The translations under genes and the position numbers were made by a program. Source: Gammaproteobacteria bacterium (GTDB lineage Bacteria; Pseudomonadota; Gammaproteobacteria; Eutrophobiales; Eutrophobiaceae). Taken from it: a stretch of DNA of 64,000 nt. Under the pieces are notes generated by a model. The model saw nothing but the letters and a program-made list of their open reading frames with translations. It was not told where the DNA came from and did not search any database. Position 1 is the stretch's first letter, and every line of letters starts with the position of its first letter. The DNA lies in contig OZ241347.1 in the NCBI GenBank assembly GCA_965200295.1, positions 3,006,093 to 3,070,092 of the forward strand. Direction: 5' to 3'. This document shows, in pieces, positions 1-64,000 of the stretch.

Positions 1-155
1 ACCTGAAAAAGGGGACGGTGCCCAAAGACCCCTGGGGCAATGACTATCGGTATCAATCGCCTGGTAATAACGGCGTTTACGATTTATTTACCTACGGCGC
101 CGACAATCAGGCGGATGGGGACGATGAAAACAGGGATATTGTGAGTTGGGAATAA
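1..155 (+). CDS. gspG: Type II secretion major pseudopilin GspG, C-terminal part (5' end outside the window)
   Basis: Frame 3 translates to '...DPWGNDYRYQSPGNNGVYDLFTYGADNQADGDDENRDIVSWE*'. This is the typical GspG C-terminus (DPWGN.Y.Y..PG..G.YDL.S.G.DG). The following genes are gspH-M. Confidence 0.8.
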   Translation, partial: LKKGTVPKDPWGNDYRYQSPGNNGVYDLFTYGADNQADGDDENRDIVSWE

Positions 156-196
156 GCTGTAGCGGGAATTAAGAACCGTATCTGATGAGACTGGAA

Positions 197-345
197 GTAA
201 CCTCTAAAAATGCCCTCCGTGGCATTTTTAGCGACGGAAACGGAAAAATGCGATTTTCCGTTTCCGTCATTTTCAGTCACTCACGTGACTAAAAATGGCA
301 GCATATCCCTATGCTGCACAGGCGCCTCTAATTTTTAGAGGCGCC
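197..345. repeat. Full copy of the composite palindromic intergenic repeat (REP/MITE-like), lying between gspG and gspH
   Basis: Five consecutive hairpins are seen directly: cctctaaaaatgcc-ctccgt-ggcatttttagagg; gacggaaacggaaaa...ttttccgtttccgtc; agtcactcacgtgact; gcagcatatccctatgctgc; ggcgcctctaatttttagaggcgcc. The same architecture recurs at least 8 more times in the window. Confidence 0.8.
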
Positions 346-363
346 TTGAACTCGCCAGCCGTA

Positions 364-816
364 ATGCCCGGCGCAACGGTGCGGCGGGGTTTCAGCCTGC
401 CGGAATTGCTGCTGGCGCTCATTATCCTGTCTTTGCTTCTGGGCCTCAGCGCGCCGCTGTTGACCCATGCGCTTGACGGCGCCCGTCTCAAGCGGACGCA
501 ACGGGAGATTGTTTCCGCCCTGCGGTTTTCCCGCAGCAGGGCCATCAACACCCAGCGCGTGGTTATATTCTCTCTTGATACTCATACCGGTGCCATGCGC
601 ACGGGAGCAGATGAACGCCACATCTCATTGCCCGATGGTGCCACCTTGGGTATACAGGTTGAGCCTGCCGAGCAGTTGTCGGCCCAGGAATACGCGGTGC
701 GGTTCTATCCGGACGGCAGCGCTACGGATATGACGCTGTCGTTCCGGCGTGGCGGGCAGATTTTCCGCATTGAGGTGGATGCCCTGACGGGCAGGGTAAC
801 TCGTTTTGCGCCATAA
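364..816 (+). CDS. gspH: T2SS minor pseudopilin GspH
   Basis: Prepilin leader 'MPGATVRRGF/SLPELLLALIILSLLLG'. Start moved to the ATG at 364 because the ORF-track start at 295 lies inside the palindromic repeat. Confidence 0.75.
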   Translation: MPGATVRRGFSLPELLLALIILSLLLGLSAPLLTHALDGARLKRTQREIVSALRFSRSRAINTQRVVIFSLDTHTGAMRTGADERHISLPDGATLGIQVEPAEQLSAQEYAVRFYPDGSATDMTLSFRRGGQIFRIEVDALTGRVTRFAP

Positions 817-1198
817 TTGCGCTGCATCCCAGCACGGTTTCACCCTGTTGGAGGTCATGGTGGCGTTTGTCATCACCACCATGGCTCTGGGCGCCTTATA
901 CCCAATCTATGTCAAAGGAGCTGCCGCACTGGACCTGGCGCGAGACTACGCCTCGGCGCTGTCCATCGCGGAATCGAAACTGGCTGAAGCCCTCCGCCCG
1001 GACCTGCCGCAACAAGGCCGGGAGCTGGACCGGTTCGATTGGGAACTCTCAACGCAAACGTATATCAACGTGAGCTTGGATGAGGTGTCCTCTCTGTCTT
1101 ACACACTGCTTCTGGTCGAAGTCAATGTGCGCTGGCAAAATCGGGGCAAGATCCATGATACAACCCTGCAAACACTGAAGCCGACGCTACGTGATTAG
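806..1198 (+). CDS. gspI: T2SS minor pseudopilin GspI
   Basis: 'QHGFTLLEVMVAFVITTMALGALY' prepilin N-terminus with a TTG start. Overlaps the gspH stop. Size and position fit GspI. Confidence 0.7.
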   Translation: MRHNCAASQHGFTLLEVMVAFVITTMALGALYPIYVKGAAALDLARDYASALSIAESKLAEALRPDLPQQGRELDRFDWELSTQTYINVSLDEVSSLSYTLLLVEVNVRWQNRGKIHDTTLQTLKPTLRD

Positions 1199-1850
1199 TT
1201 CGGTTTTCGCACCTGTGCGTCGTAACGGCTTCGCCCTGCCGGAAGCATTGTTGGCGATGCTCCTGCTCATGTTTATTGTGCTGATACTGTACAGCGCGCT
1301 GTTCTCCACAGGCAATTACCAGCGCGCCGGCGATATTCGGCTGCGCCACAACGATGACAAGCGCTTTGTCCACTCCTTCCTGCGTCGGCAGGTTGAGCAA
1401 GCCGTGCCGTTGATAGCAGTGGAAAATGGCGTTGTGCAGGCATTGTTCCGCGGCAATGAACACATGCTGCGATTTGTCGGCCCATTGCCTTCCTATCAGC
1501 GAGATGACGGATTGTATTTGCAGGAATTATCGCTGGCTGATGACGCGCTGATACTCCGCTATCACCCGCTGACCCGTGCAGCGGCGCTGTTTGCTGACGA
1601 CGGTCTGGCGGGCACCGAGCAGATCATCCTGGCGGACTCGGTTGAACGGCTTGAATTAGCCTATTTCGGCCGCCACACGGCAGGCGGCGCGGCGCACTGG
1701 CGAGATGCCTGGGATAACCCGGAATGGTTGCCATCGCTGTTGAGACTGGGTGTCGTAATGGAACAACGCGAGGTCTGGCCGGCGCTGGTGGTCGCACTGC
1801 GTGCACAAGCTGAATGGCGCCCGCCACAGTTGGGGTTGTACCTGCAATAA
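1191..1850 (+). CDS. gspJ: T2SS minor pseudopilin GspJ
   Basis: 'RRNGFALPEALLAMLLLMFIVL' prepilin-like N-terminus. About 219 aa, positioned between gspI and gspK. Confidence 0.7.
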   Translation: MISSVFAPVRRNGFALPEALLAMLLLMFIVLILYSALFSTGNYQRAGDIRLRHNDDKRFVHSFLRRQVEQAVPLIAVENGVVQALFRGNEHMLRFVGPLPSYQRDDGLYLQELSLADDALILRYHPLTRAAALFADDGLAGTEQIILADSVERLELAYFGRHTAGGAAHWRDAWDNPEWLPSLLRLGVVMEQREVWPALVVALRAQAEWRPPQLGLYLQ

Positions 1851-1854
1851 CGAC

Positions 1855-2784
1855 ATGCAGAGCAATAACGAACAGCGCGGCGTGGTTCTGGTACTGGTGC
1901 TGTGGTTGCTGGCGCTCCTGAGTCTCATGGCCGGCGCGCATAGCTACGCCCTGCGAACCGAAACCTGGTTGACCATTCACGCGCAGGACCGGGCGCGGGC
2001 GCGGGCGGTGGCCGAAGCCGGGGTGTGGCTGGCCGTGGCCGACCTGTTAAGCCCGCCCTCGGCGCAAAGCTGGCCGCATGATGGCACCCCCATCGAGGTC
2101 AACTTTACGGCCGGCGCCATCGAGTTGCGCATACAGGATGAAGCCGGCCTGATCGATATTAACAGCGCCGATGACGCCTTGTTACAAGGGTTGTTGGTCA
2201 ACGCCGCGCCACCGGGGCAAGATGCCGCACTGTTGTTTGACGCCCTGCTGGATTGGCGCGATGCCGATTCCAACCGGCGCAGTGGTGGCGTAGAAGATCA
2301 GGACTACCAGCACACACTGCATGACTCAAAGAATGGCCCCTTTAACAGCATCGAAGAATTACGCCGGGTCGCAGGGATGAGTGGTACAATTTACCGCGCC
2401 ATCCGCCCTGCCGTCACCATCCACTCCCTGCAACCCGGGTTCAACCCGGCGCTGGCGCCGCGGGCCGCGCTCGAAGCCATACCGGGCAGCCGTGCAGAAC
2501 TGATCGATGCGTATCTGGCTACACGTCATGTGCCGGGGCAAACGGCTACCATCACGGACACAGCCCACCACCACTTCAACGCGCGCCAAGGACTCACGCT
2601 GAGTATTACCAGCACCGGCCGGGTGGGTCACGGCAGGTTACAGGTGCACGCAGTGGTGGCGCTGGATCGCACGCGTACGCCGCCTTATTCGGTGCTGGGC
2701 TGGCGCGAGTCGCGCCTGCCTTATACACATCCGTTACACCCGGATGATCAGGACTTTTTGCCCCCCGATGACAGCAAAAATTAA
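1855..2784 (+). CDS. gspK: T2SS minor pseudopilin GspK
   Basis: ATG at 1855 gives 'MQSNNEQRGVVLVLVLWLLALLSLMA...', the GspK-type N-terminus. About 310 aa. Confidence 0.7.
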   Translation: MQSNNEQRGVVLVLVLWLLALLSLMAGAHSYALRTETWLTIHAQDRARARAVAEAGVWLAVADLLSPPSAQSWPHDGTPIEVNFTAGAIELRIQDEAGLIDINSADDALLQGLLVNAAPPGQDAALLFDALLDWRDADSNRRSGGVEDQDYQHTLHDSKNGPFNSIEELRRVAGMSGTIYRAIRPAVTIHSLQPGFNPALAPRAALEAIPGSRAELIDAYLATRHVPGQTATITDTAHHHFNARQGLTLSITSTGRVGHGRLQVHAVVALDRTRTPPYSVLGWRESRLPYTHPLHPDDQDFLPPDDSKN

Positions 2785-3829
2785 ACAGCGCCTAGGGGCC
2801 GCGCTGGCTTGGTGGTCAGCCGGGTTGCTGTCCGCCTTACCGGCGCGCTGGGCCGCCAAACTGGTCACTCCGATTGATACGATGACTGTTACGCGCCAGG
2901 CCGATGAACTGGTATTCAAGCTGTATGACGGGGACGGCACAGCGCTGCTTGAGCAACGCAGCATGGATGTGGGTGATGCCGCCGCGCAGGACGAGGTCAA
3001 CCGTTGGTTTGCTCAGCGTCAACGCAACGTCAGGCTGGTACTGCTGCTGCCCGGCGCTGCCTTGCTGGAAAAGCGCTTGGTGTATCCCTTGAGCGCGGCA
3101 CCGGACTTGCGCGCGCTGCTGGCCTTTGAGGTGGAACGGCTAACGCCGTTCAGCTGCGAGCAAGTGTACTTTGACTACGCTATCACCCGCCGCGATGAGG
3201 ACAGCAACCGGCTCCATATCGATATGTACCTGGCATTGAGGGAAACTGTTCAAGAACAAATTGACGGCTTGCGCTTCCTGGCGTTAACACCCGCGGCGGT
3301 CACAGCAGACAAGGCAAAGTCCCGCATTAACTTCCTGCCTGAGGCTGCGCGCGGCGTTACTTCACCGGCAGCCCGACCACTCCTGTTGCCTGCACTGTTG
3401 TGCCTGGTCCTGTTGATTATCGCGCTGTACACCCCGCTGCTACGTTACGAGGCATTAACCGAGCAGCTTGAGGCACAAGTGCGTGATAACCGCGCCAAGG
3501 CGCTGCAAGCCCAGGCACAGACGGCCGGACAACAGCTTGCCCTGGACCGTGCCCGGTTTCTATCAACCCAACCACGCTTCCCCGCGCCGGCGATGCAGCT
3601 GCTGCTGACGCTGACTCGCAGCCTGCCTGACCACACCTCGGTGCAGCAAATCATCCTGCGCACAGATGAGATTCAGCTACAGGGCGAGTCTGCCGCCGCA
3701 GCCTCGCTCATCGGACTAATCGAGGCCTCGAACTATTTTGAGCAGGTGGAGTTTCGCGCGCCGTTGACCAAAAACGCCCATGACGGCAGGGAGCGGTTTC
3801 ACCTGGCAGCCCGGTTGCGGCAGCCATGA
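2744..3829 (+). CDS. gspL: T2SS inner-membrane component GspL (start uncertain; a plausible ATG lies at 2768)
   Basis: Size (about 355 aa) and position between gspK and gspM. Has a central hydrophobic segment 'LLLPALLCLVLLIIALY'. Confidence 0.6.
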   Translation: MIRTFCPPMTAKIKQRLGAALAWWSAGLLSALPARWAAKLVTPIDTMTVTRQADELVFKLYDGDGTALLEQRSMDVGDAAAQDEVNRWFAQRQRNVRLVLLLPGAALLEKRLVYPLSAAPDLRALLAFEVERLTPFSCEQVYFDYAITRRDEDSNRLHIDMYLALRETVQEQIDGLRFLALTPAAVTADKAKSRINFLPEAARGVTSPAARPLLLPALLCLVLLIIALYTPLLRYEALTEQLEAQVRDNRAKALQAQAQTAGQQLALDRARFLSTQPRFPAPAMQLLLTLTRSLPDHTSVQQIILRTDEIQLQGESAAAASLIGLIEASNYFEQVEFRAPLTKNAHDGRERFHLAARLRQP

Positions 3830-4398
3830 AGCACAGGATTTTGACACCCGGACTGCACGCCCTGCTGGCTGTCGGTATCACGCTTATTCTCTTAGGGGCG
3901 CTGTATTATGCGCTGCTATGGCCGGCGCTGAGCAGCCGCGCAGTAAGCGCCGAACGTCTGGCCGCCCTGCACTTCCAGCAACAACGCTTCGAGCAGCTTG
4001 CCCGCGCGCCCGAACAGCCTGGCGCAGCGCCGGCCTTGTTGATCGGCCCGGACTCCGCCGAGTTTCTGCCAGAACAAGCGCCCGCCCTGGCCGGGGCCTA
4101 TCTGCAACAGCGATTGAGCGCTCTGGTAACCGAGGCTGGCGGCGCCCTGCTCAGCAGCCAGGTGTTGTCGAACCATGCCGATAACAGCCTGTTCCCTGCG
4201 GTAACCGTGAAGGCATCGTTGAACGGCAGCATGGCCACACTGCACCGGCTCCTGTACCGGATTGAAAGCCACCGACCGGTGTTGCTACTGGATAACCTGC
4301 TGATACAGGCGCGCAACGCCGGCGCGCCCGCCGAGCCGGATGAGCTGGACATCCGGTTTGATGTGACGGCCTTCATCTACCGGGCGCAGCAACCATGA
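3826..4398 (+). CDS. gspM: T2SS protein GspM
   Basis: 190 aa with an N-terminal transmembrane segment 'LHALLAVGITLILLGALYYALLW'. Overlaps the gspL stop. Confidence 0.65.
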   Translation: MKHRILTPGLHALLAVGITLILLGALYYALLWPALSSRAVSAERLAALHFQQQRFEQLARAPEQPGAAPALLIGPDSAEFLPEQAPALAGAYLQQRLSALVTEAGGALLSSQVLSNHADNSLFPAVTVKASLNGSMATLHRLLYRIESHRPVLLLDNLLIQARNAGAPAEPDELDIRFDVTAFIYRAQQP

Positions 4399-4898
4399 TG
4401 CCCATGGTCCGCTTGCTGCGTCGCTTGCTGTTAGGGGCAAGCGTTGGTCTGGCCGGGTACAGCGTGTATGAATGGACCCGGCCCTATGTTGCGCCTGATG
4501 TTGTGCCATCTGTGAAACAGGACACAGCGGCGCTGCTGACAACCGTCAGCGCCAGCACATATAACCTGCCACCCGTTGAAACCTTTGCCGAAATCCTGGA
4601 ACGCCCGCTGTTCAGGGCCGACCGGCGCCCTTACACCGCGCCGCAACCCGTGACGGTCGATGAACCGGCGCCAGCGCCCGTGCCGGAAATTCCCCTGACC
4701 GAGCAAGTGGCCCTGCGCGCCACCATTATCATCGGCGAGAAACGGATTGCCCTGCTGCACGATATGGTCAACGACAGCCCACTCCGGCTGAGCCAGGGCG
4801 ACAGCGTGCACGGCTGGACGCTGACCGAAGTGGGCACCAACAGTGTAGCCCTGCAGAAAGGCGGGATGACAGAACGTCTGGCGCTGCAACAGGAATAA
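4395..4898 (+). CDS. gspN: T2SS GspN/GspC-like protein (N-terminal transmembrane segment plus a homology-region-type C-terminal domain)
   Basis: 167 aa with a transmembrane segment 'LLLGASVGLAGYSV'. C-terminal 'IIIGEKRIALLHDMVNDSPLRLSQGDSVHGWTLTEVGTNSVAL' resembles the HR/PilP-like fold of GspC/XpsN. Position follows gspM. Confidence 0.5.
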   Translation: MMPMVRLLRRLLLGASVGLAGYSVYEWTRPYVAPDVVPSVKQDTAALLTTVSASTYNLPPVETFAEILERPLFRADRRPYTAPQPVTVDEPAPAPVPEIPLTEQVALRATIIIGEKRIALLHDMVNDSPLRLSQGDSVHGWTLTEVGTNSVALQKGGMTERLALQQE

Positions 4899-4912
4899 GC
4901 CAAATCATAACC

Positions 4913-6643
4913 ATGAGCATAACAACCATCGGCGAGGCGCTGGTCAAGGCCGGCAAGTTACAACCCGAAGAGCTGCAACAGGCGCTGTCAGTCAACGACC
5001 AACAAGCTGACGGCATTGGCCCGCTGCTGGTGCGGCTTGGCCTGGTGTCGGAGGCTGATCTGGTGAACGCCTATGCCGAACATTACCACCTGGAACGTCT
5101 GGCAGACCATGAAATCCCCGTCGCGCCGCTCAACCCGGACCTGTTTGCCGGCGTTTTTCTGGAACAGGCGGGCGTGTTGCCGGTCAGTGAGGAACGCGAG
5201 CGCATCACTCTGGCCGTAACCGACCCGGACGATCATTTTACCGTGCGCGCAGTGGAACTCGCCTGTGGCAAGGCGGCGCTGCTCAAGCTGGCGAGCATCA
5301 GCCAGATGGACAATGCCCTGCGCCGCCTCTACGGCGACGACAAGTCCACCATGGAGGACATTGTCGAGGCGATACCCGCCGATGCAGTCGCGACCGGAGA
5401 GGATTCTGTGGCAGAACTACGCTCTCTCGCCGCCGAAGCGCCCATCATCCGGCTGGTTAACCTGATCATCAACCGCGCCGTGAGCCTGCGCGCCTCCGAC
5501 ATTCACATTGAACCGTTTGCCAGACGGATGAGTGTGCGCTATCGCATCGACGGACTGTTACAGGACGCCGAGGCGCCGCCAGCCCATTCCGGCGCGGCAA
5601 TTATCTCCCGCATCAAGATCATGGCCCGGCTGAACATCGCCGAGCGGCGTTTGCCGCAGGACGGACGCATACAGCTACGCGCCCAGGGTCGGCTGTTGGA
5701 CTTGCGGGTCTCGACGTTTCCCACCCTGTACGGGGAGAGCATGGTGTTGCGCATTCTGGACCAGGGCCAGGGGAACGCCACGCTGGAACAACTCGGTTTT
5801 AACCCGGCGGTGGCGCAAGGATTGCAGCAGTTGCTGACCCTGCCCCACGGCATCATCCTGGTCACCGGCCCCACCGGCAGCGGCAAGACCACCACCTTGT
5901 ATGCCGCCTTGCAGCGCCTGAACACGGCTGAGCGCAAAATCCTCACGGTAGAAGACCCGGTGGAATACCAGCTTGAGGGCATCAATCAGATGCAGGTGAA
6001 ACCACAAATCGGGCTGAATTTTGCCGCCGCGCTACGGGCGCTGGTGCGGCAGGACCCGGACGTGATCATGATCGGCGAGATGCGCGATGTGGAAACGGCC
6101 CGGATTGCGGTGCAGGCGGCGCTCACCGGCCATCTGGTATTCTCCACGCTACACACCAACGACGCCGGCAGTTCCATCACCCGCCTGTTGGACATGGGCA
6201 TTGAGGATTATCTGCTGACCTCTACCCTGAGCGGCATCCTGGCGCAACGCCTGGTGCGTACCTTGTGCCACGCCTGTCGGTCGGCTTACGCACCGGACCC
6301 GGCCTTGTACGCACAGTTACAGCAAGAGCTACCTGCAGGGGACGCTGATAACATCCCGCAGAACAACGAAGGCCACCCGGACGTACCGCACCTGTACCAG
6401 GCCAACGGCTGTGACGCTTGTGCCCACACCGGCTATCGCGGGCGCACTGTCATCGGTGAGTTATTGCTCCTGTCCGATACCTTGCGCAGCCTGGTACGCA
6501 AGGGCGCGGACGGCAAAGTCATCCAGCAGGCCGCCATACATGCCGGCATGGACAGCATGCGCACAGACGGGATCAAAAAAGCGCTGGCCGGCATGACCAC
6601 GGTTGAGGAGATCACACGGGTTACCCAATGCTCTCCTGGTTGA
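4913..6643 (+). CDS. gspE: T2SS ATPase GspE
   Basis: 576 aa with Walker A 'GPTGSGKTT' and a tetracysteine 'CHACRS...CDACAHTGYRGR' zinc motif. Typical GspE/PulE family features. Confidence 0.9.
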   Translation: MSITTIGEALVKAGKLQPEELQQALSVNDQQADGIGPLLVRLGLVSEADLVNAYAEHYHLERLADHEIPVAPLNPDLFAGVFLEQAGVLPVSEERERITLAVTDPDDHFTVRAVELACGKAALLKLASISQMDNALRRLYGDDKSTMEDIVEAIPADAVATGEDSVAELRSLAAEAPIIRLVNLIINRAVSLRASDIHIEPFARRMSVRYRIDGLLQDAEAPPAHSGAAIISRIKIMARLNIAERRLPQDGRIQLRAQGRLLDLRVSTFPTLYGESMVLRILDQGQGNATLEQLGFNPAVAQGLQQLLTLPHGIILVTGPTGSGKTTTLYAALQRLNTAERKILTVEDPVEYQLEGINQMQVKPQIGLNFAAALRALVRQDPDVIMIGEMRDVETARIAVQAALTGHLVFSTLHTNDAGSSITRLLDMGIEDYLLTSTLSGILAQRLVRTLCHACRSAYAPDPALYAQLQQELPAGDADNIPQNNEGHPDVPHLYQANGCDACAHTGYRGRTVIGELLLLSDTLRSLVRKGADGKVIQQAAIHAGMDSMRTDGIKKALAGMTTVEEITRVTQCSPG

Positions 6644-6737
6644 GGTGGTCTTTGAGATTTGAATACGGAACAGAACCAATATAGAATTCAGCCTCCTGTA
6701 CTCCTGTGTAACGCTCTTCAATAACCCGGGGATAATA

Positions 6738-6980
6738 GTGGAACAAATAGTGGAACAAATTGCCAACGTTCATATCGAAAAACTGCCAGAGGGGGTGTAT
6801 CTGGCTACCAGTGAAGATATCCCAGGCCTGGTTGCTCAGGGACGTAAAATTACCGAAACACTGGAAACCGCCCGCGATGTAGCAAAGAAGTTGCTGGAAG
6901 CAAAAGCGGGGCGCCACCAACAAGCCAAATTGAAACACGCTGAAGATTCGTTCGATTACCCACTGGTTCTTGGCGCCTGA
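6738..6980 (+). CDS. hicB: HicB-family antitoxin (UPF0150)
   Basis: 80 aa containing 'GVYLATSEDIPGLVAQGRKITETLETARDVAKKLLE', typical of HicB. Its stop overlaps the downstream hicA ATG (TGATG). Confidence 0.7.
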   Translation: MEQIVEQIANVHIEKLPEGVYLATSEDIPGLVAQGRKITETLETARDVAKKLLEAKAGRHQQAKLKHAEDSFDYPLVLGA

Positions 6981-7203
6981 TGGGTCGGCTGTCAGGGTTT
7001 AATACCGGCAGGTTATCAGCAAACTGAAAAAAACTGGATTTGAGTTTGACAGGCAGGCTGCCAGCAGCCATGAGATCTGGTTCAATCCCAAAACTGGCAG
7101 ATATACCACCATTCCCAATCATCCGGGCGATATGCCTGAAGGAACTCTGAGGGCGATTCTCAAGCAGGCAGAGGTCGAAGTAAACCTGTTTTTGGAAGCT
7201 TGA
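6980..7203 (+). pseudogene. hicA: HicA-family toxin with an apparent +1 frame disruption near codon 9
   Basis: The ATG at 6980 reads 'MGRLSGFNTG...' and hits a stop after 15 codons. The +1 frame from about 7006 reads 'RQVISKLKKTGFEFDRQAGSSHEIWFNPKTGRYTTIPNHPGDMPEGTLRAILKQAEVEVNLFLEA*', a complete HicA body. Confidence 0.6.
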
Positions 7204-7381
7204 TAGTCACGCGTGGACGGTTGTTTTCCTGCACCCCGTCGGTCCAGCGATACGCATGACCCCACTGATTATACTGCACCGCCACCACGTTATCCGTCCA
7301 GTCGGCCCGCTGCCGGGCAAGCGCACCCTTCCTTGATAAAAGACCTGAAAGATGGCCTACAAAGACAGTTGCAAAGCTCAA
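7160..7381 (-). pseudogene. Short RHS-repeat relic
   Basis: 7207-7330 is nearly identical at nucleotide level to an internal segment of the RHS genes (encoding RADWTDNVVAVQYNQWGHAYRWTDGVQENNRPR). The flanks are unrelated. Confidence 0.7.
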
Positions 7382-7679
7382 GTCCGACAGACTGCCAGGG
7401 GGCGTTAGCCGCCAAGGTCGTCATTCACCCGAGTATCTGGAATCAGGCATCGTCGCCACCCGACGATGTCGCTACAGGCCCGAGGGCGCTTACTCGCTGG
7501 CAGGCCGGCGCCGGGGTCGGCGGGACAACCAGCGCACCAGCAGGGCACCGCCTAGCAGCGCGGCCATGGATGCGATCAGGTTAAGCGTCATGTGTCTTTC
7601 TCCTCGGCGCCAAGCATCACCAGGAACCAGCCCAACAAGGTGATCGCCGCTTTGGATTTGACGATGTCGTGGGCTTCAT

Positions 7680-8576
7680 TCATACGGACAAAATACAGGG
7701 ACATAACCCTGTTGTCAAATGCGGGTCGATGCGCTGGCCCCAGACGTCATAGCGCAGGCGCTGTAAGATAACGCCGTCAGGGTCTACCACACCGACCACG
7801 CTGTCGAGGTGGTCTTTGAGATAATAGCGGGTGTCGTTAGCCGTGCGCGTCCCGGCCTTGTTGTGTTGCTGGGTGATGAGCACCGTGCCCCCGGCCAGCG
7901 TGCGCCGATAGGTGCTGGCGCCGTCGGCGGCGATGACATGCTCTACGGCGCCGAGATAGACCGTGGTCGTGGTACTCGTGCCCTGACCGGTGCGCACCGT
8001 GTCCGTGCGGGTGCTGCGGCTGCGGTCGGGGCCATAAACAAAGGTGGTGGCGTGTGTGCCCCGGGTGATGCCAGCCACCTTGTTAAAAGCCGTGTAGGTC
8101 AGCGTGCGCCCGGCGCCGCTGAGTTGGTTGCCGTTGGCATCGTAGGTGTAGGTGTCAGTACCGGCCTGCACCACAGCGTGCGGGCCGGGAGTGCTCTCAT
8201 CCGTGCTGCCGTAGGTGTACGCGCCCACCCCGCTCTTGCGGGTGATGTTGCCCTGAGCGTCGTAGTCCACAGTGCGGGTGACGCTGGTCCGGCCGCCAGC
8301 GGTCCAGGCCCGCACCAGACGGTTGTGGCGGTCGTAGCTGAGATACTCGCCGAACCGGATAGCGCCCGCCTGCCAGGCGCGCTGACTTAAGTTGCCGAGC
8401 ACATCCCAGCCGTAGCTGTCCTTCTGCAAGCGCACACGCAAGGCCGTGTGGGCATTAATCAGACCCACGCGCCCGGTGCTGTCCGAAATGCTGCGCACCG
8501 TACTGACCGCACCGCCGCCTAAGGTCTCCCGGGTAACCTGCCCGCGCGCGTTGCGATGGTTGATGGTGCGATACAC
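7680..8576 (-). pseudogene. Internal RHS fragment truncated at both ends
   Basis: Nucleotide and amino-acid identity to the RHS body from 'YRTINHRNARGQ...' to 'WGQRIDP'. It then diverges to 'HLTTGLCPCILSV*'. No N-terminal body and no toxin tip. Confidence 0.8.
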
Positions 8577-8718
8577 GGCGCGTGGGCGGTGGTAAATATA
8601 GATTCAATGGGATTGGTCGTGCGGATCGACTGCCAATGCGCGCCGGGAAGTCATAAAAGGCCAGCAATGTCTCGCGGTCATCGTCGAGGCAGATGGCGGT
8701 GCACCCCTCCTTTGCCCA

Positions 8719-9081
8719 TCAATGCATTTCCACGGAAAATCTTTCAAATTTGATCCCCCCTTTCGTTATAGTAATCTTATCTGTGACGTCGAAGCCGTAC
8801 GAAACATAGCCTAATTTTTTTGTCACCTCTTTGCCCGATAAGAACTCAACGCCTAAATTGTATCCTGTGTCACGTTTTACGAAAAACTGCATTTCGACTT
8901 CCTCGTCTTGCTCTAACCCCTTAACGGTTTGGGTATTTTCGTTAACTGTAACTTGTATCAATGCAATGATTTCATTAGATTGATTTACGATAGTCAGGGT
9001 TGCTTTGCCATCTTTTGAACAATTAACTAATACGAGCATGGCTCCCACCAAGCAGAGAAATTTCAAGCAGCATGTTTTCAT
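8719..9081 (-). CDS. Putative lipoprotein immunity protein for the HNN-motif RHS tip (low GC)
   Basis: 120 aa with a lipoprotein-type signal 'LCLVGAMLVLVNCS'. Its ATG shares one base with the stop of the upstream RHS toxin gene. Paralogous to 12667..13041. Confidence 0.65.
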   Translation of the reverse strand: MKTCCLKFLCLVGAMLVLVNCSKDGKATLTIVNQSNEIIALIQVTVNENTQTVKGLEQDEEVEMQFFVKRDTGYNLGVEFLSGKEVTKKLGYVSYGFDVTDKITITKGGIKFERFSVEMH

Positions 9082-12000
9082 CAGTATTGCGTGACTACAT
9101 CTAACAACGGTTCTGATGGGTCTATCACTATTAGCTGAGAGTGATCGATCATTGTGCCACTTGCGGCGGCTGCCCGCCCAACCGAGTTATTGTGTAAATC
9201 CATTAGCATTTCTCTTATAGGCTGATCTTTTATAATTAGCCCTTCCAGTTCGTGCCCATATCCGACCATAATTGAGGTGATCGGATTAATTTCCTGATAC
9301 ATGCGCTGATTCCATACAGAATGTCTATATGCATCGCCTGTATTATTGTGGCCCGGTATGGCATTCAAAACTTCCTGGCCAATCTCTCTTGCTCGACCAA
9401 AATCAGGAACAAACTTATCTTTAATTGACTGCAACCCTCGTTTAATGCCATCAGACCAACTTTTTGCTGTCCGACGCGTCTCGTCTATAGAACCTTGCGC
9501 CCGTGCCGCCGACGCTTCCGCGTTAAACAACTGCGCCATCGCCGCAGTTAGCGCCCCATTAGCAAACTTGCCACCGGTGATACGGGAGATGGTGCCACCC
9601 GCCACGGCGGCTATCGTGGTGCGACCGATGACCGCCGAGGCGCTGAGGTCGCGGTAAGAGAATCGTCCCATCACCGCCTTGGACAAACCTGCCGCTAAGA
9701 ACCCGTTGCCGAACTGCCCACCCTGTAACTCGGCCAGAACACCCCCGGCTAAGCCGTGGGTCAAAACATGACCGGCGCCGCCCGCAGGTAACCCCGTGAG
9801 CGCCGTGAAATGCTCCCCTATCCCATAGAACGCCGCCGCACTGATACCCCCGAACAAAGCGCCCTTGACCGAGCCGGTGGCAATGCCGCCGGTGACAAAC
9901 CCGAACTGAAAGGCACTCAGCCAGGACTGGAAGACCCAAGCCTGTACGCCTGGTATCGCCAGCAAGGCAATGCTCATGAACGGCGCAACATCCCCGAACA
10001 CCTTGTTTAAGCCCTTAAACAGCTTCCCGATAAAATACCCACTGGGATCGGTGTAGGTCAAGGGGTTATTGAGCACATAGCTGTAGCGGTTCTGTCCCTG
10101 GGTATAGTGGGGAAACTGAATAATCGGGTCGGCCTGTAAGAACCGACCGAGCTTCGGGTCATAAATGCGCCCGTTCATGTGGATTAAGCCGTGAGCATCG
10201 AGCATCTCATGGCCGGTGTAGCCGCGGGGGGTGAAGCGGGTGTGCAGCGGACTGGTCAGGGTGAGCTGGGCCAGTATCTCACTGTTGTCCGGGTCGATGC
10301 GCTGGCCCCAGGCGTCATAGCGCAGGCGCTGTAAGACAACGCCATCGGAGTCCACCACACCGACCACGCTGTCGAGGTGGTCTTTGAGATAATAGCGGGT
10401 GTCATTGGTCGTGCGGGCGCCGCTCTTGTCGTGTTGCTGGGTGATGAGTACTGTCCCCCCGGCCAGCGTGCGCCGGTAGGCGCTGGCGCCGTCGGCGGCG
10501 ATGACATGCTCTACGGCGCCGAGATAGACCGTGGTCGTGGTACTCGTGCCCTGACCGGTGCGCACCGTGTCCGTGCGGGTGCTGCGGCTGCGGTCGGGGC
10601 CATAAACAAAGGTGGTGGCGTGTGTGCCCCGGGTGATGCCAGCCACCTTGTTAAAAGCCGTGTAGGTCAGCGTGCGCCCGGCGCCGGTGCGTTGGTTGCC
10701 GTTAGCATCGTAGGTGTAGGTATCCGTGCCGGCCTGCACCACAGCGTGCGGGCCGGGGGTGCTCGCGTCCGTGCTGCCGTAGGTGTACGCGCCCACCCCG
10801 CTCTTGCGGGTGATGTTGCCCTGAGCGTCGTAGTCCACAGTGCGGGTGACGCTGGTCCGGCCACCGGCAGTCCAGGCCCGCACCAGACGATTGTGGCGGT
10901 CGTAGCTGAGATACTCGCCGAACCGGATAGCGCCCGCCTGCCAGGCGCGCTGACTTAAGTTGCCGAGCACATCCCAGCCGTAGCTGTCCTTCTGCAAGCG
11001 CACACGCATGGCCGTGTGGGCAGTAATCAGACCCACGCGCCCGGTGCTGTCCGAAATGCTGCGCACCGTACTGACCGCACCGCCGCCTAAGGTCTCCCGG
11101 GTAACCTGCCCGCGCGCGTTGCGATGGTTGATGGTGCGATACACGGCGCGTGGGCGGTTGTGCTCCTGCACCCCGTCGGTCCAGCGATACGCATGGCCCC
11201 ACTGATTATACTGCACCGCCACCACGTTATCCGTCCAGTCGGCCCGCTGCCGGGCCGCATCGAAGGTCTGATACGGACGCCCGTATTCATCGAAGGTCTG
11301 GCGGCTGTGGTAGGTCTTCGCCGTAGCGCCGACGCGCACGGTGGTCTCGGTCATGGCAGGACGCCCCAGCCTGTCATAGCGGTGCGCGCGAACATAGCCG
11401 CTACGGGTGTCTGCGACCCGGCTGAGTTGCCCCAGACCATTAGCCGCCGTGTCATACGTCCAGGTCACCTCGGACTCAATATCCGGCTTGGTATCCGCAT
11501 CAGCGCCATCCGGCACTGTGTCCCGGCGCGTCAGCGGGCGACCCAGGGCATCATAAGTCAGCGCTTGGACATTGCCCACCGCATCGGTCTGTTTGACCAG
11601 TTCGTCAAAGCCGTTATACGTGTAGTGGGTTACCCCCCGGTTCGGGTCTGTTTCCTTGACGCGCCGCCCGCGCAGGTCGTAGGCCCAGGCCACGGTCACG
11701 GCAGCATCGCCCGTGCCGGTGGCAGTCGCCACCACCTGCCCCCAGGCGTCGTAACGGTGCGTGACCGGCGTGCCCGCCGCATCGGTAGTCTTAATCACCT
11801 CGCCTAAGGCATTGCGGGTCTCGACGCTGGCCTGATTCTTGCCGTTGACGGTCTTAGCGCTCATGCCCTGATAAGTCATTGTGAGCCGGCTGTTGTGTCC
11901 GGCGCTGTAGTCAGGCAGGGTGGTCTGTGTCACCCGACCCAGCAGGTCGTAGGTGTGGACCGTGCGATACACCGTACCCCCGACATAGTACGGCTCGCTC

Positions 12001-12317
12001 TGCCGGGCCACCCGGCCCAAGGCGTCATAGTCCGTGTCGGTATGTACCCACTGCCCGCCAAAGCCGCGCCGGGCCGTGCGCACTACCCGATCCAGCATGT
12101 CGCGGTAGTCCCGGCTGACCCCGCCGCCAGCTAGCCGGGTCTCGGTGTACCAGGCCGCCTGACCGGGACAGTGAGACACCCCGGCACAGGCCGCCCGCAG
12201 CGCGCCGGTGTGAGAACCGTCAGCGGTCTGCGTAAAATACAACCGTCCCCCGGCCGTGTAGTGGTAGGTGGTCTTGAGACTGGCTGTCACCGCATAACTG
12301 CCGTTAACATCCAACAC
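9081..12317 (-). CDS. N-truncated RHS repeat protein (orphan) with an HNN-motif C-terminal toxin domain
   Basis: 1078 aa, nearly identical to the main RHS body from 'VLDVNGSY...' through the 'MAQLFNAE' core end. It carries a unique approximately 140-aa tip, '...PGHNNTGDAYRHSVWNQRMYQEI...'. Homology with the main gene stops at about 12352. Confidence 0.8.
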   Translation of the reverse strand: MLDVNGSYAVTASLKTTYHYTAGGRLYFTQTADGSHTGALRAACAGVSHCPGQAAWYTETRLAGGGVSRDYRDMLDRVVRTARRGFGGQWVHTDTDYDALGRVARQSEPYYVGGTVYRTVHTYDLLGRVTQTTLPDYSAGHNSRLTMTYQGMSAKTVNGKNQASVETRNALGEVIKTTDAAGTPVTHRYDAWGQVVATATGTGDAAVTVAWAYDLRGRRVKETDPNRGVTHYTYNGFDELVKQTDAVGNVQALTYDALGRPLTRRDTVPDGADADTKPDIESEVTWTYDTAANGLGQLSRVADTRSGYVRAHRYDRLGRPAMTETTVRVGATAKTYHSRQTFDEYGRPYQTFDAARQRADWTDNVVAVQYNQWGHAYRWTDGVQEHNRPRAVYRTINHRNARGQVTRETLGGGAVSTVRSISDSTGRVGLITAHTAMRVRLQKDSYGWDVLGNLSQRAWQAGAIRFGEYLSYDRHNRLVRAWTAGGRTSVTRTVDYDAQGNITRKSGVGAYTYGSTDASTPGPHAVVQAGTDTYTYDANGNQRTGAGRTLTYTAFNKVAGITRGTHATTFVYGPDRSRSTRTDTVRTGQGTSTTTTVYLGAVEHVIAADGASAYRRTLAGGTVLITQQHDKSGARTTNDTRYYLKDHLDSVVGVVDSDGVVLQRLRYDAWGQRIDPDNSEILAQLTLTSPLHTRFTPRGYTGHEMLDAHGLIHMNGRIYDPKLGRFLQADPIIQFPHYTQGQNRYSYVLNNPLTYTDPSGYFIGKLFKGLNKVFGDVAPFMSIALLAIPGVQAWVFQSWLSAFQFGFVTGGIATGSVKGALFGGISAAAFYGIGEHFTALTGLPAGGAGHVLTHGLAGGVLAELQGGQFGNGFLAAGLSKAVMGRFSYRDLSASAVIGRTTIAAVAGGTISRITGGKFANGALTAAMAQLFNAEASAARAQGSIDETRRTAKSWSDGIKRGLQSIKDKFVPDFGRAREIGQEVLNAIPGHNNTGDAYRHSVWNQRMYQEINPITSIMVGYGHELEGLIIKDQPIREMLMDLHNNSVGRAAAASGTMIDHSQLIVIDPSEPLLDVVTQY

Positions 12318-12666
12318 CTGCTCGGATTGGGTCGGCAGTCCGTGGGCGTTATACCCCGGGACCCGGCGCAGCGAGTGTATTTGAAGTTCTGCTCCGATTA
12401 AACCCCTGCTAGCGGCATTAGCCTCGCCACAGTACCTACAGCCGTTGCCCAGCGCGGCGTAGTTCTGCCAAATTCCTGCTTATTCATCCCCTGACTAGCC
12501 GGGGCGAGGCCGAGTCATGCATCAGAGACGGGCCGAATCCGGAGCCCAAAAGCGGCTACGCATCTGCCACAAGGCCATTCATCGTTCACCCTGATTGAGT
12601 AGGGTGCCACCAACAGGCCAAGTGGTTGGCAGAGACCCGTTTTGAATCCCTCACGCAAGATTTGGG

Positions 12667-13041
12667 TTAGATGTCCGGGTCGGACGTTTCAACTAACACG
12701 CTGTTAAATTCTATACCTGTCTCGTGGATGATAACTTTATCTAATATGCTTGTCTCTCTCACAAGATAACCAACATCTTTCCATATTGTTCTTCCTGAAC
12801 TAAATTCAACATCGATATGGTAATCCGAAGGGCGTTTTACCAGAAAACGCATTTTAGTTTGTTCGCCATGCTTCAGATCTCTAACCATTTGCATATTTTC
12901 ATCAACTGTGACACGAAGTACAACAACCGTCTCACTAGACTCATTCACTATAGTCAATTCTGCTGTCCCTTCTCTGAAACAACCTTCAAATGCGAGTAGA
13001 ACACCAACTAAACAGAGAAATTTCAACCAGTGCGTTTTCAT
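12667..13041 (-). CDS. Putative lipoprotein immunity protein, paralog of 8719..9081
   Basis: 124 aa beginning 'MKTHWLKFLCLVGVLLAFEGC...', similar to 'MKTCCLKFLCLVGAMLVLVNC...'. Start overlaps the stop of orphan cassette 13041..14345. Confidence 0.65.
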   Translation of the reverse strand: MKTHWLKFLCLVGVLLAFEGCFREGTAELTIVNESSETVVVLRVTVDENMQMVRDLKHGEQTKMRFLVKRPSDYHIDVEFSSGRTIWKDVGYLVRETSILDKVIIHETGIEFNSVLVETSDPDI

Positions 13042-14345
13042 CAGTATTGCGTGACGGCATCTATAAATGGTTCTGATGGATCTATTACTATCAGATGAGA
13101 GTGATCGATCATTGTGCCACTTGCGGCGGCTGCCCGCCCAACCGAGTTATTGTGTAAATCCATAAGCGTTTCATTTAGCGGTTGTCTAGTCAATAGATTT
13201 TTAAGTTCGTATAAGTACCCAGCAGTATATGAAGTAACAGGATTGATCTCTTGGTACATCCGTTGACTCCACACGGCGTGTCTTTTTGCATCACCCATGT
13301 TGTTGTGACCGGGCGATGTATCCAAGACTTCCTGGCCAATCTCCCCTGCTCGACCAAAATCAGGAACAAACTTATCTTTAATTGACTGCAACCCTCGTTT
13401 AATGCCATCAGACCAACTTTTTGCTGTCCGACGCGTCTCGTCTATAGAACCTTGCGCCCGTGCCGCCGACGCTTCCGCGTTAAACAACTGCGCCATCGCC
13501 GCCGTTAGCGCCCCGTTAGCAAACTTGCCGCCGGTGATACGGGAGACAGTGCCGCCCACCACGGCGGCTATCGTGGTGCGGCCAATAACCGCCGGGGCGC
13601 TGACGTCCCGATAGGAGAACCGACCTATCACGGACTTGGATAAGCCCGCCGCTAAGAACCCGTTACCGAACTGTCCACCCTGCAACTCAGCCAGCACCCC
13701 GCCGGTCAACGCATGCGCGCCAAGATGTGTGAACCCACCTGTGGCCTCTATAGCCTGAAAGTAGTGCCCCACGGCGCTAAACGCCTGCGCCGATACATAA
13801 GTAAAGAGGCCTGCCTTCAACACCCGTTGCAAGGACACCCCGCCAGCATAGGCGTTCCCAGCCGCCGCCGTGGCGCAGGTCAGAGCATTGCCACTGAGGC
13901 AGTGTGCCAGGGTAGAAAACTGACGCAGTACCGGGACCTTGCTGAACAAGACCTCCCCAAAAATGCCGTTGATGATGCCGCCCACTACCTTACGTAACAG
14001 CTTCCCGATAAAATACCCACTGGGATCGGTATAGGTCAAGGGGTTGTTCAGCACATAGCTGTAGCGGTTCTGACCCTGGGTAGAGTGGGGGAACTGAATA
14101 ATCGGGTCGGCCTGTAAAAACCGGCCGAGCTTCGGATCATAGATGCGCCCGTTCATGTGGATTAAGCCGTGAGCATCGAGCATCTCATGGCCGGTGTAGC
14201 CACGGGGGGTGAAGCGGGTGTGCAGCGGACTGGTCAGGGTGAGCTGCGCCAGTATCTCACTGTTGTCCGGGTCGATGCGCTGGCCCCAGACGTCATAGCG
14301 CAGGCGCTGTAAGACAACGCCGTCGGAGTCCACCACACCGACCAC
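13041..14345 (-). CDS. Orphan RHS C-terminal cassette (core end plus an HNN-motif tip paralog). GTG start, possibly silent
   Basis: 434 aa starting inside the RHS body ('VGVVDSDGVVLQRLRYD...'). The tip contains '...PGHNNMGDAKRHAVWSQRMYQEI...', a paralog of the 9081 tip. A conserved junction lies upstream (14346-14483). Confidence 0.75.
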   Translation of the reverse strand: MVGVVDSDGVVLQRLRYDVWGQRIDPDNSEILAQLTLTSPLHTRFTPRGYTGHEMLDAHGLIHMNGRIYDPKLGRFLQADPIIQFPHSTQGQNRYSYVLNNPLTYTDPSGYFIGKLLRKVVGGIINGIFGEVLFSKVPVLRQFSTLAHCLSGNALTCATAAAGNAYAGGVSLQRVLKAGLFTYVSAQAFSAVGHYFQAIEATGGFTHLGAHALTGGVLAELQGGQFGNGFLAAGLSKSVIGRFSYRDVSAPAVIGRTTIAAVVGGTVSRITGGKFANGALTAAMAQLFNAEASAARAQGSIDETRRTAKSWSDGIKRGLQSIKDKFVPDFGRAGEIGQEVLDTSPGHNNMGDAKRHAVWSQRMYQEINPVTSYTAGYLYELKNLLTRQPLNETLMDLHNNSVGRAAAASGTMIDHSHLIVIDPSEPFIDAVTQY

Positions 14346-14483
14346 GCTGTCGAGGTGGTCTTTGAGATAATAGCGGGTGTCGTTAGTCGTGCGCGTCCCG
14401 GCCTTGTTGTGCTGCTGCGCCGTGCCCAGTGAGAAGGCATGATCAAGGGGTTAGAAATGAGCATCAGGTTTTTCAGGGATGAC

Positions 14484-14948
14484 TTACCCTGATGGGTGAC
14501 ATTCAGTTACATGGGGGGCATTAGTGTTAATTTTTCTAATCCGATTCTTTGTAATATTTTCCTCTAAAACGCCTTCTCTAATCCACACATGACCATTCCC
14601 AACCATCAAACCCCGCCAAGTAAAAAACAGATCTTCAATTTCTTGTTTCAAAATAGCTTCTTTAACGTTCGAATTGAAAATGACTTCGTAGCTTTTAATA
14701 AAATCAGCTTTAGTCTCGAGCCACAACACCTCTCGGTTTCCCAATGAAATCGGTAATGGATATGCGATAAGCTCAGAAATTCGTTTTTTATCATCTGCCT
14801 TCGTAGCAGCTTTAAGGACATTTACAAACGCTATCTGTTCCGACGTAACTTCGTCTGCGGATATAGACTCACAAGCATTAGAATTAATAGCGCTAATAAC
14901 CAATATTACTAATAATATTTTCACTAACAGCCCCCTTGAAACATGCAT
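14484..14948 (-). CDS. Orphan immunity protein, paralog of the lysozyme-tip immunity at 26542..27006. Signal peptide present
   Basis: 154 aa beginning 'MHVSRGLLVKILLVILVISAINSNACE...', about 80% identical to 26542..27006. Confidence 0.7.
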   Translation of the reverse strand: MHVSRGLLVKILLVILVISAINSNACESISADEVTSEQIAFVNVLKAATKADDKKRISELIAYPLPISLGNREVLWLETKADFIKSYEVIFNSNVKEAILKQEIEDLFFTWRGLMVGNGHVWIREGVLEENITKNRIRKINTNAPHVTECHPSG

Positions 14949-15023
14949 ATCTCTTCATAGCGTCGACTGGTCAAGCCTTTTGATGTAGTCTTTGTTGGAG
15001 AATTTCTTACTGAATTCTCAGCA

Positions 15024-15293
15024 TTAAACAACTGCGCCATCGCTGAGGTCCTGGTAAGAGAACCGTCCCATCACCGCCTTGGATAAGCCTGCGGCCAAAA
15101 ACCCGTTACCGAACTGTCCGCCCTGCAACTCAGCAAGGACACCCCCGGCCAGACCATGGGTCAGGACATGACCGGCGCCGCCCGCAGGTAACCCCGTGAG
15201 CGCTGTGAAATGCTCCCCTATCCCATAGAACGCCGCCGCACTGATACCCCCGAACAAAGCGCCCTTGACCGAGCCGGTGGCAAACCCGAGCAA
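15024..15293 (-). pseudogene. Displaced and decayed relic: RHS core end fused by deletions to a collapsed GH24 lysozyme tip, frameshifted
   Basis: Reads 'ATGSVKGALFGG...GRFSYQDLS' and then is out of frame. Continuing in the -1 frame gives 'AMAQLFNAENSVRNSPTK|TTSKGLTSRRYEEICM', which matches both ends of the lysozyme tip of 26982..37826 with the middle missing. Confidence 0.7.
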
Positions 15294-15297
15294 GAGT

Positions 15298-15903
15298 TCA
15301 TATTTCTACCTCAACATGCCGAATCCACTTACCATCGTAATAAAACAATATCACGGTAGATGACGGCGATGAGATCAAAATTGGAATGCTAAGTTTTCGT
15401 TTATCAATATCGGAAACATTAATTTTCGAACCATCTTTCATGTAACTGAACTGTATTGTTTCCAGATTTATACCGGTATAACCATAATAAAGATACATCC
15501 CTTTTAGTCCAATACCATCATCCAAGACATCCTTAACTACAAACGATTTTGCATGACTCCCTTTAACTGCAAATACCAAAAAATAGTCAAATCCATGCAC
15601 TAAATTTGAAACATGTTCAATATTGCTGTCTTTGTCGTAGAATTCATTTCTTTTTCTGGCTAGAAATAGAATGCTACTTTTGATATCACCGTAATCGACA
15701 AAGTCTAATACATATGGTGAGCCATCACTTCCATACGGATTAATATCTGGAAATCGGTCGCCGTGTACTGCTTCCAGTCCTTTAGTCGCTGCTAACTTGT
15801 CCATAAGTTGGAATACACTCTCCTTACTCTCAGATGAAGCCCAAGACAGCAGGGCCATTGAAAAACCAATAAGCAGAAGTAAACGAGAGACAATTCTGGC
15901 CAT
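15298..15903 (-). CDS. Putative periplasmic immunity protein for the M15-like peptidase tip (signal peptide, low GC)
   Basis: 201 aa beginning 'MARIVSRLLLLIGFSMALLSWASSE'. Lies immediately downstream of RHS 15906..18554. Confidence 0.6.
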   Translation of the reverse strand: MARIVSRLLLLIGFSMALLSWASSESKESVFQLMDKLAATKGLEAVHGDRFPDINPYGSDGSPYVLDFVDYGDIKSSILFLARKRNEFYDKDSNIEHVSNLVHGFDYFLVFAVKGSHAKSFVVKDVLDDGIGLKGMYLYYGYTGINLETIQFSYMKDGSKINVSDIDKRKLSIPILISSPSSTVILFYYDGKWIRHVEVEI

Positions 15904-15905
15904 TG

Positions 15906-18554
15906 TTAATTCTGTTTGCGAAGTTGAAAATGATAATGTCTATCATTGTAGTGATATGGCATCGCATTGGGATCAAAAATTAAATCTGTTTTACTAACAG
16001 AAGGCCGGACTATATCTACAGGCACAATCTCGCCGTCGTAGTATTTTATTCTCAAATCTACGGCATCACCTCTGATGTGAGCTGCTCCAGATTTACCTAT
16101 CAAAGAGCCATCTGTGCTTGAGTAGACTCTCCCGTCGGTCCCCTTATATCGGTCTCCACCTGTAACCCTGAATTGAAATTGGTCTGTTTCAATTTTCTTG
16201 ACTAGATTACTGTACAGATCTGCTACGTTTTCTCGAAGGGAATCATTTTCTAACACATAACCATCAGGATTTAATTCTCTGCCATCGACCATAATAGGGT
16301 ATCTATTCACTCGCGCCCGTGCCGCCGACGTTTCCGCATTAAACAACTGCGCCATCGCCGCGGTCAACGCCCCGTTAGCAAACTTGCCGCCGGTGATACG
16401 GGAGATGGTGCCACCCACCACAGCCGCTATGGTGGTACGACCAATAACCGCCGGGGCGCTGACGTCTCGATAGGCGAACCGCCCCATCACCGCCTTGGAC
16501 AAACCCGCCGCTAAGAACCCGTTGCCGAACTGCCCGCCCTGCAACTCGGCCAGAACACCCCCGGCTAAGCCATGGGTCAACACATGACCGGCGCCGCCCG
16601 CAGGTAACCCCGTGAGCGCCGTGAAATGCTCCCCTATCCCATAGAACGCCGCCGCACTGATACCCCCGAACAAAGCGCCCTTGACCGAGCCGGTGGCAAT
16701 GCCACCGGTGACAAACCCGAACTGAAAGGCACTCAGCCAGGACTGGAAGACCCAAGCCTGTACGCCTGGTATCGCCAGCAAGGCAATGCTTAAAAACGGC
16801 GCAAAGTCCCCGAACACCTTGTTCAAGCCCTTAAACAGCTTCCCGATAAAATACCCACTCGGGTCGGCATAGGTCAAGGGATTGTTCAGCACATAGCTGT
16901 AGCGGTTCTGACCCTGGGTATAGTGGGGGAACTGAATAACCGAGTCGGCCTGTAAGAACCGGCCGAGCTTCGGATCATAGATGCGCCCGTTCATGTGGAT
17001 TAAACCGTGAGCATCGAGCATCTCATGGCCGGTGTAGCCGCGTGCGGTGAAGCGGGTGTGCAGCGGACTGGTCAGGGTGAGCTGGGCCAGTATCTCACTG
17101 TTGTCCGGGTCGATGCGCTGGCCCCAGACGTCATAGCGCAGGCGCTGTAAGACAACGCCATCGGAGTCCACCACACCGACCACGCTGTCGAGGTGGTCTT
17201 TGAGATAATAGCGGGTGTCATTGGTCGTGCGGGCGCCGCTCTTGTCGTGTTGCTGGGTGATGAGTACTGTCCCCCCGGCCAGCGTGCGCCGGTAGGCGCT
17301 GGCGCCGTCGGCGGCGATGACATGCTCTACGGCGCCGAGATAGACCGTGGTCGTGGTACTCGTGCCCTGACCGGTGCGCACCGTGTCCGTGCGGGTGCTG
17401 CGGCTGCGGTCGGGGCCGTAAACAAAGGTGGTGGCGTGTGTGCCCCGGGTGATGCCAGCCACCTTGTTAAAAGCCGTGTAGGTCAGCGTGCGCCTGGCGC
17501 CGCTGAGTTGGTTGCCGTTGGCATCGTAGGTGTAGGTATCCGTGCCGGCCTGTACTACGGCATGTGGGCCGGGGGTGCTCGCGTCCGTGCTGCCGTAGGT
17601 GTACACGCCCACCCCGCTCTTGCGGGTGATGTTGCCCTGAGCGTCGTAGTCCACAGTGCGGGTGATGCTGGTCCGGCCACCGGCAGTCCAGGCCCGCACC
17701 AGACGATTGTGGCGGTCGTAGCTGAGATACTCGCCGAACCGGATAGCGCCCGCCTGCCAGGCGCGCTGACTTAAGTTGCCGAGCACATCCCAGCCGTAGC
17801 TGTCCTTCTGCAAGCGCACACGCATGGCCGTGTGGGCAGTAATCAGACCCACGCGCCCGGTGCTGTCCGAAATGCTGCGCACCGTACTGACCGCACCGCC
17901 GCCTAAGGTCTCCCGGGTAACCTGCCCGCGCGCGTTGCGATGGTTGATGGTGCGATACACGGCGCGTGGGCGGTTGTGCTCCTGCACCCCGTCGGTCCAG
18001 CGATACGCATGGCCCCACTGATTATACTGCACCGCCACCACGTTATCCGTCCAGTCGGCCCGCTGCCGGGCCGCATCGAAGGTCTGATACGGACGCCCGT
18101 ATTCATCGAAGGTCTGGCGGCTGTGGTAGGTCTTCGCCGTAGCGCCGACGCGCACGGTGGTCTCGGTCATGGCAGGACGCCCCAGCCTGTCATAGCGGTG
18201 CGCGCGAACATAGCCGCTACGGGTGTCTGCGACCCGGCTGAGTTGCCCCAGACCATTAGCCGCCGTGTCATACGTCCAGGTCACCTCGGACTCAATATCC
18301 GGCTTGGTATCCGCATCAGCGCCATCCGGCACTGTGTCCCGGCGCGTCAGCGGGCGACCCAGGGCATCATAAGTCAGCGCTTGGACATTGCCCACCGCAT
18401 CGGTCTGTTTGACCAGTTCGTCAAAGCCGTTATACGTGTAGTGGGTTACGCCCCGGTTCGGAAAATGGGCTATTTGATAAAGATTGTCTCTAATGAAATG
18501 TACGATAATACCAACGCCCCTCAAAGCATAAAAAATAAATCCAGCCTCCGCCAC
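15906..18554 (-). CDS. N-truncated RHS repeat protein (orphan) with a zinc D-Ala-D-Ala-type peptidase (M15-like) C-terminal toxin domain
   Basis: 882 aa. Identity with the main RHS begins at 'PNRGVTHYTYNGFD'. The tip after 'AQLFNAE' contains 'KSGAAHIRGDAVDL' (S-x-H-x-x-G-x-A-x-D) and 'DRHYHFQL', the metal ligands typical of peptidase M15 (VanY/VanX family). Confidence 0.7.
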   Translation of the reverse strand: MAEAGFIFYALRGVGIIVHFIRDNLYQIAHFPNRGVTHYTYNGFDELVKQTDAVGNVQALTYDALGRPLTRRDTVPDGADADTKPDIESEVTWTYDTAANGLGQLSRVADTRSGYVRAHRYDRLGRPAMTETTVRVGATAKTYHSRQTFDEYGRPYQTFDAARQRADWTDNVVAVQYNQWGHAYRWTDGVQEHNRPRAVYRTINHRNARGQVTRETLGGGAVSTVRSISDSTGRVGLITAHTAMRVRLQKDSYGWDVLGNLSQRAWQAGAIRFGEYLSYDRHNRLVRAWTAGGRTSITRTVDYDAQGNITRKSGVGVYTYGSTDASTPGPHAVVQAGTDTYTYDANGNQLSGARRTLTYTAFNKVAGITRGTHATTFVYGPDRSRSTRTDTVRTGQGTSTTTTVYLGAVEHVIAADGASAYRRTLAGGTVLITQQHDKSGARTTNDTRYYLKDHLDSVVGVVDSDGVVLQRLRYDVWGQRIDPDNSEILAQLTLTSPLHTRFTARGYTGHEMLDAHGLIHMNGRIYDPKLGRFLQADSVIQFPHYTQGQNRYSYVLNNPLTYADPSGYFIGKLFKGLNKVFGDFAPFLSIALLAIPGVQAWVFQSWLSAFQFGFVTGGIATGSVKGALFGGISAAAFYGIGEHFTALTGLPAGGAGHVLTHGLAGGVLAELQGGQFGNGFLAAGLSKAVMGRFAYRDVSAPAVIGRTTIAAVVGGTISRITGGKFANGALTAAMAQLFNAETSAARARVNRYPIMVDGRELNPDGYVLENDSLRENVADLYSNLVKKIETDQFQFRVTGGDRYKGTDGRVYSSTDGSLIGKSGAAHIRGDAVDLRIKYYDGEIVPVDIVRPSVSKTDLIFDPNAMPYHYNDRHYHFQLRKQN

Positions 18555-19077
18555 GTTCAGTGCTAATCAACCTGGCCTCGTCCGTAAAGATGATTTCACC
18601 TGACGATGTTCCATCGATAACAGGATAGAATGTAGGAGATATCGCTCCTTTTGTGACAGGTTTCTCGATAATGTTTAACCCCCCAGTTTTGTATTTTAAC
18701 GGTATCTGGCTCGGGCAAGTACTGTACTTTTCATATTTTGCAAAGGGGGCATTTTTGTTTTTCCCAGAAAAGATAAGAATCCTATAAGGATGATCATCTT
18801 CTGGGTTATTTGACTCACACGCCATTATCAATGTTTGTTCGCCTTCTGTGAAATCTTCGGTCACCAGATAGGGCGGCGTAAAAACAAACGGGCTGTCGTA
18901 ATAAAAATCCTTTATCGGTGAACAGCCCTGTGGGGCCATATACGTATGGTAGAAATGATGGGGAATATTGCTGTATTCCGGCAGCATGGGTGTCATCATA
19001 GAGTCGCTTGCTATAGCATACAAAAATGGCCATACAAGCAGTATTGCGATTTGTATCATCTGCTTCATCGTTTTCAT
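18490..19077 (-). CDS. Secreted hypothetical protein (signal peptide, low GC). Possibly an orphan or second immunity protein
   Basis: Probable start 'MKTMKQMIQIAILLVWPFLYAIASD'. Sits between two RHS cassettes. Confidence 0.4.
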   Translation of the reverse strand: MKTMKQMIQIAILLVWPFLYAIASDSMMTPMLPEYSNIPHHFYHTYMAPQGCSPIKDFYYDSPFVFTPPYLVTEDFTEGEQTLIMACESNNPEDDHPYRILIFSGKNKNAPFAKYEKYSTCPSQIPLKYKTGGLNIIEKPVTKGAISPTFYPVIDGTSSGEIIFTDEARLISTERGGGWIYFLCFEGRWYYRTFH

Positions 19078-19323
19078 TGGTCGATACAGCCTGGAGCATT
19101 GCAGGCAAGGTGTATATGACCTCTGCTTGATACACCAGAAGGATAGTTTTTGCTGTGCAAAACTTTGAAGTCGGTGTGCTTCTGTATGAAGGGGATAACT
19201 TCTTCTCTGGTCAAACCGGGATACGATCACTCAGAAGATGGCTTTCCTGTTCGCCAGTCTGGTACCCAGACTTGTGAAATCCTAAACCTCTTCACGATGA
19301 CCTCCCTGGTCCCCACATGCCGA

Positions 19324-19584
19324 TTATTTGACAATCGTCAATTGCCATTCATCATCCTTATTTTTCTGATACAGCCAGACTTCACTTTTTTCTAATCCCC
19401 TCTCTTTATAATCCACTTGAAAGTAAACATTATCAGAATCGCCTTCTAGAATGCCGATTGATACCAATGTTGCCCATGGATGGTCTTGCCTGAATTTGTC
19501 TTCAACTTCTCCAACGGTTACTATGTCACAGGCTGCTAGTATTAGAACCAAAAGTGAGAAACCAAAAATCCGTCTGGCAATCAT
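19324..19584 (-). CDS. Small lipoprotein, putative immunity for the tip of RHS 19581..23234
   Basis: 86 aa with 'FGFSLLVLILAACD' (lipobox LAAC). Start overlaps the RHS stop. Confidence 0.6.
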   Translation of the reverse strand: MIARRIFGFSLLVLILAACDIVTVGEVEDKFRQDHPWATLVSIGILEGDSDNVYFQVDYKERGLEKSEVWLYQKNKDDEWQLTIVK

Positions 19585-22500
19585 GGGCCATGTCCCTCTG
19601 TGTTAGCAGCTTTAATACCCTTCTCGTTCGCTATTAGATCATCTATAGAAAACGCCCAAGGGCGGCTCCCATCCAACCTAGAAGGCAAATCTCGGACATC
19701 ATACAAGATTAGTCCCTGCAACTCATTGACGATACCAGCGGTTCTTACCAACCCTCCTCCATATTTAAGTGTCAATTCATAGCTTACTGCCTTGTGCCTA
19801 ATTTCGGAATTATCATGCCCTGGAAAATTTTTGTGCCCCCTTGAACGCGTCTCATTAAAATCATCATATACATTTGTGTATTTATCATATTCATCTCCAA
19901 CCCAGATCCTTGCCCTTTTAATCCAGTTTTCTACTTTTTCAAAAATACTTCTATGATCTATCAGCTGTGAACCTTGCGCCCGTGCCGCCGACGTTTCCGC
20001 ATTAAACAACTGCGCCATCGCCGCGGTCAACGCCCCGTTAGCAAACTTGCCGCCGGTGATACGGGAGATGGTGCCACCCACCACAGCCGCTATGGTGGTA
20101 CGACCAATAACCGCCGGGGCGCTGACGTCTCGATAGGCGAACCGCCCCATCACCGCCTTGGACAAACCCGCCGCTAAGAACCCGTTGCCGAACTGCCCGC
20201 CCTGCAACTCGGCCAGAACACCCCCGGCCAAACCATGGGTCAGGACATGACCGGCGCCGCCCGCAGGCAGCCCCGTGAGCGCCGTGAAATGCTCCCCTAT
20301 CCCATAGAACGCCGCCGCACTGATACCCCCGAACAAAGCGCCCTTGACCGAGCCGGTGGCAATGCCACCGGTGACAAACCCGAACTGAAAAGCGCTCAGC
20401 CAGGACTGGAAGACCCAAGCCTGTACGCCTGGTATCGCCAGCAAGGCAATGCTTAAAAACGGCGCAAAGTCCCCGAACACCTTGTTCAAGCCCTTAAACA
20501 GCTTCCCGATAAAATACCCACTGGGATCGGTGTAGGTCAAGGGGTTGTTCAGCACATAGCTGTAGCGGTTCTGACCCTGGGTATAGTGGGGAAACTGGAT
20601 AATGGGATCTGCTTGTAAGAACCGACCGAGCTTCGGGTCATAAATGCGCCCGTTCATGTGGATTAAACCGTGAGCATCGAGCATCTCATGGCCGGTGTAG
20701 CCGCGTGCGGTGAAGCGGGTGTGCAACGGACTGGTCAGGGTGAGCTGGGCCAGTATCTCACTGTTGTCCGGGTCGATGCGCTGGCCCCAGGCGTCATAGC
20801 GCAGGCGCTGTAAGATAACGCCGTCGGAGTCCACCACACCGACCACGCTGTCGAGGTGGTCTTTGAGATAATAGCGGGTGTCGTTAGCCGTGCGCGTCCC
20901 GGCCTTGTTGTGTTGCTGGGTGATGAGTACTGTCCCCCCGGCCAGCGTGCGCCGGTAGGTGCTGGCGCCGTCGGCGGCGATGACATGCTCCACGGCGCCG
21001 AGATAGACCGTGGTCGTGGTACTCGTGCCCTGACCGGTGCGTACCGTGTCCGTGCGGGTGCTGCGGCTGCGGTCGGGGCCGTAAACAAAGGTGGTGGCGT
21101 GTGTGCCCCGGGTGATGCCAGCCACCTTGTTAAAAGCCGTGTAGGTCAGCGTGCGCCTGGCGCCGCTGAGTTGGTTGCCGTTAGCATCGTAGGTGTAGGT
21201 ATCCGTGCCGGCCTGTACTACGGCATGTGGGCCGGGGGTGCTCGCGTCCGTGCTGCCGTAGGTGTACACGCCCACCCCGCTCTTGCGGGTGATGTTGCCC
21301 TGAGCGTCGTAGTCCACAGTGCGGGTGATGCTGGTCCGGCCACCGGCAGTCCAGGCCCGCACCAGACGATTGTGGCGGTCGTAGCTGAGATACTCGCCGA
21401 ACCGGATAGCGCCCGCCTGCCAGGCGCGCTGACTTAAGTTGCCGAGCACATCCCAGCCGTAGCTGTCCTTCTGCAAGCGCACACGCATGGCCGTGTGGGC
21501 AGTAATCAGACCCACGCGCCCGGTGCTGTCCGAAATGCTGCGCACCGTACTGACCGCACCGCCGCCTAAGGTCTCCCGGGTAACCTGCCCGCGCGCGTTG
21601 CGATGGTTGATGGTGCGATACACGGCGCGTGGGCGGTTGTGCTCCTGCACCCCGTCGGTCCAGCGATACGCATGGCCCCACTGATTATACTGCACCGCCA
21701 CCACGTTATCCGTCCAGTCGGCCCGCTGCCGGGCCGCATCGAAGGTCTGATACGGACGCCCGTATTCATCGAAGGTCTGGCGGCTGTGGTAGGTCTTCGC
21801 CGTAGCGCCGACGCGCACGGTGGTCTCGGTCATGGCAGGACGCCCCAGCCTGTCATAGCGGTGCGCGCGAACATAGCCGCTACGGGTGTCTGCGACCCGG
21901 CTGAGTTGCCCCAGACCATTAGCCGCCGTGTCATACGTCCAGGTCACCTCGGACTCAATATCCGGCTTGGTATCCGCATCAGCGCCATCCGGCACTGTGT
22001 CCCGGCGCGTCAGCGGGCGACCCAGGGCATCATAAGTCAGCGCTTGGACATTGCCCACCGCATCGGTCTGTTTGACCAGTTCGTCAAAGCCGTTATACGT
22101 GTAGTGGGTCACACCCCGGTTTGGATCTGTTTCCTTGACACGTCGCCCGCGCAGGTCGTAGGCCCAGGCCACGGTCATGGCAGTATCGCCCGTGCCGGTG
22201 GCAGTCGCCACCACCTGCCCCCAGGCGTCGTAACGGTGCGTGACCGGCGTGCCCGCCGCATCGGTAGTCTTAATCACCTCGCCTAAGGCATTGCGGGTCT
22301 CGACGCTGGCCTGATTCTTGCCGTTGACGGTCTTAGCGCTCATGCCCTGATAAGTCATTGTGAGCCGGCTGTTGTGTCCGGCGCTGTAGTCAGGCAGGGT
22401 GGTCTGTGTCACCCGACCCAGCAGGTCGTAGGTGTGGACCGTGCGATACACCGTACCCCCGACATAGTACGGCTCGCTCTGCCGGGCCACCCGGCCCAAG

Positions 22501-23234
22501 GCATCATAGTCCGTGTCGGTATGTACCCACTGCCCGCCAAAGCCGCGCCGGGCCGTGCGCACTACCCGATCCAGCATGTCCCGATAGTCCCGGCTGCCCC
22601 CGCCGCCGGACAGCCGGGTCTCGGTGTACCAGGCCGCCTGACCGGGACAGTGAGACACCCCGGCACAGGCCGCCCGCAGCGCGCCGGTGTGAGAACCGTC
22701 AGCGGTGTGCGTAAAATACAACCGTCCCCCGGCCGTGTAGTGGTAGGTGGTCTTGAGACTGGCTGTCACCGCATAGCTGCCGTTAACATCCAACACCTGC
22801 TCGGATTGGGTCGGCAGTCCGTGGGCGTTATAGGCGCGGGTCCGGCGCAACGGGCGACCCAGGCAGTCTTTTTCCAGTGTCACAAACCGCCCAGCGCTGT
22901 CGTACTCTGTTGTGTCGATGTTGCAACGGGTGACGCCGGCGGCGGTGACCGCAGCCCGGATGCGGTGGCCGAACTTGTCATAGTCATAGGTGGCGGTGTG
23001 TTTGAGGTCGGTCTTATCCGGCTCCCGTACCTCAGTCTTGAGCAAGCCTTTGCGGTGACCGCTGGTGTAGTAGCTGAACTCGGCGGTGCGGCTTGCCGTG
23101 AACTCGGTGCCGACCATGGTGTTCCTGACGCCGCTCTCGATGCCGGCAACGGGTAGATCATTAGTTGGGCAGTTCAATCCTTGTCGGGTGGATATTAGCT
23201 TGAGTTGGCTCAATCCCTTACATGCCCCAAGCAT
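19581..23234 (-). CDS. N-truncated RHS repeat protein (orphan) with an uncharacterized C-terminal toxin domain
   Basis: 1217 aa. Identity with the main RHS begins at 'TASRTAEFSYYTSGHRKG'. It has a unique 45-aa N-terminus and a unique tip '...SRGHKNFPGHDNSEIRHKAVSYELTLKYGGG...'. Confidence 0.8.
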   Translation of the reverse strand: MLGACKGLSQLKLISTRQGLNCPTNDLPVAGIESGVRNTMVGTEFTASRTAEFSYYTSGHRKGLLKTEVREPDKTDLKHTATYDYDKFGHRIRAAVTAAGVTRCNIDTTEYDSAGRFVTLEKDCLGRPLRRTRAYNAHGLPTQSEQVLDVNGSYAVTASLKTTYHYTAGGRLYFTHTADGSHTGALRAACAGVSHCPGQAAWYTETRLSGGGGSRDYRDMLDRVVRTARRGFGGQWVHTDTDYDALGRVARQSEPYYVGGTVYRTVHTYDLLGRVTQTTLPDYSAGHNSRLTMTYQGMSAKTVNGKNQASVETRNALGEVIKTTDAAGTPVTHRYDAWGQVVATATGTGDTAMTVAWAYDLRGRRVKETDPNRGVTHYTYNGFDELVKQTDAVGNVQALTYDALGRPLTRRDTVPDGADADTKPDIESEVTWTYDTAANGLGQLSRVADTRSGYVRAHRYDRLGRPAMTETTVRVGATAKTYHSRQTFDEYGRPYQTFDAARQRADWTDNVVAVQYNQWGHAYRWTDGVQEHNRPRAVYRTINHRNARGQVTRETLGGGAVSTVRSISDSTGRVGLITAHTAMRVRLQKDSYGWDVLGNLSQRAWQAGAIRFGEYLSYDRHNRLVRAWTAGGRTSITRTVDYDAQGNITRKSGVGVYTYGSTDASTPGPHAVVQAGTDTYTYDANGNQLSGARRTLTYTAFNKVAGITRGTHATTFVYGPDRSRSTRTDTVRTGQGTSTTTTVYLGAVEHVIAADGASTYRRTLAGGTVLITQQHNKAGTRTANDTRYYLKDHLDSVVGVVDSDGVILQRLRYDAWGQRIDPDNSEILAQLTLTSPLHTRFTARGYTGHEMLDAHGLIHMNGRIYDPKLGRFLQADPIIQFPHYTQGQNRYSYVLNNPLTYTDPSGYFIGKLFKGLNKVFGDFAPFLSIALLAIPGVQAWVFQSWLSAFQFGFVTGGIATGSVKGALFGGISAAAFYGIGEHFTALTGLPAGGAGHVLTHGLAGGVLAELQGGQFGNGFLAAGLSKAVMGRFAYRDVSAPAVIGRTTIAAVVGGTISRITGGKFANGALTAAMAQLFNAETSAARAQGSQLIDHRSIFEKVENWIKRARIWVGDEYDKYTNVYDDFNETRSRGHKNFPGHDNSEIRHKAVSYELTLKYGGGLVRTAGIVNELQGLILYDVRDLPSRLDGSRPWAFSIDDLIANEKGIKAANTEGHGP

Positions 23235-23361
23235 TTTTTTCTATACTCACTGACCCGCTATAATAAGGGAGACGCTAAATATGATTGGATAAAAATGACG
23301 ACCCCAAATCGCTTTAGATAACGTACCCCGCATAATGATGTTCTTCCCAAGCAGATCAGCT

Positions 23362-23700
23362 TCACCTTCCATTCAAAAAGACTATCTGAACTTTATCTAC
23401 ATCAGCTACGATTGTCTCATTTAGTTCAGATAATGTCTCACGGGTCCCAACAACAATAGGCAAATTTAATCTAAAAACATAAATAATAAGATATTCATCA
23501 ATGTCCGGTGTTTCACCGTAATTTGGCGATCCAAACCTATGCTCCAGTTCTATTATGCCTGCAAGTTCAACTATTTCGGGCTCATAAGGATAGCTTCCTG
23601 CCGAAACCACACAGCCACTCTGAATTACAATCACAAATATCAATGTCAATGTCTTAATAGCGCGCTTACTCATTGATATATCACCGTTCCTACACGCCAA
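23362..23700 (-). CDS. Lipoprotein (probable start 23673, 'MSKRAIKTLTLIFVIVIQSGC'). Putative immunity for the IS-disrupted tip of 25075..26403
   Basis: Lipobox 'QSGC' and low GC. Overlaps the end of relic ORF 23670..23897 that lies between it and the IS. Confidence 0.5.
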   Translation of the reverse strand: MACRNGDISMSKRAIKTLTLIFVIVIQSGCVVSAGSYPYEPEIVELAGIIELEHRFGSPNYGETPDIDEYLIIYVFRLNLPIVVGTRETLSELNETIVADVDKVQIVFLNGR

Positions 23701-23897
23701 CCCTCCACTCGTTCTATGGCACCCGTAAGATCGTTAAGTTGTTGTGTATTAAGAGCATCCATTCTTGTACCACCACTTAATCCCGTAAATTTCCGAATTA
23801 GTGTTTGGTAGTTTGTAGTATCATTTTCGGATGGAGGAGCATATGTATGAGTTATGCTCATTTCTGGTGTATGAGCTGAGTTAGTGAGGTGGCGCAC
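23670..23897 (-). pseudogene. Probable 3' remainder of the toxin tip separated from its 5' part by the IS256-family insertion
   Basis: ORF abuts the IS left end and overlaps the start of the downstream lipoprotein gene (toxin-immunity coupling). Confidence 0.35.
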
Positions 23898-23905
23898 CCG
23901 GTGTT

Positions 23906-25250
23906 GTAAAATGGTGTTTTTTTGAAGAGCAACCTACAACATAAGAGAGGTACACCACCATGCAGAACGATACTGTAGTTTCCTTAAAAAAGCCAGCAGA
24001 GGAATCAGATCCTTTGAGCAGTTTGTTACGCGACGGTGCCCGGGCGTTGTTGCACGGGGCATTAGAGGCGGAGTTGGCGACGTATTTGTCCAGGCATGCC
24101 GGTGACTGCGATGCATCGGGGCGTCGGCACTTGGTACGCAACGGGTATTTACCTGCGCGCACGGTGCTGACCGGCTTAGGTGAGGTGCCGATACGGGTGC
24201 CCAAGACGCGCGACCGGGGCGGTCAGGGTCGGCATTTTACGTCCCGGTTGTTACCGCCGTACATCAAGCGCACGACGAGCGTGGAGAGTGTGCTGCCGTG
24301 GTTGTATTTGAAGGGGGTGTCAACGGGGGACATGCGTGCGGCGTTAGCGGCGTTGCTGGGCGAGCAGGCGCAGGGGTTATCGGCGGCAACGGTGAGTCGG
24401 TTAAAGCGGGTGTGGGAGGACGAGTACCGGGTCTGGCGGGGGCGGCAGTTTACGGGTCGGCGTTACGTGTACGTGTGGGTAGACGGGATTTACTTCAATG
24501 TGCGCGGCGATGAGGCCCGGCAGTGTCTGCTGGTGATGATAGGGGTGGATGAGTGGGGCCACAAGACCTTGTTGGCGGTCGAGGACGGCTACCGGGAGTC
24601 CAAGCAGAGTTGGCGTGAACTGTTAGTGGACTTGCAAGCCCGGGGCTTTGCGCCGCCGGCGCTGGCTATCGGGGACGGGGCGCTGGGGTTCTGGGCGGCG
24701 CTGGCCGAAGTATATCCCACCACCCGCACACAGCGCTGTTGGGTGCACAAGATAGCGAATATCTTAAACAAGCTGCCCCAGGGTTTGCAGAACAAGGCCA
24801 AGGAAGGCTTACACGCCATCTGGATGGCCGAGAGCCGGGCGGCGGCGCTGGCGGCCTTGAACCGATTTATTCGCACCTATCAGGATAAGTACCCGAAGGC
24901 GACCGCCTGCCTGGACGAAGACCGGGAGGCCTTACTGGCCTTTTATGACTTCCCGGCCGCGCACTGGCAGTCCATCCGCACCACCAATCCCATTGAATCC
25001 ACGTTTGCCACCGTGCGCCTGCGTACCGCCAGGACACGAGGCTGTGTCAGCCGCACCAGCCTGCTGACCATGGTCTATAAGCTCGGATTATGCGCCGAGC
25101 AGAACTGGCGCCGGCTGCGGGGGTTCAAGCACCTGGCCGACGTGATTGAGAATGTGAAGTTTATTGACGGAGTAAAACAACAGACTATTGAACAACACCA
25201 ACGGGCCGCCTGACTATGAGGCCATACACCAGATTTGACAATAACTCCAT
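23906..25250 (+). mobile_element. IS256-family insertion sequence (boundaries approximate)
   Basis: Single 417-aa transposase plus imperfect terminal inverted repeats: left 'ggtgttgtaaaatggtgt', right (reverse complement) 'ggagttattgtcaaatctggtgtatgg'. No clean target-site duplication found. Interrupts RHS cassette 25075..26403. Confidence 0.6.
23960..25213 (+). CDS. IS256-family (Mutator-type) transposase
   Basis: 417 aa containing 'YVYVWVDGIYFNVRG', 'CWVHKIANILNKLP' and 'NPIESTFATVRLR', characteristic of IS256 transposases. Confidence 0.85.
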   Translation: MQNDTVVSLKKPAEESDPLSSLLRDGARALLHGALEAELATYLSRHAGDCDASGRRHLVRNGYLPARTVLTGLGEVPIRVPKTRDRGGQGRHFTSRLLPPYIKRTTSVESVLPWLYLKGVSTGDMRAALAALLGEQAQGLSAATVSRLKRVWEDEYRVWRGRQFTGRRYVYVWVDGIYFNVRGDEARQCLLVMIGVDEWGHKTLLAVEDGYRESKQSWRELLVDLQARGFAPPALAIGDGALGFWAALAEVYPTTRTQRCWVHKIANILNKLPQGLQNKAKEGLHAIWMAESRAAALAALNRFIRTYQDKYPKATACLDEDREALLAFYDFPAAHWQSIRTTNPIESTFATVRLRTARTRGCVSRTSLLTMVYKLGLCAEQNWRRLRGFKHLADVIENVKFIDGVKQQTIEQHQRAA

Positions 25251-26403
25251 ATGTATTGATTGCTTCATTAATGCTTAAACCTTGGTACTTATCCGTTCTA
25301 AGTAAATCAACGAGGGCCCGACGGCCTATGCTCTCACTGGGAAACACTGCGAAACCGCCCGCTTCGCCAAGAGAGCCTCTGCGTTCAGCAAAATCAGTGC
25401 TCGTAATATTACCAGGGTTATTATTGCGCCATGCTCTGGTGCCTCCAGAACGTACCTCTATCGAGCCGTCACTATATTCAATGATTACATCATTGCCATC
25501 CGCTCTTGCTGATACCGGAGCTCTGATACGTGCGTTATTAGCTGCTGCTTTCTCCGCATTAAACAACTGCGCCATCGCCGCCGTTAGCGCCCCATTAGCA
25601 AACTTGCCGCCGGTTATCCTTGAGACAGTGCCGCCCACCACAGCCGCTATGGTGGTGCGACCAATAACCGCCGGGGCGCTGAGGTCTCGGTAGGAGAACC
25701 GTCCCATCACTGCCTTGGACAAACCTGCCGCTAAGAACCCGTTGCCGAACTGCCCGCCCTGTAACTCGGCCAGAACACCCCCGGCCAAACCATGGGTCAG
25801 GACATGACCGGCGCCGCCCGCAGGCAGCCCCGTGAGCGCTGTGAAATGCTCCCCTATCCCATAGAACGCCGCCGCACTGATACCCCCGAACAAAGCGCCC
25901 TTGACCGAGCCGGTGGCAATGCCGCCGGTGACAAACCCGAACTGAAAGGCACTCAGCCAGGACTGGAAGACCCAAGCCTGTACGCCTGGTATCGCCAGCA
26001 AGGCAATGCTCAGGAACGGCGCAACATCCCCGAACACCTTGTTTAAGCCCTTAAACAGCTTCCCGATAAAATACCCACTGGGATCGGTGTAGGTCAAGGG
26101 GTTATTGAGCACATAGCTGTAGCGGTTCTGTCCCTGGGTATAGTGGGGAAACTGAATAATCGGGTCGGCCTGTAAGAACCGACCGAGCTTCGGGTCATAA
26201 ATGCGCCCGTTCATGTGGATTAAGCCGTGAGCATCGAGCATCTCATGGCCGGTGTAGCCGCGGGGGGTGAAGCGGGTGTGCAGCGGACTGGTCAGGGTGA
26301 GCTGGGCCAGTATCTCACTGTTGTCCGGGTTGATGCGCTGGCCCCAGGCGTCATAGCGCAGGCGCTGTAAGATAACGCCATCGGAGTCCACCACACCGAC
26401 CAC
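25075..26403 (-). CDS. Orphan RHS C-terminal cassette with an uncharacterized tip, 3' end disrupted by the IS
   Basis: Begins 'VGVVDSDGVILQRLRYDAWGQRINP...'. The unique tip runs '...NARIRAPVSARADGNDVIIEYSDGSIEVRSGGTRAWRNNNPGN...EAINTY' and then reads into IS sequence from about 25250. Conserved junction upstream at 26404-26541. Confidence 0.7.
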   Translation of the reverse strand: MVGVVDSDGVILQRLRYDAWGQRINPDNSEILAQLTLTSPLHTRFTPRGYTGHEMLDAHGLIHMNGRIYDPKLGRFLQADPIIQFPHYTQGQNRYSYVLNNPLTYTDPSGYFIGKLFKGLNKVFGDVAPFLSIALLAIPGVQAWVFQSWLSAFQFGFVTGGIATGSVKGALFGGISAAAFYGIGEHFTALTGLPAGGAGHVLTHGLAGGVLAELQGGQFGNGFLAAGLSKAVMGRFSYRDLSAPAVIGRTTIAAVVGGTVSRITGGKFANGALTAAMAQLFNAEKAAANNARIRAPVSARADGNDVIIEYSDGSIEVRSGGTRAWRNNNPGNITSTDFAERRGSLGEAGGFAVFPSESIGRRALVDLLRTDKYQGLSINEAINTYGVIVKSGVWPHSQAARWCCSIVCCFTPSINFTFSITSARCLNPRSRRQFCSAHNPSL

Positions 26404-26541
26404 GCTGTCGAGGTGGTCTTTGAGATAATAGCGGGTGTCGTTGGCCGTGCGCGTCCCGGCCTTGTTGTGCTGCTGCGCCGTGCCCAGTGAGAAGGCGTGA
26501 TCAAGGGGTTAGAAATGATCATCAGGCTTTTCAGGGATGAC

Positions 26542-27006
26542 TTACCCTGATGGATGACATTCAGTTACAGGGGGGGCATCAGTATTAATTGTCGTAATCC
26601 AATACGTTGTAATATCTCCGTCTGAAATTACTCCTGTAATCCACACATGACCATGCCCAACCATCAAGCCCCGCCAAGTAAAAAATAGAGCTTCAATTTC
26701 TTGTTTCAAAATAGCTTCTTTAACATTCGAATTGAAAATAACTTCGTAGTTTTTAATAAAATCAGCTTCAGTCTCGAGTCGCAACAGCTCTCCATTTTCC
26801 AATGAAATCGATAATGGATATGCGATAAGCTCTGAAATTCGTTTCTTATTATCTACCTTTGTGGCAGCTTTTAAGGCATTTACAAATGCTACCTGTTCCG
26901 ACGCAACTTCATAGGCGGATTCAAATTCACAAGCATTAGAATTAATAGCGCCAATAACCAATATTACTAATAATATTTTCACTAACAGCCCCCTTGAAAC
27001 ATGCAC
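26542..27006 (-). CDS. Periplasmic immunity protein for the GH24 lysozyme tip (signal peptide). GTG start overlaps the toxin 3' end by 25 nt
   Basis: 154 aa beginning 'VHVSRGLLVKILLVILVIGAINSNACE...'. Low GC. Immediately downstream of the lysozyme-tipped RHS. Confidence 0.7.
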   Translation of the reverse strand: MHVSRGLLVKILLVILVIGAINSNACEFESAYEVASEQVAFVNALKAATKVDNKKRISELIAYPLSISLENGELLRLETEADFIKNYEVIFNSNVKEAILKQEIEALFFTWRGLMVGHGHVWITGVISDGDITTYWITTINTDAPPVTECHPSG

Positions 27007-30000
27007 ATCTCTTTATAGCGTCGACTGGTCAAGCCTTTTGATGTAGTCTTTGCTCCGTCGACGGTAATTTTATCCCATCTCAAAAACTGACTTGCAGCGC
27101 CGGCATAATGCCCGGAATTGAGTTGTCTCAATAGTGTCGAGCTTCGAAAATTTCCCGCACCAATGTTAAGTGTCAGAGATACCAACGCATCAAACTGGTT
27201 CTGTGTCAAAGAAGCTGTGACACCATTTCTAACTGCTGCTTGGGCAACACCAATGTCCTGGCGCAATAATTTTATTGCTTGCTCTCTGGTTATACCGTTC
27301 GCGTAAACTCCGCTCTTTATTTCTGCAGATGTCAATTTATGACCATATCCAATAGTTGGATGTTTTGCTTGATCTGGATATACGATTGCACTAAATCCCT
27401 CTCGTTCCATAATATGTGCAAGTCCACTCTCACTGATCTTTGTTGGAGAATTCCTTATCGACGTTTCCGCATTAAACAACTGCGCCATCGCCGCCGTTAG
27501 CGCCCCGTTAGCAAACTTGCCGCCGGTGATACGGGAGATGGTGCCACCCACCACAGCCGCTATGGTGGTACGACCAATAACCGCCGGGGCGCTGACGTCT
27601 CGATAGGCGAACCGCCCCATCACCGCCTTGGACAAACCCGCCGCTAAGAACCCGTTGCCGAACTGCCCGCCCTGCAACTCGGCCAGAACACCCCCGGCTA
27701 AGCCATGGGTCAACACATGACCGGCGCCGCCCGCAGGTAACCCCGTGAGCGCCGTGAAATGCTCCCCTATCCCATAGAACGCCGCCGCACTGATACCCCC
27801 GAACAAAGCGCCCTTGACCGAGCCGGTGGCAATGCCACCGGTGACAAACCCGAACTGAAAGGCACTCAGCCAGGACTGGAAGACCCAAGCCTGTACGCCT
27901 GGTATCGCCAGCAAGGCAATGCTTAAAAACGGCGCAAAGTCCCCGAACACCTTGTTCAAGCCCTTAAACAGCTTCCCGATAAAATACCCACTCGGGTCGG
28001 CATAGGTCAAGGGATTGTTCAGCACATAGCTGTAGCGGTTCTGACCCTGGGTATAGTGGGGGAACTGAATAACCGAGTCGGCCTGTAAGAACCGGCCGAG
28101 CTTCGGGTCATAAATGCGCCCGTTCATGTGGATTAAACCGTGAGCATCGAGCATCTCATGGCCGGTGTAGCCGCGTGCGGTGAAGCGGGTGTGCAGCGGA
28201 CTGGTCAGGGTGAGCTGGGCCAGTATCTCACTGTTGTCCGGGTCGATGCGCTGGCCCCAGACGTCATAGCGCAGGCGCTGTAAGACAACGCCATCGGAGT
28301 CCACCACACCGACCACGCTGTCGAGGTGGTCTTTGAGATAATAGCGGGTGTCATTGGTCGTGCGGGCGCCGCTCTTGTCGTGTTGCTGGGTGATGAGTAC
28401 TGTCCCCCCGGCCAGCGTGCGCCGGTAGGCGCTGGCGCCGTCGGCGGCGATGACATGCTCTACGGCGCCGAGATAGACCGTGGTCGTGGTACTCGTGCCC
28501 TGACCGGTGCGCACCGTGTCCGTGCGGGTGCTGCGGCTGCGGTCGGGGCCGTAAACAAAGGTGGTGGCGTGTGTGCCCCGGGTGATGCCAGCCACCTTGT
28601 TAAAAGCCGTGTAGGTCAGCGTGCGCCTGGCGCCGCTGAGTTGGTTGCCGTTGGCATCGTAGGTGTAGGTATCCGTGCCGGCCTGTACTACGGCATGTGG
28701 GCCGGGGGTGCTCGCGTCCGTGCTGCCGTAGGTGTACACGCCCACCCCGCTCTTGCGGGTGATGTTGCCCTGAGCGTCGTAGTCCACAGTGCGGGTGATG
28801 CTGGTCCGGCCACCGGCAGTCCAGGCCCGCACCAGACGATTGTGGCGGTCGTAGCTGAGATACTCGCCGAACCGGATAGCGCCCGCCTGCCAGGCGCGCT
28901 GACTTAAGTTGCCGAGCACATCCCAGCCGTAGCTGTCCTTCTGCAAGCGCACACGCATGGCCGTGTGGGCAGTAATCAGACCCACGCGCCCGGTGCTGTC
29001 CGAAATGCTGCGCACCGTACTGACCGCACCGCCGCCTAAGGTCTCCCGGGTAACCTGCCCGCGCGCGTTGCGATGGTTGATGGTGCGATACACGGCGCGT
29101 GGGCGATTGTTCTCCTGCACCCCGTCGGTCCAGCGATACGCATGACCCCACTGGTTGTACTGCACCGCCACCACGTTATCCGTCCAGTCGGCCTGCTGGC
29201 GGGCCGCATCGAAGGTCTGATACGGACGCCCGTAGGCATCAAAAGTCTGGCGGCTGTGGTAGGTCTTCGCCGTAGCGCCGACGCGCACGGTGGTCTCGGT
29301 CATGGCAGGACGCCCCAGCCTGTCATAGCGGTGCGCGCGAACATAGCCGCTACGGGTGTCTGCGACCCGGCTGAGTTGCCCCAGACCATTAGCCGCCGTG
29401 TCATACGTCCAGGTCACCTCGGACTCAATATCCGGCTTGGTATCCGCATCAGCGCCATCCGGCACTGTGTCCCGGCGCGTCAGCGGGCGACCCAGGGCAT
29501 CATAAGTCAGCGCTTGGACATTGCCCACCGCATCGGTCTGTTTGACCAGTTCGTCAAAGCCGTTATACGTGTAGTGGGTCACACCCCGGTTTGGATCTGT
29601 TTCCTTGACACGTCGCCCGCGCAGGTCGTAGGCCCAGGCCACGGTCATGGCAGTATCGCCCGTGCCGGTGGCAGTCGCCACCACCTGCCCCCAGGCGTCG
29701 TAACGGTGCGTGACCGGCGTGCCCGCCGCATCGGTAGTCTTAATCACCTCGCCTAAGGCATTGCGGGTCTCGACGCTGGCCTGATTCTTGCCGTTGACGG
29801 TCTTAGCGCTCATGCCCTGATAAGTCATTGTGAGCCGGCTGTTGTGTCCGGCGCTGTAGTCAGGCAGGGTGGTCTGTGTCACCCGACCCAGCAGGTCGTA
29901 GGTGTGGACCGTGCGATACACCGTACCCCCGACATAGTACGGCTCGCTCTGCCGGGCCACCCGGCCCAAGGCATCATAGTCCGTGTCGGTATGTACCCAC

Positions 30001-33000
30001 TGCCCGCCAAAGCCGCGCCGGGCCGTGCGCACTACCCGATCCAGCATGTCCCGATAGTCCCGGCTGCCCCCGCCGCCGGACAGCCGGGTCTCGGTGTACC
30101 AGGCCGCCTGACCGGGACAGTGAGACACCCCGGCACAGGCCGCCCGCAGCGCGCCGGTGTGAGAACCGTCAGCGGTGTGCGTAAAATACAACCGTCCCCC
30201 GGCCGTGTAGTGGTAGGTGGTCTTGAGACTGGCTGTCACCGCATAGCTGCCGTTAACATCCAACACCTGCTCGGATTGGGTCGGCAGTCCGTGGGCGTTA
30301 TAGGCGCGGGTCCGGCGCAACGGGCGACCCAGGCAGTCTTTTTCCAGTGTCACAAACCGCCCAGCGCTGTCGTACTCTGTTGTGTCGGTGTTGCAACGGG
30401 TGACGCCGGCGGCGGTGACCGCAGCCCGGATGCGGTGGCCGAACTTGTCATAGTCATAGGTGGCGGTGTGTTTGAGGTCGGTCTTATCCGGCTCCCGTAC
30501 CTCAGTCTTGAGCAAGCCTTTGCGGTGACCGCTGGTGTAGTAGCTGAACTCGGCGGTGCGGCTTGCCGTGATCTTGCTGTCGTAGCTGTCGCTGTTGGCC
30601 GTCTCGTTGCGCTTGCGCGTCACCACACTCTTCGTGAGCCGCCCCAACTCTTTCGACTCGGTATCCGTTGCCGCGCCGTACGTGTTGGCGGTCATTTGCC
30701 AGAAGCGTTTAGCATTGGCGTGGTCTTCGGTGGTCGTTGTTATTTCGGTGGGGTTGCCATAGCTGTCCACCACAGTGTCGGTGGTGACCGTGATGAGATC
30801 ATCGCCGGCTTCGGTGGTGGTGACGTTGTTCTTGGTGCTGGTCACGGGCAGGTCATAGGTCGTCTCTACCGCCTGCGCCAGGTACGGTTGCAGGGCGCCT
30901 AAGTCAGTGGTGGGTTGGGCGACATTCCAGCCGGACTGATACCCCTTGAGTCGCCAGGTATTGGCCGCCGTCCGCAGCAGGTGCCCGTCCTCGGTCTTCA
31001 CCTCGGTCTTCAGGGGATAACCGGTGTAGGGGAAGTCCTGGCGATACGTAGTGGTGGTCGCTACCTCCGTTTGCAAGTCCATGGTCGTTAAGGTCTTAAA
31101 GCCCAGCAGCCCCCGACCGCCGGCCTGTATTTTTGCCTGCTCGTACAGGTAACAGACGCTGCTCAAAGCGGCTGCGTTGGCGCTCGTGGGGGCGCTGGAG
31201 TCGACCCGCGTGAGTACGTACAGCGGCGCCATCAACTCCAGCACTGGTGCATTGCCGGCGAGGGCAGACAGGGAGTCGGTCAGTGTGCTGTCCGCCCAGG
31301 GGGTGTTCAGCGCAGTGTAAAAGTCAGACGCATTCAGGCTGGCGGTCTGTGCCTCCCAGCAGAAGTTGGCGCCGCCCCAGGTGAAGCAGCGCTGCCGCTG
31401 TGTGCGGGTGGTGTGCAACCCGTCGATGCGGGCATAAGCGTCGGTGCGGCTCAGGGATTCATAGGTGAGCACGGTCTTGGCGCCCAGGCCGTTGGTGATG
31501 GCGGTAATGAGGTGCGGGCGGGTGGTGGTGTTATGGTGGTAGGTGGCGAGGCTCTCCGTACTGGTACCGGACTCCGGCAGATGCAGCAGGTCGGCGTTGC
31601 CGTCGCCGTTCACATCTGCAGTGAAGTACTGCTCGGCATCCTTGCCGCGGGTGGTGCGCACGCTGACCGCGGCGGCATAAGCGCCGGTTTTGGGTGAGAA
31701 ACGCTGTACGCGCAGAGCCTTGCCCTTCACGTCGTGGTAGAGCGCATCCGGGTAACCATCGCCGTTGTCGTCGTACAAGGACAGCGCCGAGGACGCCTGG
31801 GCGCCGGTCGCGACGTTCGTCAGTTGGGTCGCGTCGGTAAAGCCGGCGCCGGTACTCAGGCGGTAATGCCAGTTGCCGGTCCACTGGTAGTTGTTCCTGG
31901 CCTTCTCGTACCACTTGCCGACAAAGTAGAGGAGATCAGAGAGCCCGTCGCCGTTCAGGTCTGTACTACGGAGCCCTTTCGGACTGAGACCGGTGGCTGC
32001 CAGCGGGAAGCCGGCCGCGGCGCCATAGGGCTTGAACTCGATGCTATTCTCCTCGTCTGTTTGTCGAAACACATGCAGGCGGCGCAGTGCGTGCGTGGAC
32101 TGACCACTGGAGCTTCTTTGCAGATCAAACTGTATGGCGCTGTCATAGCCCCAGGTGATCAGGTCTGCGCGCCCATCCCCGTCCATATCCGCCAGCGCCA
32201 CATCTGCCACCCGTAGCGAGCGCCAGCGTAGCAGCTCCAGGCCGGTCGCGGTCGCAGCCTGGGGCGTAAACTCGATGGGCAGTCGCGTCTCCCCGGTGTA
32301 GGCATAATACCGGCTGGAGTCAGGTTTGGCGGCAGTGTTGCGTTTGAGATAGCGTACTGCCAGCGTGTAACCGGCGGGGCCATAGCGCACCGGCTGCCCC
32401 TGTTGCGGCGCCGGATGCGAAAGCTCAACTAAGCGATAGGCGTCCAGCAACCCGTCCGAGTTCAGGTCGGCATAGCGGTAACGGTCGCCGAACAGCCGGT
32501 CAGACACCGCAGTGCCGGCGCTGAGGCGCCAGCCGCCCGTGGCTTGTGTCCCGGTGGTGGTCTGCGGCACCGCCAGATGCAGCCGGGTCTCCTTATTTTT
32601 GGCGCTGTACACCAGCAGGTCGTGGCGCCCGTCGCCGTTGTAATCCACCACCTCGGTGTGCACGCGCAGGTTCTCGCCGTAATTGGATGTGCCGTAACCA
32701 TCGTCGTATTCCAGAGAGGTGCCCCCGCCTACGAAGACGCCAGATACCAACCGGCCAGTGGTTTTGTCGGCCAGGGCATAACGCAGCCGGTGTTTATCGC
32801 TGCTGGCTTCGGTCCAGACCAGATCGGTGAGCCCGTCGCCGTTGATGTCTGCGGGGTTGAAGTCCACCGGCGACCACTCACTCTCCGTGTTCAGGGTCAG
32901 CGTGGCCGCGGCTGCTTGTTTGAACAGCGGGGTCGGGTCAGACCAGGCAAACGTGGTTTCCGGCTGGCACACCGTCGTCCCTGAACCCACACACGCCTTG

Positions 33001-36000
33001 ACCCCAACCAGACGGGAGAGCGCATGAGTCGTAGCGCTCTGATAGCGCAGGCGGTAATTGCGCACGGCCTTCACGCTGCCGGTCGTGCCCGCCGAATGCA
33101 CCGTGATGGTAGTGAGGCGCTGGGCGCTTTGCAACGGGCGCCCGGCCAGATAGCCGCGGGTGATGTCGCCCCGGGTGAGGTCGTAGCCGAAGGCCACCTT
33201 GGCTCTGGCGGTCTGGGTGGTCTTGCCCGGGTCGCCGTAGGCATAACGAATCTCACGGAGGCGGTGGCCCTTTGCATCCAGTGTGTAGTGGTAGGTGATT
33301 TTGTTACCGACGCTGTCCTTGACCTGTTGCAGCGCCCAGGTCAGCGCTGGGTCGGTGGGGGATGCGTCGGTCAATTTAGCATAGAGCTTGTGCTCACTGG
33401 CGTTGGCGCCGGATGCGCCGTAGGTGGCCACCGAGCCGTCTTTACGGGTCACTTCAAAGTAGTCCGGGTGACCGCCTGTATCGTGCTTGACGGTGACGGT
33501 TGAGAAACTGTCGATCTCGGTCTTGTATTCGGTATTGGCCTCACCGTATTTACGGTTCTTGTTGGCGGCGCTGTCGCTGAGCGTCAGACGCTGCCCATCC
33601 AGGCAAAAGCGGTCGTTGCGGGTGAAGGTAAGCGGTTGGGCGGCGCCGTCCTGGGCCAGGGTCTGGCGGCAGCGGGTAATAGCGGAAAGTCCCTCGATGC
33701 CCCAGCCGATGCCGACCGGGCCGTTGCCGCGCTGGCTGTTGTAGCTGAGCGCCAGGGGTGGGATCACTCCGGCGGTGCCGGGCGGCAGGGGAATCTCAAT
33801 GCGGTAGGTGGCGGCGCCGGACTCGTCGGCCCGGAAGCTGCCGGGCAGGGTTCCGGTACGGTCGATCTTGCTTTTCTCGGTGTCGTTAATGACTGCATTA
33901 GGCTGCGTCCGGGCAGGCGCCGGGGGGCGGGGCACCGACGGCGTGCCGACCGTGACCGTGACAAGGGCGCTCCAGGGGCCACAATATTGCCCGTCACAGG
34001 CGCGCACCCGGTAGCCCCAGGCGCCGTTGGTCAGGGCGCTGAAGGCCTTACTGGTCTGGCTGCCGGTGTCGTGCGTCATCCAGTTTGCGCCGTTGCGTCG
34101 GGCCTGCAACTCGTAGCGGGTCGCCCCGGTGACCGGCTGCCAACTGACGCTGTGGTCGCCAGTGCTGCTGGCCGGGGCGGTCAGCCCGGCCGGGGCGGCC
34201 AGTTGTCGTTGCGGGGTCGCCGTGGCGCGCTCGCTCCAGGGAGAGTTGCCGCGCGCATTGACGGCTTGCACCTGCACTGCGTACTCAAGGCCGTTGGTGA
34301 GATTATCAATGACGGTCTCTGTGGTCTTCGTGGTGTGCGAGTGTGCGCGCCAGTTGGAAGCTGTGGCGAGCCGGTAACGCACGTTGTAGCCGGTCAGGGC
34401 GCTGCCGTTATCAGCCGGGGCGCGCCAGGTGACGGTCAGTTGGTCATCGCCCGGGGTCAGGTTGGGGGCATCAGGCTGCGCTGGCGGGCCGGGGACGGCC
34501 ACAGACAGGGCGGCGCTCCAGTTCCCGCAGGTGACGTTATCCTGGCGGCAGGCGCGCACCCGGTAGCTCCAGGCGCCGGCGGTCTTGCCGGTAATGGGTT
34601 TTGTGACGCCGGTGGTGACGGTGTAGGTGGTATCCCAACTGGCGCCGTCATCGTCGCTCTCTTGCAGCTGGTAGCGGGCGGCGCCAGTGACCGCATCCCA
34701 ACTGACAGTGTAATCCCCGTTCGCGTCCGGGGTAGTGGCCGTGAGGTTGGCCGGCACCTCAAGGCGCGGTACGGTGACCGCAAGAGACTGGCTCCAGCCA
34801 CTGCACACGCTGGCAGATTTACACGCGCGCACCCGGTAGGCCCAGTCGCCGGGGGCCTTGTCGGCGAAGGTCTTGTCCGTGCCGGTGGTGATGGAATAGG
34901 TGGCGCTCCAGGTTGCGCCGTCATCACTGCTTTCTTGCGCCTCATAGTAACTGGCGCCGGTCACGGCATCCCAGCTCAGGGTGTAGCCGCCCTGTGCCGT
35001 AGGGGTGGTGGCGCTGACATTGGCCGGGGCCGGGGTGACGCTGACCGTGACAGTGTAACTGGCGCTCCAGTTACCGCAGCTGGCACTGCGGTGGCGGCAG
35101 GCGCGCACCTGATAAGTCCAGGCGCCACTGGTCTTGCCGGCAAAGACTCTGCGGGTGCTGCTTGAGGTAGAGTAAGTGGCGTCCCAGGTCTTGCCGTCGT
35201 CATCGCTCTCCCGTAGCTGATAGCGTACGGCATGAGTGACAGTATTCCAACTGACCGTGTAGTCGCCGCCCACGGTGGGCGTGGTGCTGACAAGGCCGGG
35301 CGGCGCGCCGAGCCGGGGCACGGAGACGGTGATCGATGCGCTCCAGTCACTGCAGGCCGGGCTGGCGCCGCTGTTGCAGGCGCGCACCTGGTAAGTCCAG
35401 TTGCCGGTCCCCTGACCCGAGAACGCCCGGCGAGTACCGTTGCGCAGGGTATAGTCATCGTCCCAGGTCTTGCCGCCATCATCACTTTCCCGTAGTTCAT
35501 AGCGGGTGGCATGGGTGACGCTGTTCCAACTCACAGTATAGTTGCCCCGGGCATCCGCACGGGCGCCGGTGAGGCCGGTTGGGATCGCAGGTGTAGTCAC
35601 GGGGCGAGACACCACTACCGTGATAGGGCTGCCCATCGGCGCATTATTCAATAGCAACCGGTAGCTGTACTCTCCATCGCTCCGAGCAGTAAAGTCATGC
35701 GAGGTGGCATTGGCGGGAATGCCAGAGAGCGTCACCCAACTGCCCTGCGCGCCCACCCGCTCTTGCAACTCCCGGCAGAGGCGCCCGCCCCCGAAGCCGA
35801 TGCTGAAACACCGGGATAAGGCCCAGCGCACCGTATAGTCACCGTCCGGGCTGGGGTTGGGCGAAGCCACCAGAAGGGCACTCACCGTGACGGTGTGAGT
35901 GCTGCCCCAGTCACCACAGCCACCCGCATTACAGGCCCGGACCTGATAGTTCCAACTGCCGGATGCCACATTATTGAAGGCTTTGGATGTAGCCGTACCG

Positions 36001-37826
36001 GCGTCGTGCTCAGCCCATGCTCCGCTCGTGCCTTGACGCGCCCGGACCTTATAACTGGTGGCGCCGCTGGCAGAGTTCCAGGTGATGGTGTGGGCGCCGG
36101 CGCTCTTGGCCGGGCCATCTGCCGGCGGGGCAGCCAGGGGAACACCCACGGTAGCGTCACTCCATTCCGACCAGCCGCCGGCATTCTGTGCACGTATCCT
36201 TATCCGATAGGTGGCGCCGTTGGTCAGGCTGCGAATGGTAGTGCGGCGTGTAAGTCCGGTGACAGGATGTTGCCGGGTGGCGCTGCCGTCACGTTTGAAA
36301 GAGATCCCATAAGCGGTAATGGCTGCGCCGTTGCCGTCCGGGGTAGTCCAGGTCACCTGCAACTCGCCGGTGCCGGTGGTCACCGTCGGGCGGTCAGGCT
36401 TATCAGGTTCGTCCTGGGTACTCACGTTGACGGTGGCGCCGGGACTGAAATCAGACCAGCCCTCACTGTTCCCGGCCCGGACATGGACGGTGTAAGTGCC
36501 TGCAGCCAACCCGGAAACCGTGGCGCGGGTGGCGGCGCTGCCCGTGGTGGTGCGTTGCCAGGTGCCGCTGCCGCGGCGATACTGCAGGGTATAATCGGTA
36601 ATGGCATTACCGTTATCATCCGGCGCCGTCCAGGTGGCAGTGAACTGCCCTACCCCACCGGTCAGGGTGGGTCGGGCCGGACGCTCGGGCCGGTCAGCCG
36701 GAGGCGGCGCAACGGTTAACGTGGCGCTCTTTGTGGCAGAGGTGCCGCCGGGACCGGTGCAATAAAACTTGTCCGTGCGGGTGACAGTACGGTCTTTGGC
36801 TAACCAGTTGCCGCGGGTGCTGAAATCCTTCCCGTTCAGGTAACAGGCAGTGGCATTGGTGGATGACCAGCTTAACGTGGAGGAGGCTCCGTAGGCGACT
36901 GATGCCGGGCTCCAACTGATTGACGCCGTCGGTTTGGGAGTGCCGGTAATGGTCAGGGTGGCGCTCACCGTGGCGGAGGTGCCGCCGGGACCGGTGCAGT
37001 AAAACTTGTCCGTGCGGGTGGCGGTGCGATCTTTGGCTAACCAGTTGCCGCGGGTGCTGAAATCCTTCCCGTTCAGGTAACAGGCAGTGGCATTGGTGGA
37101 TGACCAGCTTAACGTGGAGGAGGCTCCGTAAGCGACTGATGCCGGGCTCCAACTGATTGACGCCGTCGGTTTGGGAGTGCCAGTGATGGTCAGGGTGGCA
37201 CTCACCGTGGCGGAGGTGCCGCCAGGGCCGGTGCAATACAAACTGTCGGTGCGCGTGTGTCGCTGGTTGGTGGCCCGCCAGCTATAGCCGGTGCCGCGCT
37301 CGGTTCTGTTCAGATAACAGGCGGTGGCATGGGTTGAAGACCAGATTAAGTTGGATGACCCGCCGTAGGCGATGGATGACGGCGACCAACGCATCGTGGC
37401 GGTGGGCTTGGGGGAGGTGACCGTGACACTTACCGGGCCGGCCGCGTCCCAGCAGGAGAGGCTCCCGAACACCGAGAGGCACTGCGAGGTTTTATAGCTG
37501 TAGGCGCCTGCTGCCTTGCCAGTGAAAGTCCTGGATGTGACGCTCCAGGGATACGTGCCTACCCACAACCAGCTCCCACTGCCAGTCTTCTCTAATAACT
37601 GTGTGCGAATAGAGTAGCTGGCCGGCCTGCTCCAGGTCACCGTATAAGATCCGTCCGTACTCGTAGCGGGGCTGACCGTCAGAGTGGGGGTCTGCGCCGC
37701 GGCGGGTAAGGAGGCGCCGGTGAACAGGCACAGGGACAACAGCAACGACCACAGGGTCCTGCTGCTGCCGACATAAGCAGGTATGGACCGGGATAGCGCC
37801 GACATACACCAACGGAGATCACGCAC
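26982..37826 (-). CDS. Giant secreted RHS/Tc-toxin BC-like protein (probable start 37805). Domains: signal peptide, Ig/FN3 repeats, SpvB-like domain, FG-GAP beta-propeller, RHS/YD shell and core, GH24 lysozyme tip
   Basis: Signal peptide '[40 protein letters not shown]'. Three tandem approximately 81-aa repeats. SpvB motif '[44 protein letters not shown]'. FG-GAP-like 'DxNGDGxxD' motifs at least six times. Numerous YD repeats. Core motifs '[13 protein letters not shown]...MAQLFNAE'. C-terminal '[21 protein letters not shown]...[44 protein letters not shown]...GLTSRRY' is a phage-type (GH24) lysozyme. Confidence 0.85.
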   Translation of the reverse strand: [3614 protein letters not shown]

Positions 37827-38044
37827 GAGGAAAGCCTCTGGTGTTGTTGGTTGTTCGTTTCTGCCCTGTTAAGCTGCAGGGCATGTGATTCGCGGCTCAC
37901 TCTATGAGACCGTCGCGGGACTGTCAAGCGTTTTTTGAGTTTTGTTTTTGAGTTTTATTCAGTTTAAGGCAGACTATGCACTGCTGTAACCGTGTAAAAA
38001 ATGAACGCAGAACCTCCGTTACGACCCTGGCAAACAACCTATTC

Positions 38045-39271
38045 ATGGCAACATTCAGATACAAGGCATTATCAGCGCAAGGCGGAGAGCCAGTGCGCGG
38101 GGATATTGACGCACCGTCCCGGGCGGCGGCCGTGCGCAAACTGCGACAGGCCGGGCAGCTGCCAATCAGTGTGCTGGCGAGCGGTGGTCAACCCTGGTTG
38201 CGCGCCGCTGCCCTGAAGTATCGACGCCCAAAGCGCAAGGTATCTCACCCGGATGTGGTGTTGCTGACCCGAGGTCTGGCTACCTTGCTGGAGGCCGGCC
38301 TGTCGCTGGAGCAGGCGCTACGGGCGCTGGCCGGCTTTGACCTGGCAGCGCCGGCCAGACGCATGGTAACGACCCTGGCCGAGCAACTGCAGGGCGGCGT
38401 CAGCTTGTCTGAGGCCCTGACACAACACCCGACAGTATTCGATGGCCTGTATATCAGTATGGTTCGGGCCGGTGAGGCCAGCGGCGCGCTGGATCAGGTG
38501 ATCGCACGGCTGGCGGATTACCTGGAACGCATGGCTGCGTTACGGGCCAACCTGATCAATGCTCTCATTTATCCGGGCATCCTGCTCGGTTTTTCCGTGG
38601 CGTCCGTGGTAGCGCTGATGACGTTTGTTATCCCGCAGTTTGTGCCCCTGTTTGAGGGCGCCAACCAGACGTTGCCGTGGCTGACGCGCGTAGTATTTAG
38701 CGGCTCGGCGTTATTCCAGGCCTACTGGTGGTGCCTGCCGCCTGGCCTGCTGCTGTGCGTCTGGAGTGTGGACAAGTATCTCGCCGACCCCGGGCGCCGC
38801 TATCGTGTGGATGGCTGGTGCTTGCGCCTGCCCTGGCTGGGCACGCTGATCCGGCAGGTAGAGATTGCGCGTTGTGCGCGCACCCTGAGCACGGCGCTCA
38901 GTCATGGGGTACCGCACCTGACCGGCATCGCGTTGGTGCGACAGGCCAGCGTCAATACGCACATAGCCGAGACGCTGGCGGCCGTGTCAAACAGCCTGGA
39001 GCAGGGACAGTCCATGGCCGCGCCGCTGAAAGAATCGCAACTGTGGCCGGCGCTGGCTACGCAACTGATCGAAATCGGTGAGGCCAGCGGTCAGCTGGAA
39101 CCCATGCTGGCAAAGCTGGCAGACATCTATGACGGAGAGGTGCAGGCCGGCATCAAACGACTGTTGACGGTGTTGGAACCGCTGTTGATACTGGGACTGG
39201 GCGGCCTGATTGCGGTGATCATCGCATCCGTGCTGCTGGCCGTGATGGGACTGAACGCACTGGTGATATAA
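38045..39271 (+). CDS. gspF: T2SS inner-membrane platform protein GspF
   Basis: 'MATFRYKALSAQGGEPVRGDIDAPSRAAAVRKLRQAGQLPISV' is a GspF-type N-terminus. About 408 aa with three transmembrane segments. Transcribed divergently from the RHS gene. Confidence 0.85.
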   Translation: MATFRYKALSAQGGEPVRGDIDAPSRAAAVRKLRQAGQLPISVLASGGQPWLRAAALKYRRPKRKVSHPDVVLLTRGLATLLEAGLSLEQALRALAGFDLAAPARRMVTTLAEQLQGGVSLSEALTQHPTVFDGLYISMVRAGEASGALDQVIARLADYLERMAALRANLINALIYPGILLGFSVASVVALMTFVIPQFVPLFEGANQTLPWLTRVVFSGSALFQAYWWCLPPGLLLCVWSVDKYLADPGRRYRVDGWCLRLPWLGTLIRQVEIARCARTLSTALSHGVPHLTGIALVRQASVNTHIAETLAAVSNSLEQGQSMAAPLKESQLWPALATQLIEIGEASGQLEPMLAKLADIYDGEVQAGIKRLLTVLEPLLILGLGGLIAVIIASVLLAVMGLNALVI

Positions 39272-39276
39272 TATAA

Positions 39277-39427
39277 GGTAACCTCTAAAAATGCCCTCCG
39301 TGGCATTTATAGAGACGGAAATGAAAAAGTGTGATTTTTCATTTCCTTCATTTTCAAGCACTTACGTGCTTAAAAATGGCAGCATATCTTTATGCTGCAC
39401 GGCCACCTCTAATTTTTAGAGGTGGCC
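39277..39427. repeat. Full copy of the composite palindromic repeat, between gspF and gspD
   Basis: Same five-hairpin architecture as 197-345, with compensatory changes in the stems (for example aagcacttacgtgctt in place of agtcactcacgtgact). Confidence 0.8.
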
Positions 39428-39440
39428 ATAACACACGCGC

Positions 39441-41738
39441 TTGTCTGATATTCTGCGCGCGGCTATGGCTGCGCCCGGCAAGAGCAAAACGGGTGCGCGG
39501 CGCGTGCGCCGTCAACCCGGCGGAGTCGTCGTTTTGAAAACTGTTTCGGGAGATGAAAAAACTGACATGTGCGGTATTGAGGAACAAACAGCAACCATTT
39601 GTAAGGACGCTGGAATCAGTGTGGACATAGGCCGCAGAACCGTGAGGTTAAGGCTGTTATGTCAACTCGGCTGCGTGGCGTTGCTGTTGGCGGCATGTTC
39701 TCATGCTCCGCCGGACAACAATGTTGCGTTACAGCCGGACGCTGAAACCAGGCAAGAGGGCGCGCCTGCGCCTGATACAGCAAACGCGCACACCCAAAAC
39801 ATCACCGCGGAAGCGGCAGAAGCGACTAACGCGCAACCGCGTCCGGCTGTGCGCGAACAGGCATCGACCGGCTTTGTTGGTGAACCATCCCCTCCAATAC
39901 CGTCCCAACCTGTCGCTGAGGGCGGCATCAACCTTAATTTTCAGGACACCGACCTGCGCGAGTTTGTGCGGCTGATCCTCAATGACGTGTTGAATGAAAA
40001 CTACGTTATTGACAGCAATGTGCAAGGCAGCGTCACCCTCAACACAGCCCGGCCGGTGCATCCGGATACGGCGCTGGGGTTGCTGGAAGATGTACTGGCC
40101 CTGCACGACGCGGCGCTGATCCGACAAGGCGACCTGTACCGTGTCGTGCCGGAACAGCAAGCGGCAGGGCAACTCTCTCCGGGTATGACTACGGCCGGAG
40201 GGTATGCCGTCCGGGTGCTACCGCTCAAGTATATTGCGGCGCAGGAGTTACAAACGCTGTTGGAGCCGTTCCTGGCAGAAGGCGCGAATGCGCGCATTGA
40301 TGCCAAGCGCAACCTGCTGGTGGTGTCCGGCACGCAACAAGAGATCGCCGCGCTACAGGACGCAGTGGCGCTTTTTGACGTGGACTGGCTGCGTGGGATG
40401 TCGATAGGCTTGTATCCCCTGTACCACGTCTCACCGGGCGCCATGAAAGCAGAACTGGAGGCGGTGTTGAACGCGCTGGATGCGGAAGAAGGGCAGGACC
40501 CGTTAGGCGGGCTGGTGCGTATTGTAGCGTTCGACCGGTTACAATCCGTGCTGTTGGTGGGCTCCACTCCCACAGCGCTGGCCGAGACGGAAACCTGGTT
40601 AAAGCGTCTGGATGTAGCTGGCGAAGGGGTGGACAAGCGCTTGTACGTGTATCACGTGCAGAATGCCAAAGCCGTCGAGTTGGGCGCCGTGCTGGGCCGT
40701 ATTTTCAATGTCTCTGCACGCGCCGATCGGCCCGGCGAGATGCAAGCAAGCCTGCCTCTGACCGCACTGCAAGAACAACCTGACGGTTTGGGCGCCGCAG
40801 TTGATGCCGGGGGGCTGGCGCTGTCAACGGATCAACACATCGATATTATTGCCGATGAGACACGTAATGCGCTGGTTATTCTGGCGCAGCCGCAGGCGTA
40901 CAAGTTAGTGCTTGCGGCCTTGACCGAACTGGACCAGGCGCCGCTGCAAGTGCTGATTGAAGCCAGTATTATCGAAGTCAGCCTCAGGGATGAACTGGAC
41001 TACGGGGTGGAATGGTTCTTCAAGAATAACTTCGAACGCGGCAACGTGGTAGGTGGGCGCGGTGCGCTGGACCTGGGCACAACCGGGATTGCCGCCACCG
41101 CCCCTTCGTTCTCCTACACCGTGTTGGATAACGCTGATCAGGCGCGCATCGCCCTTAACGCCCTGGAGCAGGAAACCCAGGTGAATATCCTCTCTTCACC
41201 GTCGTTGATGGTGTTGGATAACCAGACTGCGTTCATTAATGTAGGCGATGAGATTCCGGTGCCGGCGCGCCAGTCCGTCAGCAACATCAACCCGGACTCG
41301 CCCACCGTGAATGAGATACAGTTCCGGCAAACCGGCATTACTCTGACGGTCACGCCGCGGGTGAACCACAATGGCCGGGTAACCATGGACATCCGCCAGG
41401 AAGTCAGCAGCGCCGTGGGCACTACTTCATCAAACCTCGACGCGCCGACCATTCAGCAACGTCAGGTGGAAAGCACCGTAGCCGTGCATTCCGGGGAAAC
41501 CCTGGTGCTGGGCGGTTTGATCCAGGATTCTGCCAGCGACGCCGAGAGCGGCATTCCGGGCCTGCGCCGCATTCCGCTGCTGGGCAAGCTGTTCGGCGAG
41601 ACCCGGGCAGAGCAACGGCGCACGGAACTGTTGGTGCTGATAACGCCGCGGGTGATCGTGGATCGCAACGACATGCGGCAGATTACAGACGAGTTCAGGG
41701 ATAAGCTGCGCGCCATCGCGCCGGCGGGGCCGGCCTGA
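39441..41738 (+). CDS. gspD: T2SS secretin GspD (probable true start GTG 39642, giving a lipoprotein-type signal peptide)
   Basis: C-terminal secretin domain 'VLGGLIQDSASDAESGIPGLRRIPLLGKLFGE...LLVLITPRVI'. Internal GTG at 39642 yields 'MRLRLLCQLGCVALLLAAC/S' (lipobox). This is followed by a low-complexity Pro/Ala/Gln-rich linker. Confidence 0.85.
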   Translation: MSDILRAAMAAPGKSKTGARRVRRQPGGVVVLKTVSGDEKTDMCGIEEQTATICKDAGISVDIGRRTVRLRLLCQLGCVALLLAACSHAPPDNNVALQPDAETRQEGAPAPDTANAHTQNITAEAAEATNAQPRPAVREQASTGFVGEPSPPIPSQPVAEGGINLNFQDTDLREFVRLILNDVLNENYVIDSNVQGSVTLNTARPVHPDTALGLLEDVLALHDAALIRQGDLYRVVPEQQAAGQLSPGMTTAGGYAVRVLPLKYIAAQELQTLLEPFLAEGANARIDAKRNLLVVSGTQQEIAALQDAVALFDVDWLRGMSIGLYPLYHVSPGAMKAELEAVLNALDAEEGQDPLGGLVRIVAFDRLQSVLLVGSTPTALAETETWLKRLDVAGEGVDKRLYVYHVQNAKAVELGAVLGRIFNVSARADRPGEMQASLPLTALQEQPDGLGAAVDAGGLALSTDQHIDIIADETRNALVILAQPQAYKLVLAALTELDQAPLQVLIEASIIEVSLRDELDYGVEWFFKNNFERGNVVGGRGALDLGTTGIAATAPSFSYTVLDNADQARIALNALEQETQVNILSSPSLMVLDNQTAFINVGDEIPVPARQSVSNINPDSPTVNEIQFRQTGITLTVTPRVNHNGRVTMDIRQEVSSAVGTTSSNLDAPTIQQRQVESTVAVHSGETLVLGGLIQDSASDAESGIPGLRRIPLLGKLFGETRAEQRRTELLVLITPRVIVDRNDMRQITDEFRDKLRAIAPAGPA

Positions 41739-41743
41739 TTTAT

Positions 41744-41850
41744 GGTGACCTCTAAAAATGCCCTCCATGGCACATAAGCAGAGACGGAAACGGAAAAGTG
41801 CCCGAAAAAGTGGGACATTCCGTTTCCCTCATTGTGTCCATCCGTGGACG
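41744..41850. repeat. Partial copy of the composite palindromic repeat, downstream of gspD
   Basis: 'ggtgacctctaaaaatgccctccatggcac...gacggaaacggaaaagtgcccgaaaaagtgggacattccgtttccctc'. Confidence 0.7.
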
Positions 41851-41964
41851 CAACCCTACGGGCAGCTATCGCTGTGCACAAATTCGTCCGGAACGAATTT
41901 GGACAGCGCAGCTGGCCCCATTGGGGCAAACTACACGGATGTAGTTTGCAAAAGGAAAATAGTG

Positions 41965-43257
41965 TTAGCCGAAGCTCGGGTTCGCGACCGGCGCCGCGGT
42001 GTGCGCGACGGCGGCTTGCAGTCGTGTTTGCACATGGGTCATCAGCGACGGAATGCCCGGTTCAAACCAGTCGTTGGCGCTGGTCACCCGCCAGGTGTAG
42101 CCCAGCGCGGCCAGTTGCCCAAGCGCCGCCGAGGCCGCCGCGACCTCCAGACCCAGGACCTCCTGCAAGGCGGTCCGTAGCGCAGCCTTATGCGCTTGGT
42201 CGGTGTCCGCGAAGACCTCGGCCACAATGTCCGCAGCCTCGACCAGCCCGCGGTCTTCCAATTCCCTGTAGCGTTCGCCGTAATAGCGCTGGCGCCGGGC
42301 ATCGACCTGCGCATACACCTGCTCTACCGTCGCCGGCGTCACGGTGTGTTCATGGGACTCATACACCAACGCCTCACACAGCGCCTCGCCCCAAAGCTGG
42401 GTAAAATACGGGTAGCCCTGACAGTCCGTCACCACCGTCTCCAATGCCGCCGGGTCAAATGTCACTGACCAATCCGCCAGCGGCTCGGTCAGCGCCGTGG
42501 CGGTGTCTTGGGCGTTAAGCCGGCCGATGGGGAGAATCTCGGCGCGGCTCCAAAACGTCGCATCCATCTCACCCAGGCGTGCTTCGAGATTGGGTGTCCC
42601 GACCAGGATCAGGCCGAAGGGTATGCCGTCGGTGCGCAGCTGCTGGCTGAGATTGAGCAGGTCCTGACCGACCTCGCAGTCCAGCGTGTGCGCCTCGTCC
42701 ACGGTGACTAACAGCGGTTGCTCACCACAGCGCGCCGTCAGCCGCGCCACCAGCTCGGTTGTCAGCGCCGCCGCCGAGACAGCGCCCAACGACACTGTGC
42801 CGAGGCTCGGGGCGCCCACGGTGACGCCATCAACGGCCAGATTTTGATCCACGTCGCGTTGGGCAGTGTCAACCGCCGTCGCCACGGCGCGCGTCAGCGC
42901 CCCCTGCCCGGTTGAGGGCGAATTCAGCAACGCGCGAGCGAGGTCCACCGGCGATTTAAGCGCCCGTCGGGTCAGCGCGATGACACCGATCCGGGCCGCG
43001 CGTGCCTGGCGTCTGAAATCGGCCAACAGCGCGGTCTTGCCGTTGCCGCGTGGGCCGTAGAGTACCAGATCACGCGCTGGCCCCCGACCGCCTTGCAACG
43101 GGCGTAATAGCTTATTAAGACAGATCTTCGTCTCGCGTACCCGCCCGGCGAGTTTGGGCGGGGGCACGCCACTGCCAGGCTGGAATAGGCCCAACATGGC
43201 CTCTTGGTACTGTTTATCACTGAAATCGTGCGGAAACGTCGTTGCCATAGCTATCAC
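41965..43257 (-). CDS. AAA+ ATPase (Orc1/Cdc6-like or archaeal-ATPase-type P-loop NTPase)
   Basis: 430 aa with Walker A 'LYGPRGNGKTALL' and Walker B 'LLVTVDEAH'. Confidence 0.6.
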   Translation of the reverse strand: MIAMATTFPHDFSDKQYQEAMLGLFQPGSGVPPPKLAGRVRETKICLNKLLRPLQGGRGPARDLVLYGPRGNGKTALLADFRRQARAARIGVIALTRRALKSPVDLARALLNSPSTGQGALTRAVATAVDTAQRDVDQNLAVDGVTVGAPSLGTVSLGAVSAAALTTELVARLTARCGEQPLLVTVDEAHTLDCEVGQDLLNLSQQLRTDGIPFGLILVGTPNLEARLGEMDATFWSRAEILPIGRLNAQDTATALTEPLADWSVTFDPAALETVVTDCQGYPYFTQLWGEALCEALVYESHEHTVTPATVEQVYAQVDARRQRYYGERYRELEDRGLVEAADIVAEVFADTDQAHKAALRTALQEVLGLEVAAASAALGQLAALGYTWRVTSANDWFEPGIPSLMTHVQTRLQAAVAHTAAPVANPSFG

Positions 43258-43289
43258 GTTGACAGGTCGGTGTAATGAATCTGATTCTA

Positions 43290-43583
43290 TCAGGGCAGCG
43301 GGGGTGCAATCAAGGACAGGACAGAAGCTCCGTCCACAAGAATATCAACGGCAACCCTATAGTGTTCGCTCTCGAACCAGGCCAGCAATGCGGTTTTCCC
43401 GTTACCTCGGGGTGCACAGAGTATGGTGTCCTTAGCGGGCGGGTGTCCTTGACTCATTCGATTGATAAGCGCTTTGAAGTGGCGTTTTGCTTCTTGCCGG
43501 CCGGGAAAAAAAGGGGGGATCAGTCCGGCGCCTGGGGTGAAGGGGTTGATTGCGGTTTCAGGGATCATGTAGGGCAAGATCAT
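43290..43583 (-). pseudogene. Truncated paralog (N-terminal 97 aa) of the AAA+ ATPase
   Basis: 'NPFTPGAGLIPPFFPGRQEAKRHFKALI...ILCAPRGNGKTALLAWFE' is paralogous to the N-terminus of 41965..43257. Ends after the Walker A motif. Confidence 0.55.
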
Positions 43584-43695
43584 ACTTTTTGATATAAGGA
43601 GAGGGGTTTTTATTCCAAAAAGATATAGATAAGTGGGGAACTTATGGAAATTAGGGGGATCAGATCAGTAAATACCCTCGATTCAGGAGAAAACC

Positions 43696-44805
43696 ATGAG
43701 TTTAATGACCCATTTAGCAACGATTGACGACCCGCGCCGTGATATCAACAAGAAGCATGACTTATTGGACATTCTGTTTTTAACGGTCAGTGCAGTGATG
43801 TCGGGGGCGGAAGGCTGGAAGGACATCAAGGAATTTGGTGATGAGAAGCTGGTCTGGTTGCGCCAGTACCGGCCGTTTGCGAACGGGATTCCGGTGGATG
43901 ATACGATTGCGCGGGTGGTGCGGGCACTGGATCCGGGGCAGTTCAATCGAGCGTTTATCAGTTGGGTCAATGAAGTGCGGGCGGTGCAGGGTCAGGAGCA
44001 GATTGCGTTGGACGGGAAGACGTTGCGGCGTTCACATGACGGGGTGCGGGATACGGCTTTGCACAGCATCACGGCCTGGGGGCATGAATGCGGGCTGGTG
44101 TTAGCGCAGGAGAAGTCATCGGGGAAGAAGAACGAACAGGCATCGGTGTTGGCGATGCTGGATATGTTACAGGTCAGGGGGGCGCATATCACCGCTGATG
44201 CGATGAATACGCAGACGAAAATTGCACGCACGATTCATAACAAGGGCGGGGACTACACGTTGTCATTGAAGGACAATCACAAGACTTTCAGGCAGGAGAT
44301 AGCGGCGTATTTTCATAAGGTTAGCCGCGATGACCCGGACCGGATAGCGGTTTATGACGAGGTGGATGGCGGTCATGGTCGGGGGGAGCGGCGCACCTGC
44401 CGGCAGGTGTCGGTGAGCGAATGGTTGAGCGGGGCGGCGAAGTGGCCGGGCTTGCAGACGGTCATTGAAATGACACGCGAGCGCCACCTGCCCGGGAAGG
44501 CGGTGCAGGCGCAGACCCACTACTATATCAGTTCCTTAGCGATGGATGCTGAGCGGGTGGCACAGGGGATACGCCGGCATTGGGGCGTGGAGAACAAGGC
44601 ACATTGGGTGCTTGATGTGGCCTTTAGGGAAGATGACAGTCGCATTCGTAAGGGAGATGGCGCGGAGAACGTGGCGATTATCCGGCGTTTTTGTTTGAAC
44701 CTGGCGCGGCTCGATGGGAAGAAGAACAGTATGCGGGGAAAACTTAAGCAGGCCGGGTGGAGTGATACCCGGCGCGCAGAGATTTTATTCGGACAACCTG
44801 TGTGA
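43696..44805 (+). CDS. ISAs1-family (H-repeat-associated) transposase
   Basis: 369 aa with a DDE core. 'HWGVENKAHWVLDVAFREDDSRIRKGDGAENVAIIRRFCLNL' is typical of ISAs1/YhhI-type transposases. Confidence 0.8.
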   Translation: MSLMTHLATIDDPRRDINKKHDLLDILFLTVSAVMSGAEGWKDIKEFGDEKLVWLRQYRPFANGIPVDDTIARVVRALDPGQFNRAFISWVNEVRAVQGQEQIALDGKTLRRSHDGVRDTALHSITAWGHECGLVLAQEKSSGKKNEQASVLAMLDMLQVRGAHITADAMNTQTKIARTIHNKGGDYTLSLKDNHKTFRQEIAAYFHKVSRDDPDRIAVYDEVDGGHGRGERRTCRQVSVSEWLSGAAKWPGLQTVIEMTRERHLPGKAVQAQTHYYISSLAMDAERVAQGIRRHWGVENKAHWVLDVAFREDDSRIRKGDGAENVAIIRRFCLNLARLDGKKNSMRGKLKQAGWSDTRRAEILFGQPV

Positions 44806-44882
44806 TATGTATAAAAGTGTGCGGTTGCCCTAAGGGATCATGGACGCAACATCTGGTCAATCTTGTAATACGATGTATATTA

Positions 44883-45033
44883 GGTAACCTCTAAAAATGC
44901 CCTCCGTGGCATTTTTAGAGACGGAAACGGAAAAGTATGATTTTCCGTTTCCTTCATTTTCAAGCACTTACGTGCTTAAAAATGGCAGCACATCCCTGTG
45001 CTGCACGGTCACCTCTAATTAATAGAGGTGACC
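44883..45033. repeat. Full copy of the composite palindromic repeat
   Basis: Five-hairpin architecture. The terminal hairpin here is ggtcacctctaattaatagaggtgacc. Confidence 0.8.
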
Positions 45034-45180
45034 ATTAGTTAATGCACTATACAAGATCAACTGCGACAGCTGATTGGATGGGGAGACAACCGTGCTGAAC
45101 ATTGACAACCGCACTATTTTCCGTGATGACAATATTGATACTCTGCCGGGCATCAATACCGAGGCCATCAGGACACATAA

Positions 45181-45240
45181 GGTAACTTCTAAAAATGCCC
45201 TCCGTGGCACATAAGCAAAGACGGAAACGGAGAGGTGCCC
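45181..45240. repeat. Partial copy (first two modules) of the composite repeat
   Basis: 'ggtaacttctaaaaatgccctccgtggcacataagcaaagacggaaacggagaggtgccc'. Confidence 0.65.
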
Positions 45241-45279
45241 ACAAGCCCGAAGCTGCTGAGCCGCCGGTCCGGCCTTAAT

Positions 45280-45945
45280 ATGGACATAACCTCGCCCCGA
45301 TCGGAAGCGGAGTTGTTACAGCGCTGCGGCGCCCTGGCAGGCAGGTCGCTGGGGCAGGTGGCGGCCGAGTTGGATGTTGCGATGCCCGCCTCCCGCACCC
45401 GGGGCAAGGGTTGGGCCGGGCAGCTGCTCGAGCGTTACCTGGGGGCCAGCGCCGGTTCGCAGCCGCAGCCGGACTTCGTGGCGCTGGGCATTGAGCTGAA
45501 AACCATACCCGTGAACCGGCAGAGCCGGGCCGGGGAGTCGACCTTCGTTTGTATGGCGCCACTGACGGGCGCCGCCGGCTTGCGCTGGCCTGACTCCACC
45601 GTCAGACGCAAACTTAACCGGGTGTTGTGGGTGCCGCTGGAGGCCGACCCAACGATCCTGCCGCAACACAGCAGGGTCGGCAATGCCTTTCTCTGGAGTC
45701 CGTCGCCGCACCAGGCGCGCATCCTGGAACAGGACTGGCAGGAACTGATGGAACTGCTCTGTTTCGGTGACTTTGATCAGGTCAGCGCAAAACACGGGCA
45801 ATACCTGCAAATCAGGCCCAAGGCGGCCAACGCCGCGAGTCTGGCCCGGGCCACCTTGGCCGACGGCAACAGTGGTCACACCCTCCCCCGCGGGTTTTAC
45901 CTGCGCGCGCGTTTTACCAACATGCTGCTGGAAGAATATTTGTGA
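45280..45945 (+). CDS. mutH: DNA mismatch repair endonuclease MutH
   Basis: 'KGWAGQLLERYLGASAGSQPQPDFVALGIELKTIPV...STFVCMAPLTG...RKLNRVLWVPLE...LWSP...QDWQELME...HGQYLQIRPKAANA...LPRGFYL' is collinear with E. coli MutH. Confidence 0.85.
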   Translation: MDITSPRSEAELLQRCGALAGRSLGQVAAELDVAMPASRTRGKGWAGQLLERYLGASAGSQPQPDFVALGIELKTIPVNRQSRAGESTFVCMAPLTGAAGLRWPDSTVRRKLNRVLWVPLEADPTILPQHSRVGNAFLWSPSPHQARILEQDWQELMELLCFGDFDQVSAKHGQYLQIRPKAANAASLARATLADGNSGHTLPRGFYLRARFTNMLLEEYL

Positions 45946-46931
45946 CATTCAGCCACAAATTCTGCGTGGCGCCGATGATGGCGCATACGGATCGGCATTT
46001 TCGCTATCTGCTGCGTCTGCTTTCAGGACAAGCCATGTTATATACGGAAATGCTGACCACCGGCGCACTGTTGTATGGTGATGCGGAGAAATATCTGCGC
46101 TTCCATGCCGCCGAGCGCCCGCTCGGGATACAGTTGGGCGGCAGCGACCCCGAGGCGCTGGCAAAGTGCGCCGGACGCACCGCCGAGTGCGGCTATGACG
46201 AGGTCAACCTGAACCTGGGATGCCCCAGTGAACGGGTCAAATCCGGACGCTTTGGCGCCTGCCTCATGGCCGAACCGGAGCTAGTCGCAGACTGCGTCAA
46301 GGCCATGCTTGAGACCAGCGCCGCACCGGTCACGGTGAAAACCCGTACCGGTATAGACCAGCTTGACGATTATGACTACCTGCAACGGTTTATTGCAACA
46401 GTTAGCGGAGCCGGTTGCCGCACCTTCATCATCCATGCCCGCAAGGCCTGGCTGCAAGGGTTAAGCCCGCGCCAGAACCGCACGCTGCCGCCCCTGCAAT
46501 ACGACCGGGTGTACCGCCTGAAACAGGATTTTCCGGACCTGGAGATAGTCATCAACGGCGGCATTAACAGCCTGGATGAGACGCAAGCGCATCTGCGCCA
46601 TGTTGACGGCGTTATGCTCGGCCGCGCCCTGTGCCATAACCCTTACTTACTGACAGGGGTGGACAAAACCCTGTTTGACGTGAACAATAGGGCGCTTTCC
46701 CGTATGGAAGCGCTGCAACGCTACCTGGACTACATGGAGACGGAGCTGGCACAAGGCGAGCGCTTGTATGCCATGGCGCGGCACTTGCTCGGACTGTTTC
46801 GCGGGCAACATGGCGCGCGCGCATTCCGGCGCCACCTGACAACCCGGGCCGTGCACAAAAATGCCGGAGTGGAGGTGGTGCGGGAGGCGGCAGGGTTGCT
46901 TGGAAATTTAGAATTAATACAGAGAATATAA
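45942..46931 (+). CDS. dusA: tRNA-dihydrouridine(20/20a) synthase DusA
   Basis: 'FCVAPMMAHTDRHFRYLLRLLS...MLYTEMLTTGALLYGD' N-terminus and the Dus TIM-barrel signature. 329 aa. Confidence 0.8.
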   Translation: MTFSHKFCVAPMMAHTDRHFRYLLRLLSGQAMLYTEMLTTGALLYGDAEKYLRFHAAERPLGIQLGGSDPEALAKCAGRTAECGYDEVNLNLGCPSERVKSGRFGACLMAEPELVADCVKAMLETSAAPVTVKTRTGIDQLDDYDYLQRFIATVSGAGCRTFIIHARKAWLQGLSPRQNRTLPPLQYDRVYRLKQDFPDLEIVINGGINSLDETQAHLRHVDGVMLGRALCHNPYLLTGVDKTLFDVNNRALSRMEALQRYLDYMETELAQGERLYAMARHLLGLFRGQHGARAFRRHLTTRAVHKNAGVEVVREAAGLLGNLELIQRI

Positions 46932-47597
46932 ATGAAAAATTTACTATTACTGTTTGTTTTTACTTGTATATTGCTGCTTAATCCAGCCCAGGCAGACGAC
47001 CTGGACGATAAACAAAAACTCGGCTATGCGCTGGGGGTATTTTTTGCGGAGAATGTCGCTCAGCAGGGTATCGACATGGACACAGAGTCATTTATCGCCG
47101 CAGTCGCCGATGTTCTGCACAACCGACCGCGACAACTGTCGCCCGCTGAAATCCAGGATGCCTTTATGGCGTTTCAGCAGCGGGAGCAGCAAAACCGGGC
47201 CGCACAAGCCACGGTAAATCGGCAGGCCGGGGAAGAATTCCTGGCAAGCAACAAGGACAAAGAAGGGATAGTGGCGCTCGACAACGGCCTGCAATACCGG
47301 ATTGTGCGTCCCGGCACTGGCCCCAAACCTCAGGCGGGTGGCGAGGTCAGCGTCCATTACCGGGGAACGCTGCTCGACGGGCGCGAGTTCGATAGCTCGT
47401 ACCAGCGTGGCGAGCCGACCAGGCTGTCGTTGAACCGGGTTATCAGGGGTTGGCAACTGGCCCTGCCGATGATGCAAACAGGCGCCAAGTGGCAGCTTTA
47501 TATCCCGGCAGAACTGGCTTACGGCGGCGCCGGACAAGGCGCCATCGGCCCGGATGAAACGCTGATATTCGAGGTTGAGCTCGTTGCGGTGCATTAA
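46932..47597 (+). CDS. fkpA: Periplasmic FKBP-type peptidyl-prolyl isomerase (FkpA/FklB-like)
   Basis: Signal peptide, dimerisation helix and C-terminal FKBP domain 'GGEVSVHYRGTLLDGREFDSSYQRGEPTRLSLNRVIRGWQLALPMMQTGAKWQLYIPAELAYG'. Confidence 0.8.
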   Translation: MKNLLLLFVFTCILLLNPAQADDLDDKQKLGYALGVFFAENVAQQGIDMDTESFIAAVADVLHNRPRQLSPAEIQDAFMAFQQREQQNRAAQATVNRQAGEEFLASNKDKEGIVALDNGLQYRIVRPGTGPKPQAGGEVSVHYRGTLLDGREFDSSYQRGEPTRLSLNRVIRGWQLALPMMQTGAKWQLYIPAELAYGGAGQGAIGPDETLIFEVELVAVH

Positions 47598-48024
47598 CGC
47601 GCTGGTAACAGCCGGTGAGGCGCTTATGGCGGCGCTGCTGGCGCTGAGTCCGCTCGGCTACGGCTGGGCCTTCGACAACCCGCTGGCGGCTGGCATTGCC
47701 GCTTATAATGACGGTAACTACCGGGCTGCAGCAGACCGTTTTGCCGAGGCCGTGACGGCCGCGCCGCAGGACTCGATGCGGCATCACTGGCTGGGCAAGA
47801 GCTACGGCAGAATCGCCGAACATGGCAACTGGTTCGTCTCCATGTCTTATGCAAAAAAGACACTGCAACAATTTCGCACCGCGGTGGCGCTGGATGCGGA
47901 TAACTACGAGGCGGTACGCGATCTGGCAGATTACCTGGAATCCGCCCCGCGTTTTCTGGGCGGCGACAAGCAGGAAGCCGCGCGCCTGAAACAACAACTG
48001 GAACGGTTGCGGGGCGATCAATGA
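47575..48024 (+). CDS. Hypothetical TPR-like protein
   Basis: ORF continuity and codon usage. 'AAYNDGNYRAAADRFAEAV' resembles a TPR helix. No stronger signature. Confidence 0.35.
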   Translation: MSSLRCINALVTAGEALMAALLALSPLGYGWAFDNPLAAGIAAYNDGNYRAAADRFAEAVTAAPQDSMRHHWLGKSYGRIAEHGNWFVSMSYAKKTLQQFRTAVALDADNYEAVRDLADYLESAPRFLGGDKQEAARLKQQLERLRGDQ

Positions 48025-50129
48025 GCAAGACTCGCGCCACTGCGTTACTGTTGCCCTGGTTGTGGCTGCCCTGGTTGTGGCTGACAAGCGCCCAGGCAAT
48101 CCCCCCCACAGTGACGGATGCGGAACTGTACGCAGCAGAGCGTCACCAGCGCGCCACGCTGATCATCACTCACATCATGGATGAATACCATTACCGCAAC
48201 AAGCCGTTGGATGACGACCTGTCCGCGCGTATCCTGGATTCCTACCTCGAGAGCCTGGACGGGAATCGCAGTTACTTCCTGGCACAGGATATAGCAGACT
48301 TTGCACGCTACCGCCACCAACTCGACGAAGCGCTGGCAGAAGCGCAGCTTGAGCCTGCCTTCGAGATCTTCCGGCGCTACCGGCAGCGAGTGGCCGCGCG
48401 CGTCGAGTATGCCCGACACCTGCTGCAAACGGAATTCGACTTCAGCATTGAGGAGGAATATATGTTCGACCGGCGCGCCGGCGCCTGGGCTGCCAGCCCG
48501 GCAGAGTTGGATGAAATCTGGCGCAAAAAGGTCAAGAACGACTACCTGATGTTATTACTGGCAGACAAGGAGCGTAACGAAATAAAAGACCTGCTGGACA
48601 AACGCTATGCCCGGTTACAGACCAGCGCCTGGCAAATCAAGTCCAACGATGTGTTCCAGTCGTTCATCAATGCCTACACCTCGGCCATAGAACCGCACTC
48701 TTACTACTTTACCCCGCGCTCTTCGGAAAATTTCGACATCACCATGAAACTCTCCCTGGAGGGTATCGGCGCGGTACTGCGCGCAGAAAACGAATATACG
48801 GTGGTACAGAAAATCATCCCCGGCGGCCCGGCGGAGCACGGCGGCGAGTTGCGTACTGAAGACCGGATTATTGGCGTCGGCCAGGGCCTGCAAGGCGACC
48901 TCACGGATGTGGTAGGCTGGCGCTTAGATGACGTGGTTGACATGATCCGGGGGGCGAAAGGTTCCGTAGTGAGGCTGGAAATCTTGCCGGAAAGAGCTGC
49001 TGCCAAAGGCCTCAGTAAGATTATCGCCATCACCCGTGATGAGATTAAGCTGGAAGACCAGGCGGCCAAATCGGAGATTATACAACTGGACAACGGCGGC
49101 GCTATCGGTGTTATCAAGGTGCCTGCGTTCTACAGCGACTACACTGCGCAGCAGGCCGGCAAACAGGATTATCGCAGCACGACCCGGGATGTGCGGCGCT
49201 TACTTGAAGAGCTGCAACACAGTGACCTGGACGGCCTGGTGATAGACCTGCGCGGCAACGGCGGCGGCTCGCTGGCGGAAGCGCTGGAACTGACCGGACT
49301 GTTCATAGCAACCGGCCCCATCATCCAGACCCGGGACTACTCCGGCAACATCGAGATCAACGGCGACCCTTACCCGGATATCAGCTACGGCGGCCCGTTG
49401 GCGGTACTGGTCAACCGCAACAGCGCCTCGGGTTCCGAAATCTTTGCCGGCGCCATCCAGGACTACCGGCGCGGCATTATTATCGGCGAGCCAACCTTCG
49501 GCAAGGGCACGGTGCAGAACATTATCGACCTGAACCAGTTCACCGAAACGCCGGCGGAAGACCATGGCCGCCTGAAGGCAACGGTGGCACAGTTTTATCG
49601 TGTCAGCGGCGGCAGCAACCAGTATCTCGGCGTGACCCCGGACATCATCTACCCCACGGCCCGCTACAGCGAGGACTACGGCGAGCGCATGCTGGACAAT
49701 GCCCTGCCCTGGGATAAGGTGCGCCCGGTACATTTCGTGCCGACCAGCGCGCCGGTGCAGCATTTTGCCCGGGTCCGGGCGCAACATGAGCAACGCCTGC
49801 GCGACAACCGGCTGATCAGCCTGCTGCTCAAGGACCTGGAAGCCTCAAAATCCACCGAGGACATCAAGAGCGTGAGCCTGCAAGAGCAGCAACGCCGGGC
49901 AGAACGGGAACAACGGCAACTTGAGACCGAGGCCATCCGCAATGAAATACGTCTGGCCGCGGGTCTGCAACCGGTCTCCGCAGCCACCGCCGCAGATGCC
50001 GATGCAGACGCCGACGCGCTGGAACAACTGGACCCGTTCCTGGAAGAAGCTGCCCGCATCCTCTACGATCTGGTCGTGCCGGTGCGCCGGACCGCGACGC
50101 GACCAACGGCATTGTCTGCCTTAGACTGA
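48021..50129 (+). CDS. prc: Carboxy-terminal processing protease (tail-specific protease Prc, family S41)
   Basis: 702 aa with a signal peptide, a PDZ domain and the S41 motifs 'LVIDLRGNGGGSL...', 'LAVLVNRNSASGSEIFAGAIQDYRRGIIIGEPTFGKGTVQ'. Confidence 0.85.
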   Translation: MSKTRATALLLPWLWLPWLWLTSAQAIPPTVTDAELYAAERHQRATLIITHIMDEYHYRNKPLDDDLSARILDSYLESLDGNRSYFLAQDIADFARYRHQLDEALAEAQLEPAFEIFRRYRQRVAARVEYARHLLQTEFDFSIEEEYMFDRRAGAWAASPAELDEIWRKKVKNDYLMLLLADKERNEIKDLLDKRYARLQTSAWQIKSNDVFQSFINAYTSAIEPHSYYFTPRSSENFDITMKLSLEGIGAVLRAENEYTVVQKIIPGGPAEHGGELRTEDRIIGVGQGLQGDLTDVVGWRLDDVVDMIRGAKGSVVRLEILPERAAAKGLSKIIAITRDEIKLEDQAAKSEIIQLDNGGAIGVIKVPAFYSDYTAQQAGKQDYRSTTRDVRRLLEELQHSDLDGLVIDLRGNGGGSLAEALELTGLFIATGPIIQTRDYSGNIEINGDPYPDISYGGPLAVLVNRNSASGSEIFAGAIQDYRRGIIIGEPTFGKGTVQNIIDLNQFTETPAEDHGRLKATVAQFYRVSGGSNQYLGVTPDIIYPTARYSEDYGERMLDNALPWDKVRPVHFVPTSAPVQHFARVRAQHEQRLRDNRLISLLLKDLEASKSTEDIKSVSLQEQQRRAEREQRQLETEAIRNEIRLAAGLQPVSAATAADADADADALEQLDPFLEEAARILYDLVVPVRRTATRPTALSALD

Positions 50130-50131
50130 CC

Positions 50132-51364
50132 TTAAGGCATGAAGTATTGCAACAGGTCGTTCAGGTAGCGCGCGCCTTTTTCCGTTGCCCGCAGCAACCC
50201 CGGCTCCGGCTCCAGCAAACCGTCAGACCTGGCGGCCTCGACCTGGGCGGCAATGGTATCCGGCTCCAACCCGGTTCTGGCGCTGAAACCGGACAACGGC
50301 ACGCCGTCTTTAAGCCGCAAGGCATTGAGCATAAATTCCAGGATGCAATCGTCCTGTGTCAACATCCTGCGCTCGGCAATGACGGCATCAGTCCCGGCAT
50401 GGTGGATATACCTTGCCGGCACGCGCCGACGTGATTGCCGCGTTATCGTCGTCCGCAACGTGGCAGGTCCCGGGGCGCCCCCGTCCGTGTGTGTGGTAAG
50501 TTTGCCATGGGCGCCAGCGCCGATCCCGAGATAGTCGCCAAACTGCCAGTAGTTCAGGTTGTGCCGGCATTCACTACCCGGCCGCGACCAGGCGGAAACC
50601 TCATAGCGCCGGTAGCCGTGTCGCGCCAGATAGTCGCAACCACGCGCGTACATTTCCCAGGCGCTATCGTCATCAGGCAACGACGGTGGTCTGGCATGGA
50701 ACACGGTATTGGGCTCAATGGTAAGCTGGTACCAGGAGATATGCGCCGGTTCCAAATTGACCGCGGCGGCGAGGTCGGACAGGGCCGCTTGCACAGACTG
50801 CCCCGGCAGCCCATACATCAGGTCGATATTGATGTTGGCAAACCCTGCCTTGGTTGCCATTGCCAGCGCCGCGCGCGCGTCGGCGGCGGTGTGAATCCTG
50901 CATAAGGCCTTGAGGCTGTCGTCATTAAAACTCTGCACGCCGATAGACAGCCGGTTCACGCCCAAATCACGGTAATCGGCAAAGCGCCGACCGTCGCTGG
51001 CGCCGGGGTTGGCTTCCAGAGTAATTTCCGCGTCGGCAGCAAGCCCTGACCGGGAAGCTGCCGCCTCCAGGATGGCGCCGATACCGGTTGGCGAGACCAG
51101 GCTTGGCGTGCCGCCGCCAAGGAAAACAGTCTCAAGCCTGTTGCCTCCCAGCGCGCCGACACTGAACTCAAGGTCGCGCACCAACGCCTTCACGTATTCC
51201 TGCTCCGGAAAGGAACCGCCCGTTATTTCATGGGAATTGAAATCACAATAAGGGCACTTCCTGACACACCAGGGCAGGTGTACGTACAACGCTAAGGGCA
51301 GGTTAGTGACTTGTCGCTGCCGCGGCGCCAATCCCGAGCTCCGAACGTATGAACTGTTCCTCAA
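50132..51364 (-). CDS. hemW: Radical SAM heme chaperone HemW (coproporphyrinogen III oxidase-like)
   Basis: 'LYVHLPWCVRKCPYCDFNS' radical-SAM CxxxCxxC motif plus a HemN_C-like C-terminus. The precise start is uncertain. Confidence 0.75.
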   Translation of the reverse strand: MRNSSYVRSSGLAPRQRQVTNLPLALYVHLPWCVRKCPYCDFNSHEITGGSFPEQEYVKALVRDLEFSVGALGGNRLETVFLGGGTPSLVSPTGIGAILEAAASRSGLAADAEITLEANPGASDGRRFADYRDLGVNRLSIGVQSFNDDSLKALCRIHTAADARAALAMATKAGFANINIDLMYGLPGQSVQAALSDLAAAVNLEPAHISWYQLTIEPNTVFHARPPSLPDDDSAWEMYARGCDYLARHGYRRYEVSAWSRPGSECRHNLNYWQFGDYLGIGAGAHGKLTTHTDGGAPGPATLRTTITRQSRRRVPARYIHHAGTDAVIAERRMLTQDDCILEFMLNALRLKDGVPLSGFSARTGLEPDTIAAQVEAARSDGLLEPEPGLLRATEKGARYLNDLLQYFMP

Positions 51365-51469
51365 ATGCTGCGCGCTCGCGCCCTGCTCTGGCGCTACGGT
51401 CCGTTAATGGCGCCGCGAGTCGTGAACCCGCGCCAGTACATGGACAGCCGTAATATCGGCGCATTGGCG

Positions 51470-53707
51470 CTACCGGCCACCGCCAGCGCCACCGTTATCA
51501 GTATTACTGGAAAAATAAGGATTAAACCCACTTACGTCCTCCCTTTGTTGCTCGCCGGTGTCCATCGGGGGTGTCGGGGTATAATGCGCCGGCGGCGGGC
51601 CGCCGTTGGCCTTGCGGGCTAAGGCCTGGGCCACGGTTTCGACCTTGACGGCGGCGGCGATGCCGTCTTTTCGCTTCACCATCATAGCGATTCCTGAGCT
51701 GTTCGGGGGCGGCATCATATCGGCGTGGTAATACGCGACCTTATGTTTTTGCACGTCAATTTTGCGGTTCACGTCCAGATCCCGTTGGTTTATGCCTTTA
51801 CGCGGATGCACGCAGACACCGTCCACGATCTCCAGGTCCAGCCACCATTTCTTGGCAGGATTGCGCACGCCATGGCCCAGCATGTCATCGAGTTTTACTG
51901 CGATCGGCACCAGTAATGGCTTGAGCCAGAAGGCGTTGACGCCACACCAGCTTGCCGCCTGTGCGGCAATGGGGCCGTCCCAGCTGATGACCTTGTTCAA
52001 CGGACAGGTCTTCATGCAGCGACCGCAGGCCAGCCCGCGCTGGTTGGTCAGGCGGTAGCGGGTACAGCGCTCGACATCCGGCTTCCAGATCTCGTAACCG
52101 TTAAACATCACCTTGTCGCCGAAGGGGATGGCGTCGCAGGGGCATTCCCTGGCGCACTTGAGGCAGTTGGAGCAGAAATACTGCAACCCGAAATCAACGG
52201 GCTTATCGGGCGTCAGCGGCAGGTCGGTGGTCATGACCACGGTCTTGAAACGCGGGCCGATAAACGGGTTCAGCACCAGCTCGCCGATACGGCTGAGCTC
52301 GCCCAGTCCGGCCCACATCACCAGGGGAATGTGCAGTACGTGAGAATCCGCATTGGTCTGCGGCCGGGCAGGATAGCCCATGGCGCGGATGTGCTCAGCC
52401 ATGATGCCGGCGATCAAGGCGCCGCGCATGTAGGCGCGCATGGACTGCGCCCCGGAAATGAAATCGTCGCCCGAAGCCCCTTCCATGGTGTCATAGCCCT
52501 GGTCGATCAGGCAGACGACCGCATATTTGTGGTACGGCTTGATCTCGGAACCGTCTTCCTTGTGTGAATACCAGGCGTAGTCAGGTATCTCGCAGATCCC
52601 CGTTATCTCCGACCCCAAGGCATACGACAACGACTTGAGCGCTCTGGTGTTGGCTTCGGGATCGTGCAGCTGCGGGTCTTTTGTTTCTGCAACAGGGCCG
52701 TCCTGGTGCGGCACCATGCCGCTGATCTGCTTCAGCATGGCTGCGGCAAACGGGTGTTTGAAGGAAAACCGCTGGCGTTCCACCTGGGCTTTCTTATCCA
52801 GGTCGCCATGGATGGCTCGTTCAAAGAAGCCTGCCCGTTTCGGCACCCGCGGCACTTCATCATCCAGTATCAGCGTCGTCGGCCGCTCCACGCGCCGCAC
52901 CTGTTCCATCGGGTAATTGCTGAGATGAGTCTGGCGCTGCGCCCGGCGCCAGCGCTCCAGACCGGATGTGGCGCCGCCGATACCCAGCCAGTAGGCCAGA
53001 TTCCTGCCGTTTTTTGCTTTGCGCGCCAGTGGTTTATCCGGTGCCAGCGCGTAATCTGTGGTCACCACCGCGACCGCATAGCCGGTTCCCAGGTAGGGGT
53101 TGACGACCTGTCCGTTATCCCGGACTCCCAGGCCCGCCAATACGGTCAGGCGGTCGATATCGGCTTGATCGTTGCGGTCGTCATAAGCGGTCGCGTTGAA
53201 CCCCATTGCCCGGATGTGGTTGGCTATGCCCACCGCCACTTCGAAGGCGCGCATTTGCGCGGTGGCGTGGATGGAGCCGTCCAGCCAGCTTCGAGCCAGA
53301 TTGTCCGCTTCCGGCAAGCGGCTGTATTCGGCCAGCACGACGATGCCATGAGTATGATCTTCCGGACTCGCGTGCCGATACCAGCACGATGCAGACAACT
53401 CACATATCCCGATCTGCCCGGCATCGAGAAAATAGCCGGCGCCCTTGATGTCTATCGAACGCCGTTCCAGGTCATCAGGCACCGGCGCCCTGACCGGCGC
53501 CACCGGGCCGTTACAGAATTGCTTGAAAATGGCGTGGTATTTCTCCAGCGCACCGGCGTAGCCTGAGGGCGCGCCATTGCCGGACACAGGGCTGGTATTT
53601 TGTCCCCGCGAGCGTTCATATTCAATGACCTGAGCTGCGCGAGGCAAGCTCTCCAAGGGATAAAACCCGTAGTGGAAGGGGCGATTCTTGTTGGAGAGGA
53701 AGATCAT
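51470..53707 (-). CDS. RdhA/QueG-family protein (reductive dehalogenase-like) with a C-terminal double [4Fe-4S] motif. Start moved to MIFLSNK (53707)
   Basis: C-terminal 'CSNCLKCARECP' (CxxCxxCxxxCP) and 'C(x12)CGRCMKTCP', the pattern characteristic of RdhA/QueG. RBS GGAGG lies 7 nt upstream of the ATG at 53707. No Tat signal. Confidence 0.45.
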   Translation of the reverse strand: MIFLSNKNRPFHYGFYPLESLPRAAQVIEYERSRGQNTSPVSGNGAPSGYAGALEKYHAIFKQFCNGPVAPVRAPVPDDLERRSIDIKGAGYFLDAGQIGICELSASCWYRHASPEDHTHGIVVLAEYSRLPEADNLARSWLDGSIHATAQMRAFEVAVGIANHIRAMGFNATAYDDRNDQADIDRLTVLAGLGVRDNGQVVNPYLGTGYAVAVVTTDYALAPDKPLARKAKNGRNLAYWLGIGGATSGLERWRRAQRQTHLSNYPMEQVRRVERPTTLILDDEVPRVPKRAGFFERAIHGDLDKKAQVERQRFSFKHPFAAAMLKQISGMVPHQDGPVAETKDPQLHDPEANTRALKSLSYALGSEITGICEIPDYAWYSHKEDGSEIKPYHKYAVVCLIDQGYDTMEGASGDDFISGAQSMRAYMRGALIAGIMAEHIRAMGYPARPQTNADSHVLHIPLVMWAGLGELSRIGELVLNPFIGPRFKTVVMTTDLPLTPDKPVDFGLQYFCSNCLKCARECPCDAIPFGDKVMFNGYEIWKPDVERCTRYRLTNQRGLACGRCMKTCPLNKVISWDGPIAAQAASWCGVNAFWLKPLLVPIAVKLDDMLGHGVRNPAKKWWLDLEIVDGVCVHPRKGINQRDLDVNRKIDVQKHKVAYYHADMMPPPNSSGIAMMVKRKDGIAAAVKVETVAQALARKANGGPPPAHYTPTPPMDTGEQQREDVSGFNPYFSSNTDNGGAGGGR

Positions 53708-53943
53708 CGTATTGCCTCCGGATGCTGCTGTCGCAGGACTATACCACAAACTGCTTTGGGCTGAGGGTGGTTACCGATCTGGTCCCCCAAATTTCCAAAT
53801 GTCTCCCTTTATTATGACAAAAAGCATGATTTTGCCCTGCGGTTATAGGGGGAAATCCCTCTATTACCGTTATGGATTCAAATCTATTATTTGGATCGAT
53901 TGTATCGGGGCGCCTCTGACTTTTAGACGCTCTTAAAGTTTGG

Positions 53944-54010
53944 GTAACCTCTAAAAATGCCCTCCGTGGCATTTTTGAGACGGAAATGAAAAAGTATGAT
54001 TTTTCATTCA
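53944..54010. repeat. Partial copy of the composite palindromic repeat
   Basis: 'ggtaacctctaaaaatgccctccgtggcatttttgagacggaaatgaaaaagtatgatttttcattc'. Confidence 0.7.
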
Positions 54011-54074
54011 GGGCAGTCGTGAGTTGGTTCAGCCTTACACCTTCATTTTCTGTACATTTAGCGCAGTGTACGGG

Positions 54075-55652
54075 TTAGTGGCTTGTCGCTGCCGACGCGC
54101 CGATACCCAGTTCCGAGCGCATATATTGTTCGTCAAACGCCGCTCTTTCCCCGTCCGCCCTGGCGCTGTGATCGGTCCTTGAGAACAGCCAGGCCGCGAG
54201 GAACGCCAGCGGCGCCGAGACTACAGTGGGATAGACATAAGGGAACAACGGTTGGTCCATGCCGATCACGTCCACCCAGACTTGCGGGCCCAGGATAATC
54301 AGGCTGACGGACGCTGCCAGCCCGGTCAGACAGCCGTAAATGGCGCCGCGGGTCGTGAGCCCGCGCCAGTACATGGACAGCAGTAATATCGGCGCATTGG
54401 CGCTACCGGCCACCGCCAGCGCCATATTGGTGATAAAAATGACATTCAAGCCCTCGAACGCAATACCGAACAGGATCGCCAGTATGCCAATAATGATGAC
54501 TGCACAACGGGACACCAACAGTTCGGATCGTTCCGAGGCCCGGCCTTGTTTAATCGACTTCGCATACAGATCATGAGCGATGGTGGCGGCTGCAGAGATG
54601 GTCAGGCCCGAGACGACGGCCAGGATGGTAGCGAACGTCACCGCGGAAACAAAACCCAGCAGCACATCGCCTCCCAGAAAATGAGAAACATGCAGCACCA
54701 CCATATTGCGCCCGCCGACCAGCGCGCCGGCGGCGTCCTGGTAATCCACGTTAAACATAATCAGCGACACCGCGCCAAAGCCGATGACGATCATCAGCAA
54801 GTTAAAGTAGCCGATGATAGATACAGCATAAAATGTTGACTTCCTTGCTGTTTTAGCATCTTTAACTGTGAACATCCGCATCAGTACGTGCGGTAGCCCC
54901 AGGAATCCCAGCAGGCAGGTCAGCCCCAGGGAGATCACCGACACCGGATCGGTGAGCCAGCCTCCCGGCGCCATCAGCTCTGCGCCTTTGGGGTGCACGG
55001 CGATCGCACCCTGAAACACCTGCCCTAAGTCGAAACCGAAATGTTGCAGCATCAGCACGGTGATGATGGTGCCGCCCACCACCAGCAGGAAGGCCTTGAT
55101 GATCTGCACCCAGGTAGTCGCCAGCATCCCCCCAAAAGTGACGTACAGGATCATCAACGCGCTCACACAGGTAACCGCCAGAACATAGTCAATGCCGAAC
55201 AGCAGCTGGATCAATTTACCCGCGCCCACCAGTTGCGAGATAAGGTAAAACACCGCAGTAGCCAGCGAACCCAGGGCTGCGACCAGGGTCACGGGGCGTT
55301 CCGCCAGGCGCACAGATACCACGTCGATAAAGGTGTAACGCCCCAGGTTGCGCAAACGCTCAGAGACCAACAACAGGATAATCGGCCAACTGGCAACGGC
55401 GCCGGCAGCCACCATCAGGCCATCCGACCCGGAGAAGTACAACAGACTGGACAGCCCTAAAAACGTGGCCGCGGACATAAAATCGCCGGAGATGGCAATA
55501 CCGTTCTGCCAGGCGGTAATCCCGCCCCCGGCGACATAAAACTGCTGGCGCGAACGCGTGCGCCGCGCCGCCCACCAGGTAATCCCCAGGGTGCTCAGGA
55601 CAAACAGGATGAAGGTGAGGATGGCGGTGATATTCGGGGTCACGACACTCAT
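54075..55652 (-). CDS. actP: Cation/acetate symporter ActP (SSS family)
   Basis: 'FYVAGGGITAWQNGIAISGDFMSAATFLGLSSLLYFSGSDGLM...WPIILLLVSERLRNLGRYTFIDVVSVRL' is collinear with E. coli ActP. 525 aa. Confidence 0.85.
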   Translation of the reverse strand: MSVVTPNITAILTFILFVLSTLGITWWAARRTRSRQQFYVAGGGITAWQNGIAISGDFMSAATFLGLSSLLYFSGSDGLMVAAGAVASWPIILLLVSERLRNLGRYTFIDVVSVRLAERPVTLVAALGSLATAVFYLISQLVGAGKLIQLLFGIDYVLAVTCVSALMILYVTFGGMLATTWVQIIKAFLLVVGGTIITVLMLQHFGFDLGQVFQGAIAVHPKGAELMAPGGWLTDPVSVISLGLTCLLGFLGLPHVLMRMFTVKDAKTARKSTFYAVSIIGYFNLLMIVIGFGAVSLIMFNVDYQDAAGALVGGRNMVVLHVSHFLGGDVLLGFVSAVTFATILAVVSGLTISAAATIAHDLYAKSIKQGRASERSELLVSRCAVIIIGILAILFGIAFEGLNVIFITNMALAVAGSANAPILLLSMYWRGLTTRGAIYGCLTGLAASVSLIILGPQVWVDVIGMDQPLFPYVYPTVVSAPLAFLAAWLFSRTDHSARADGERAAFDEQYMRSELGIGASAATSH

Positions 55653-56056
55653 TCTCCGTCACGCCGGTCCTGAGACCCGGCAGCCGCAGCACTGTCCTCC
55701 GGGCGCTCCTTTGCTGCGCTGACTTCCGGCTTGCCCTCGAATTGCGCATCGAGCAAACTCACTATCCGCTCACGCTCAGGGTCAAAATACCTGCCGGTCC
55801 ACCAGATATAAAACGCAGACATCAACACACTCAGCACAATGACCAGCACGGTCAACCAGATAATGACACTGACCGCGCTCCCCTGCGGCCAGCCCCCCCC
55901 GGACCACGCCGGCAACCAGGCAATGGCGCCGAAATAAACAACAAACTGGAGTATGCCGACCAGGGTCAACAGCAACGTCACCCCCCGCCGCCGGCGCACC
56001 AGCGCCCGGTAGTCGGCGGAAGTTGACAGTTTGTGGATTTGTTCAGGTGTTTCCAT
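55649..56056 (-). CDS. yjcH: DUF485 inner-membrane protein (YjcH), partner of ActP
   Basis: Two transmembrane segments 'LTLVGILQFVVYFGAIAW' and 'IIWLTVLVIVLSVLMSAFYIWW', with 'DYRALVRRRR'. Overlaps the actP start. Confidence 0.7.
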   Translation of the reverse strand: METPEQIHKLSTSADYRALVRRRRGVTLLLTLVGILQFVVYFGAIAWLPAWSGGGWPQGSAVSVIIWLTVLVIVLSVLMSAFYIWWTGRYFDPERERIVSLLDAQFEGKPEVSAAKERPEDSAAAAGSQDRRDGE

Positions 56057-56301
56057 GTTCAGCAGCCGCCCTGTACTTGATACGATGACTGGCAAAGAAG
56101 GAGCGAGGAAACAGGAGCGGCAGCAATGTCATTAAATTGGTTATGATCAGTAGCGCTGAATCTATCAGGGTGCGGAACTCGTATCACCCACTTCATTAGA
56201 GCTGCATAGCGAGGAAACCGGGCGTCAGATAGAGCCAGAGGCCGATGGCCTCATTAAATGGGATGCTCACAACAGGAACTTGACCCGATAATTACAGATA
56301 A

Positions 56302-56487
56302 TCATTTATCGATGCCAGCGCCACCGTTATCAGTATTACTGGTTTGGTTTGCTTGTATCTGGGCAGACTGCTGAGACTCAGGAACTTGTAAAGCCGAGAA
56401 AGGAGGCTCAGAACTAGGGGGCGGGTTAGCATGAGTGAATGATCTTTCTTCAACTGTAACGTTGCGAGATTTAATGCTATCGGACAT
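56302..56487 (-). CDS. Hypothetical 61-aa ORF whose C-terminal tail ('...NQTSNTDNGGAGIDK') is shared at DNA level with the 3' end of the RdhA-like gene
   Basis: 29-nt identity 'gccagcgccaccgttatcagtattactgg' between 56310-56338 and 51472-51500. Confidence 0.3.
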   Translation of the reverse strand: MSDSIKSRNVTVEERSFTHANPPPSSEPPFSALQVPESQQSAQIQANQTSNTDNGGAGIDK

Positions 56488-56759
56488 ATTCTGCTACCTC
56501 CATATACTTTCTAAAACTGTGAACCGGTTTAGTTTACCCTACCTCAAATTATCGCTTAAAGCAAACACCGTCCCCGGCTGCCCTGCCCCCTAACCTGTGT
56601 GACCGGAGATTATGGTAAGCTGGTGGGAGTAATGGCCTGCACTATGAGAACAACACCAGTAATGAGTCAATATGACTGCATCATCGTAGGCAGCGGTATC
56701 AACGCGCTAGAGCTTGCTAAACGACGTTTACGTGATGTGCAACGTATGCGGAGTGGACT

Positions 56760-57047
56760 ATGAAAAGTAACCATACAACGCCTTCGGGCGGCAATGTCTT
56801 CGCTGATTTGAACCTGCCTGATGCGGAGAACCTGAGATTGCGTTCTGAATTAATGGTCGCAATCAGGAAATGGGTCAAAGATACCAGCCTGACCCAGGCA
56901 GAAGCGGCACAACGATTGGACACGACACAGCCGATACTGAATGATGTAATCAGAGGGCGCTATGACAGGTTTACCATTGACCGACTTGTGAATGTGTTGG
57001 ACGCAGCAGGCCTGCGTGTATCGGTATCTGTCCGTAAGGCGGCTTGA
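56760..57047 (+). CDS. XRE-family helix-turn-helix protein (HigA-like antitoxin, apparently orphan)
   Basis: 95 aa containing '...LTQAEAAQRLDTTQPILNDVIRGR...', an HTH_XRE signature. Its ATG is coupled (ATGA) to a 46-aa upstream ORF (56625..56763). Confidence 0.55.
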   Translation: MKSNHTTPSGGNVFADLNLPDAENLRLRSELMVAIRKWVKDTSLTQAEAAQRLDTTQPILNDVIRGRYDRFTIDRLVNVLDAAGLRVSVSVRKAA

Positions 57048-57242
57048 CCAGTAAGGTTTGGCATGTCTCCAAAGTATAACAGGCATCGCCGATGTGAACG
57101 GTTTAGCACAGTTATTCAGGCTGTTCCCTGATGATAGTGCCTGCTGCGTAATTTACCGCGTCTGGCGCGGCGTAGAGTAGTTGAAAACATCGAAGTTGTG
57201 AATATAATGCGACAGGTAATGTGTATATGAGGAGAGAGTCCG

Positions 57243-57497
57243 ATGAAACGTAGTTTTATGGTAAAGGCCGTTTGGGATGATGAAGCAAACGTTTTCTATT
57301 CGGAAAGTGACATTGAAGGCTTGCATATCGAAGCTGTCACTATCGCTGAATTTGAGCAAATCATGATGGAAGTGGCTCCTGACTTGATTGTTGCCAACCA
57401 TCTCAGTGCGCCTGAGATCGCCGCACACCCGCTCAAGGACCTGATACCGGCCATTTTGTGGCAGCGACCGCCAACGGAAGAGACGGTTGTAGCATAA
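57243..57497 (+). CDS. hicB: HicB-like antitoxin (DUF1902/UPF0150-type)
   Basis: 84 aa and immediately followed by a HicA gene: its TAA stop (57495-57497) abuts the hicA ATG at 57498. Confidence 0.5.
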   Translation: MKRSFMVKAVWDDEANVFYSESDIEGLHIEAVTIAEFEQIMMEVAPDLIVANHLSAPEIAAHPLKDLIPAILWQRPPTEETVVA

Positions 57498-57692
57498 TTG
57501 AGCAGTTTCTATAACACGGTTACCAGGGAAATCTCAAAACTCGGTTTCAAGTATTGGAAAAACGCAAAAGGATCTCACGAGAAGTGGAAATGCGCGCGTA
57601 CCGGCAAAATTCTGCTGGTCCCGCATAATTTGAAAAGCCGCCACACGGCAAATGCCATCTTGACAGATACGGGCAGCGCCAAGAGGCTGTGA
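57498..57692 (+). CDS. hicA: HicA-family toxin (mRNA interferase)
   Basis: 64 aa containing 'GFKYWKNAKGSHEKWKCARTGKILLVPHNLKSRHTANAILTDTG', a HicA motif. Confidence 0.7.
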   Translation: MSSFYNTVTREISKLGFKYWKNAKGSHEKWKCARTGKILLVPHNLKSRHTANAILTDTGSAKRL

Positions 57693-57719
57693 TTCTCAAG
57701 AATAAGGGTTGTTATCCTC

Positions 57720-58220
57720 ATGTCTCAACCACGCAAGGTCTCCGTGCTGTTCGTCTGCTTGGGCAACATCTGCCGCTCACCTGCGGCGGAAGGTGTCTTC
57801 CGGCGCTACGTCGAACAACAGGGCGTTGCCGATCACATTGACATCGATTCCGCCGGCGCCATCGACTACCACCGCGACAAATCCGCAGACCCGCGTATGC
57901 GTGCCGCTGCATCCCGGCGCGGTTACCCGCTGACATCCGTCGCGCGCCAGGCGCTGCCCGAAGACCTGGATCGGTTCGAGCTGATCGTGGCCATGGACCG
58001 GGACAACCTGCGCTACCTGCAAGAGCTTGCCGGCGCCCCGCAAACCCATATCAGACTGCTTGGCTCGTTCCTTCCGGAGCATCAGGGACACCCGGAACAA
58101 GCCCCCGAAGTGCCGGACCCCTACTACGGGAGCGCCCAGGGTTTTGAGAATGTGCTGGATATGATCGAGCGCGCCTGTCCCGCTCTCTGCGCCGCCTGCC
58201 GCAAGCTGCTTGGGGATTAA
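57720..58220 (+). CDS. Low-molecular-weight protein tyrosine phosphatase
   Basis: 'VLFVCLGNICRSPAAEGVFR' (CX5R P-loop) with the conserved 'DPYYG' Asp loop. Confidence 0.85.
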   Translation: MSQPRKVSVLFVCLGNICRSPAAEGVFRRYVEQQGVADHIDIDSAGAIDYHRDKSADPRMRAAASRRGYPLTSVARQALPEDLDRFELIVAMDRDNLRYLQELAGAPQTHIRLLGSFLPEHQGHPEQAPEVPDPYYGSAQGFENVLDMIERACPALCAACRKLLGD

Positions 58221-58263
58221 CACCGATCCCTGAGTGGCCTGTCAACCATTGTCAATAACTTAA

Positions 58264-58445
58264 GGCCACCTCTAAAAATTAGGGGTGGCCGTGCAGCATA
58301 GGGATATGCTGCCATTTTTAAGCACGTAAGTGCTTGAAAATGAAGGAAATGAAAAATCACACTTTTTCATTTCCGTCTCTAAAAATGCCACGGAGGGCAT
58401 TTTTAGAGGTTACCTTAAGGTAACCTCTAAAAATTAGAGGCAACC
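58264..58445. repeat. Full copy of the composite palindromic repeat in opposite orientation, with an extra terminal hairpin
   Basis: Reverse complement of the five-module unit, followed by 'ggtaacctctaaaaattagaggcaacc'. Confidence 0.8.
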
Positions 58446-58468
58446 TGTAACTACTCGCCCCCTGGTCG

Positions 58469-59947
58469 TCATTCCTGCACCCAACCCATGTCCTGTTGTT
58501 TGCAGAAACCGTCTTCTTCCAGTTTGATCAGGCCGGCCAGCAGGGAGCGGGCGGCGATCGGGTAGGCGCTTGTGGATAGGCCGGCATAGACTTCAGGCAG
58601 TAGTTCATCGACGCTGCGGGGCGTGTCGGTCAATGCTGTTTTAATTGCGTCTTCACGCTTTTGCCGGTGGCGCAGGAAGCGCCGTATCAGGCTGTGGCCG
58701 TCGCCGCGGGGCGGGCCGTGGGCGGGATACAGCACGTTGATGGGCGTGTCGAGCAACCGGTTCAGGCTATCCAGGTAGGTGTGCATGTGGCCTTCCGGCG
58801 GGTCGATGACGATGGTTGACAGCGTGGACAACATATCGCCCACGATCGCCGCATGGTAGCGGCTGTCGATGAAGCACAGGTGATCGACGGCATGGCCCGG
58901 CGTGTGCAACACCTTGAGATGCCAGTCGCCGGACCCGTCCGGGGCCGTGCCCAGCTCCAGGCGGTCGCCGTCTACCAGCGGCTCGCCTTGCAGGTAACCG
59001 GGGGCGATGCGGTGATAGGTCTGCGCGTGCGCCCGCAGCGGCAGCCGGTAACGCTGGCTCACGGCGTTGACCGCGCCGACATGATCGGGGTGGTGGTGTG
59101 TTAATAAAATGGCCTCGAACGTTGCCCCGGCATCGATCAGTGCATCCATCTTGTCGAACAGTCGTTGCTGCTCGGTCGCATCCGGCGTGGCCGGGTCGAT
59201 GACGTACAGCTTGTCCGTGCCGGCGATCAGGGTATTGGTGGTGGTCGCCGGCGGCAAGGTCGGTGTCGCCAACGGCGCCACGAAGATACCGGGGGAAAAA
59301 TAAACCGGGTGCAGGCCGCCTTGCGCCAGACGCTCGGACTCCTGCCGGCTGCGCGTCAGGAACGCATCCAGTCCGCCTGTGGTCAGCAGGCGCAACAGGA
59401 ATAATACCGGTGGCGCAATCTCCATTTCCCCCCGGTCCCAGGCGGCAACCACCTGCTGCGGCTTGACAAACCGACCCTCAACCAGTTCGTAGTTGTCGAT
59501 GCCCGGGATCTCGTCTTGCGGACAGCGTGCGCATAAGAACAAGGTGTCGAAGCGGACCGGGAAAAACGGCGGGGTAATGATGCGGAACAACGGCGTGAGC
59601 AGTGGTAGGTCGGCGCCATACTGCGCCAGAAAATCCTGCCATTGTTCAGGCGCCTCCTTGATCTGCCGTTGCAATGCCTGCTTGCGCTCCCGGCTGAATT
59701 CCCCGCCGAGGGTAGCGGCCAGCGCCTCCGTTTCCTCAAGCAGCTCGCGCACGGCGCAGCGTTTCAGTACCAGTTCTTCGGCATCGTCTTCGCACTGGCG
59801 ATCGAGCGGGCTGACGTTGCCGCCGGGGAACACCCAGTAACCGCCGAAGAACTTGAGCTCCGGGGCGCGCCTGACCAAGTATACCTCAGGTGCTTCGTCA
59901 GAACCTCGTATCAGGATAACGCTGGCGGCTGATTTTATTTTGGACAT
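58469..59947 (-). CDS. NUDIX hydrolase / MBL-fold metallo-hydrolase fusion protein
   Basis: N-terminal NUDIX-like 'FPGGNVSPLDRQCEDDAEELVLKRCAVRELLEETE'. C-terminal 'ILLTHHHPDHVGA...HTPGHAVDHLCF' metallo-beta-lactamase motifs. Confidence 0.65.
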   Translation of the reverse strand: MSKIKSAASVILIRGSDEAPEVYLVRRAPELKFFGGYWVFPGGNVSPLDRQCEDDAEELVLKRCAVRELLEETEALAATLGGEFSRERKQALQRQIKEAPEQWQDFLAQYGADLPLLTPLFRIITPPFFPVRFDTLFLCARCPQDEIPGIDNYELVEGRFVKPQQVVAAWDRGEMEIAPPVLFLLRLLTTGGLDAFLTRSRQESERLAQGGLHPVYFSPGIFVAPLATPTLPPATTTNTLIAGTDKLYVIDPATPDATEQQRLFDKMDALIDAGATFEAILLTHHHPDHVGAVNAVSQRYRLPLRAHAQTYHRIAPGYLQGEPLVDGDRLELGTAPDGSGDWHLKVLHTPGHAVDHLCFIDSRYHAAIVGDMLSTLSTIVIDPPEGHMHTYLDSLNRLLDTPINVLYPAHGPPRGDGHSLIRRFLRHRQKREDAIKTALTDTPRSVDELLPEVYAGLSTSAYPIAARSLLAGLIKLEEDGFCKQQDMGWVQE

Positions 59948-59983
59948 GTTGGCAGTATATCACTGCCGCGCTGTCCTCGTCGC

Positions 59984-61417
59984 TCACCCGCGTTGGGCAA
60001 GCAAGGGCGCCGTCAACGGCCAGGGTGCGGCCTGTTCCAGCTGCCGGGCCAGTTGTAGCAGCGTGGTCTCAGCGCCATAGCGCCCGACAAATTGCACCCC
60101 CAACGGCAGATCGGCGGCGCTGCGCTGTAACGGCAGCGAGACTGCCGGTTGGCCGGTCATGTTGAACAACGGCGTAAACGGGCAGAATTCAAAAATACGG
60201 CTCGACCATGCTCTTGCATCGAGGCTGGGATCATTGGCATTGATGACACCCAGCGGCAGCGGCGGTTGCGCCATGGTAGGCGTCAGCAGAATGTCGTATT
60301 CCTGGAAGAAGCGACCAATATTGCGGCATATCTGATTGGCGATGATCTGCGCCCTGAGCAAGGTTTCTGCCTTAACCTGCTTGCCTTCGCGATAACAGGC
60401 AAGGGTGGTGGCCTCAAGATGCTCCTCATCCGCCGGCCGGCCGCTGAGCATTACCGCATAATCTATGAACACGGCCAGGTTGGCGATCCAGAGGATGACC
60501 GTTGCCTCCAGGAACTGTTCCCAGTCGAGTTCAGGGCTGGCCTCGACAACATGGTGCCCCAAATCTGCGCAGAGTTGCGCAGTCTGCGGGATCGTGTTTT
60601 TGACCTGTGCGTCAACATGCACGCCCGACCAGGCTTCGCTCATACAGGCTATTTTCAGTGCGCCGGGGTCTTTTTGCGCGCTGCTGGCATAGGGCTCGCC
60701 GGGGCTCGGAATCTCGAAAGGATCGCCAATGCCGGGCCCGTTGACGGCATCGAGCAAGGCTGCCGCGTCCCTGACTGTTCTGGTTACGGCAAATTCCACC
60801 GCCAGCCCGCTCAACAACTCGGCGTTGTCAGGCCCGACCGGCACCCTGCCCCGCGTCGGTTTCAGGCCGACCAAGCCGCAGCAGGAGGCAGGGATACGGA
60901 TGGACCCGCCGCCGTCATTGGCGTGGGCAAACGGGACGATACCTGCCGCAACCGATGCAGCCGTGGCGCCGCTGGAACCGCCCGGCGTCCTGGTCAGGTC
61001 CCAGGGATTGCGCGAGGGACCGTTGACCAAAGATTCGGTCGTTATGCAATAACCAAACTCCGGGATGGCTGCCCGACCTATGGTGCGCAAGCCGGCGCGA
61101 CGGAAACGCTGCATCAGGTCGGTGTCATGTTGCGCCCGGATGCCCAGAGACAGCCTGCTGCACATTTCATTCAACACGCCCTCGGCATGCAGCGCAAGGT
61201 CCTTGATTAAGAAAGGCACACCGAAGAAAGGCGCATCAGCACGCTGCGTGCCTGCCAGGGGTTCGGGAAAAAGTTCGACGATAGTATTGATCTGCGGGTT
61301 CAGCAACTCCGCCATACCCAGAGCACAGTCCAGCGCTTCGGCCTGACTGATCTCCCCGTTGCGAATCAACTCAGCCAGACCGAGCCCATCATGGGAAATA
61401 TATTCTGTCGGTTTCAT
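59984..61417 (-). CDS. Amidase (amidase-signature family)
   Basis: 'GGSSGATAASVAAGIVPFAHANDGGGSIRIPASCCGLVGLKPTRGRV' is the amidase-signature sequence with the Ser-cisSer-Lys triad. 477 aa. Confidence 0.85.
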   Translation of the reverse strand: MKPTEYISHDGLGLAELIRNGEISQAEALDCALGMAELLNPQINTIVELFPEPLAGTQRADAPFFGVPFLIKDLALHAEGVLNEMCSRLSLGIRAQHDTDLMQRFRRAGLRTIGRAAIPEFGYCITTESLVNGPSRNPWDLTRTPGGSSGATAASVAAGIVPFAHANDGGGSIRIPASCCGLVGLKPTRGRVPVGPDNAELLSGLAVEFAVTRTVRDAAALLDAVNGPGIGDPFEIPSPGEPYASSAQKDPGALKIACMSEAWSGVHVDAQVKNTIPQTAQLCADLGHHVVEASPELDWEQFLEATVILWIANLAVFIDYAVMLSGRPADEEHLEATTLACYREGKQVKAETLLRAQIIANQICRNIGRFFQEYDILLTPTMAQPPLPLGVINANDPSLDARAWSSRIFEFCPFTPLFNMTGQPAVSLPLQRSAADLPLGVQFVGRYGAETTLLQLARQLEQAAPWPLTAPLLAQRG

Positions 61418-61452
61418 TTAATTTCAGCGATTTCCGCATGTAACGAGTTATG

Positions 61453-61478
61453 GGAACCTCTAAAAATTAGAGGTGGCC
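61453..61478. terminator. Isolated terminal hairpin module of the composite repeat, acting as a terminator-like stem-loop between the HDAC-like gene and the amidase gene
   Basis: 'ggaacctctaaaaattagaggtggcc' has a perfect 9-bp stem. It abuts the stop of 61478..62575. Confidence 0.5.
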
Positions 61479-62575
61479 TAAAGCCTTTTCAGCAACGGCT
61501 CAACCTGCTTGAGCAACGCGTCCTGGTGCGGCTGCAACGGGTGGCCGCCCAGGCCTGCGAGCACCGGCTCGAAGGGGTCTTCCACGCCGGTGTTGATGCC
61601 GGACAACTGTTCCAGCACCGCCAGACCGAAAAACGGTACCGTGTGGCCGCTGTAGCCGCCTTCGTGGCACAGCGCCAGGCGGCCGCCGCAGACTTCATCC
61701 GCAACCTGCATCATCTTTGCCGTCAGGCTGCGGTAGGCGCCGCTGGTCAACATCTGCCGGCCCAGCGGGTCGTGCGCGCCGGCATCGAAACCGGACGGGA
61801 TGATGATGAAATCGGGCCGGTATTTTTGCAGCGCGGGGATAACGATGCGATCAAACGCAGCTTGATATGCGCCTGTGCCCGAACCGGGCGGCAACGGCAC
61901 ATTGATGTTATAGCCGGCGCCGGCGCCCTCCCCGGTCTCACTGATATGGCCGGAATCAGGCGGAAAGCAGTTGTCCTGGTGTATTGATATGGTCAGCGCG
62001 GCAGGGTTGTCCAAGAACGCGGCCTGGGTGCCGTTGCCGTGGTGCACATCCCAGTCCACGATGGCAATGCGATCGAGCTTGCGCGCGGCCAGCAGGTGCA
62101 GCCCGGCAAGCGCGGCATTGCCGAAGATACAAAACCCCATGCCCATATCGGGCAAGGCATGGTGTCCCGGCGGGCGTATCAGGGCGTAGGCATTGTCCAC
62201 CTTGCCGTCCAGCACTGCATCCACCGCCTCGATCACCCCGCCGACAGAGAGGCGGGCGATCTCGAAACTGCCGCGTCCCATCGCCGTAAAAAAACCCGTC
62301 TCCGACAGATACTGGTCATTCTGCGCCTTGACCTTCTGATAATGATCAACCGTATGAAACCGGCAGATCTCCTCTTGTGTCGCCTCCCGCGGCTCGATAT
62401 GCACCAGGTCCTTGAGGATGCCGCTGACGTCCAGCAGGTTACGAATACGCCGCTTGGTTTCCTGATGCTCGGCATGGATATAAGGCTGCACCGGGTTGCC
62501 GAACGGCATCATCGCGGCAAAATTGCCGTTCTCATGCCACATATACAGTTCGTGATAGACAAAACCTGTTGTCAT
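61478..62575 (-). CDS. Histone deacetylase-family amidohydrolase (acetoin utilisation/acetylpolyamine amidohydrolase-like)
   Basis: 'IRPPGHHA' and 'IVDWDVHHGNGTQ' zinc-binding HDAC motifs. 365 aa. Confidence 0.8.
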   Translation of the reverse strand: MTTGFVYHELYMWHENGNFAAMMPFGNPVQPYIHAEHQETKRRIRNLLDVSGILKDLVHIEPREATQEEICRFHTVDHYQKVKAQNDQYLSETGFFTAMGRGSFEIARLSVGGVIEAVDAVLDGKVDNAYALIRPPGHHALPDMGMGFCIFGNAALAGLHLLAARKLDRIAIVDWDVHHGNGTQAAFLDNPAALTISIHQDNCFPPDSGHISETGEGAGAGYNINVPLPPGSGTGAYQAAFDRIVIPALQKYRPDFIIIPSGFDAGAHDPLGRQMLTSGAYRSLTAKMMQVADEVCGGRLALCHEGGYSGHTVPFFGLAVLEQLSGINTGVEDPFEPVLAGLGGHPLQPHQDALLKQVEPLLKRL

Positions 62576-62648
62576 AACGGTCTCCTTAACATTTGAAAAA
62601 TCGGGTATAATATATCAGGTCTGTTACGCTACTACCGAGATCCGAATC

Positions 62649-63809
62649 ATGCTGAAACAATTCCTGCGATTTGTGCTGTTGCTGGGTATGACATATACCG
62701 CCTTGGCAGAGTTGCCGAATGACGAGCTGGGCCAGGTGCAAACCCTGCCCTTGCCCTACCCGGACGACTGGGTCATTGTGCATGATGCAGCCTTTGACCA
62801 CATGTCCCTGGGCCGGTTTATCGTGCTGGATACCAACGGCGGTGAGCTCAAGGACTATTTCAAGGGCACCTTCAACGGTGGTTTTATTGCGGCCTTCACC
62901 CAGGCGCTGAACAAGCCGGAGCTGTATGTGCTGGAGCATTATTACGATCGCGGCACGCGCGGCAACCGCACCGATGTGCTGACCATCTACGACAAGGCCA
63001 CCCTGCTGCCCATCGATGAGATCATCCTGGATGACCCCAAACTCAAACGCGCGGAAATACTGGTCAGCAAGTTTATCATCTCCCTCATCGACGACGAAAA
63101 GTTCCTGTTGTTTTTCAGTTTTACGCCCGGCACCTTTGTGACCGTGGTTGACCTGGAACAGCGTAAGGTTGTGAACGGGGTGCAGTTGCCGACCTGCGCC
63201 GGCATCTACCCCACCGGCCAGCGCGGCTTCAGTTCCCTGTGCGGTAACGGTTCCATGGTCAGCTTCCAGCTTGATGAGAACGGCCAGGTCACGGAGCAGA
63301 ACCAGAGCGAGCCGTTCTTCGATGTGGACGAGGACGCCTTGTTCGAGCGCCCTGCAATCATCGACGGCACGGGTTATTTCCCCAGCTACCAGGGCCAGGT
63401 GCAGGAAATTGACTTAACCGGCGCCGTGGCCACTCTAGGCGAACAATGGAGCCTGTTAAACGAAGAAGACAAGGCGCAGAACTGGCGTCCCGGCGGCGCC
63501 TGGCTGGCGGCGACGGACAGCGCCGGGCGTCTGTACGTGCTGATGCACCCGGATGGCGGAGAAGGCTCCCACGATGACCCCGGTACGGAGATCTGGGTAT
63601 TCGACACTGCCACAAAAACCCGGGTACAACGTATTGCGCTGGCGCTGCCCGCCATTGCTTTCGATATCACCATGGGTGATGCGCCCAGGATCGTAACCAC
63701 CAATATTGAGATGAACCTGGAAGTCTATGACGCCCGCTCCGGCGCGCAACTCAACACCATTGCCGATTTCTACCATAACTGGCCGTTGCTGGTGTATGCC
63801 TCACAATAA
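62649..63809 (+). CDS. mauB: Amine (methylamine/aralkylamine) dehydrogenase heavy chain, a 7-bladed beta-propeller
   Basis: Signal peptide. 'YVLEHYYDRGTRGNRTDVLTIYDKATLLPIDEIILDDP', 'NWRPGGAWLAATDSAGRLYVLMH' and 'EIWVFDTATKTRV' are collinear with Paracoccus/Methylobacterium MauB. Confidence 0.75.
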   Translation: MLKQFLRFVLLLGMTYTALAELPNDELGQVQTLPLPYPDDWVIVHDAAFDHMSLGRFIVLDTNGGELKDYFKGTFNGGFIAAFTQALNKPELYVLEHYYDRGTRGNRTDVLTIYDKATLLPIDEIILDDPKLKRAEILVSKFIISLIDDEKFLLFFSFTPGTFVTVVDLEQRKVVNGVQLPTCAGIYPTGQRGFSSLCGNGSMVSFQLDENGQVTEQNQSEPFFDVDEDALFERPAIIDGTGYFPSYQGQVQEIDLTGAVATLGEQWSLLNEEDKAQNWRPGGAWLAATDSAGRLYVLMHPDGGEGSHDDPGTEIWVFDTATKTRVQRIALALPAIAFDITMGDAPRIVTTNIEMNLEVYDARSGAQLNTIADFYHNWPLLVYASQ

Positions 63810-63810
63810 G

Positions 63811-63890
63811 GCGCCTCTAAAAGCTGGAGGCGCCTTTGCAACATTAATGGATATGTTGCTATTTTTAAGCACGTCAGTGCTTGAAAATGT
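63811..63890. repeat. Partial, opposite-orientation copy of the composite repeat, between the dehydrogenase heavy- and light-chain genes
   Basis: 'ggcgcctctaaaagctggaggcgcc...gcaacattaatggatatgttgc...aagcacgtcagtgctt'. Confidence 0.65.
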
Positions 63891-63919
63891 TCCTGATAAC
63901 GATCAACGGGAGACAAGCA

Positions 63920-64000
63920 CATGAACTGGTTTGACAAACTGACGGAAAACGTTTCCAGAAACGTGGCCAAGACCTCCTCACGCAGAGGGTTTCTCGGCGG
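63920..64000 (+). CDS. mauA: Amine dehydrogenase light chain precursor, N-terminal part (Tat-type leader). Continues past the window end
   Basis: 'MNWFDKLTENVSRNVAKTSSRRGFLG' matches the MauA pre-sequence pattern (FDD..EK.SR.VA..TSRRG). Confidence 0.5.

Follow-up and report, generated by a model that had tools for sequence, protein, structure and literature searches.

Two toxin tips (tips A and B) at the C-termini of truncated Rhs genes were shown, by profile and pairwise comparison, to be Min-Wnt (DUF6973) domains of the Lipocone superfamily. The Min-Wnt proteins, described by Burroughs, Nicastro and Aravind (eLife 2025, PMC12419801), are the bacterial relatives of the animal Wnt core, being small, helical and catalytically intact. 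Both tips lie within one 64-kb window, by which we mean the whole stretch of DNA that was analyzed, and both are followed by paralogous immunity genes.

Assignment of the tips to the Min-Wnt family

Both tips exceeded the gathering threshold of 27 bits for Pfam DUF6973 (PF22322), tip A with 41.2 bits (1.5e-10) and tip B with 39.3 bits (5.9e-10), and the isolated domain reached 46.9 bits. Furthermore, tip A aligned by BLASTP with 44% identity (E 1e-24) to a listed Min-Wnt member, OEU66809.1 (P0081), which is an entry of Min-Wnt.tsv in Burroughs et al. 2025. The homologs (n = 139) were nearly all Rhs C-termini with PF22322, and 824 cluster representatives matched at E <= 1e-3. In the dataset of PMC12419801, the N-terminal partner seen most often with Min-Wnt is RHS (341 of 1394 contexts), and fusions to SpvB and beta-propellers occur there as well. 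The preliminary description had regarded the tips as an uncharacterized family without a nameable toxin fold. The term uncharacterized cannot be maintained, since the tips clearly match DUF6973 and the published family, which is the outcome that the preliminary description itself had named as its refutation. The AlphaFold check on the tip gave the helical core expected of Min-Wnt (pLDDT 90). The sister family prok-SAA was considered and rejected on motifs: its listed sequences carry a DKYFHCKANCEA-type helix-2 motif with conserved cysteines, whereas the tips carry DAxRHxxW and zero cysteines. The host is an uncultured gammaproteobacterium; a scan of the genome collection did not recover the species of the window, and the best match was 56% identical.

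Homology to metazoan Wnt is detectable at the sequence level as a weak but specific signal. The diagnostic motifs RHxxW and LMxLHNNxxGR carried a match of the family profile to Wnt-5a (E 0.012), and Pfam wnt (PF00110) was matched by 4 of the 42 members, with a best E of 2.6e-4. PDB searches with a single tip sequence returned nothing meaningful and those with a 5-sequence profile nothing either; only deeper profiles reached Wnt and 9uu0. The latter entry (PDB 9UU0) belongs to BteO-BtiO, an effector-immunity pair of the GA3 type VI secretion system (T6SS) of Bacteroides fragilis (He et al., PNAS 2025, PMC12541434), and BteO itself matched Pfam DUF6973 (5.1e-13) and is thus a member. DUF6973, the published Min-Wnt family and BteO are one family, a link that is drawn in neither the Lipocone nor the BteO paper. 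DUF6973 is not named in the former (PMC12419801), the supplements of which name neither DUF6973 nor PF22322, and Wnt, lipid II and undecaprenyl are not mentioned in the latter (PMC12541434). A full-text literature search for DUF6973 / PF22322 returned no papers.

Organization of the two cassettes

Both ORFs reported previously, 9081..12317 and 13041..14345 on the minus strand, are present and end in the conserved motif as described (PGHNNTGDAYRHSVWNQRMYQEI and PGHNNMGDAKRHAVWSQRMYQEI, respectively), which confirms its occurrence on two diverged toxin paralogs. Furthermore, the family HMM identified exactly these two tips in the window (E 1e-36 and 3e-37), so that a chance occurrence can be set aside. 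The blastn homology of the main Rhs gene to cassette A stops at 9510, and the variable tip A was therefore delimited to 9084..9509 (142 aa), close to the 9081-9520 given before. It consists of a 36-aa linker helix, near-identical in both copies and modeled mostly as one long helix, and a 106-aa toxin domain. Identity between the tips amounts to 75% over the 106-aa toxin domain, 81% over 136 aa and 68% over 339 aa; since it varies with the span, the earlier value of about 70% is a fair description.

The hallmarks of Rhs polymorphic toxins were found, comprising a match to RHS_repeat and the core end motif PLTYTDPSGY in cassette A, a variable tip and an adjoining immunity gene (Table 1). The pre-toxin region of cassette A follows directly after the core end motif and is common to the main gene and other orphans; its N-terminal half differs between the two cassettes, and the DUF637 match of cassette B is above threshold. 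By blastn, the DNA of the cassette A core aligns to positions 27459..30319 in the main gene with 96.8% identity.

Table 1. Features of cassettes A and B, with positions in the 64-kb window
Feature	Position	Strand	Basis or remark
Immunity A, 120 aa, signal/lipoprotein leader (Cys21), 8-stranded beta-sandwich	8719..9081	-	
Toxin domain A, 106 aa, Min-Wnt / DUF6973 Lipocone	9084..9401	-	Pfam, BLASTP, AF2 model
NNSVGR motif, tip A	ends at 9174	-	
D98 codon, predicted active site, tip A	9198..9200	-	codon verified
E94 codon, predicted active site, tip A	9210..9212	-	codon verified
E81 codon, predicted active site, tip A	9249..9251	-	codon verified
R56-H57 codons, predicted active site, tip A	9321..9326	-	codons verified
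Linker of tip A, 36 aa, AARAQGSIDETRR...KFVPD	9402..9509	-	near-identical in tip B
Pre-toxin region A, ~175 aa, hydrophobic, Gly/Ala-rich, DUF637-like	9510..10034	-	
Rhs/YD-repeat core of orphan cassette A, 5'-truncated	10035..12317	-	RHS_repeat 5.2e-20; blastn
Immunity B, 124 aa, paralog of immunity A	12667..13041	-	
Toxin domain B, 105 aa, Min-Wnt / DUF6973	13044..13358	-	Pfam DUF6973 5.9e-10
MDL, tip B	13155..13163	-	
YE, tip B (His of GHE replaced by Tyr)	13206..13211	-	
RH, tip B	13278..13283	-	
Linker of tip B	13359..13466	-	
Cassette B, short orphan Rhs core end and pre-toxin region	13467..14345	-	DUF637 1.8e-6

Predicted active site and fold

Within the family, the segments D-A-x-R-H, G-x-x-x-E and E-x-x-M-D-L-x-N-N-x-x-G-R are invariant or nearly so. 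H57, E81 and D98 were invariant in alignments of 101 and 42 sequences, and for the NNSVGR motif, which is present in both tips, alignments of the same family revealed N102 and G105 to be invariant and R106 nearly so. The AF2 model of tip A (pLDDT 89.8) has a helical core that places the conserved residues on helices 51-68, 70-87 and 92-111. As modeled, these positions correspond to the H2/H3/H4 site and to the 'sNxxGR' motif by which the SAA-Wnt clade is recognized, and the fifth helix is short (residues 129-135).

The residues R143, H144, H167, E168, D187 and D191 of BteO align to R56, H57, H80, E81, E94 and D98 of the tip, and in BteO the substitutions R143A, H144A, H167A, E168A, D187A and D191A each abolished toxicity (PMC12541434). 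The mutagenesis of the motif proposed in the preliminary description has thus in effect been performed in BteO, where RH, HE and D mutants lose toxicity. Tip B carries a Tyr at the position aligned to the essential His167 of BteO. The predicted catalytic residues do not differ between the two tips, whose approximately 26 substitutions cluster in helix 3 and its loop. The differing residues, located at the end of helix 1, the start of helix 2, in helix 3 and in the helix 3-4 loop, probably set immunity specificity.

Immunity proteins

The immunity ORFs, beginning with MKTCCLKFLCLVG (A) and MKTHWLKFLCLVG (B), each adjoin their toxin and share 45% identity (E 4e-37), in agreement with their earlier description as paralogs. 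In both copies, the ATG of the immunity gene overlaps the toxin stop by one base (TGATG). That the proteins are secreted or lipoproteins is likewise supported by a signal-type hydrophobic N-terminus followed by Cys in both, though their lipoboxes (LVNC and FEGC) are non-canonical; many homologs from other genomes have canonical ones. The structure model, built from a 12-sequence alignment, comprises 8 beta strands and zero helices beyond the leader, and its fold matches are beta-sandwiches. A BamE-like identity was rejected because of this makeup, as BamE-like proteins combine a two-helix hairpin with three strands, compared to eight strands here. The protein may correspond to the 'Imm-Jellyroll' of Burroughs et al.

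In approximately 19 genomes from several phyla, the immunity family is encoded directly 3' of the closest related tips, in Rhs or Rhs-fragment ORFs. It also recurs at a locus labeled L002, and at one labeled L001, a toxin remnant of only 24 aa is followed by a retained immunity gene. The periplasmic or membrane site of action put forward initially fits the immunity proteins, BteO, which is toxic only when directed to the periplasm, and the predictions of the Lipocone paper.

Array context and evolution of the cassettes

The only full-length Rhs gene in the window (26982..37826, 3614 aa) encodes an SpvB/TcdB-propeller-Rhs protein with a signal-like N-terminus; SpvB, TcdB, FG-GAP and fn3 domains; and a lysozyme tip. 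Cassettes A and B were shown to be 5'-truncated orphans that share approximately 97% identical core DNA with this gene. An N-terminal secretion or delivery module is found in neither of them, and, therefore, both are at present unconnected to any delivery domain. The array also contains IS elements and fragments, its flanking genes are T2SS-like, and those ORFs of the window that were scanned included no T6SS genes. Overall, the array appears to target the cell envelope. Pfam scans gave no match for the remaining orphan tips or for the immunity proteins that accompany them. A third tip in the array is weakly Lipocone-like, and another has a putative metallopeptidase-like motif, noted by eye only.

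Nei-Gojobori analysis gave a saturated pS of 0.79 and a pN of 0.21 for the divergent toxin core, and a likewise saturated pS of 0.70 and a pN of 0.34 for the immunity genes A and B, while the flanks of the two cassettes are 97-100% identical. Compared at this level, saturated pS, pN well below pS and near-identical flanks indicate that the cassettes diverged anciently, were joined by recombination and have mainly been under purifying selection. A recent arms race or recent positive selection within the locus was not supported by the same counts, which also weakens the earlier interpretation of toxin-immunity co-diversification as the hallmark of an arms race.

Comparison with characterized systems

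Compared to Min-Wnt as published, nothing fundamental differs. The tips share direct membership, the helical core, the H/E/D site, NNxxGR and the commonest partner, and depart from the family in their all-beta immunity proteins, as opposed to the dominant BamE-like ones, and in the short fifth helix. Immunity proteins of the family are lipoproteins or membrane-anchored, and periplasmic action on lipid-linked precursors has been predicted for its toxins (PMC12419801). BteO resembles the tips in belonging to DUF6973, in its RH, HE, (D/E)xxxD and NNxxGR residues, in periplasmic toxicity (predicted for the tips) and in its secreted immunity protein. In the periplasm, and only there, it causes elongation, blebbing and lysis, accompanied by altered muropeptides (PMC12541434). 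However, BteO is not an Rhs tip but a T6SS cargo in its own right, with a TM helix at its N-terminus, its similarity to the tips is at the profile level only, and BtiO has an OmpA-C-like alpha/beta fold in contrast to the beta-sandwich found here. An assignment to a BteO-type, OmpA-targeting T6SS effector class was rejected, given the absence of T6SS genes among the scanned ORFs and the all-beta immunity proteins.

More distant relatives include TelC-TipC, the T7SS lipid II phosphatase system of Streptococcus intermedius. TelC, also of the Lipocone superfamily, cleaves lipid II, acts on it only outside the cytoplasm and is neutralized by the membrane-anchored, extracytoplasmic immunity protein TipC, and thus provides a mechanistic template for the tips. 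It differs from them in belonging to the ClaspCone-CapCone-TelC clade, in its cap inserts and in T7SS delivery through an LXG domain, and PDB profile searches detected no sequence match between TelC and the tips. YfiM, VanZ and Llp1 act as pyrophosphatases on lipid-linked oligosaccharides, depend on Ca2+ and lose their activity when the corresponding K/H, E and D residues are mutated; they share the Lipocone fold with its helix-2 His, helix-3 Glu and helix-4 Asp, but are integral-membrane housekeeping or resistance enzymes of distant clades and not secreted toxins. Metazoan Wnt proteins retain the helical core, RHxxW and LMxLHNNxxGR, whereas they have lost the catalytic residues, carry a lipidated Ser as well as hairpin inserts rich in Cys, and serve as signaling ligands.

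Proposed mechanism and alternative explanations

On balance, we lean towards the view that the tips are exchangeable C-terminal Min-Wnt toxins of Rhs proteins that cleave undecaprenyl-linked wall precursors in the periplasm. Homologous recombination would move a cassette onto the full-length gene, after which the tip would be released by Rhs autoproteolysis at PxxxxDPSGY and would enter the target periplasm, accompanied by the pre-toxin segment, which is Gly-rich and DUF637-like. In this compartment, the H/E/D site would, probably with Ca2+, hydrolyze the phosphate or pyrophosphate between undecaprenol and the glycan head group, with lipid II or a related carrier-linked precursor as candidate substrate, so that wall synthesis would stop and the cell would lyse. 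The cognate beta-sandwich lipoprotein would block the toxin pocket on the periplasmic membrane face. The lysozyme tip of the main gene, as an envelope-targeting context, was counted in favor of periplasmic action, and the short fifth helix, the Tyr of tip B at His167 and the orphan state of the cassettes were counted against the enzymatic model. Moreover, the enzyme activity of Min-Wnt is predicted by analogy, and the sole studied member, BteO, was reported to be non-enzymatic.

The authors of the BteO study regard it as a non-enzymatic OmpA binder whose essential residues form the OmpA/BtiO-binding groove (PMC12541434). By extension, the tips could be binders of the C-terminal peptidoglycan-binding domains of OmpA-family (or Pal/MotB-like) proteins that uncouple the outer membrane from the wall, with the immunity protein competing for the groove. 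We consider this unlikely, even though BteO pulled down OmpA proteins, its toxicity was suppressed by OmpA overexpression and its non-toxic mutants bound OmpA9 poorly (PMC12541434), and serum amyloid A, an animal relative, has been reported to bind OmpA. BteO remained toxic after deletion of its top interactor ompA9 (BF9343_3708), a triple ompA mutant was viable, and the only enzymatic activities tested were those of peptidoglycan hydrolases and amidases (PMC12541434). Furthermore, H/E/D is invariant across phyla, including Actinobacteria and Firmicutes, and across toxins paired with unrelated immunity folds, a pattern that is typical of catalytic sites but unusual among surfaces that bind proteins. 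The corresponding residues of YfiM are catalytic, and the beta-sandwich immunity protein is not a mimic of OmpA-C like BtiO. As the essential residues of BteO are the predicted catalytic residues of Min-Wnt, the choice between enzyme and OmpA binder becomes a direct experiment.

That the tips are Lipocone enzymes acting on another lipid head group, and thereby damage the membrane instead of arresting wall synthesis, seems distinctly unlikely. Candidate substrates would be phospholipids (by phospholipase-D-like cleavage or head-group exchange), phosphates of lipopolysaccharide/lipid A or the lipid anchors of lipoproteins. The superfamily does include phosphatidylserine synthases, and its authors suggest that toxin versions may target other lipids (PMC12419801). 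However, elongation, blebbing and altered muropeptides in BteO point to the cell wall; every Lipocone of the soluble or toxin type whose substrate is known (TelC), and likewise VanZ and YfiM, acts on polyprenyl-linked glycans; and the other toxins of the array hit the wall or seem to do so. Finally, it is quite improbable that cassettes A and B are decaying relics, displaced tips without expression or reactivation. While both Rhs ORFs are 5'-truncated and devoid of a secretion or delivery domain, IS elements and fragments are interspersed in the array, and toxin decay beside a kept immunity gene is seen at L001, the reading frames run uninterrupted through tip and immunity, every family-invariant residue and both TGATG couplings are kept, and pN is well below pS. 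In addition, the shared core DNA (2.9 kb at approximately 97% identity) permits recombination onto the full-length gene, and an immunity gene by itself is of use against the toxins of neighbors.

Implications

The locus adds no new kind of toxin; it offers a clear case from nature of Wnt-like toxins of bacteria serving as interchangeable Rhs warheads. It also brings to light a beta-sandwich lipoprotein immunity family that is conserved beside Rhs-linked Min-Wnt tips across phyla, and the A/B pair is ready material for mapping toxin-immunity specificity. At slightly short of even chances, we further propose that Min-Wnt toxins, the tips and BteO among them, hydrolyze undecaprenyl-(pyro)phosphate-linked cell-wall precursors in a Ca2+-dependent manner and that the 'OmpA interface' of BteO is the catalytic pocket. 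If true, the non-enzymatic model of BteO would be incomplete, with binding of OmpA-C or immunity protein merely plugging the pocket, and A and B, with two immunity proteins of 45% identity, would amount to a specificity swap performed by nature. A toxin that cleaves lipid carriers would then have been the immediate bacterial ancestor of Wnt.

Two toxin-immunity modules of the Min-Wnt family

In both cassettes, A and B, the ATG of the immunity gene overlaps the stop codon of the toxin (TGATG). In a self-comparison of the region, homology to the main Rhs gene stops at 9510, and the variable tip A therefore comprises 9084..9509 (142 aa), nearly the same span as the 9081-9520 proposed in the preliminary description. 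Each tip consists of a 36-aa linker helix, nearly identical in A and B, and a 106-aa toxin domain in which A and B share 75% identity. Together with the 45% identity of immunities A and B (E 4e-37), this confirms that two paralogous tips are accompanied by paralogous immunities.

Coordinates of features of the Rhs array in the window
Feature	Coordinates	Strand	Description
Main Rhs gene	26982..37826	-	3614 aa; signal-like N-terminus, three fn3, SpvB, TcdB_toxin_midN, FG-GAP propeller repeats, Rhs repeats
Presumed lysozyme immunity gene	26542..27006	-	154 aa, signal peptide; downstream of lysozyme tip
Third, weakly Lipocone-like tip	19584..19970	-	Tip of orphan 19581..23234; GHDNSEIRHKAV...VNELQG...SIDDLIANEKGI
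ORF after third tip	19324..19584	-	Lipoprotein of 86 aa with LAAC lipobox; no relation to immunity A/B
Tip with metallopeptidase-like motif (by eye)	15906..16310	-	Tip of orphan 15906..18554; SGAAHIRGDAVDL ... HYH
ORF after tip with metallopeptidase-like motif	15298..15903	-	201 aa, signal peptide
Copy of presumed lysozyme immunity gene	14484..14948	-	Upstream of cassette B
Cassette B ORF	13041..14345	-	434 aa; Rhs/YD-repeat fragment; C-terminus with PGHNNMGDAKRHAVWSQRMYQEI
Immunity B ORF	12667..13041	-	N-terminus MKTHWLKFLCLVG; downstream of tip B
Cassette A ORF	9081..12317	-	1078 aa; Rhs/YD-repeat fragment; C-terminus with PGHNNTGDAYRHSVWNQRMYQEI
Immunity A ORF	8719..9081	-	N-terminus MKTCCLKFLCLVG; downstream of tip A
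Pre-toxin segments	9510..10034 and 13467..14080	-	~175-210 aa, Gly/Ala-rich, hydrophobic, between Rhs cleavage motif and tip

The tips had been described as an uncharacterised family, a view against which a match to a known family was to count, and such a family was found: tips A and B score 41 and 39 bits with Pfam DUF6973 (PF22322; gathering threshold 27), and it is near certain that both are members of Min-Wnt, the prokaryotic five-helix Wnt cores of the Lipocone superfamily defined by Burroughs, Nicastro and Aravind (eLife 2025, PMC12419801). OEU66809.1 (hit P0081), which is 44% identical to tip A (E 1e-24), is present in the Min-Wnt sequence table of these authors. They place the ancestral active site at a His (H2), a Glu (H3) and an Asp (H4), with an 'sNxxGR' motif in H4 (PMC12419801). 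RHS is the commonest N-terminal partner in their context network (341 of 1394), where SpvB and beta-propellers are also recorded, and the family and this architecture have therefore already been described (PMC12419801). The sister family prok-SAA was rejected; its motif is different and cysteine-rich.

A profile search returned 139 relatives, which with few exceptions are short C-terminal parts of Rhs proteins with a PF22322 annotation, an exhaustive search yielded 824 cluster representatives at E<=1e-3, and a genome scan detected the tip family in Gammaproteobacteria, Nitrospirae, Verrucomicrobia, Bdellovibrionales, Bacteroidota, Actinobacteria, Firmicutes and one archaeal MAG. Invariant or nearly invariant among 101 sequences (tip A numbering) are H48, N49, D53, A54, R56, H57, W60, G77, E81, E94, M97, D98, N101, N102, G105 and R106. 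The AlphaFold2 model from the 101-sequence alignment is confident (pLDDT 89.8) and all-helical: the linker helix (2-27) precedes helices 31-44, 51-68, 70-87 and 92-111, and the last helix, 129-135, is short. When PDB sequences were searched with a 42-sequence profile of the toxin domain, the first match was 9uu0_A, in which a Bacteroides fragilis T6SS effector is fused to MBP (E 1.1e-7), followed by Wnt-5a (E 0.012), Wnt-7a and Wnt-8, with RHxxW and LMxLHNNxxGR aligned; independently, 4 of the 42 members matched Pfam wnt (best E 2.6e-4). These Wnt matches fit the Min-Wnt assignment.

Divergence of the two modules and their immunity family

The divergence between A and B is a mosaic: the linker DNA is ~100% identical and the last 34 codons show pS 0.19, while toxin domain codons 11-72 reach pS 0.79 (saturated) and pN 0.21, and the immunity genes pS 0.70 and pN 0.34. 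None of the ~26 substitutions affects an invariant residue, and in tip B a Tyr replaces the His of GHE. Such a pattern marks toxin-immunity modules that diverged anciently, mainly under purifying selection, and whose flanks recombination has homogenised. With regard to the arms race suggested previously, it gives no evidence of recent positive selection in this locus; selection at individual sites is possible.

A word-indexed search identified only 11 close immunity homologs. However, in ~19 of the closest related loci, from many phyla, the ORF directly after the tip encodes a 114-132 aa protein that bears a lipobox or N-terminal membrane anchor and aligns to the window immunities through conserved hxNxS, SG and GY(V/L)T motifs. 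The AF2 model places eight strands after a leader helix (pLDDT >93 in the mature part) and resembles generic beta-sandwiches (best 2mca, E 2e-5). The window immunity is therefore neither BamE-like, the dominant immunity type of Min-Wnt toxins (PMC12419801), nor a BtiO-type mimic of OmpA-C, and the 'Imm-Jellyroll' class may be where it belongs. In the related locus L002, a complete Min-Wnt domain occurs with a 74%-identical immunity gene and, as in the window, a GspE/MshEN gene is adjacent. In L001 (7843..8384; 3.8-Mb genome), immunity homolog P0252 is preceded only by a 24-residue remnant of a Min-Wnt C-terminus, amid small ORFs and toxin-antitoxin genes, and is an orphan immunity gene retained after toxin loss.

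The surrounding Rhs array

The window derives from the MAG of an uncultured gammaproteobacterium. The main Rhs gene ends in a Phage_lysozyme tip (2e-35) and resembles a Tc-toxin BC fusion serving as an antibacterial weapon; no T6SS marker occurs among the scanned window ORFs. Downstream on the minus strand, in the direction of decreasing coordinates, lie five 5'-truncated orphan cassettes, whose core DNA is 93-99% identical to the main gene. Past the PxxxxDPSGY core end, every cassette continues into a common pre-toxin segment that is DUF637-like and Gly/Ala-rich; in cassette B the N-terminal half of this segment is different, and that half passes the DUF637 threshold. A role in membrane translocation has been proposed for the FHA-2/pre-toxin region of CdiA, and by analogy this segment may aid the same step.

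Among the other cassettes, the tip of orphan 19581..23234 (hhalign probability 49%, E 1.7e-4 against the family profile; HMM E 0.028 in the window) looks weakly like a third Lipocone (SAA-Wnt-like) domain, and a very divergent one. The tip at 15906..16310 had no match in a Pfam search, and by eye its H..D/HxH motif resembles a LAS-type (VanY/peptidase M15-like) zinc peptidase. ORFs downstream of the other array tips likewise carry signal or lipoprotein leaders. As a whole, the array seems devoted to toxins that act on the envelope, consistent with periplasmic delivery. Both copies of the presumed lysozyme immunity gene lie inside a 1-kb repeat (13996..14994 vs 26054..27052; 92% DNA identity).

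At its 3' end, the first orphan (25075..26403, -) is overlapped by a Mutator-family transposase gene (23960..25213, +) that seems to have severed the orphan's tip, in which a WRNNNPGN motif is present. The DDE_Tnp_1 element at 43696..44805 (+) is a second IS. Rhs debris comprises a 298-aa core fragment at the distal array end (7680..8576, -; 97% identical to 10569..11158) and an 89-aa pre-toxin fragment (15024..15293, -). T2SS/MSHA-pilus-like genes (GspE with MshEN domain, GspF, secretin, ExeA-like AAA ATPase) flank the array at 4913..6643 (+), 37976..39271 (+), 39441..41738 (+) and 41965..43257 (-), and the same neighbours occur in L002 (2781..4502). Export of the giant Rhs protein by a dedicated T2SS-like route is a possibility.

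Proposed mode of action

The structure 9UU0 is that of BteO (He et al., PNAS 2025, PMC12541434), whose aligned segment scores 49 bits with DUF6973 (E 5.1e-13). BteO is toxic only when targeted to the periplasm, where it causes elongation, blebbing, lysis and a changed muropeptide composition; it lacks both peptidoglycan hydrolase and amidase activity, and it associates with OmpA proteins through their C-terminal domains (PMC12541434). Toxicity is lost in R143A, H144A, H167A, E168A, D187A and D191A (PMC12541434), and in our profile alignment these RH, HE, E/D(-4) and D positions correspond to R56, H57, H80, E81, E94 and D98 of tip A. The BteO authors assigned these residues to a binding groove and termed BteO non-enzymatic, in a paper where neither Wnt nor lipid II nor undecaprenyl is mentioned (PMC12541434). 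The equivalent residues of other Lipocone families are catalytic: the Lipocone protein TelC cleaves lipid II (PMC12419801), and YfiM, in common with VanZ and Llp1, has Ca2+-dependent pyrophosphatase activity toward lipid-linked oligosaccharides and is inactivated by K28A, H31A, E72A or D91A.

We lean, at somewhat better than even chances, toward tips A and B being Min-Wnt Lipocone toxins that cleave undecaprenyl-linked wall precursors. An orphan cassette would recombine onto the full-length Rhs gene, and the tip, once delivered, would hydrolyse the phosphate linkage of these precursors in the target periplasm unless blocked by its cognate beta-sandwich lipoprotein. The main rival, non-enzymatic binding of OmpA-like domains in the manner of BteO, seems unlikely to us; action on a different lipid substrate is less likely again, and least probable is that the cassettes are inert relics. 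The main added value of this analysis is that it links DUF6973, Min-Wnt and BteO, together with the experiment that this link suggests.

Follow-up and report, generated by a model that had tools for sequence, protein, structure and literature searches.

In type VI secretion (T6SS), effectors that degrade the cell wall and have an immunity partner in the periplasm are well known, and Tge/Tgi, Tae/Tai and VgrG3/TsiV3 are comparable peptidoglycan effector–immunity pairs of that system. RHS and TcC proteins release their C-terminal cargo at a conserved site, the DPxG motif pair, and adjacency to a toxin, overlap of start and stop codons and survival as an orphan are the standard hallmarks of a cognate immunity gene. 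The domains of WHIX T6SS effectors already include lambda-lysozyme-like and Peptidase-M15-like ones (PMC12135965). The wall-directed tips in the catalogue of Zhang et al., 2012 are a glucosaminidase, NlpC/P60 and an L,D-peptidase, and neither GH24 nor M15 was found in its text (PMC3482391). Bcn-A of Xanthomonas perforans, an extracellular RHS bacteriocin of 1398 aa, loses its antibacterial activity when the T2SS secretin is mutated, and the ORF downstream of its gene encodes an immunity protein predicted in the inner membrane (PMC7259588).

The locus analysed here lies in a 64,000-nt stretch of DNA (the window), to which all coordinates refer, and a first-pass annotation had proposed that it carries two peptidoglycan-directed RHS tips, each with an exported immunity partner. 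The computational evidence supported this proposal, and we hold with a probability of about 0.8 that the locus encodes a polymorphic RHS toxin with exchangeable peptidoglycan-hydrolase tips acting in the periplasm, accompanied by exported immunity partners. The four ORFs on which the proposal was built (26982..37826, 26542..27006, 15906..18554 and 15298..15903) are present on the minus strand, where all genes, domains, motifs and codons located below also lie, and the strings NQFDALVSLTLNIGAGNFRSSTLLRQLNSGHYAGAASQFLRW, SGAAHIRGDAVD and DRHYHFQ quoted from them are literally present. The locus adds a further case to a type of bacterial weapon that is already known. As in the T6SS peptidoglycan effector–immunity pairs, hydrolysis of murein glycan or peptide in the target periplasm is predicted and a signal-peptide immunity gene adjoins the toxin, whereas the carrier here is a Sec-signalled, TcB/TcC-like RHS protein encoded in a type II secretion (T2SS) cluster, and the immunity proteins fall outside the families described so far.

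The main RHS gene (26982..37826) encodes a protein of 3614 aa. From the N- to the C-terminus, and with the domains assigned by Pfam, this protein comprises a Sec signal peptide (a signal-like N-terminus ending in SLLLSLCLFTGASLPAAA before QTP), fn3/Ig-like repeats of about 1300 aa that precede the TcB/TcC-like part, SpvB, an FG-GAP propeller, TcdB_toxin_midN, RHS repeats (PF05593, E=2e-13), an RHS-associated core (TIGR03696 Rhs_assc_core, 63.5 bits where the cutoff is 32.5), a pretoxin domain and a GH24 tip. The TcB/TcC domain set of SpvB, FG-GAP, TcdB_toxin_midN and RHS is complete in Pfam searches, so that a TcB/TcC-like protein with a Sec signal is encoded. Its order of SpvB, FG-GAP, TcdB_toxin_midN, RHS shell and cargo after DPxG is that of the TcB–TcC cocoon of the Photorhabdus/Yersinia Tc toxins; in contrast to these, a single chain contains both TcB and TcC, fn3/Ig-like repeats stand in front, no TcA translocator gene was found among the large ORFs scanned in the 64-kb window, though one could lie beyond it, and the cargo is predicted to act against bacterial cell walls, not eukaryotic targets. 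The RHS core ends at 27984..28109 with DPKLGRF...NNPLTYADPSGY (motif pair DPKLGRF...DPSGY), as located by sequence and the Rhs_assc_core match, and by analogy with other RHS/TcC proteins we infer that the C-terminal cargo would be cut off at this DPxG pair. The pretoxin domain that follows (27459..27983, FIGKLF...AQLFNAETS) is a Gly-rich, hydrophobic segment of about 175 aa and is DUF637/PT637-like, with a weak match to Pfam DUF637 (E=3.5e-5) that lies under the gathering score. A DUF637-like pretoxin ending in a short swap motif (NAETS here, VENN there) and downstream orphan modules are likewise features of CdiA-CT/CdiI, whereas the carrier here is an RHS shell instead of a filamentous haemagglutinin stalk, and no CdiB was found.

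The tip of the main gene (26982..27458, 158 aa plus the stop codon) is clearly a GH24 (T4/phage-type) lysozyme by sequence, with Pfam, PDB and catalytic-triad evidence in agreement. Phage_lysozyme (PF00959) matched at E=2.1e-37 over positions 3-125 of the 125-position profile, with a score of 128.6 bits where the cutoff is 22.3, and the PDB sequence matches were GH24 endolysins (best E=2e-25). The predicted catalytic residues E20, D29 and T35 of the tip (Glu codon 27399..27401, Asp 27372..27374, Thr 27354..27356) match the spacing of E11, D20 and T26 in T4 lysozyme, tip residue 20 being aligned to T4 residue 11. The lysozyme assignment of the first-pass annotation stood, but the motif it had given, 'EG...Y.D..G..TIGYGH', is the family consensus, and the literal sequence is EGFSAIVYPDQAKHPTIGYGH. 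The catalytic fold and residues are those of the GH24 phage endolysins (8APP, 6ET6), which differ in that the tip here is C-terminal toxin cargo. A CxFQGGC motif is conserved at the C-terminus of the tip and may form a disulfide. The GC content of the tip is 43%, against 64% in the RHS core. No description of an RHS–GH24 fusion was found in the literature searched.

Downstream of the lysozyme tip lies its putative immunity gene (26542..26982, 146 aa, 37% GC), delimited from gene calls and homologues, whose product has a predicted N-terminal signal peptide with cleavage between MKILLVILVIGAINSNA and C. A 25-nt overlap between toxin and immunity gene had been reported, which proved to be an artefact of taking the longest ORF, with its GTG at 27006; translation likely starts from the GTG at 26982. 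Independent calls in four metagenome contigs of identical sequence begin at this GTG and give the 146-aa protein (P0156), the homologues have an ATG or GTG at exactly the equivalent site, overlapping the toxin stop as ATGA or TAGTG, and a Shine-Dalgarno-like GGGGG run is located 6 nt upstream. The true toxin–immunity overlap at the lysozyme pair is most likely 1 nt (TAGTG). Five homologues of the immunity protein were found; all have a signal-like N-terminus and are encoded directly 3′ of a GH24 tip present on their own scaffold, and the pair is syntenic at four related loci (L014, L015, L016 and L018). This tip–immunity pair is rare, with five immunity clusters in 5.8 billion proteins. The immunity protein belongs to no Pfam or NCBIfam family, and its AlphaFold model, built on a 6-sequence alignment, reached a pLDDT of 56.7. 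A second, orphan copy of the immunity gene is intact at 14484..14924 with 76% aa identity to the first and a dN/dS between the copies of 0.49. Upstream of it, a decayed toxin remnant (14925..15293, minus strand; DNA alignment and translation) combines a piece of the pretoxin with a frameshift, and of the lysozyme gene no more than the final ~90 nt are left; the domain itself was lost by deletion between CAAAGA microhomologies.

The M15-like tip belongs to an array of spare cassettes downstream of the main gene, which are 5′-truncated and 94-99% identical to it in core and pretoxin DNA, so that the tip could be replaced by homologous recombination. Its orphan cassette (15906..18462, minus strand; blastn and translation) has a different tip and consists of the last ~712 aa of the core plus the pretoxin domain, followed by its own tip. 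Blastn aligned 16326..18462 of this cassette to 27459..29595 of the main gene with 99.1% identity, and the identity ends at main 27459 and orphan 16326, directly after NAETS. This break bears out the tip boundaries proposed earlier and sets the two tips at 26982..27458 and 15906..16325. Five orphan cassettes carry tips and have a common boundary at main coordinate 27459-27466, and two tipless remnants (7680..8576 and 15024..15293) align to core or pretoxin only; the pretoxin domain is common to all cassettes and its 3′ end is the recombination boundary. In GC content, the tips and their immunity genes (37-43%) stand below the core (64%). A signal peptide or lipobox is found in each of the six candidate immunity ORFs of the array, and every cassette of the array seems to act in the periplasm. 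The RHS/WapA loci (PMC3482391) likewise show an RHS core, an AT-rich variable tip past a conserved boundary, downstream immunity and 5′-truncated cassettes; what differs here is that every cassette is apparently periplasm-acting. Because the M15-like cassette is 5′-truncated and has neither a 5′ end nor a secretion signal, its tip is probably stored and not deployed now, and it may never be expressed.

The tip of this cassette (15906..16325, 139 aa plus the stop codon; 41% GC against 64% in the RHS core) is predicted from sequence and model to be a remote M15A-like (M15/LAS) zinc peptidase, on the basis of the family alignment, the Pfam matches of its relatives, the structural model and Foldseek. 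On the Pfam comparison proposed in the first-pass annotation, the lysozyme tip scored above cutoff, but the 139-aa tip failed, giving no M15 or other Pfam match even at E<=10, no NCBIfam match, and no PDB sequence match with either the single sequence or a 62-sequence profile, so that the assignment rests on family-level evidence. Relatives formed 198 clusters at E<=1e-3 among 1.84 billion proteins, a family of ~200 clusters, which like the GH24 match of the other tip goes far beyond chance, and in the full-length relatives examined the domain is C-terminal in long RHS-type proteins (SpvB/FG-GAP/RHS, DUF6531-RHS and DUF6443). In a 62-sequence alignment, G57, H83, D90 and H132 are invariant and D58, R59, Y60 and H130 near-invariant, giving the family signature H-x6-D...H-x-H; the predicted zinc ligands are His83 (16077..16079), Asp90 (16056..16058) and His132 (15930..15932), the predicted catalytic residue is His130 (15936..15938), and the GGDRY motif lies at about 16146..16160. 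Peptidase_M15_3 (PF08291) was matched by 19 of the 62 family members (best E=1.9e-8) and Peptidase_M15_2 (PF05951) by five. P0143, which matched the tip-family profile at E=4.9e-8, scored 23.5 bits against PF08291 (cutoff 23.2); its best PDB sequence match was the M15A carboxypeptidase 1LBU, and its motifs align to SRHMYGHAAD and DHTHV of 1LBU (SRHxxGxAAD and DHxHV), in an alignment with an E of only 0.028.

The AlphaFold model of the tip had a pLDDT of 91.7, and its six best PDB fold matches were all M15 peptidases, although these matches are weak (best E=0.017, TM~0.45). The fold matches were LysB4, LysECD7, the T5 and RB49 L-Ala-D-Glu peptidases, ChiX and VanX, and weak matches in BFVD include M15A, VanY and endolysin peptidase domains. 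The M15 endolysins LysB4 (6AKV) and T5 EndoT5 (2MXZ) and the Streptomyces albus Zn DD-carboxypeptidase 1LBU are the best fold or motif matches, from which the tip is set apart as C-terminal toxin cargo too divergent for sequence models. Of the earlier description as M15 (VanY/VanX-like), the M15 part held in the form of a remote M15/LAS relationship seen at family level, but the nearest subfamily is M15A (Peptidase_M15_3, 1LBU); VanX/VanY was rejected because the relatives match Peptidase_M15_3 and M15_2 instead. The lack of a direct match to a curated M15 model, the weakness of the fold matches and the existence of non-murein enzymes among LAS-fold proteins would also fit a tip that has the LAS/M15 scaffold and acts on another D-amino-acid-containing or periplasmic substrate, or serves as a non-catalytic binding module. 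We consider this quite unlikely, since the zinc triad and HxH are invariant or nearly so in 62 diverse members, which argues for catalysis, the annotated relatives by sequence or fold are all cell-wall peptidases, and the partner protein is predicted to be exported. The M15-like tip is predicted to cut peptide stems or cross-links of peptidoglycan.

The putative immunity gene of the M15-like tip (15298..15903, 201 aa, 37% GC), identified by homologue synteny, has its ATG 2 nt past the toxin stop, and its product has a predicted signal peptide with cleavage between MARIVSRLLLLIGFSMALLSWA and SS. Immunity homologues of 47-72% identity follow tip homologues at L001/L007, L004, L005, L006 and L008, and L008 holds an intact orphan immunity gene beside a decayed toxin. 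In a related-locus search with an 11-sequence alignment as query, the known homologues of the pair were all from Gram-negative, mostly gammaproteobacterial, genomes, and the nearest named relatives were marine Gammaproteobacteria. Signal-like N-termini are kept in these immunity homologues, some with a lipobox, and the signal peptides proposed earlier for both immunity proteins agree with such N-termini in the window proteins and their conservation in homologues. A public gene call of a 100%-identical protein (P0161) starts at Met34, without the signal peptide. A lipoprotein status was considered for both window proteins and rejected, their cleavage sites being SNA before C and SWA before S; among the homologues, +1 is not a Cys, or else a true LAC lipobox is present, but in other species only.

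Judged by sequence, both downstream genes most likely protect the producer as immunity genes, and for both of them adjacency to one cognate tip type recurs in unrelated contigs. Neither protein matched Pfam at E<=10 or gave a meaningful NCBIfam match, and comparison with Ivy, MliC/PliC, PliG, PliI, LprI/DUF1311 and Tai/Tsi gave no family-model match. This absence of a match to known immunity or lysozyme-inhibitor families, the low confidence of the lysozyme-partner model and a dN/dS that indicates moderate constraint only could be taken to mean that the small ORFs are unrelated secreted proteins or accessory factors travelling with the tips. However, each partner strictly adjoins its own tip type across scaffolds and genomes, start and stop codons overlap, and the partners persist as orphans once the toxin decays, and we regard this alternative as very unlikely.

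The array sits inside a T2SS cluster, with GspH, pseudopilin-like N-methyl proteins, GspK, a PilN-domain (GspL-like) protein, GspM and GspE on one flank and GspF and GspD on the other. No PAAR, VgrG or WHIX was found in the main protein or its flanks, and a T6SS Rhs effector was rejected because PAAR and VgrG are absent and the flanks are T2SS genes. L008, where the T2SS–RHS arrangement was sought, contains only short gspE 3′-end fragments and was uninformative. In comparison with Bcn-A, this locus is distinguished by secretion genes that physically enclose the toxin array and by tips that can be recognised as wall hydrolases. Each tip is a single domain, and the absence of a domain for entry into the cytoplasm is consistent with an end point in the periplasm. 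With a Sec signal and T2SS flanks the toxin must transit the periplasm of the producer, any outer-membrane entry device is only a candidate, and a T2SS-secreted RHS bacteriocin occurs free in the supernatant (PMC7259588); the tips might therefore degrade the peptidoglycan of exposed-wall bacteria (Gram-positives) or of cells with a damaged outer membrane, and the 'immunity' proteins would shield only the producer's wall during Sec/T2SS transit, not act against siblings. This explanation appears unlikely, as intact orphan immunity genes beside decayed toxins (14484..14924 and L008) fit Gram-negative defence against an incoming toxin, the RHS shell should sequester the tip already during export, and the homologues known for the M15-like pair are confined to Gram-negative genomes.

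Under the preferred reading of a periplasm-acting polymorphic toxin, Sec would export the 3614-aa main protein, in which a signal-like N-terminus is seen, and the flanking T2SS would probably move it over the outer membrane, a step suggested by where the genes lie and by a single published precedent. As other members of the family are known to do, the TcB/TcC-like RHS shell would hold the C-terminal cargo and sever it at the DPxG motifs. The cargo would comprise the hydrophobic DUF637-like pretoxin domain, the best candidate for passage over the outer membrane of the competitor, and the GH24 muramidase, which would cut the glycan strands of the target cell wall. The small Sec-exported protein encoded downstream would neutralise the lysozyme in the periplasm of the producer and its siblings, its translation presumably being coupled to that of the toxin through TAGTG. 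The spare cassettes would swap the tip by homologous recombination, and the immunity gene of the M15-like pair could also guard against neighbours deploying an M15-like tip. Going further, one may tentatively propose that the locus represents T6SS-independent injury of Gram-negative rivals. A dedicated T2SS would export the Sec-dependent RHS shell with its fused TcB and TcC parts, and the pretoxin domain would bring exclusively periplasm-acting cargo over the outer membrane of the target. This cargo would include a previously unmodelled M15A-like toxin family, and both immunity families would be new protein inhibitors, one founding an inhibitor class directed at GH24 (T4-type) lysozymes; we regard this full combination as possible but rather doubtful.

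No description of an RHS protein with a T4-type lysozyme or M15-like peptidase at its end was found in the literature searched. With regard to enzyme antibacterials, new murein peptidases and small inhibitors specific to phage-type lysozymes are of practical interest. The locus adds a divergent family of predicted zinc-peptidase toxins, of about 200 clusters, that curated models do not see, and two uncharacterised putative immunity families, of which one would represent a novel proteinaceous GH24-lysozyme inhibitor. Furthermore, the array is a clean case in which all RHS cassettes are seemingly periplasm-acting, and its position in a T2SS cluster makes it well suited to studying how an RHS toxin outside the T6SS may pass a hydrolase over the outer membrane of a rival.

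The main RHS gene (26982..37826, minus strand) encodes a 3614-aa protein, and shorter ORFs downstream of it encode repeats of that protein's end. Pfam searches of the large protein identified three fn3 domains, SpvB, FG-GAP repeats, TcdB_toxin_midN, RHS repeats and a terminal Phage_lysozyme domain, and the NCBIfam model for the RHS-associated core scored 63.5 bits, where 32.5 is the cutoff. Beyond DPKLGRF...DPSGY, the motifs that end the core (27984..28109, minus strand), runs a Gly-rich hydrophobic stretch of ~175 aa that closes with AQLFNAETS and weakly resembles DUF637 (E=3.5e-5, under the Pfam gathering score), the pretoxin domain of CdiA-type toxins. By blastn, seven downstream segments share 90-99% identity with the main gene. 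Five lose this homology at main-gene coordinate 27459-27466, just past NAETS, and the other two are tipless remnants. Because the homology breaks right after this motif, the variable tips were delimited to 26982..27458 and 15906..16325, in agreement with the boundaries proposed by the first-pass annotation. The GC content of the tips and the genes following them is 37-43%, compared with 64% for the core, a drop that usually marks RHS tips as imported. The last array element is a bare RHS core fragment (7680..8576, minus strand), 95% identical to main-gene positions 28231..29105, which stops prematurely and carries no pretoxin domain, tip or immunity gene.

The assignment of the main-gene tip to the GH24 lysozymes was borne out, as this 158-aa tip covers the whole PF00959 profile (E=2.1e-37) and, among PDB sequences, matched GH24 endolysins of solved structure (E=2e-25) and T4 lysozyme (E~1e-4). 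Tip residue 20 aligned with T4 lysozyme residue 11, and therefore E20, D29 and T35 correspond, with the same spacing, to the T4 triad E11, D20 and T26, which, from knowledge of the family, predicts a hydrolytic muramidase. In five related contigs, tips of 72-80% identity sit on the same pretoxin scaffold, each retaining CxFQGGC at its C-terminus, a motif whose two cysteines could pair as a disulfide if the compartment is oxidising.

The second tip, the 139-aa end of an orphan cassette (15906..18462, minus strand), had been called an M15-type zinc peptidase. Searched singly, it had no match among Pfam models at E<=10, NCBIfam models or PDB sequences and on this count would fail the simplest refuting condition of the first-pass annotation, but the evidence at the family level supports a remote M15 relative. 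A word-indexed search gave 10 relatives, and a full HMMER scan with their alignment recovered 198 clusters at E<=1e-3, of which 103 reached E<=1e-10. Since several full-length members have the domain closing long proteins of at least 2000 aa, whose carrier types in the family include SpvB/FG-GAP/RHS, DUF6531-RHS and DUF6443, it is regarded as a genuine polymorphic-toxin tip. In an alignment of 62 family sequences, G57, H83, D90 and H132 are invariant, and D58, R59, Y60, S69, Y126 and H130 are nearly so. The resulting H-x6-D ... H-x-H is the signature of LAS/M15 zinc peptidases, and is preceded by GGDRY where SGYR usually stands. Peptidase_M15_3 was matched by 19 of the 62 members (best E=1.9e-8) and Peptidase_M15_2 by five; the relative P0143 scored above the Pfam cutoff, and its best PDB sequence match, a weak one (E=0.028), was the M15A zinc DD-carboxypeptidase 1LBU, with SRHLDGRAAD aligned on SRHMYGHAAD and DHYHV on DHTHV. 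Supportively, the AlphaFold model of the tip, a confident one (pLDDT 91.7, pTM 0.86), retrieved through Foldseek six best PDB fold matches that are all M15, namely LysB4, LysECD7, the T5 and RB49 L-Ala-D-Glu peptidases, ChiX and VanX, with weak scores (E 0.017-0.16, TM 0.33-0.45), and the BFVD fold matches agree with this picture. We conclude that the tip is a remote M15 relative, nearest to M15A, in a subfamily for which no model exists, and that the bond it cleaves is not predictable; the earlier 'VanX/VanY-like' label was too specific and was rejected, as the relatives match Peptidase_M15_3 and Peptidase_M15_2 instead. Its cassette starts at 18462, at a point homologous to main-protein residue ~2744, and because it lacks the N-terminal half and the signal, this tip appears to be stored rather than deployed.

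Neither immunity partner matched any family in Pfam or NCBIfam. That both would be exported, as the first-pass annotation held from their signal peptides, is supported by signal-like N-termini shared with their homologues and by a hydropathy check. For the lysozyme partner (26542..26982, minus strand), the 25-nt overlap with the toxin described before depends on the GTG at 27006 chosen by the ORF finder. The GTG at 26982 is probably the better start: it shares one base with the TAG stop (TAGTG), a GGGGG run lies 6 nt before it, four identical metagenome contigs have independently called genes that begin there (146 aa, P0156), and the homologues have an ATG (as ATGA) or GTG at exactly the equivalent position. 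The predicted signal peptide is MKILLVILVIGAINSNA, followed by C. Five homologues were found among 5.8 billion proteins; all five have similar hydrophobic N-termini ending in S-x-A, and in each case a GH24 tip directly precedes the gene. The partner of the M15-like tip (15298..15903, minus strand) starts 2 nt past the toxin stop with the predicted signal peptide MARIVSRLLLLIGFSMALLSWA, followed by SS. Its homologues (47-72% identity) have signal-like N-termini, some with an L-A-C lipobox. They follow tip homologues in Oceaniserpentilla (L005), a Cellvibrionales MAG (L006), a contig where T4SS genes adjoin (L001/L007) and L004, which has another toxin scaffold. The public gene call P0161 begins at Met34 and omits the signal; conservation of the sequence upstream of Met34 favours the 201-aa product.

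The lysozyme immunity gene also occurs as a second copy (14484..14924, minus strand), an intact ORF that is 76% identical to the main copy with a dN/dS of 0.49. The toxin upstream of it is a wreck, comprising a pretoxin fragment (15024..15293) and a frameshifting deletion; of the lysozyme gene it keeps just the final ~90 nt, and the lysozyme domain was lost between CAAAGA microhomologies. The same pattern recurs in the gammaproteobacterial MAG locus L008, where a 40-codon tip remnant lies beside an intact homologue of the M15-like partner's gene. Such retention of immunity without toxin is expected if the periplasm receives these enzymes from neighbouring cells. Two short fragments resembling the 3′ end of the window gspE also lie near the L008 gene (6112..6230 and 9494..9571). 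In the window, each of the two lysozyme immunity proteins would begin with a Cys once matured and has a second Cys in a C-terminal TECHPSG. Neither residue occurs in the four homologues, and the pair points to a disulfide particular to this lineage, as would suit a protein of the periplasm.

All other candidate immunity ORFs of the array, on the minus strand (8719..9081, 12667..13041, 18490..19230, 19324..19584 and 23362..23700), begin with a signal peptide or lipobox. Hydropathy and sequence indicate such a start in all six candidate immunity ORFs of the array, and the whole array, beyond the two pairs, therefore looks periplasm-acting. Two cassettes carry DUF6973-type tips (9081..9509 and 13041..13466, minus strand; Pfam E=6e-11, 81% mutual identity) with small lipoproteins as immunity partners (45% mutual identity), and a third tip (19581..19988, minus strand) shows a weak relationship to both, at 28% identity. 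In the first orphan cassette (25075..26403, minus strand) the tip, …GTRAWRNNNPGNI…, has no Pfam match and is split by an IS256-family (Transposase_mut) element (23960..25213, plus strand), across which the likely lipoprotein immunity ORF 23362..23700 is stranded from its cassette.

Elsewhere, the GH24 and M15-like types also travel together, since the array of L004 holds both. This ENA metagenome contig (344..1896 and 5634..6947) carries a cassette array on another scaffold with the conserved N-terminus MQITLERQSK…; its GH24 tip is partnered by a 245-aa protein weakly like the window lysozyme immunity protein (26% identity, E=4e-5), and an immunity homologue of its own comes after the M15-like tip. 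On L001/L002/L003/L007, an orphan M15-like tip and immunity gene precede another toxin-immunity pair and adjoin T4SS genes (TrbL, VirB8, CagX, TrbI) and an integrase; this tip-immunity pair possibly resides on an integrative conjugative element.

A complete set of type II secretion genes flanks the array on the opposite strand, with GspH, pseudopilin-like N-methyl proteins, GspK, a PilN-domain (GspL-like) protein, GspM (subtype b) and GspE on one side (295..6643, plus strand) and GspF and the secretin GspD on the other (37976..41738, plus strand). Just past the secretin and an AAA ATPase gene (41965..43257) lies a second transposase, DDE_Tnp_1 with DDE_Tnp_1_assoc (43696..44805, plus strand). 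The main protein begins with a predicted Sec-type signal peptide, …SLLLSLCLFTGASLPAAA followed by QTP (LPAAA/QTP; 37695..37826, minus strand), and ~1300 aa of repeated fn3/Ig-like modules separate it from SpvB. No PAAR, VgrG or TcA was found, the main protein lacking PAAR and VgrG by Pfam. Given this signal, the bracketing genes and the precedent of Bcn-A, a published RHS bacteriocin whose activity is lost in a secretin mutant (PMC7259588), we propose from gene position and this one precedent that the main protein would be exported by Sec and then by the T2SS, with a TcB/TcC-like shell enclosing the pretoxin-tip cargo. As the six candidate immunity ORFs are of exported type and each tip consists of one domain with no entry domain beside it, the system seems, from these sequence features, to stop at the periplasm.

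Effectors that hydrolyse murein in the periplasm, paired with signal-peptide immunity genes, are a standard feature of the T6SS, and the window locus resembles them in this pairing. Lambda-lysozyme-like and M15-like domains are among those listed for WHIX effectors (PMC12135965); by text search neither GH24 nor M15 appears in the 2012 polymorphic toxin domain catalogue (PMC3482391), and no RHS-GH24 fusion was found in the literature searched. A murein hydrolase toxin with an exported immunity protein is thus of a known kind, and what is less ordinary here is the peptidase family without an existing model, the two immunity families without assignment, and the TcB/TcC-type carrier embedded in T2SS genes.

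Follow-up and report, generated by a model that had tools for sequence, protein, structure and literature searches.

The window examined here (the whole 64-kb stretch of DNA that was analysed) is dominated by a giant rhs gene (26982..37826, minus strand, as for all features of the gene given below), which encodes a 3614-aa protein that reads as a polymorphic toxin of the TcB-TcC fusion type. We delimited it from the list of open reading frames (ORFs) and their translations, and annotated it with Pfam and NCBIfam profile searches; these recovered every feature that a first-pass annotation, made from the letters of the DNA, had named along the ORF, with models for SpvB, TcdB_toxin_midN, FG-GAP, RHS_repeat, the Rhs core and GH24 all finding a match. 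The start codon is GTG, preceded at 8 nt by AGAGG, and codon 8 offers an ATG as an alternative start. A sigma-70-like promoter (37899..37927; TTGACA-17-TAGAGT, 10/12, a consensus match only) sits within a 150-bp intergenic region that is common to the giant gene and the divergent gspF.

The N-terminus carries a predicted Sec-type signal peptide, as the first-pass annotation had proposed (aa 1-44; 37695..37826), with a hydrophobic core peaking at aa 33-35 and predicted cleavage at AAA|Q; these assignments come from sequence inspection and hydrophobicity. There follows an array of 14 beta-sandwich modules (aa 47-1300; 33927..37688), recognised from Pfam matches (fn3, ChitinaseA_N, Ig_J and Y_Y_Y) together with an internal repeat map, and made up of eight ChitinaseA_N/FN3-like, three Ig-like and three canonical fn3 modules; the ‘several’ FN3-like modules noted previously correspond to the first and last of these groups. 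The three Ig-like repeats are indeed in tandem (aa 132-369; 36720..37433, with copies at aa 132-211, 208-290 and 287-369), but their period is 79 aa (237 bp in the DNA) and not the approximately 81 aa originally given; copies 2 and 3 are 98% identical. Internal repeats were mapped by a sliding-window comparison; a blastp self-comparison of the whole region gave nothing useful.

Beyond the array lies an SpvB/TcaC N-terminal domain (aa 1335-1519; 33270..33824; Pfam PF03534, E 1.9e-13), confirming the SpvB signature recognised at first pass, and then an FG-GAP/integrin-like beta-propeller (aa ~1650-2085; 31572..32879), where matches to Pfam FG-GAP_3 and FG-GAP, along with seven D-x-[ND]-x-DG-x-x-D motifs of the DxNGDGxxD type, bear out the propeller repeats. 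A TcdB_toxin_midN match overlaps its end (aa 2065-2127; 31446..31634; PF12256, E 2.1e-19, 70 bits), while the Pfam scan reported no TcdB_toxin_midC (PF12255) in the protein at E <= 0.01. The long run of YD repeats was likewise found, as an RHS/YD-repeat shell (aa ~2128-3186; 28269..31445; RHS_repeat PF05593, E 2e-13, and TIGR01643) with eleven YDxxG motifs; in sequence searches it matched solved T6SS Rhs structures weakly, either sub-threshold or with no individually significant stretch. The shell leads into an Rhs-associated core, the putative aspartyl autoprotease plug (aa 3187-3281; 27984..28268; TIGR03696, E 1.4e-17, 64 bits against a cutoff of 32.5), which ends NNPLTYADPSGY, fitting the pattern PxxxxDPxG[LY], with DPSGY at aa 3277. 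In a fold search with an AF2 model of the core, pre-toxin and lysozyme regions, the core part matched the plugs of teneurin, TcC and Rhs proteins.

Comparison with solved TcB proteins by sequence alone was marginal (YenB, E 1e-4) and too weak to decide the matter, such that structure prediction was needed. The AF2 model of aa 1290-2420 (pLDDT 76, pTM 0.79) aligns over ~1260 columns with TcdB2, TcdB1 and YenB (E 1e-34 to 1e-30, TMq 0.48-0.58), and its top 13 fold matches in the PDB are all TcB or TcB-TcC chains, the best being 6h6e_F (E 1.9e-34, TMq 0.58; Foldseek, with a predicted model as query); the best T6SS Rhs match, Tse5, reaches 5e-13 with a TM of 0.14. The SpvB/propeller/shell region is therefore TcB-like by predicted fold, in line with the TcB/TcC cocoon-type arrangement suggested at first pass, and it is fused within a single ORF to a predicted TcC-like YD shell and Rhs core.

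At the C-terminal end, the first-pass annotation had treated ‘DPxGL...MAQLFNAE’ as one core element, which does not hold: DPSGY closes the Rhs core, whereas LFNAE closes a separate domain of 173 aa. This pre-toxin (PT) domain (aa 3282-3454; 27465..27983; 17.4 kDa, pI 10, 18.5% Gly, seven GxxxG motifs of the glycine-zipper kind) ends with LFNAE at aa 3450, 173 aa beyond the core motif, and that is the polymorphic junction. DUF637 is the sole Pfam family matched in the PT region (in 36 of 91 homologues); the main copy, at 24.1 bits, falls short of the 26.6-bit cutoff, which the paralogue in orphan cassette o4 (13041-14345) passes with 28.3 bits. The PT domain is modelled by AF2 as 8 helices (pLDDT 84-92), for which the fold search with the core, PT and lysozyme model returned no significant structural neighbour; the lysozyme part of that model is of low confidence, owing to a heterogeneous alignment in that stretch.

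The variable C-terminal toxin that follows (aa 3455-3614; 26982..27464) is matched by Pfam PF00959, Phage_lysozyme (aa 3475-3606, E 2e-35, 122 bits), with E3476, D3485 and T3491 aligning to E11, D20 and T26 of T4 lysozyme, and it finds PDB endolysins in sequence searches at about 1e-25 (8app at E 9e-25). As the earlier reading had it, then, the tip is by homology a GH24 muramidase, and its predicted catalytic residues are intact. The wider claim that the cargo is a cell-wall hydrolase stands for the muramidase but not for the cargo as a whole, which also includes the conserved PT domain. From its sequence, the cargo is composed of two parts, a constant, basic and helical PT domain of 17 kDa and, after LFNAE, an exchangeable toxin of 15-17 kDa. 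Across five intact cassettes, PT plus tip amounts to 33.0-34.8 kDa with a pI of 8.8-9.9 (34.6 kDa for the main cargo), and the tips alone have a pI of 5.9-6.8 in four of the five. Natural TcC cargoes are ~30-35 kDa with a pI of at least 7.9 (PMC6868009), and those of T6SS Rhs proteins 9-20 kDa (PMC8636562); the PT domain brings the cargo of each cassette into the size and charge range of natural Tc cargoes.

Overlapping the toxin stop by 25 nt is a candidate cognate immunity gene (26542..27006, minus strand) for a 154-aa protein with a signal peptide and no Pfam match; taken together, the lysozyme tip and this gene have a GC content of 40%. On an unrelated contig, a GH24 Rhs tip is directly followed by a homologue 62% identical to the candidate immunity protein, which we suggest is exported and would protect sibling cells.

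Downstream of the giant gene, all on the minus strand, come five orphan rhs cassettes along with three remnants. The first, o1 (25075..26475), comprises core and PT (equivalent to aa 3147-3451, 95% identical) with a 158-aa tip, the 3' end of which is overlapped by a Mutator-family IS transposase (23960..25213, plus strand; Pfam PF00872, E 9e-70). IS elements are present both inside and beside the array, and an 81%-identical copy of this transposase occurs at a related locus, L001. In o2 (19324..23234), the equivalent of aa 2417-3456 (98% identical) is joined to a tip of 137 aa that bears a DUF6973-like PGHDN..RH motif (by sequence reading; no Pfam match) and partnered by an 86-aa lipoprotein with an LAAC lipobox (19324-19584). 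The next, o3 (15298..18554), is equivalent to aa 2745-3456 (99.6% identical) and carries a 141-aa tip, for which sequence searches gave no Pfam or PDB match, and a 201-aa exported partner (15298-15903); a suspicion that this tip is a LAS-type (HxxxxxxD...HxH) peptidase was dropped after those Pfam and PDB searches. A decayed lysozyme-type cassette (14484..15287) retains a PT fragment and the last 22 lysozyme codons, adjoined by an intact immunity paralogue (14484-14948) 78% identical to the product of 26542-27006. Then o4 (12667..14417) has core and PT (70% identical), a DUF6973 tip with no solved relative in a PDB sequence search, and a 124-aa exported partner (12667-13041), and o5 (8719..12371) the equivalent of aa 2503-3467 (96% identical), again ending in a DUF6973 tip, along with an exported partner of 120 aa (8719-9081) 45% identical to that of o4. 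The array finishes in terminal rhs shell fragments equivalent to aa 2875-3196, without a tip (7208..8591).

Six copies end ...ITGGKFANGALTAAMAQLFNAE and then diverge into tips of 137-160 aa, of four distinct types plus one unassigned; the main alignment of each orphan copy to the giant gene stops at giant nt 10361-10368. GC content falls from 64% in the conserved body to 37-43% in the tips and partner genes (49% for the IS-truncated o1 tip), and each intact tip is followed by a small ORF, overlapping it start to stop, with a signal peptide or lipobox. Up to LFNAE, the DNA of the orphan cassettes is 94-99% identical to that of the main gene, so that payloads could be swapped by recombination. 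An antibacterial role is best supported by these putative toxin/immunity cassettes.

The whole array is placed between two blocks of genes for a type II secretion system (T2SS), identified with Pfam and NCBIfam. At the downstream end of the array lie gspH, I, J, K, L-like, M, C/N-like and E (295..6643, plus strand; NCBIfam scores of 642.9 bits for GspE, cutoff 630, and 127 bits for GspM_XpsM, cutoff 60), while gspF and the secretin gene gspD (37976..41738, plus strand) run divergently from the giant gene (465.9 bits for GspD, above its cutoff of 351; 386.2 bits for GspF, under the equivalog cutoff of 424). The T2SS ORFs in the window are all intact and the cluster is complete-looking. The first-pass annotation had pictured a ‘self-contained’ delivery protein; this is not shown and is probably wrong, since the giant gene lies inside a T2SS operon.

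The absence of a TcA-like pore subunit from the 64 kb, also part of that reading, is upheld by both Pfam scans and ORF sizes: no TcA was found in the window, where ORFs longer than 800 aa are limited to the giant gene and its own orphan copies, and the other large ORFs belong to T2SS, IS and housekeeping genes. Nor was a TcA found within 10 kb of the related loci examined. The signal-peptide SpvB-Rhs class is widespread: searching with sub-regions of the giant protein, we scored 8000 candidates, of which at least 879 are homologues at E <= 1e-10, spread over Gammaproteobacteria, Bacteroidota, Myxococcota and Verrucomicrobiota. Of 83 related loci, at least 50 carry everything from SpvB to the Rhs core within a single ORF, many of these with N-termini that look by eye like signal peptides, and an N-terminal extension of at least 900 aa is found in only about six of the 83. 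Across the wider family, tip domains include lysozyme, M23, Tae4, CHAP and NlpC/P60.

Bringing these observations together, we propose that the giant protein is probably a TcA-independent, Sec-exported antibacterial Rhs polymorphic toxin, with TcB-like and TcC-like halves in one chain, by which the overall interpretation offered at first pass is partly supported. Sec would export the precursor to the periplasm by means of the signal peptide. The two halves would form a Tc-type cocoon enclosing the last 333 residues, and the core protease, given the motif present, would cut the cargo at DPSGY|F. The flanking T2SS might then move the protein across the outer membrane, a step for which gene context gives us roughly even expectations. 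We suggest that the 14-module FN3/Ig stalk would bind a surface or the target cell, and that cargo freed in the target periplasm would allow the GH24 muramidase to cut peptidoglycan. It may also be, and here we speculate, that the PT domain is a membrane-active leader that carries the toxin across the target outer membrane. Nuclease tips occur in the wider family as well, so this domain is not confined to payloads that act in the periplasm. The cargo obeys the size and charge rules for TcA translocation, which could equally hint at an unseen TcA-like partner.

Whether the protein is a T2SS substrate is, on gene context, finely balanced in our judgement. A somewhat unlikely alternative holds that this is the same antibacterial toxin, but that it came to lie in the T2SS operon by accidental insertion in an IS-rich region and that release follows another route, whether through its own TcB-like module, in outer-membrane vesicles or by lysis. 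Of about 80 related loci, true T2SS adjacency is seen in only two independent lineages, and T2SS substrates are usually encoded away from the secretion machinery, such that the adjacency statistics are weak; secretins at two further loci, L038 and L057 (the latter with housekeeping genes between secretin and rhs gene), are of T4P/MSHA type and were not counted as a T2SS link. The IS elements in and beside the array are in keeping with an accident, as are two loci (L002 and L003) where T2SS genes are absent within 10 kb of the homologue. A folded Tc-type cocoon is, moreover, about as wide as, or wider than, the GspD channel, which makes T2SS passage in a folded state questionable and counts in favour of another route.

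Set against the accident is the persistence of the arrangement at L004 (OZ244846.1, the best species-representative genome, 56% identical), where gspD (78% identical) is beside the homologue, and at L001, where gspE (69% identical) is, despite the giant proteins of these two loci being only 56% identical. The same is argued by the intact T2SS ORFs and the 150-bp divergent promoter region common to gspF and the giant gene, and by L006, where a 35%-identical homologue sits behind T2SS genes of another subtype and shares their orientation. An independent 2025 preprint, in which an Rhs-T2SS linkage is proposed in Xanthomonas and Ralstonia, also ties other Rhs families to gspG.

A bolder and decidedly unlikely reading would make the protein a single-chain, TcA-free ‘Tc-like’ injector directed at bacteria, with its own T2SS. 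Once the protein is exported, the stalk would bind a receptor and so open the propeller gate, and a basic, glycine-zipper PT domain shared with CdiA would both give the cargo the size and charge that the cocoon requires and insert in the target outer membrane, taking peptidoglycan hydrolases into the periplasm. Were the injector reading true, T5SS and Rhs toxins would have in common a new kind of module for crossing the outer membrane, and a first secretion route would be defined for signal-peptide Rhs proteins in Gram-negatives.

We consider it very improbable that the giant protein instead acts as a fused BC subunit in a canonical ABC (Tc) toxin, with a tcA elsewhere in the genome and a eukaryotic target such as a host or grazer. 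The TcB fold match and a cargo of 33-35 kDa and pI 8.8-9.9, which meets the TcA-translocation rules, would suit such a subunit, as would the known existence of orphan tcC and tcB genes located far from tcA (PMC7861908), and the search for TcA covered the window and the flanks of relatives. Canonical Tc toxins, however, are made in the cytoplasm without a Sec signal and have payloads active in the eukaryotic cytosol, where a muramidase is without substrate; to our knowledge, canonical TcB proteins lack both a Sec signal peptide and an N-terminal array as long as the 1250 aa seen here. Tc toxins are reported to be released by lysis, in a manner dependent on a lysis cassette (PMC10847048). The exported partner of each tip further indicates self-protection in a bacterial periplasm, and TcA was missing within 10 kb of the related loci examined, as was TcdB_toxin_midC from the protein. 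It is extremely unlikely that the protein serves mainly as a surface adhesin or matrix protein, a teneurin-like scaffold with a lysozyme for own-wall remodelling or lysis-based release: the long FN3/Ig stalk is typical of adhesins and polysaccharide-binding exoproteins, Tc release is reported in that same study to need a lysis cassette, and teneurins have this shell yet inject no toxin, but the tip lies at a polymorphic position, is swappable with unrelated tips and has foreign GC and exported partners, the toxin/immunity pair is kept elsewhere, and an intact core protease motif precedes the cargo.

An antibacterial Sec-exported toxin of this kind bears on how Rhs cocoons without a T6SS spike or a TcA injector exit the producer and free their cargo. 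For this the locus is a compact test case, with a flanking candidate export machine, an easily assayed muramidase and a candidate immunity protein, and with a constant PT domain that is cleanly separable from five natural payloads; a cargo range set by the PT domain would tie the engineering rules of Tc toxins to a natural antibacterial system.

Amongst known single-chain proteins, teneurins and mosquito SGS1 resemble the giant protein in combining beta-sandwich domains, a propeller and a YD shell (with a weak sequence match for SGS1, E 5e-5). The teneurin comparison drawn at first pass is nevertheless weak, as the toxin-like domain of teneurin sits outside the shell, and neither protein forms part of a toxin/immunity cassette system. 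The WapA-like reading given alongside it fits better, insofar as the giant protein appears to be a Sec-exported Rhs polymorphic toxin: WapA of Bacillus subtilis is a Sec-dependent, wall-associated YD-repeat toxin that acts by contact, without a T6SS, and has a polymorphic C-terminal toxin and an immunity protein. WapA, however, belongs to a Gram-positive with no outer membrane, has wall-binding repeats in place of SpvB and propeller, and carries a tRNase payload that acts in the cytoplasm. The pre-toxin region of CdiA (DUF637/PT-VENN) likewise puts a conserved Gly-rich domain, closed by a short invariant motif, immediately before a variable toxin, but in the giant protein the motif is LFNAE rather than VENN and the domain falls within an Rhs cargo; no TPS domain, FHA repeats or CdiB partner was matched by Pfam in the giant protein or neighbouring ORFs. 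The literature searched treats DUF637 as a marker of T5SS/CdiA, with no mention of it within an Rhs cargo.

With the T6SS Rhs effectors (RhsA of P. protegens, Rhs1 of P. laumondii and Tse5 of P. aeruginosa), the giant protein has in common the predicted YD cocoon and the DPxG autoproteolysis motif; those effectors have an encapsulated toxin, a downstream immunity gene and recombining orphan cassettes, each with a proposed counterpart here. It differs from them in lacking PAAR/prePAAR, VgrG or Eag chaperone genes and a DUF6531 plug, in its predicted closure by a TcB-type propeller, in a cargo about twice their 9-20 kDa, and in a variable junction 173 aa past the cleavage motif rather than at it. 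The Tc BC cocoons (TcdB2-TccC3 of Photorhabdus and YenB-YenC2 of Yersinia entomophaga; 4O9X, 6H6E and 4IGL) share with it the predicted TcB fold, along with SpvB, TcdB_toxin_midN, YD shell, Rhs core protease and a basic cargo of 33-35 kDa; here, by contrast, B and C are one chain with a signal peptide, a long N-terminal array and no TcA nearby, and the locus adds a predicted antibacterial payload, candidate immunity genes and orphan cassettes.

Closest of all is the TcdB/TcaC-type class of Rhs polymorphic toxins, defined by comparative genomics by Zhang, de Souza, Anantharaman, Iyer and Aravind (Zhang et al. 2012, Biol Direct 7:18; PMC3482391), in which signal peptide, SpvB, integrin-like propeller, RHS repeats and variable toxin occur in the same order, with immunity genes. 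Judged by its domain order, the giant protein is a member of this class, and its architecture as such is not new. In the literature searched we found no functional study of a signal-peptide SpvB-Rhs member of the class; to what is described there, the giant protein adds a 1250-aa FN3/Ig array, a DUF637-like PT domain in the cargo and a location within a T2SS operon.

The longest ORF of the window (26982..37826, minus strand; 3614 codons) opens with a GTG start codon with AGAGG ahead of it, and a sigma-70-like promoter with a good consensus match lies at 37927..37899 on the minus strand, in the 150-bp gap to a divergent gene. Pfam and NCBIfam profiles support every element that the first-pass annotation had named in this giant rhs protein; its reading of the architecture is correct and the finding real. 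Thus SpvB (aa 1335-1519, E 1.9e-13), a propeller (FG-GAP and FG-GAP_3 matches; seven DxNGDGxxD motifs), YD repeats (RHS_repeat; 11 YDxxG motifs), the RHS core (Rhs_assc_core, aa 3187-3280) and a GH24 lysozyme tip (Phage_lysozyme, aa 3475-3606, E 2e-35) are all recovered, together with a TcdB_toxin_midN match (E 2e-19). The first 44 residues do resemble a Sec signal peptide (AAA|Q), and a sliding-window comparison of the protein with itself divides the N-terminus into 14 beta-sandwich modules: eight ChitinaseA_N/FN3-like, three canonical fn3 (where profile matches bear out the FN3-like modules claimed earlier) and three tandem Ig-like repeats, the number expected, but of 79 aa each (a 237-bp tandem repeat in the DNA) and not the ~81 aa originally given. 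The lysozyme tip retains residues aligning with T4 lysozyme E11, D20 and T26, and matches solved endolysins at E ~1e-25.

By sequence, the giant matches solved structures weakly (YenB, E 1e-4, over the SpvB segment only). Using 20 aligned homologues, we predicted a structure for aa 1290-2420, and the model (pLDDT 76, pTM 0.79), compared with the PDB by Foldseek, has as its best 13 matches only TcB or TcB-TcC chains (TcdB2, TcdB1, YenB; E 1.9e-34 to 5.6e-30, ~1260 aligned columns, TMq 0.48-0.58), consistent with the TcB/TcC cocoon arrangement first proposed. Because the next match, the T6SS Rhs protein Tse5, is far weaker (E 5e-13, TM 0.14), the shell-closing half of the giant is, on this predicted model, of Tc type and not of T6SS type.

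Homologues of the TcB-like region number at least 879 (E <= 1e-10), mainly in uncultured marine and soil Gammaproteobacteria, the closest being 56-58% identical. We fetched 83 related loci (80 from species-representative genomes, three from metagenome contigs), at least 50 of which have a single ORF spanning SpvB to the Rhs core, ~2000-2300 residues from the SpvB start; many of these fused ORFs have N-termini that, judged by eye, look like signal peptides, and N-terminal extensions of at least 900 aa are rare (~6 of 83). In one 36%-identical relative (L003, 10001-18020) two overlapping genes are called, one for the TcB-like part (1543 aa) and the other for the TcC-like part (1145 aa); this relative may have a true split BC pair lacking TcA, or its long-read assembly may contain a frameshift.

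A tblastn search of the window with the giant locates eight more rhs pieces, all on the strand of the main gene and within 7208-26475, of which five are open cassettes. In all five, the 94-99% DNA identity to the main gene extends beyond the Rhs cleavage motif DPSGY (aa 3277), and the main alignments stop at nt 10361-10368 of the giant, directly after ...ITGGKFANGALTAAMAQLFNAE, so that we place the polymorphic junction, on these alignments, at LFNAE. A conserved 173-residue segment (aa 3282-3454), the ‘pre-toxin’ domain, accompanies every toxin tip; it contains 18.5% Gly, 16.8% Ala and seven GxxxG motifs, has a pI of 10, and is confidently predicted to be all-helical (eight helices, pLDDT 84-92), a fold search with these helices giving no significant neighbour among solved structures. 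Its sole Pfam relative is DUF637, the CdiA pre-toxin region (28.3 bits, above cutoff, in a 70%-identical paralogue; 24.1 bits, short of the cutoff of 26.6, in the main copy), which matches 36 of 91 homologues. The publications found treat DUF637 as a T5SS/CdiA marker, and none of the literature searched describes it within an Rhs cargo. The core-plus-pre-toxin region recurs in at least 1256 database proteins, whose tips include lysozyme, M23, Tae4, CHAP, NlpC/P60 and several nucleases.

Natural Tc cargoes are ~30-35 kDa, activation of the Tc cocoon requires a cargo of at least ~20 kDa, and cargo pI must be at least ~8 (PMC6868009); T6SS Rhs cages contain 9-20 kDa (PMC8636562). In all five intact cassettes, pre-toxin domain plus tip computes to 33.0-34.8 kDa with a pI of 8.8-9.9, and four of the five tips alone to 15.5-16.1 kDa with a pI of 5.9-6.8; set against the published figures, these values suggest that the constant pre-toxin domain normalises each payload to Tc-type cocoon requirements.

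Of the tips at the locus, that of the main gene is the GH24 lysozyme, two are DUF6973 domains, one is DUF6973-like and two lack an assignment; a Mutator-family IS overlaps the 3' end of one of the last two (in cassette o1, 25075..26475). A small ORF with a signal peptide or lipobox at its start comes after each intact tip, stop and start codons overlapping; GC content is 37-43% in tips and partners against 64% in the conserved body. The 154-aa partner of the lysozyme tip (26542-27006) has a 78%-identical second copy, intact and bearing a signal peptide, that adjoins a decayed lysozyme-type cassette (together 14484-15287), and an independent contig, from a metagenome, has a GH24 Rhs tip followed by a 62%-identical homologue of the same partner. 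Gene order and sequence are as expected for toxin/immunity pairs and, since the partners carry export signals, the toxins would act in the periplasm. The paralogue beside the decayed cassette would count as an ‘orphan immunity’ gene, one that could shield the cell from relatives armed with lysozyme. DUF6973 or DUF6973-like tips with their partners lie at 8719-9509, 12667-13466 and 19324-19988 (motif PGH[ND]N...RH), the exported partners of cassettes o4 (12667..14417) and o5 (8719..12371) being 45% identical to each other; no solved relative of the DUF6973 tip was found, and context suggests that these, too, are toxins acting in the periplasm.

After the 86-aa lipoprotein of cassette o2 (19324..23234) comes a 246-aa ORF (18490-19230, 43% GC) with a hydrophobic N-terminus from an internal Met and no Pfam match, which could be a further immunity gene or what is left of another cassette. 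The Mutator-family IS transposase that overlaps o1 (23960-25213) has an 81%-identical copy in the related rhs locus L001, and an IS4-type DDE transposase lies at 43696-44805, past the T2SS genes; the homologous locus L004 (OZ244846.1) is likewise interrupted, by two IS elements.

The array sits between two plus-strand T2SS gene blocks, assigned by Pfam and NCBIfam profiles: gspH, I, J, K, L-like, M, C/N-like and gspE (295-6643), and gspF with the secretin gene gspD (37976-41738), past which lies a minus-strand gene for an ExeA-like AAA_22 ATPase (41965-43257). GspE, GspD and GspM score above their NCBIfam equivalog cutoffs; GspF, at 386 bits, falls short of its own (424). The cluster looks complete, with gspG expected ahead of the window start, and is interrupted by the 31-kb minus-strand array. 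GspE (4913-6643) carries an N-terminal MshEN-type cyclic-di-GMP-binding domain (Pfam MshEN, 6e-11; NCBIfam c-di-GMP motif, 38.4 bits, cutoff 38), so the T2SS, and perhaps toxin export too, may be regulated by c-di-GMP. Ordinary housekeeping genes (MutH, Dus, FKBP isomerase, tail-specific protease Prc, HemN-like radical SAM protein, sodium:solute symporter, low-molecular-weight phosphatase) fill 45235-64000, which points to a chromosome as the setting, not a plasmid or phage.

Two close relatives also have T2SS genes beside the homologue: gspE (69% identical) is directly upstream of it in L001, and gspD (78% identical) flanks it in L004, where the giant gene is split by IS elements. In a Gammaproteobacteria MAG (L006, isolate SB0675_bin_3; 1863-15857), gspD-E-L-M-C of a classical T2SS subtype, differing from that of the window, is followed in the same orientation by a 35%-identical SpvB/FG-GAP/TcdB_midN/RHS homologue whose gene exceeds the contig end. 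These cases are suggestive of a T2SS-rhs link in two independent lineages; secretin matches in L038 and L057, both pilus-type, were discounted.

Synthesising these findings, we consider the giant probably to be a TcA-independent, Sec-exported antibacterial Rhs polymorphic toxin. Sec would export it, with no TcA needed; its TcB-like and TcC-like halves would close as one cocoon around a self-cleaved 33-35 kDa cargo, composed of the pre-toxin domain and an exchangeable toxin acting in the periplasm; exported immunity proteins would protect kin; and recombination with the orphan cassettes, up to LFNAE, would let the payload switch. The main rival makes the giant a BC subunit for a TcA gene product from another part of the genome; it is disfavoured by the signal peptide, by a payload that is a muramidase, by the exported putative immunity partners and by the absence of tcA around every relative examined (none within 10 kb of L001-L003, none among nine large flanking ORFs of other loci). 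For the TcA-independent toxin, carriage across the outer membrane by the flanking T2SS strikes us as an evenly balanced proposition, the width of a folded cocoon relative to the secretin lumen arguing against such passage. That the FN3/Ig stalk binds a target or surface is likewise less secure than the overall identity, and it seems rather doubtful that the pre-toxin domain is membrane-active or acts as a leader.

Zhang et al. (2012; PMC3482391) defined the ‘TcdB/TcaC’ polymorphic toxins as combining a signal peptide with SpvB, an integrin-like propeller, RHS repeats and a variable toxin that has immunity genes; the giant has all of these, and so belongs to a class already catalogued and does not represent a novel type of system. 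In their Tc-toxin census (PMC7861908), Song et al. left out, on purpose, Rhs-like proteins that lack a neighbouring tcA or tcB, and they mention orphan tcC genes with no known route of delivery. A 2025 preprint describes a long Rhs protein with SpvB/TcdB in one Xanthomonas strain and, separately, ties other Rhs families to gspG, with T2SS secretion predicted without functional proof. To these accounts our analysis adds the LFNAE junction, a CdiA-like pre-toxin domain proposed to normalise cargo, a recurring association of putative periplasm-acting toxins with immunity genes, and the position of the array inside a T2SS operon; taken as a whole, these details make an uncharacterised, widespread class directly testable.
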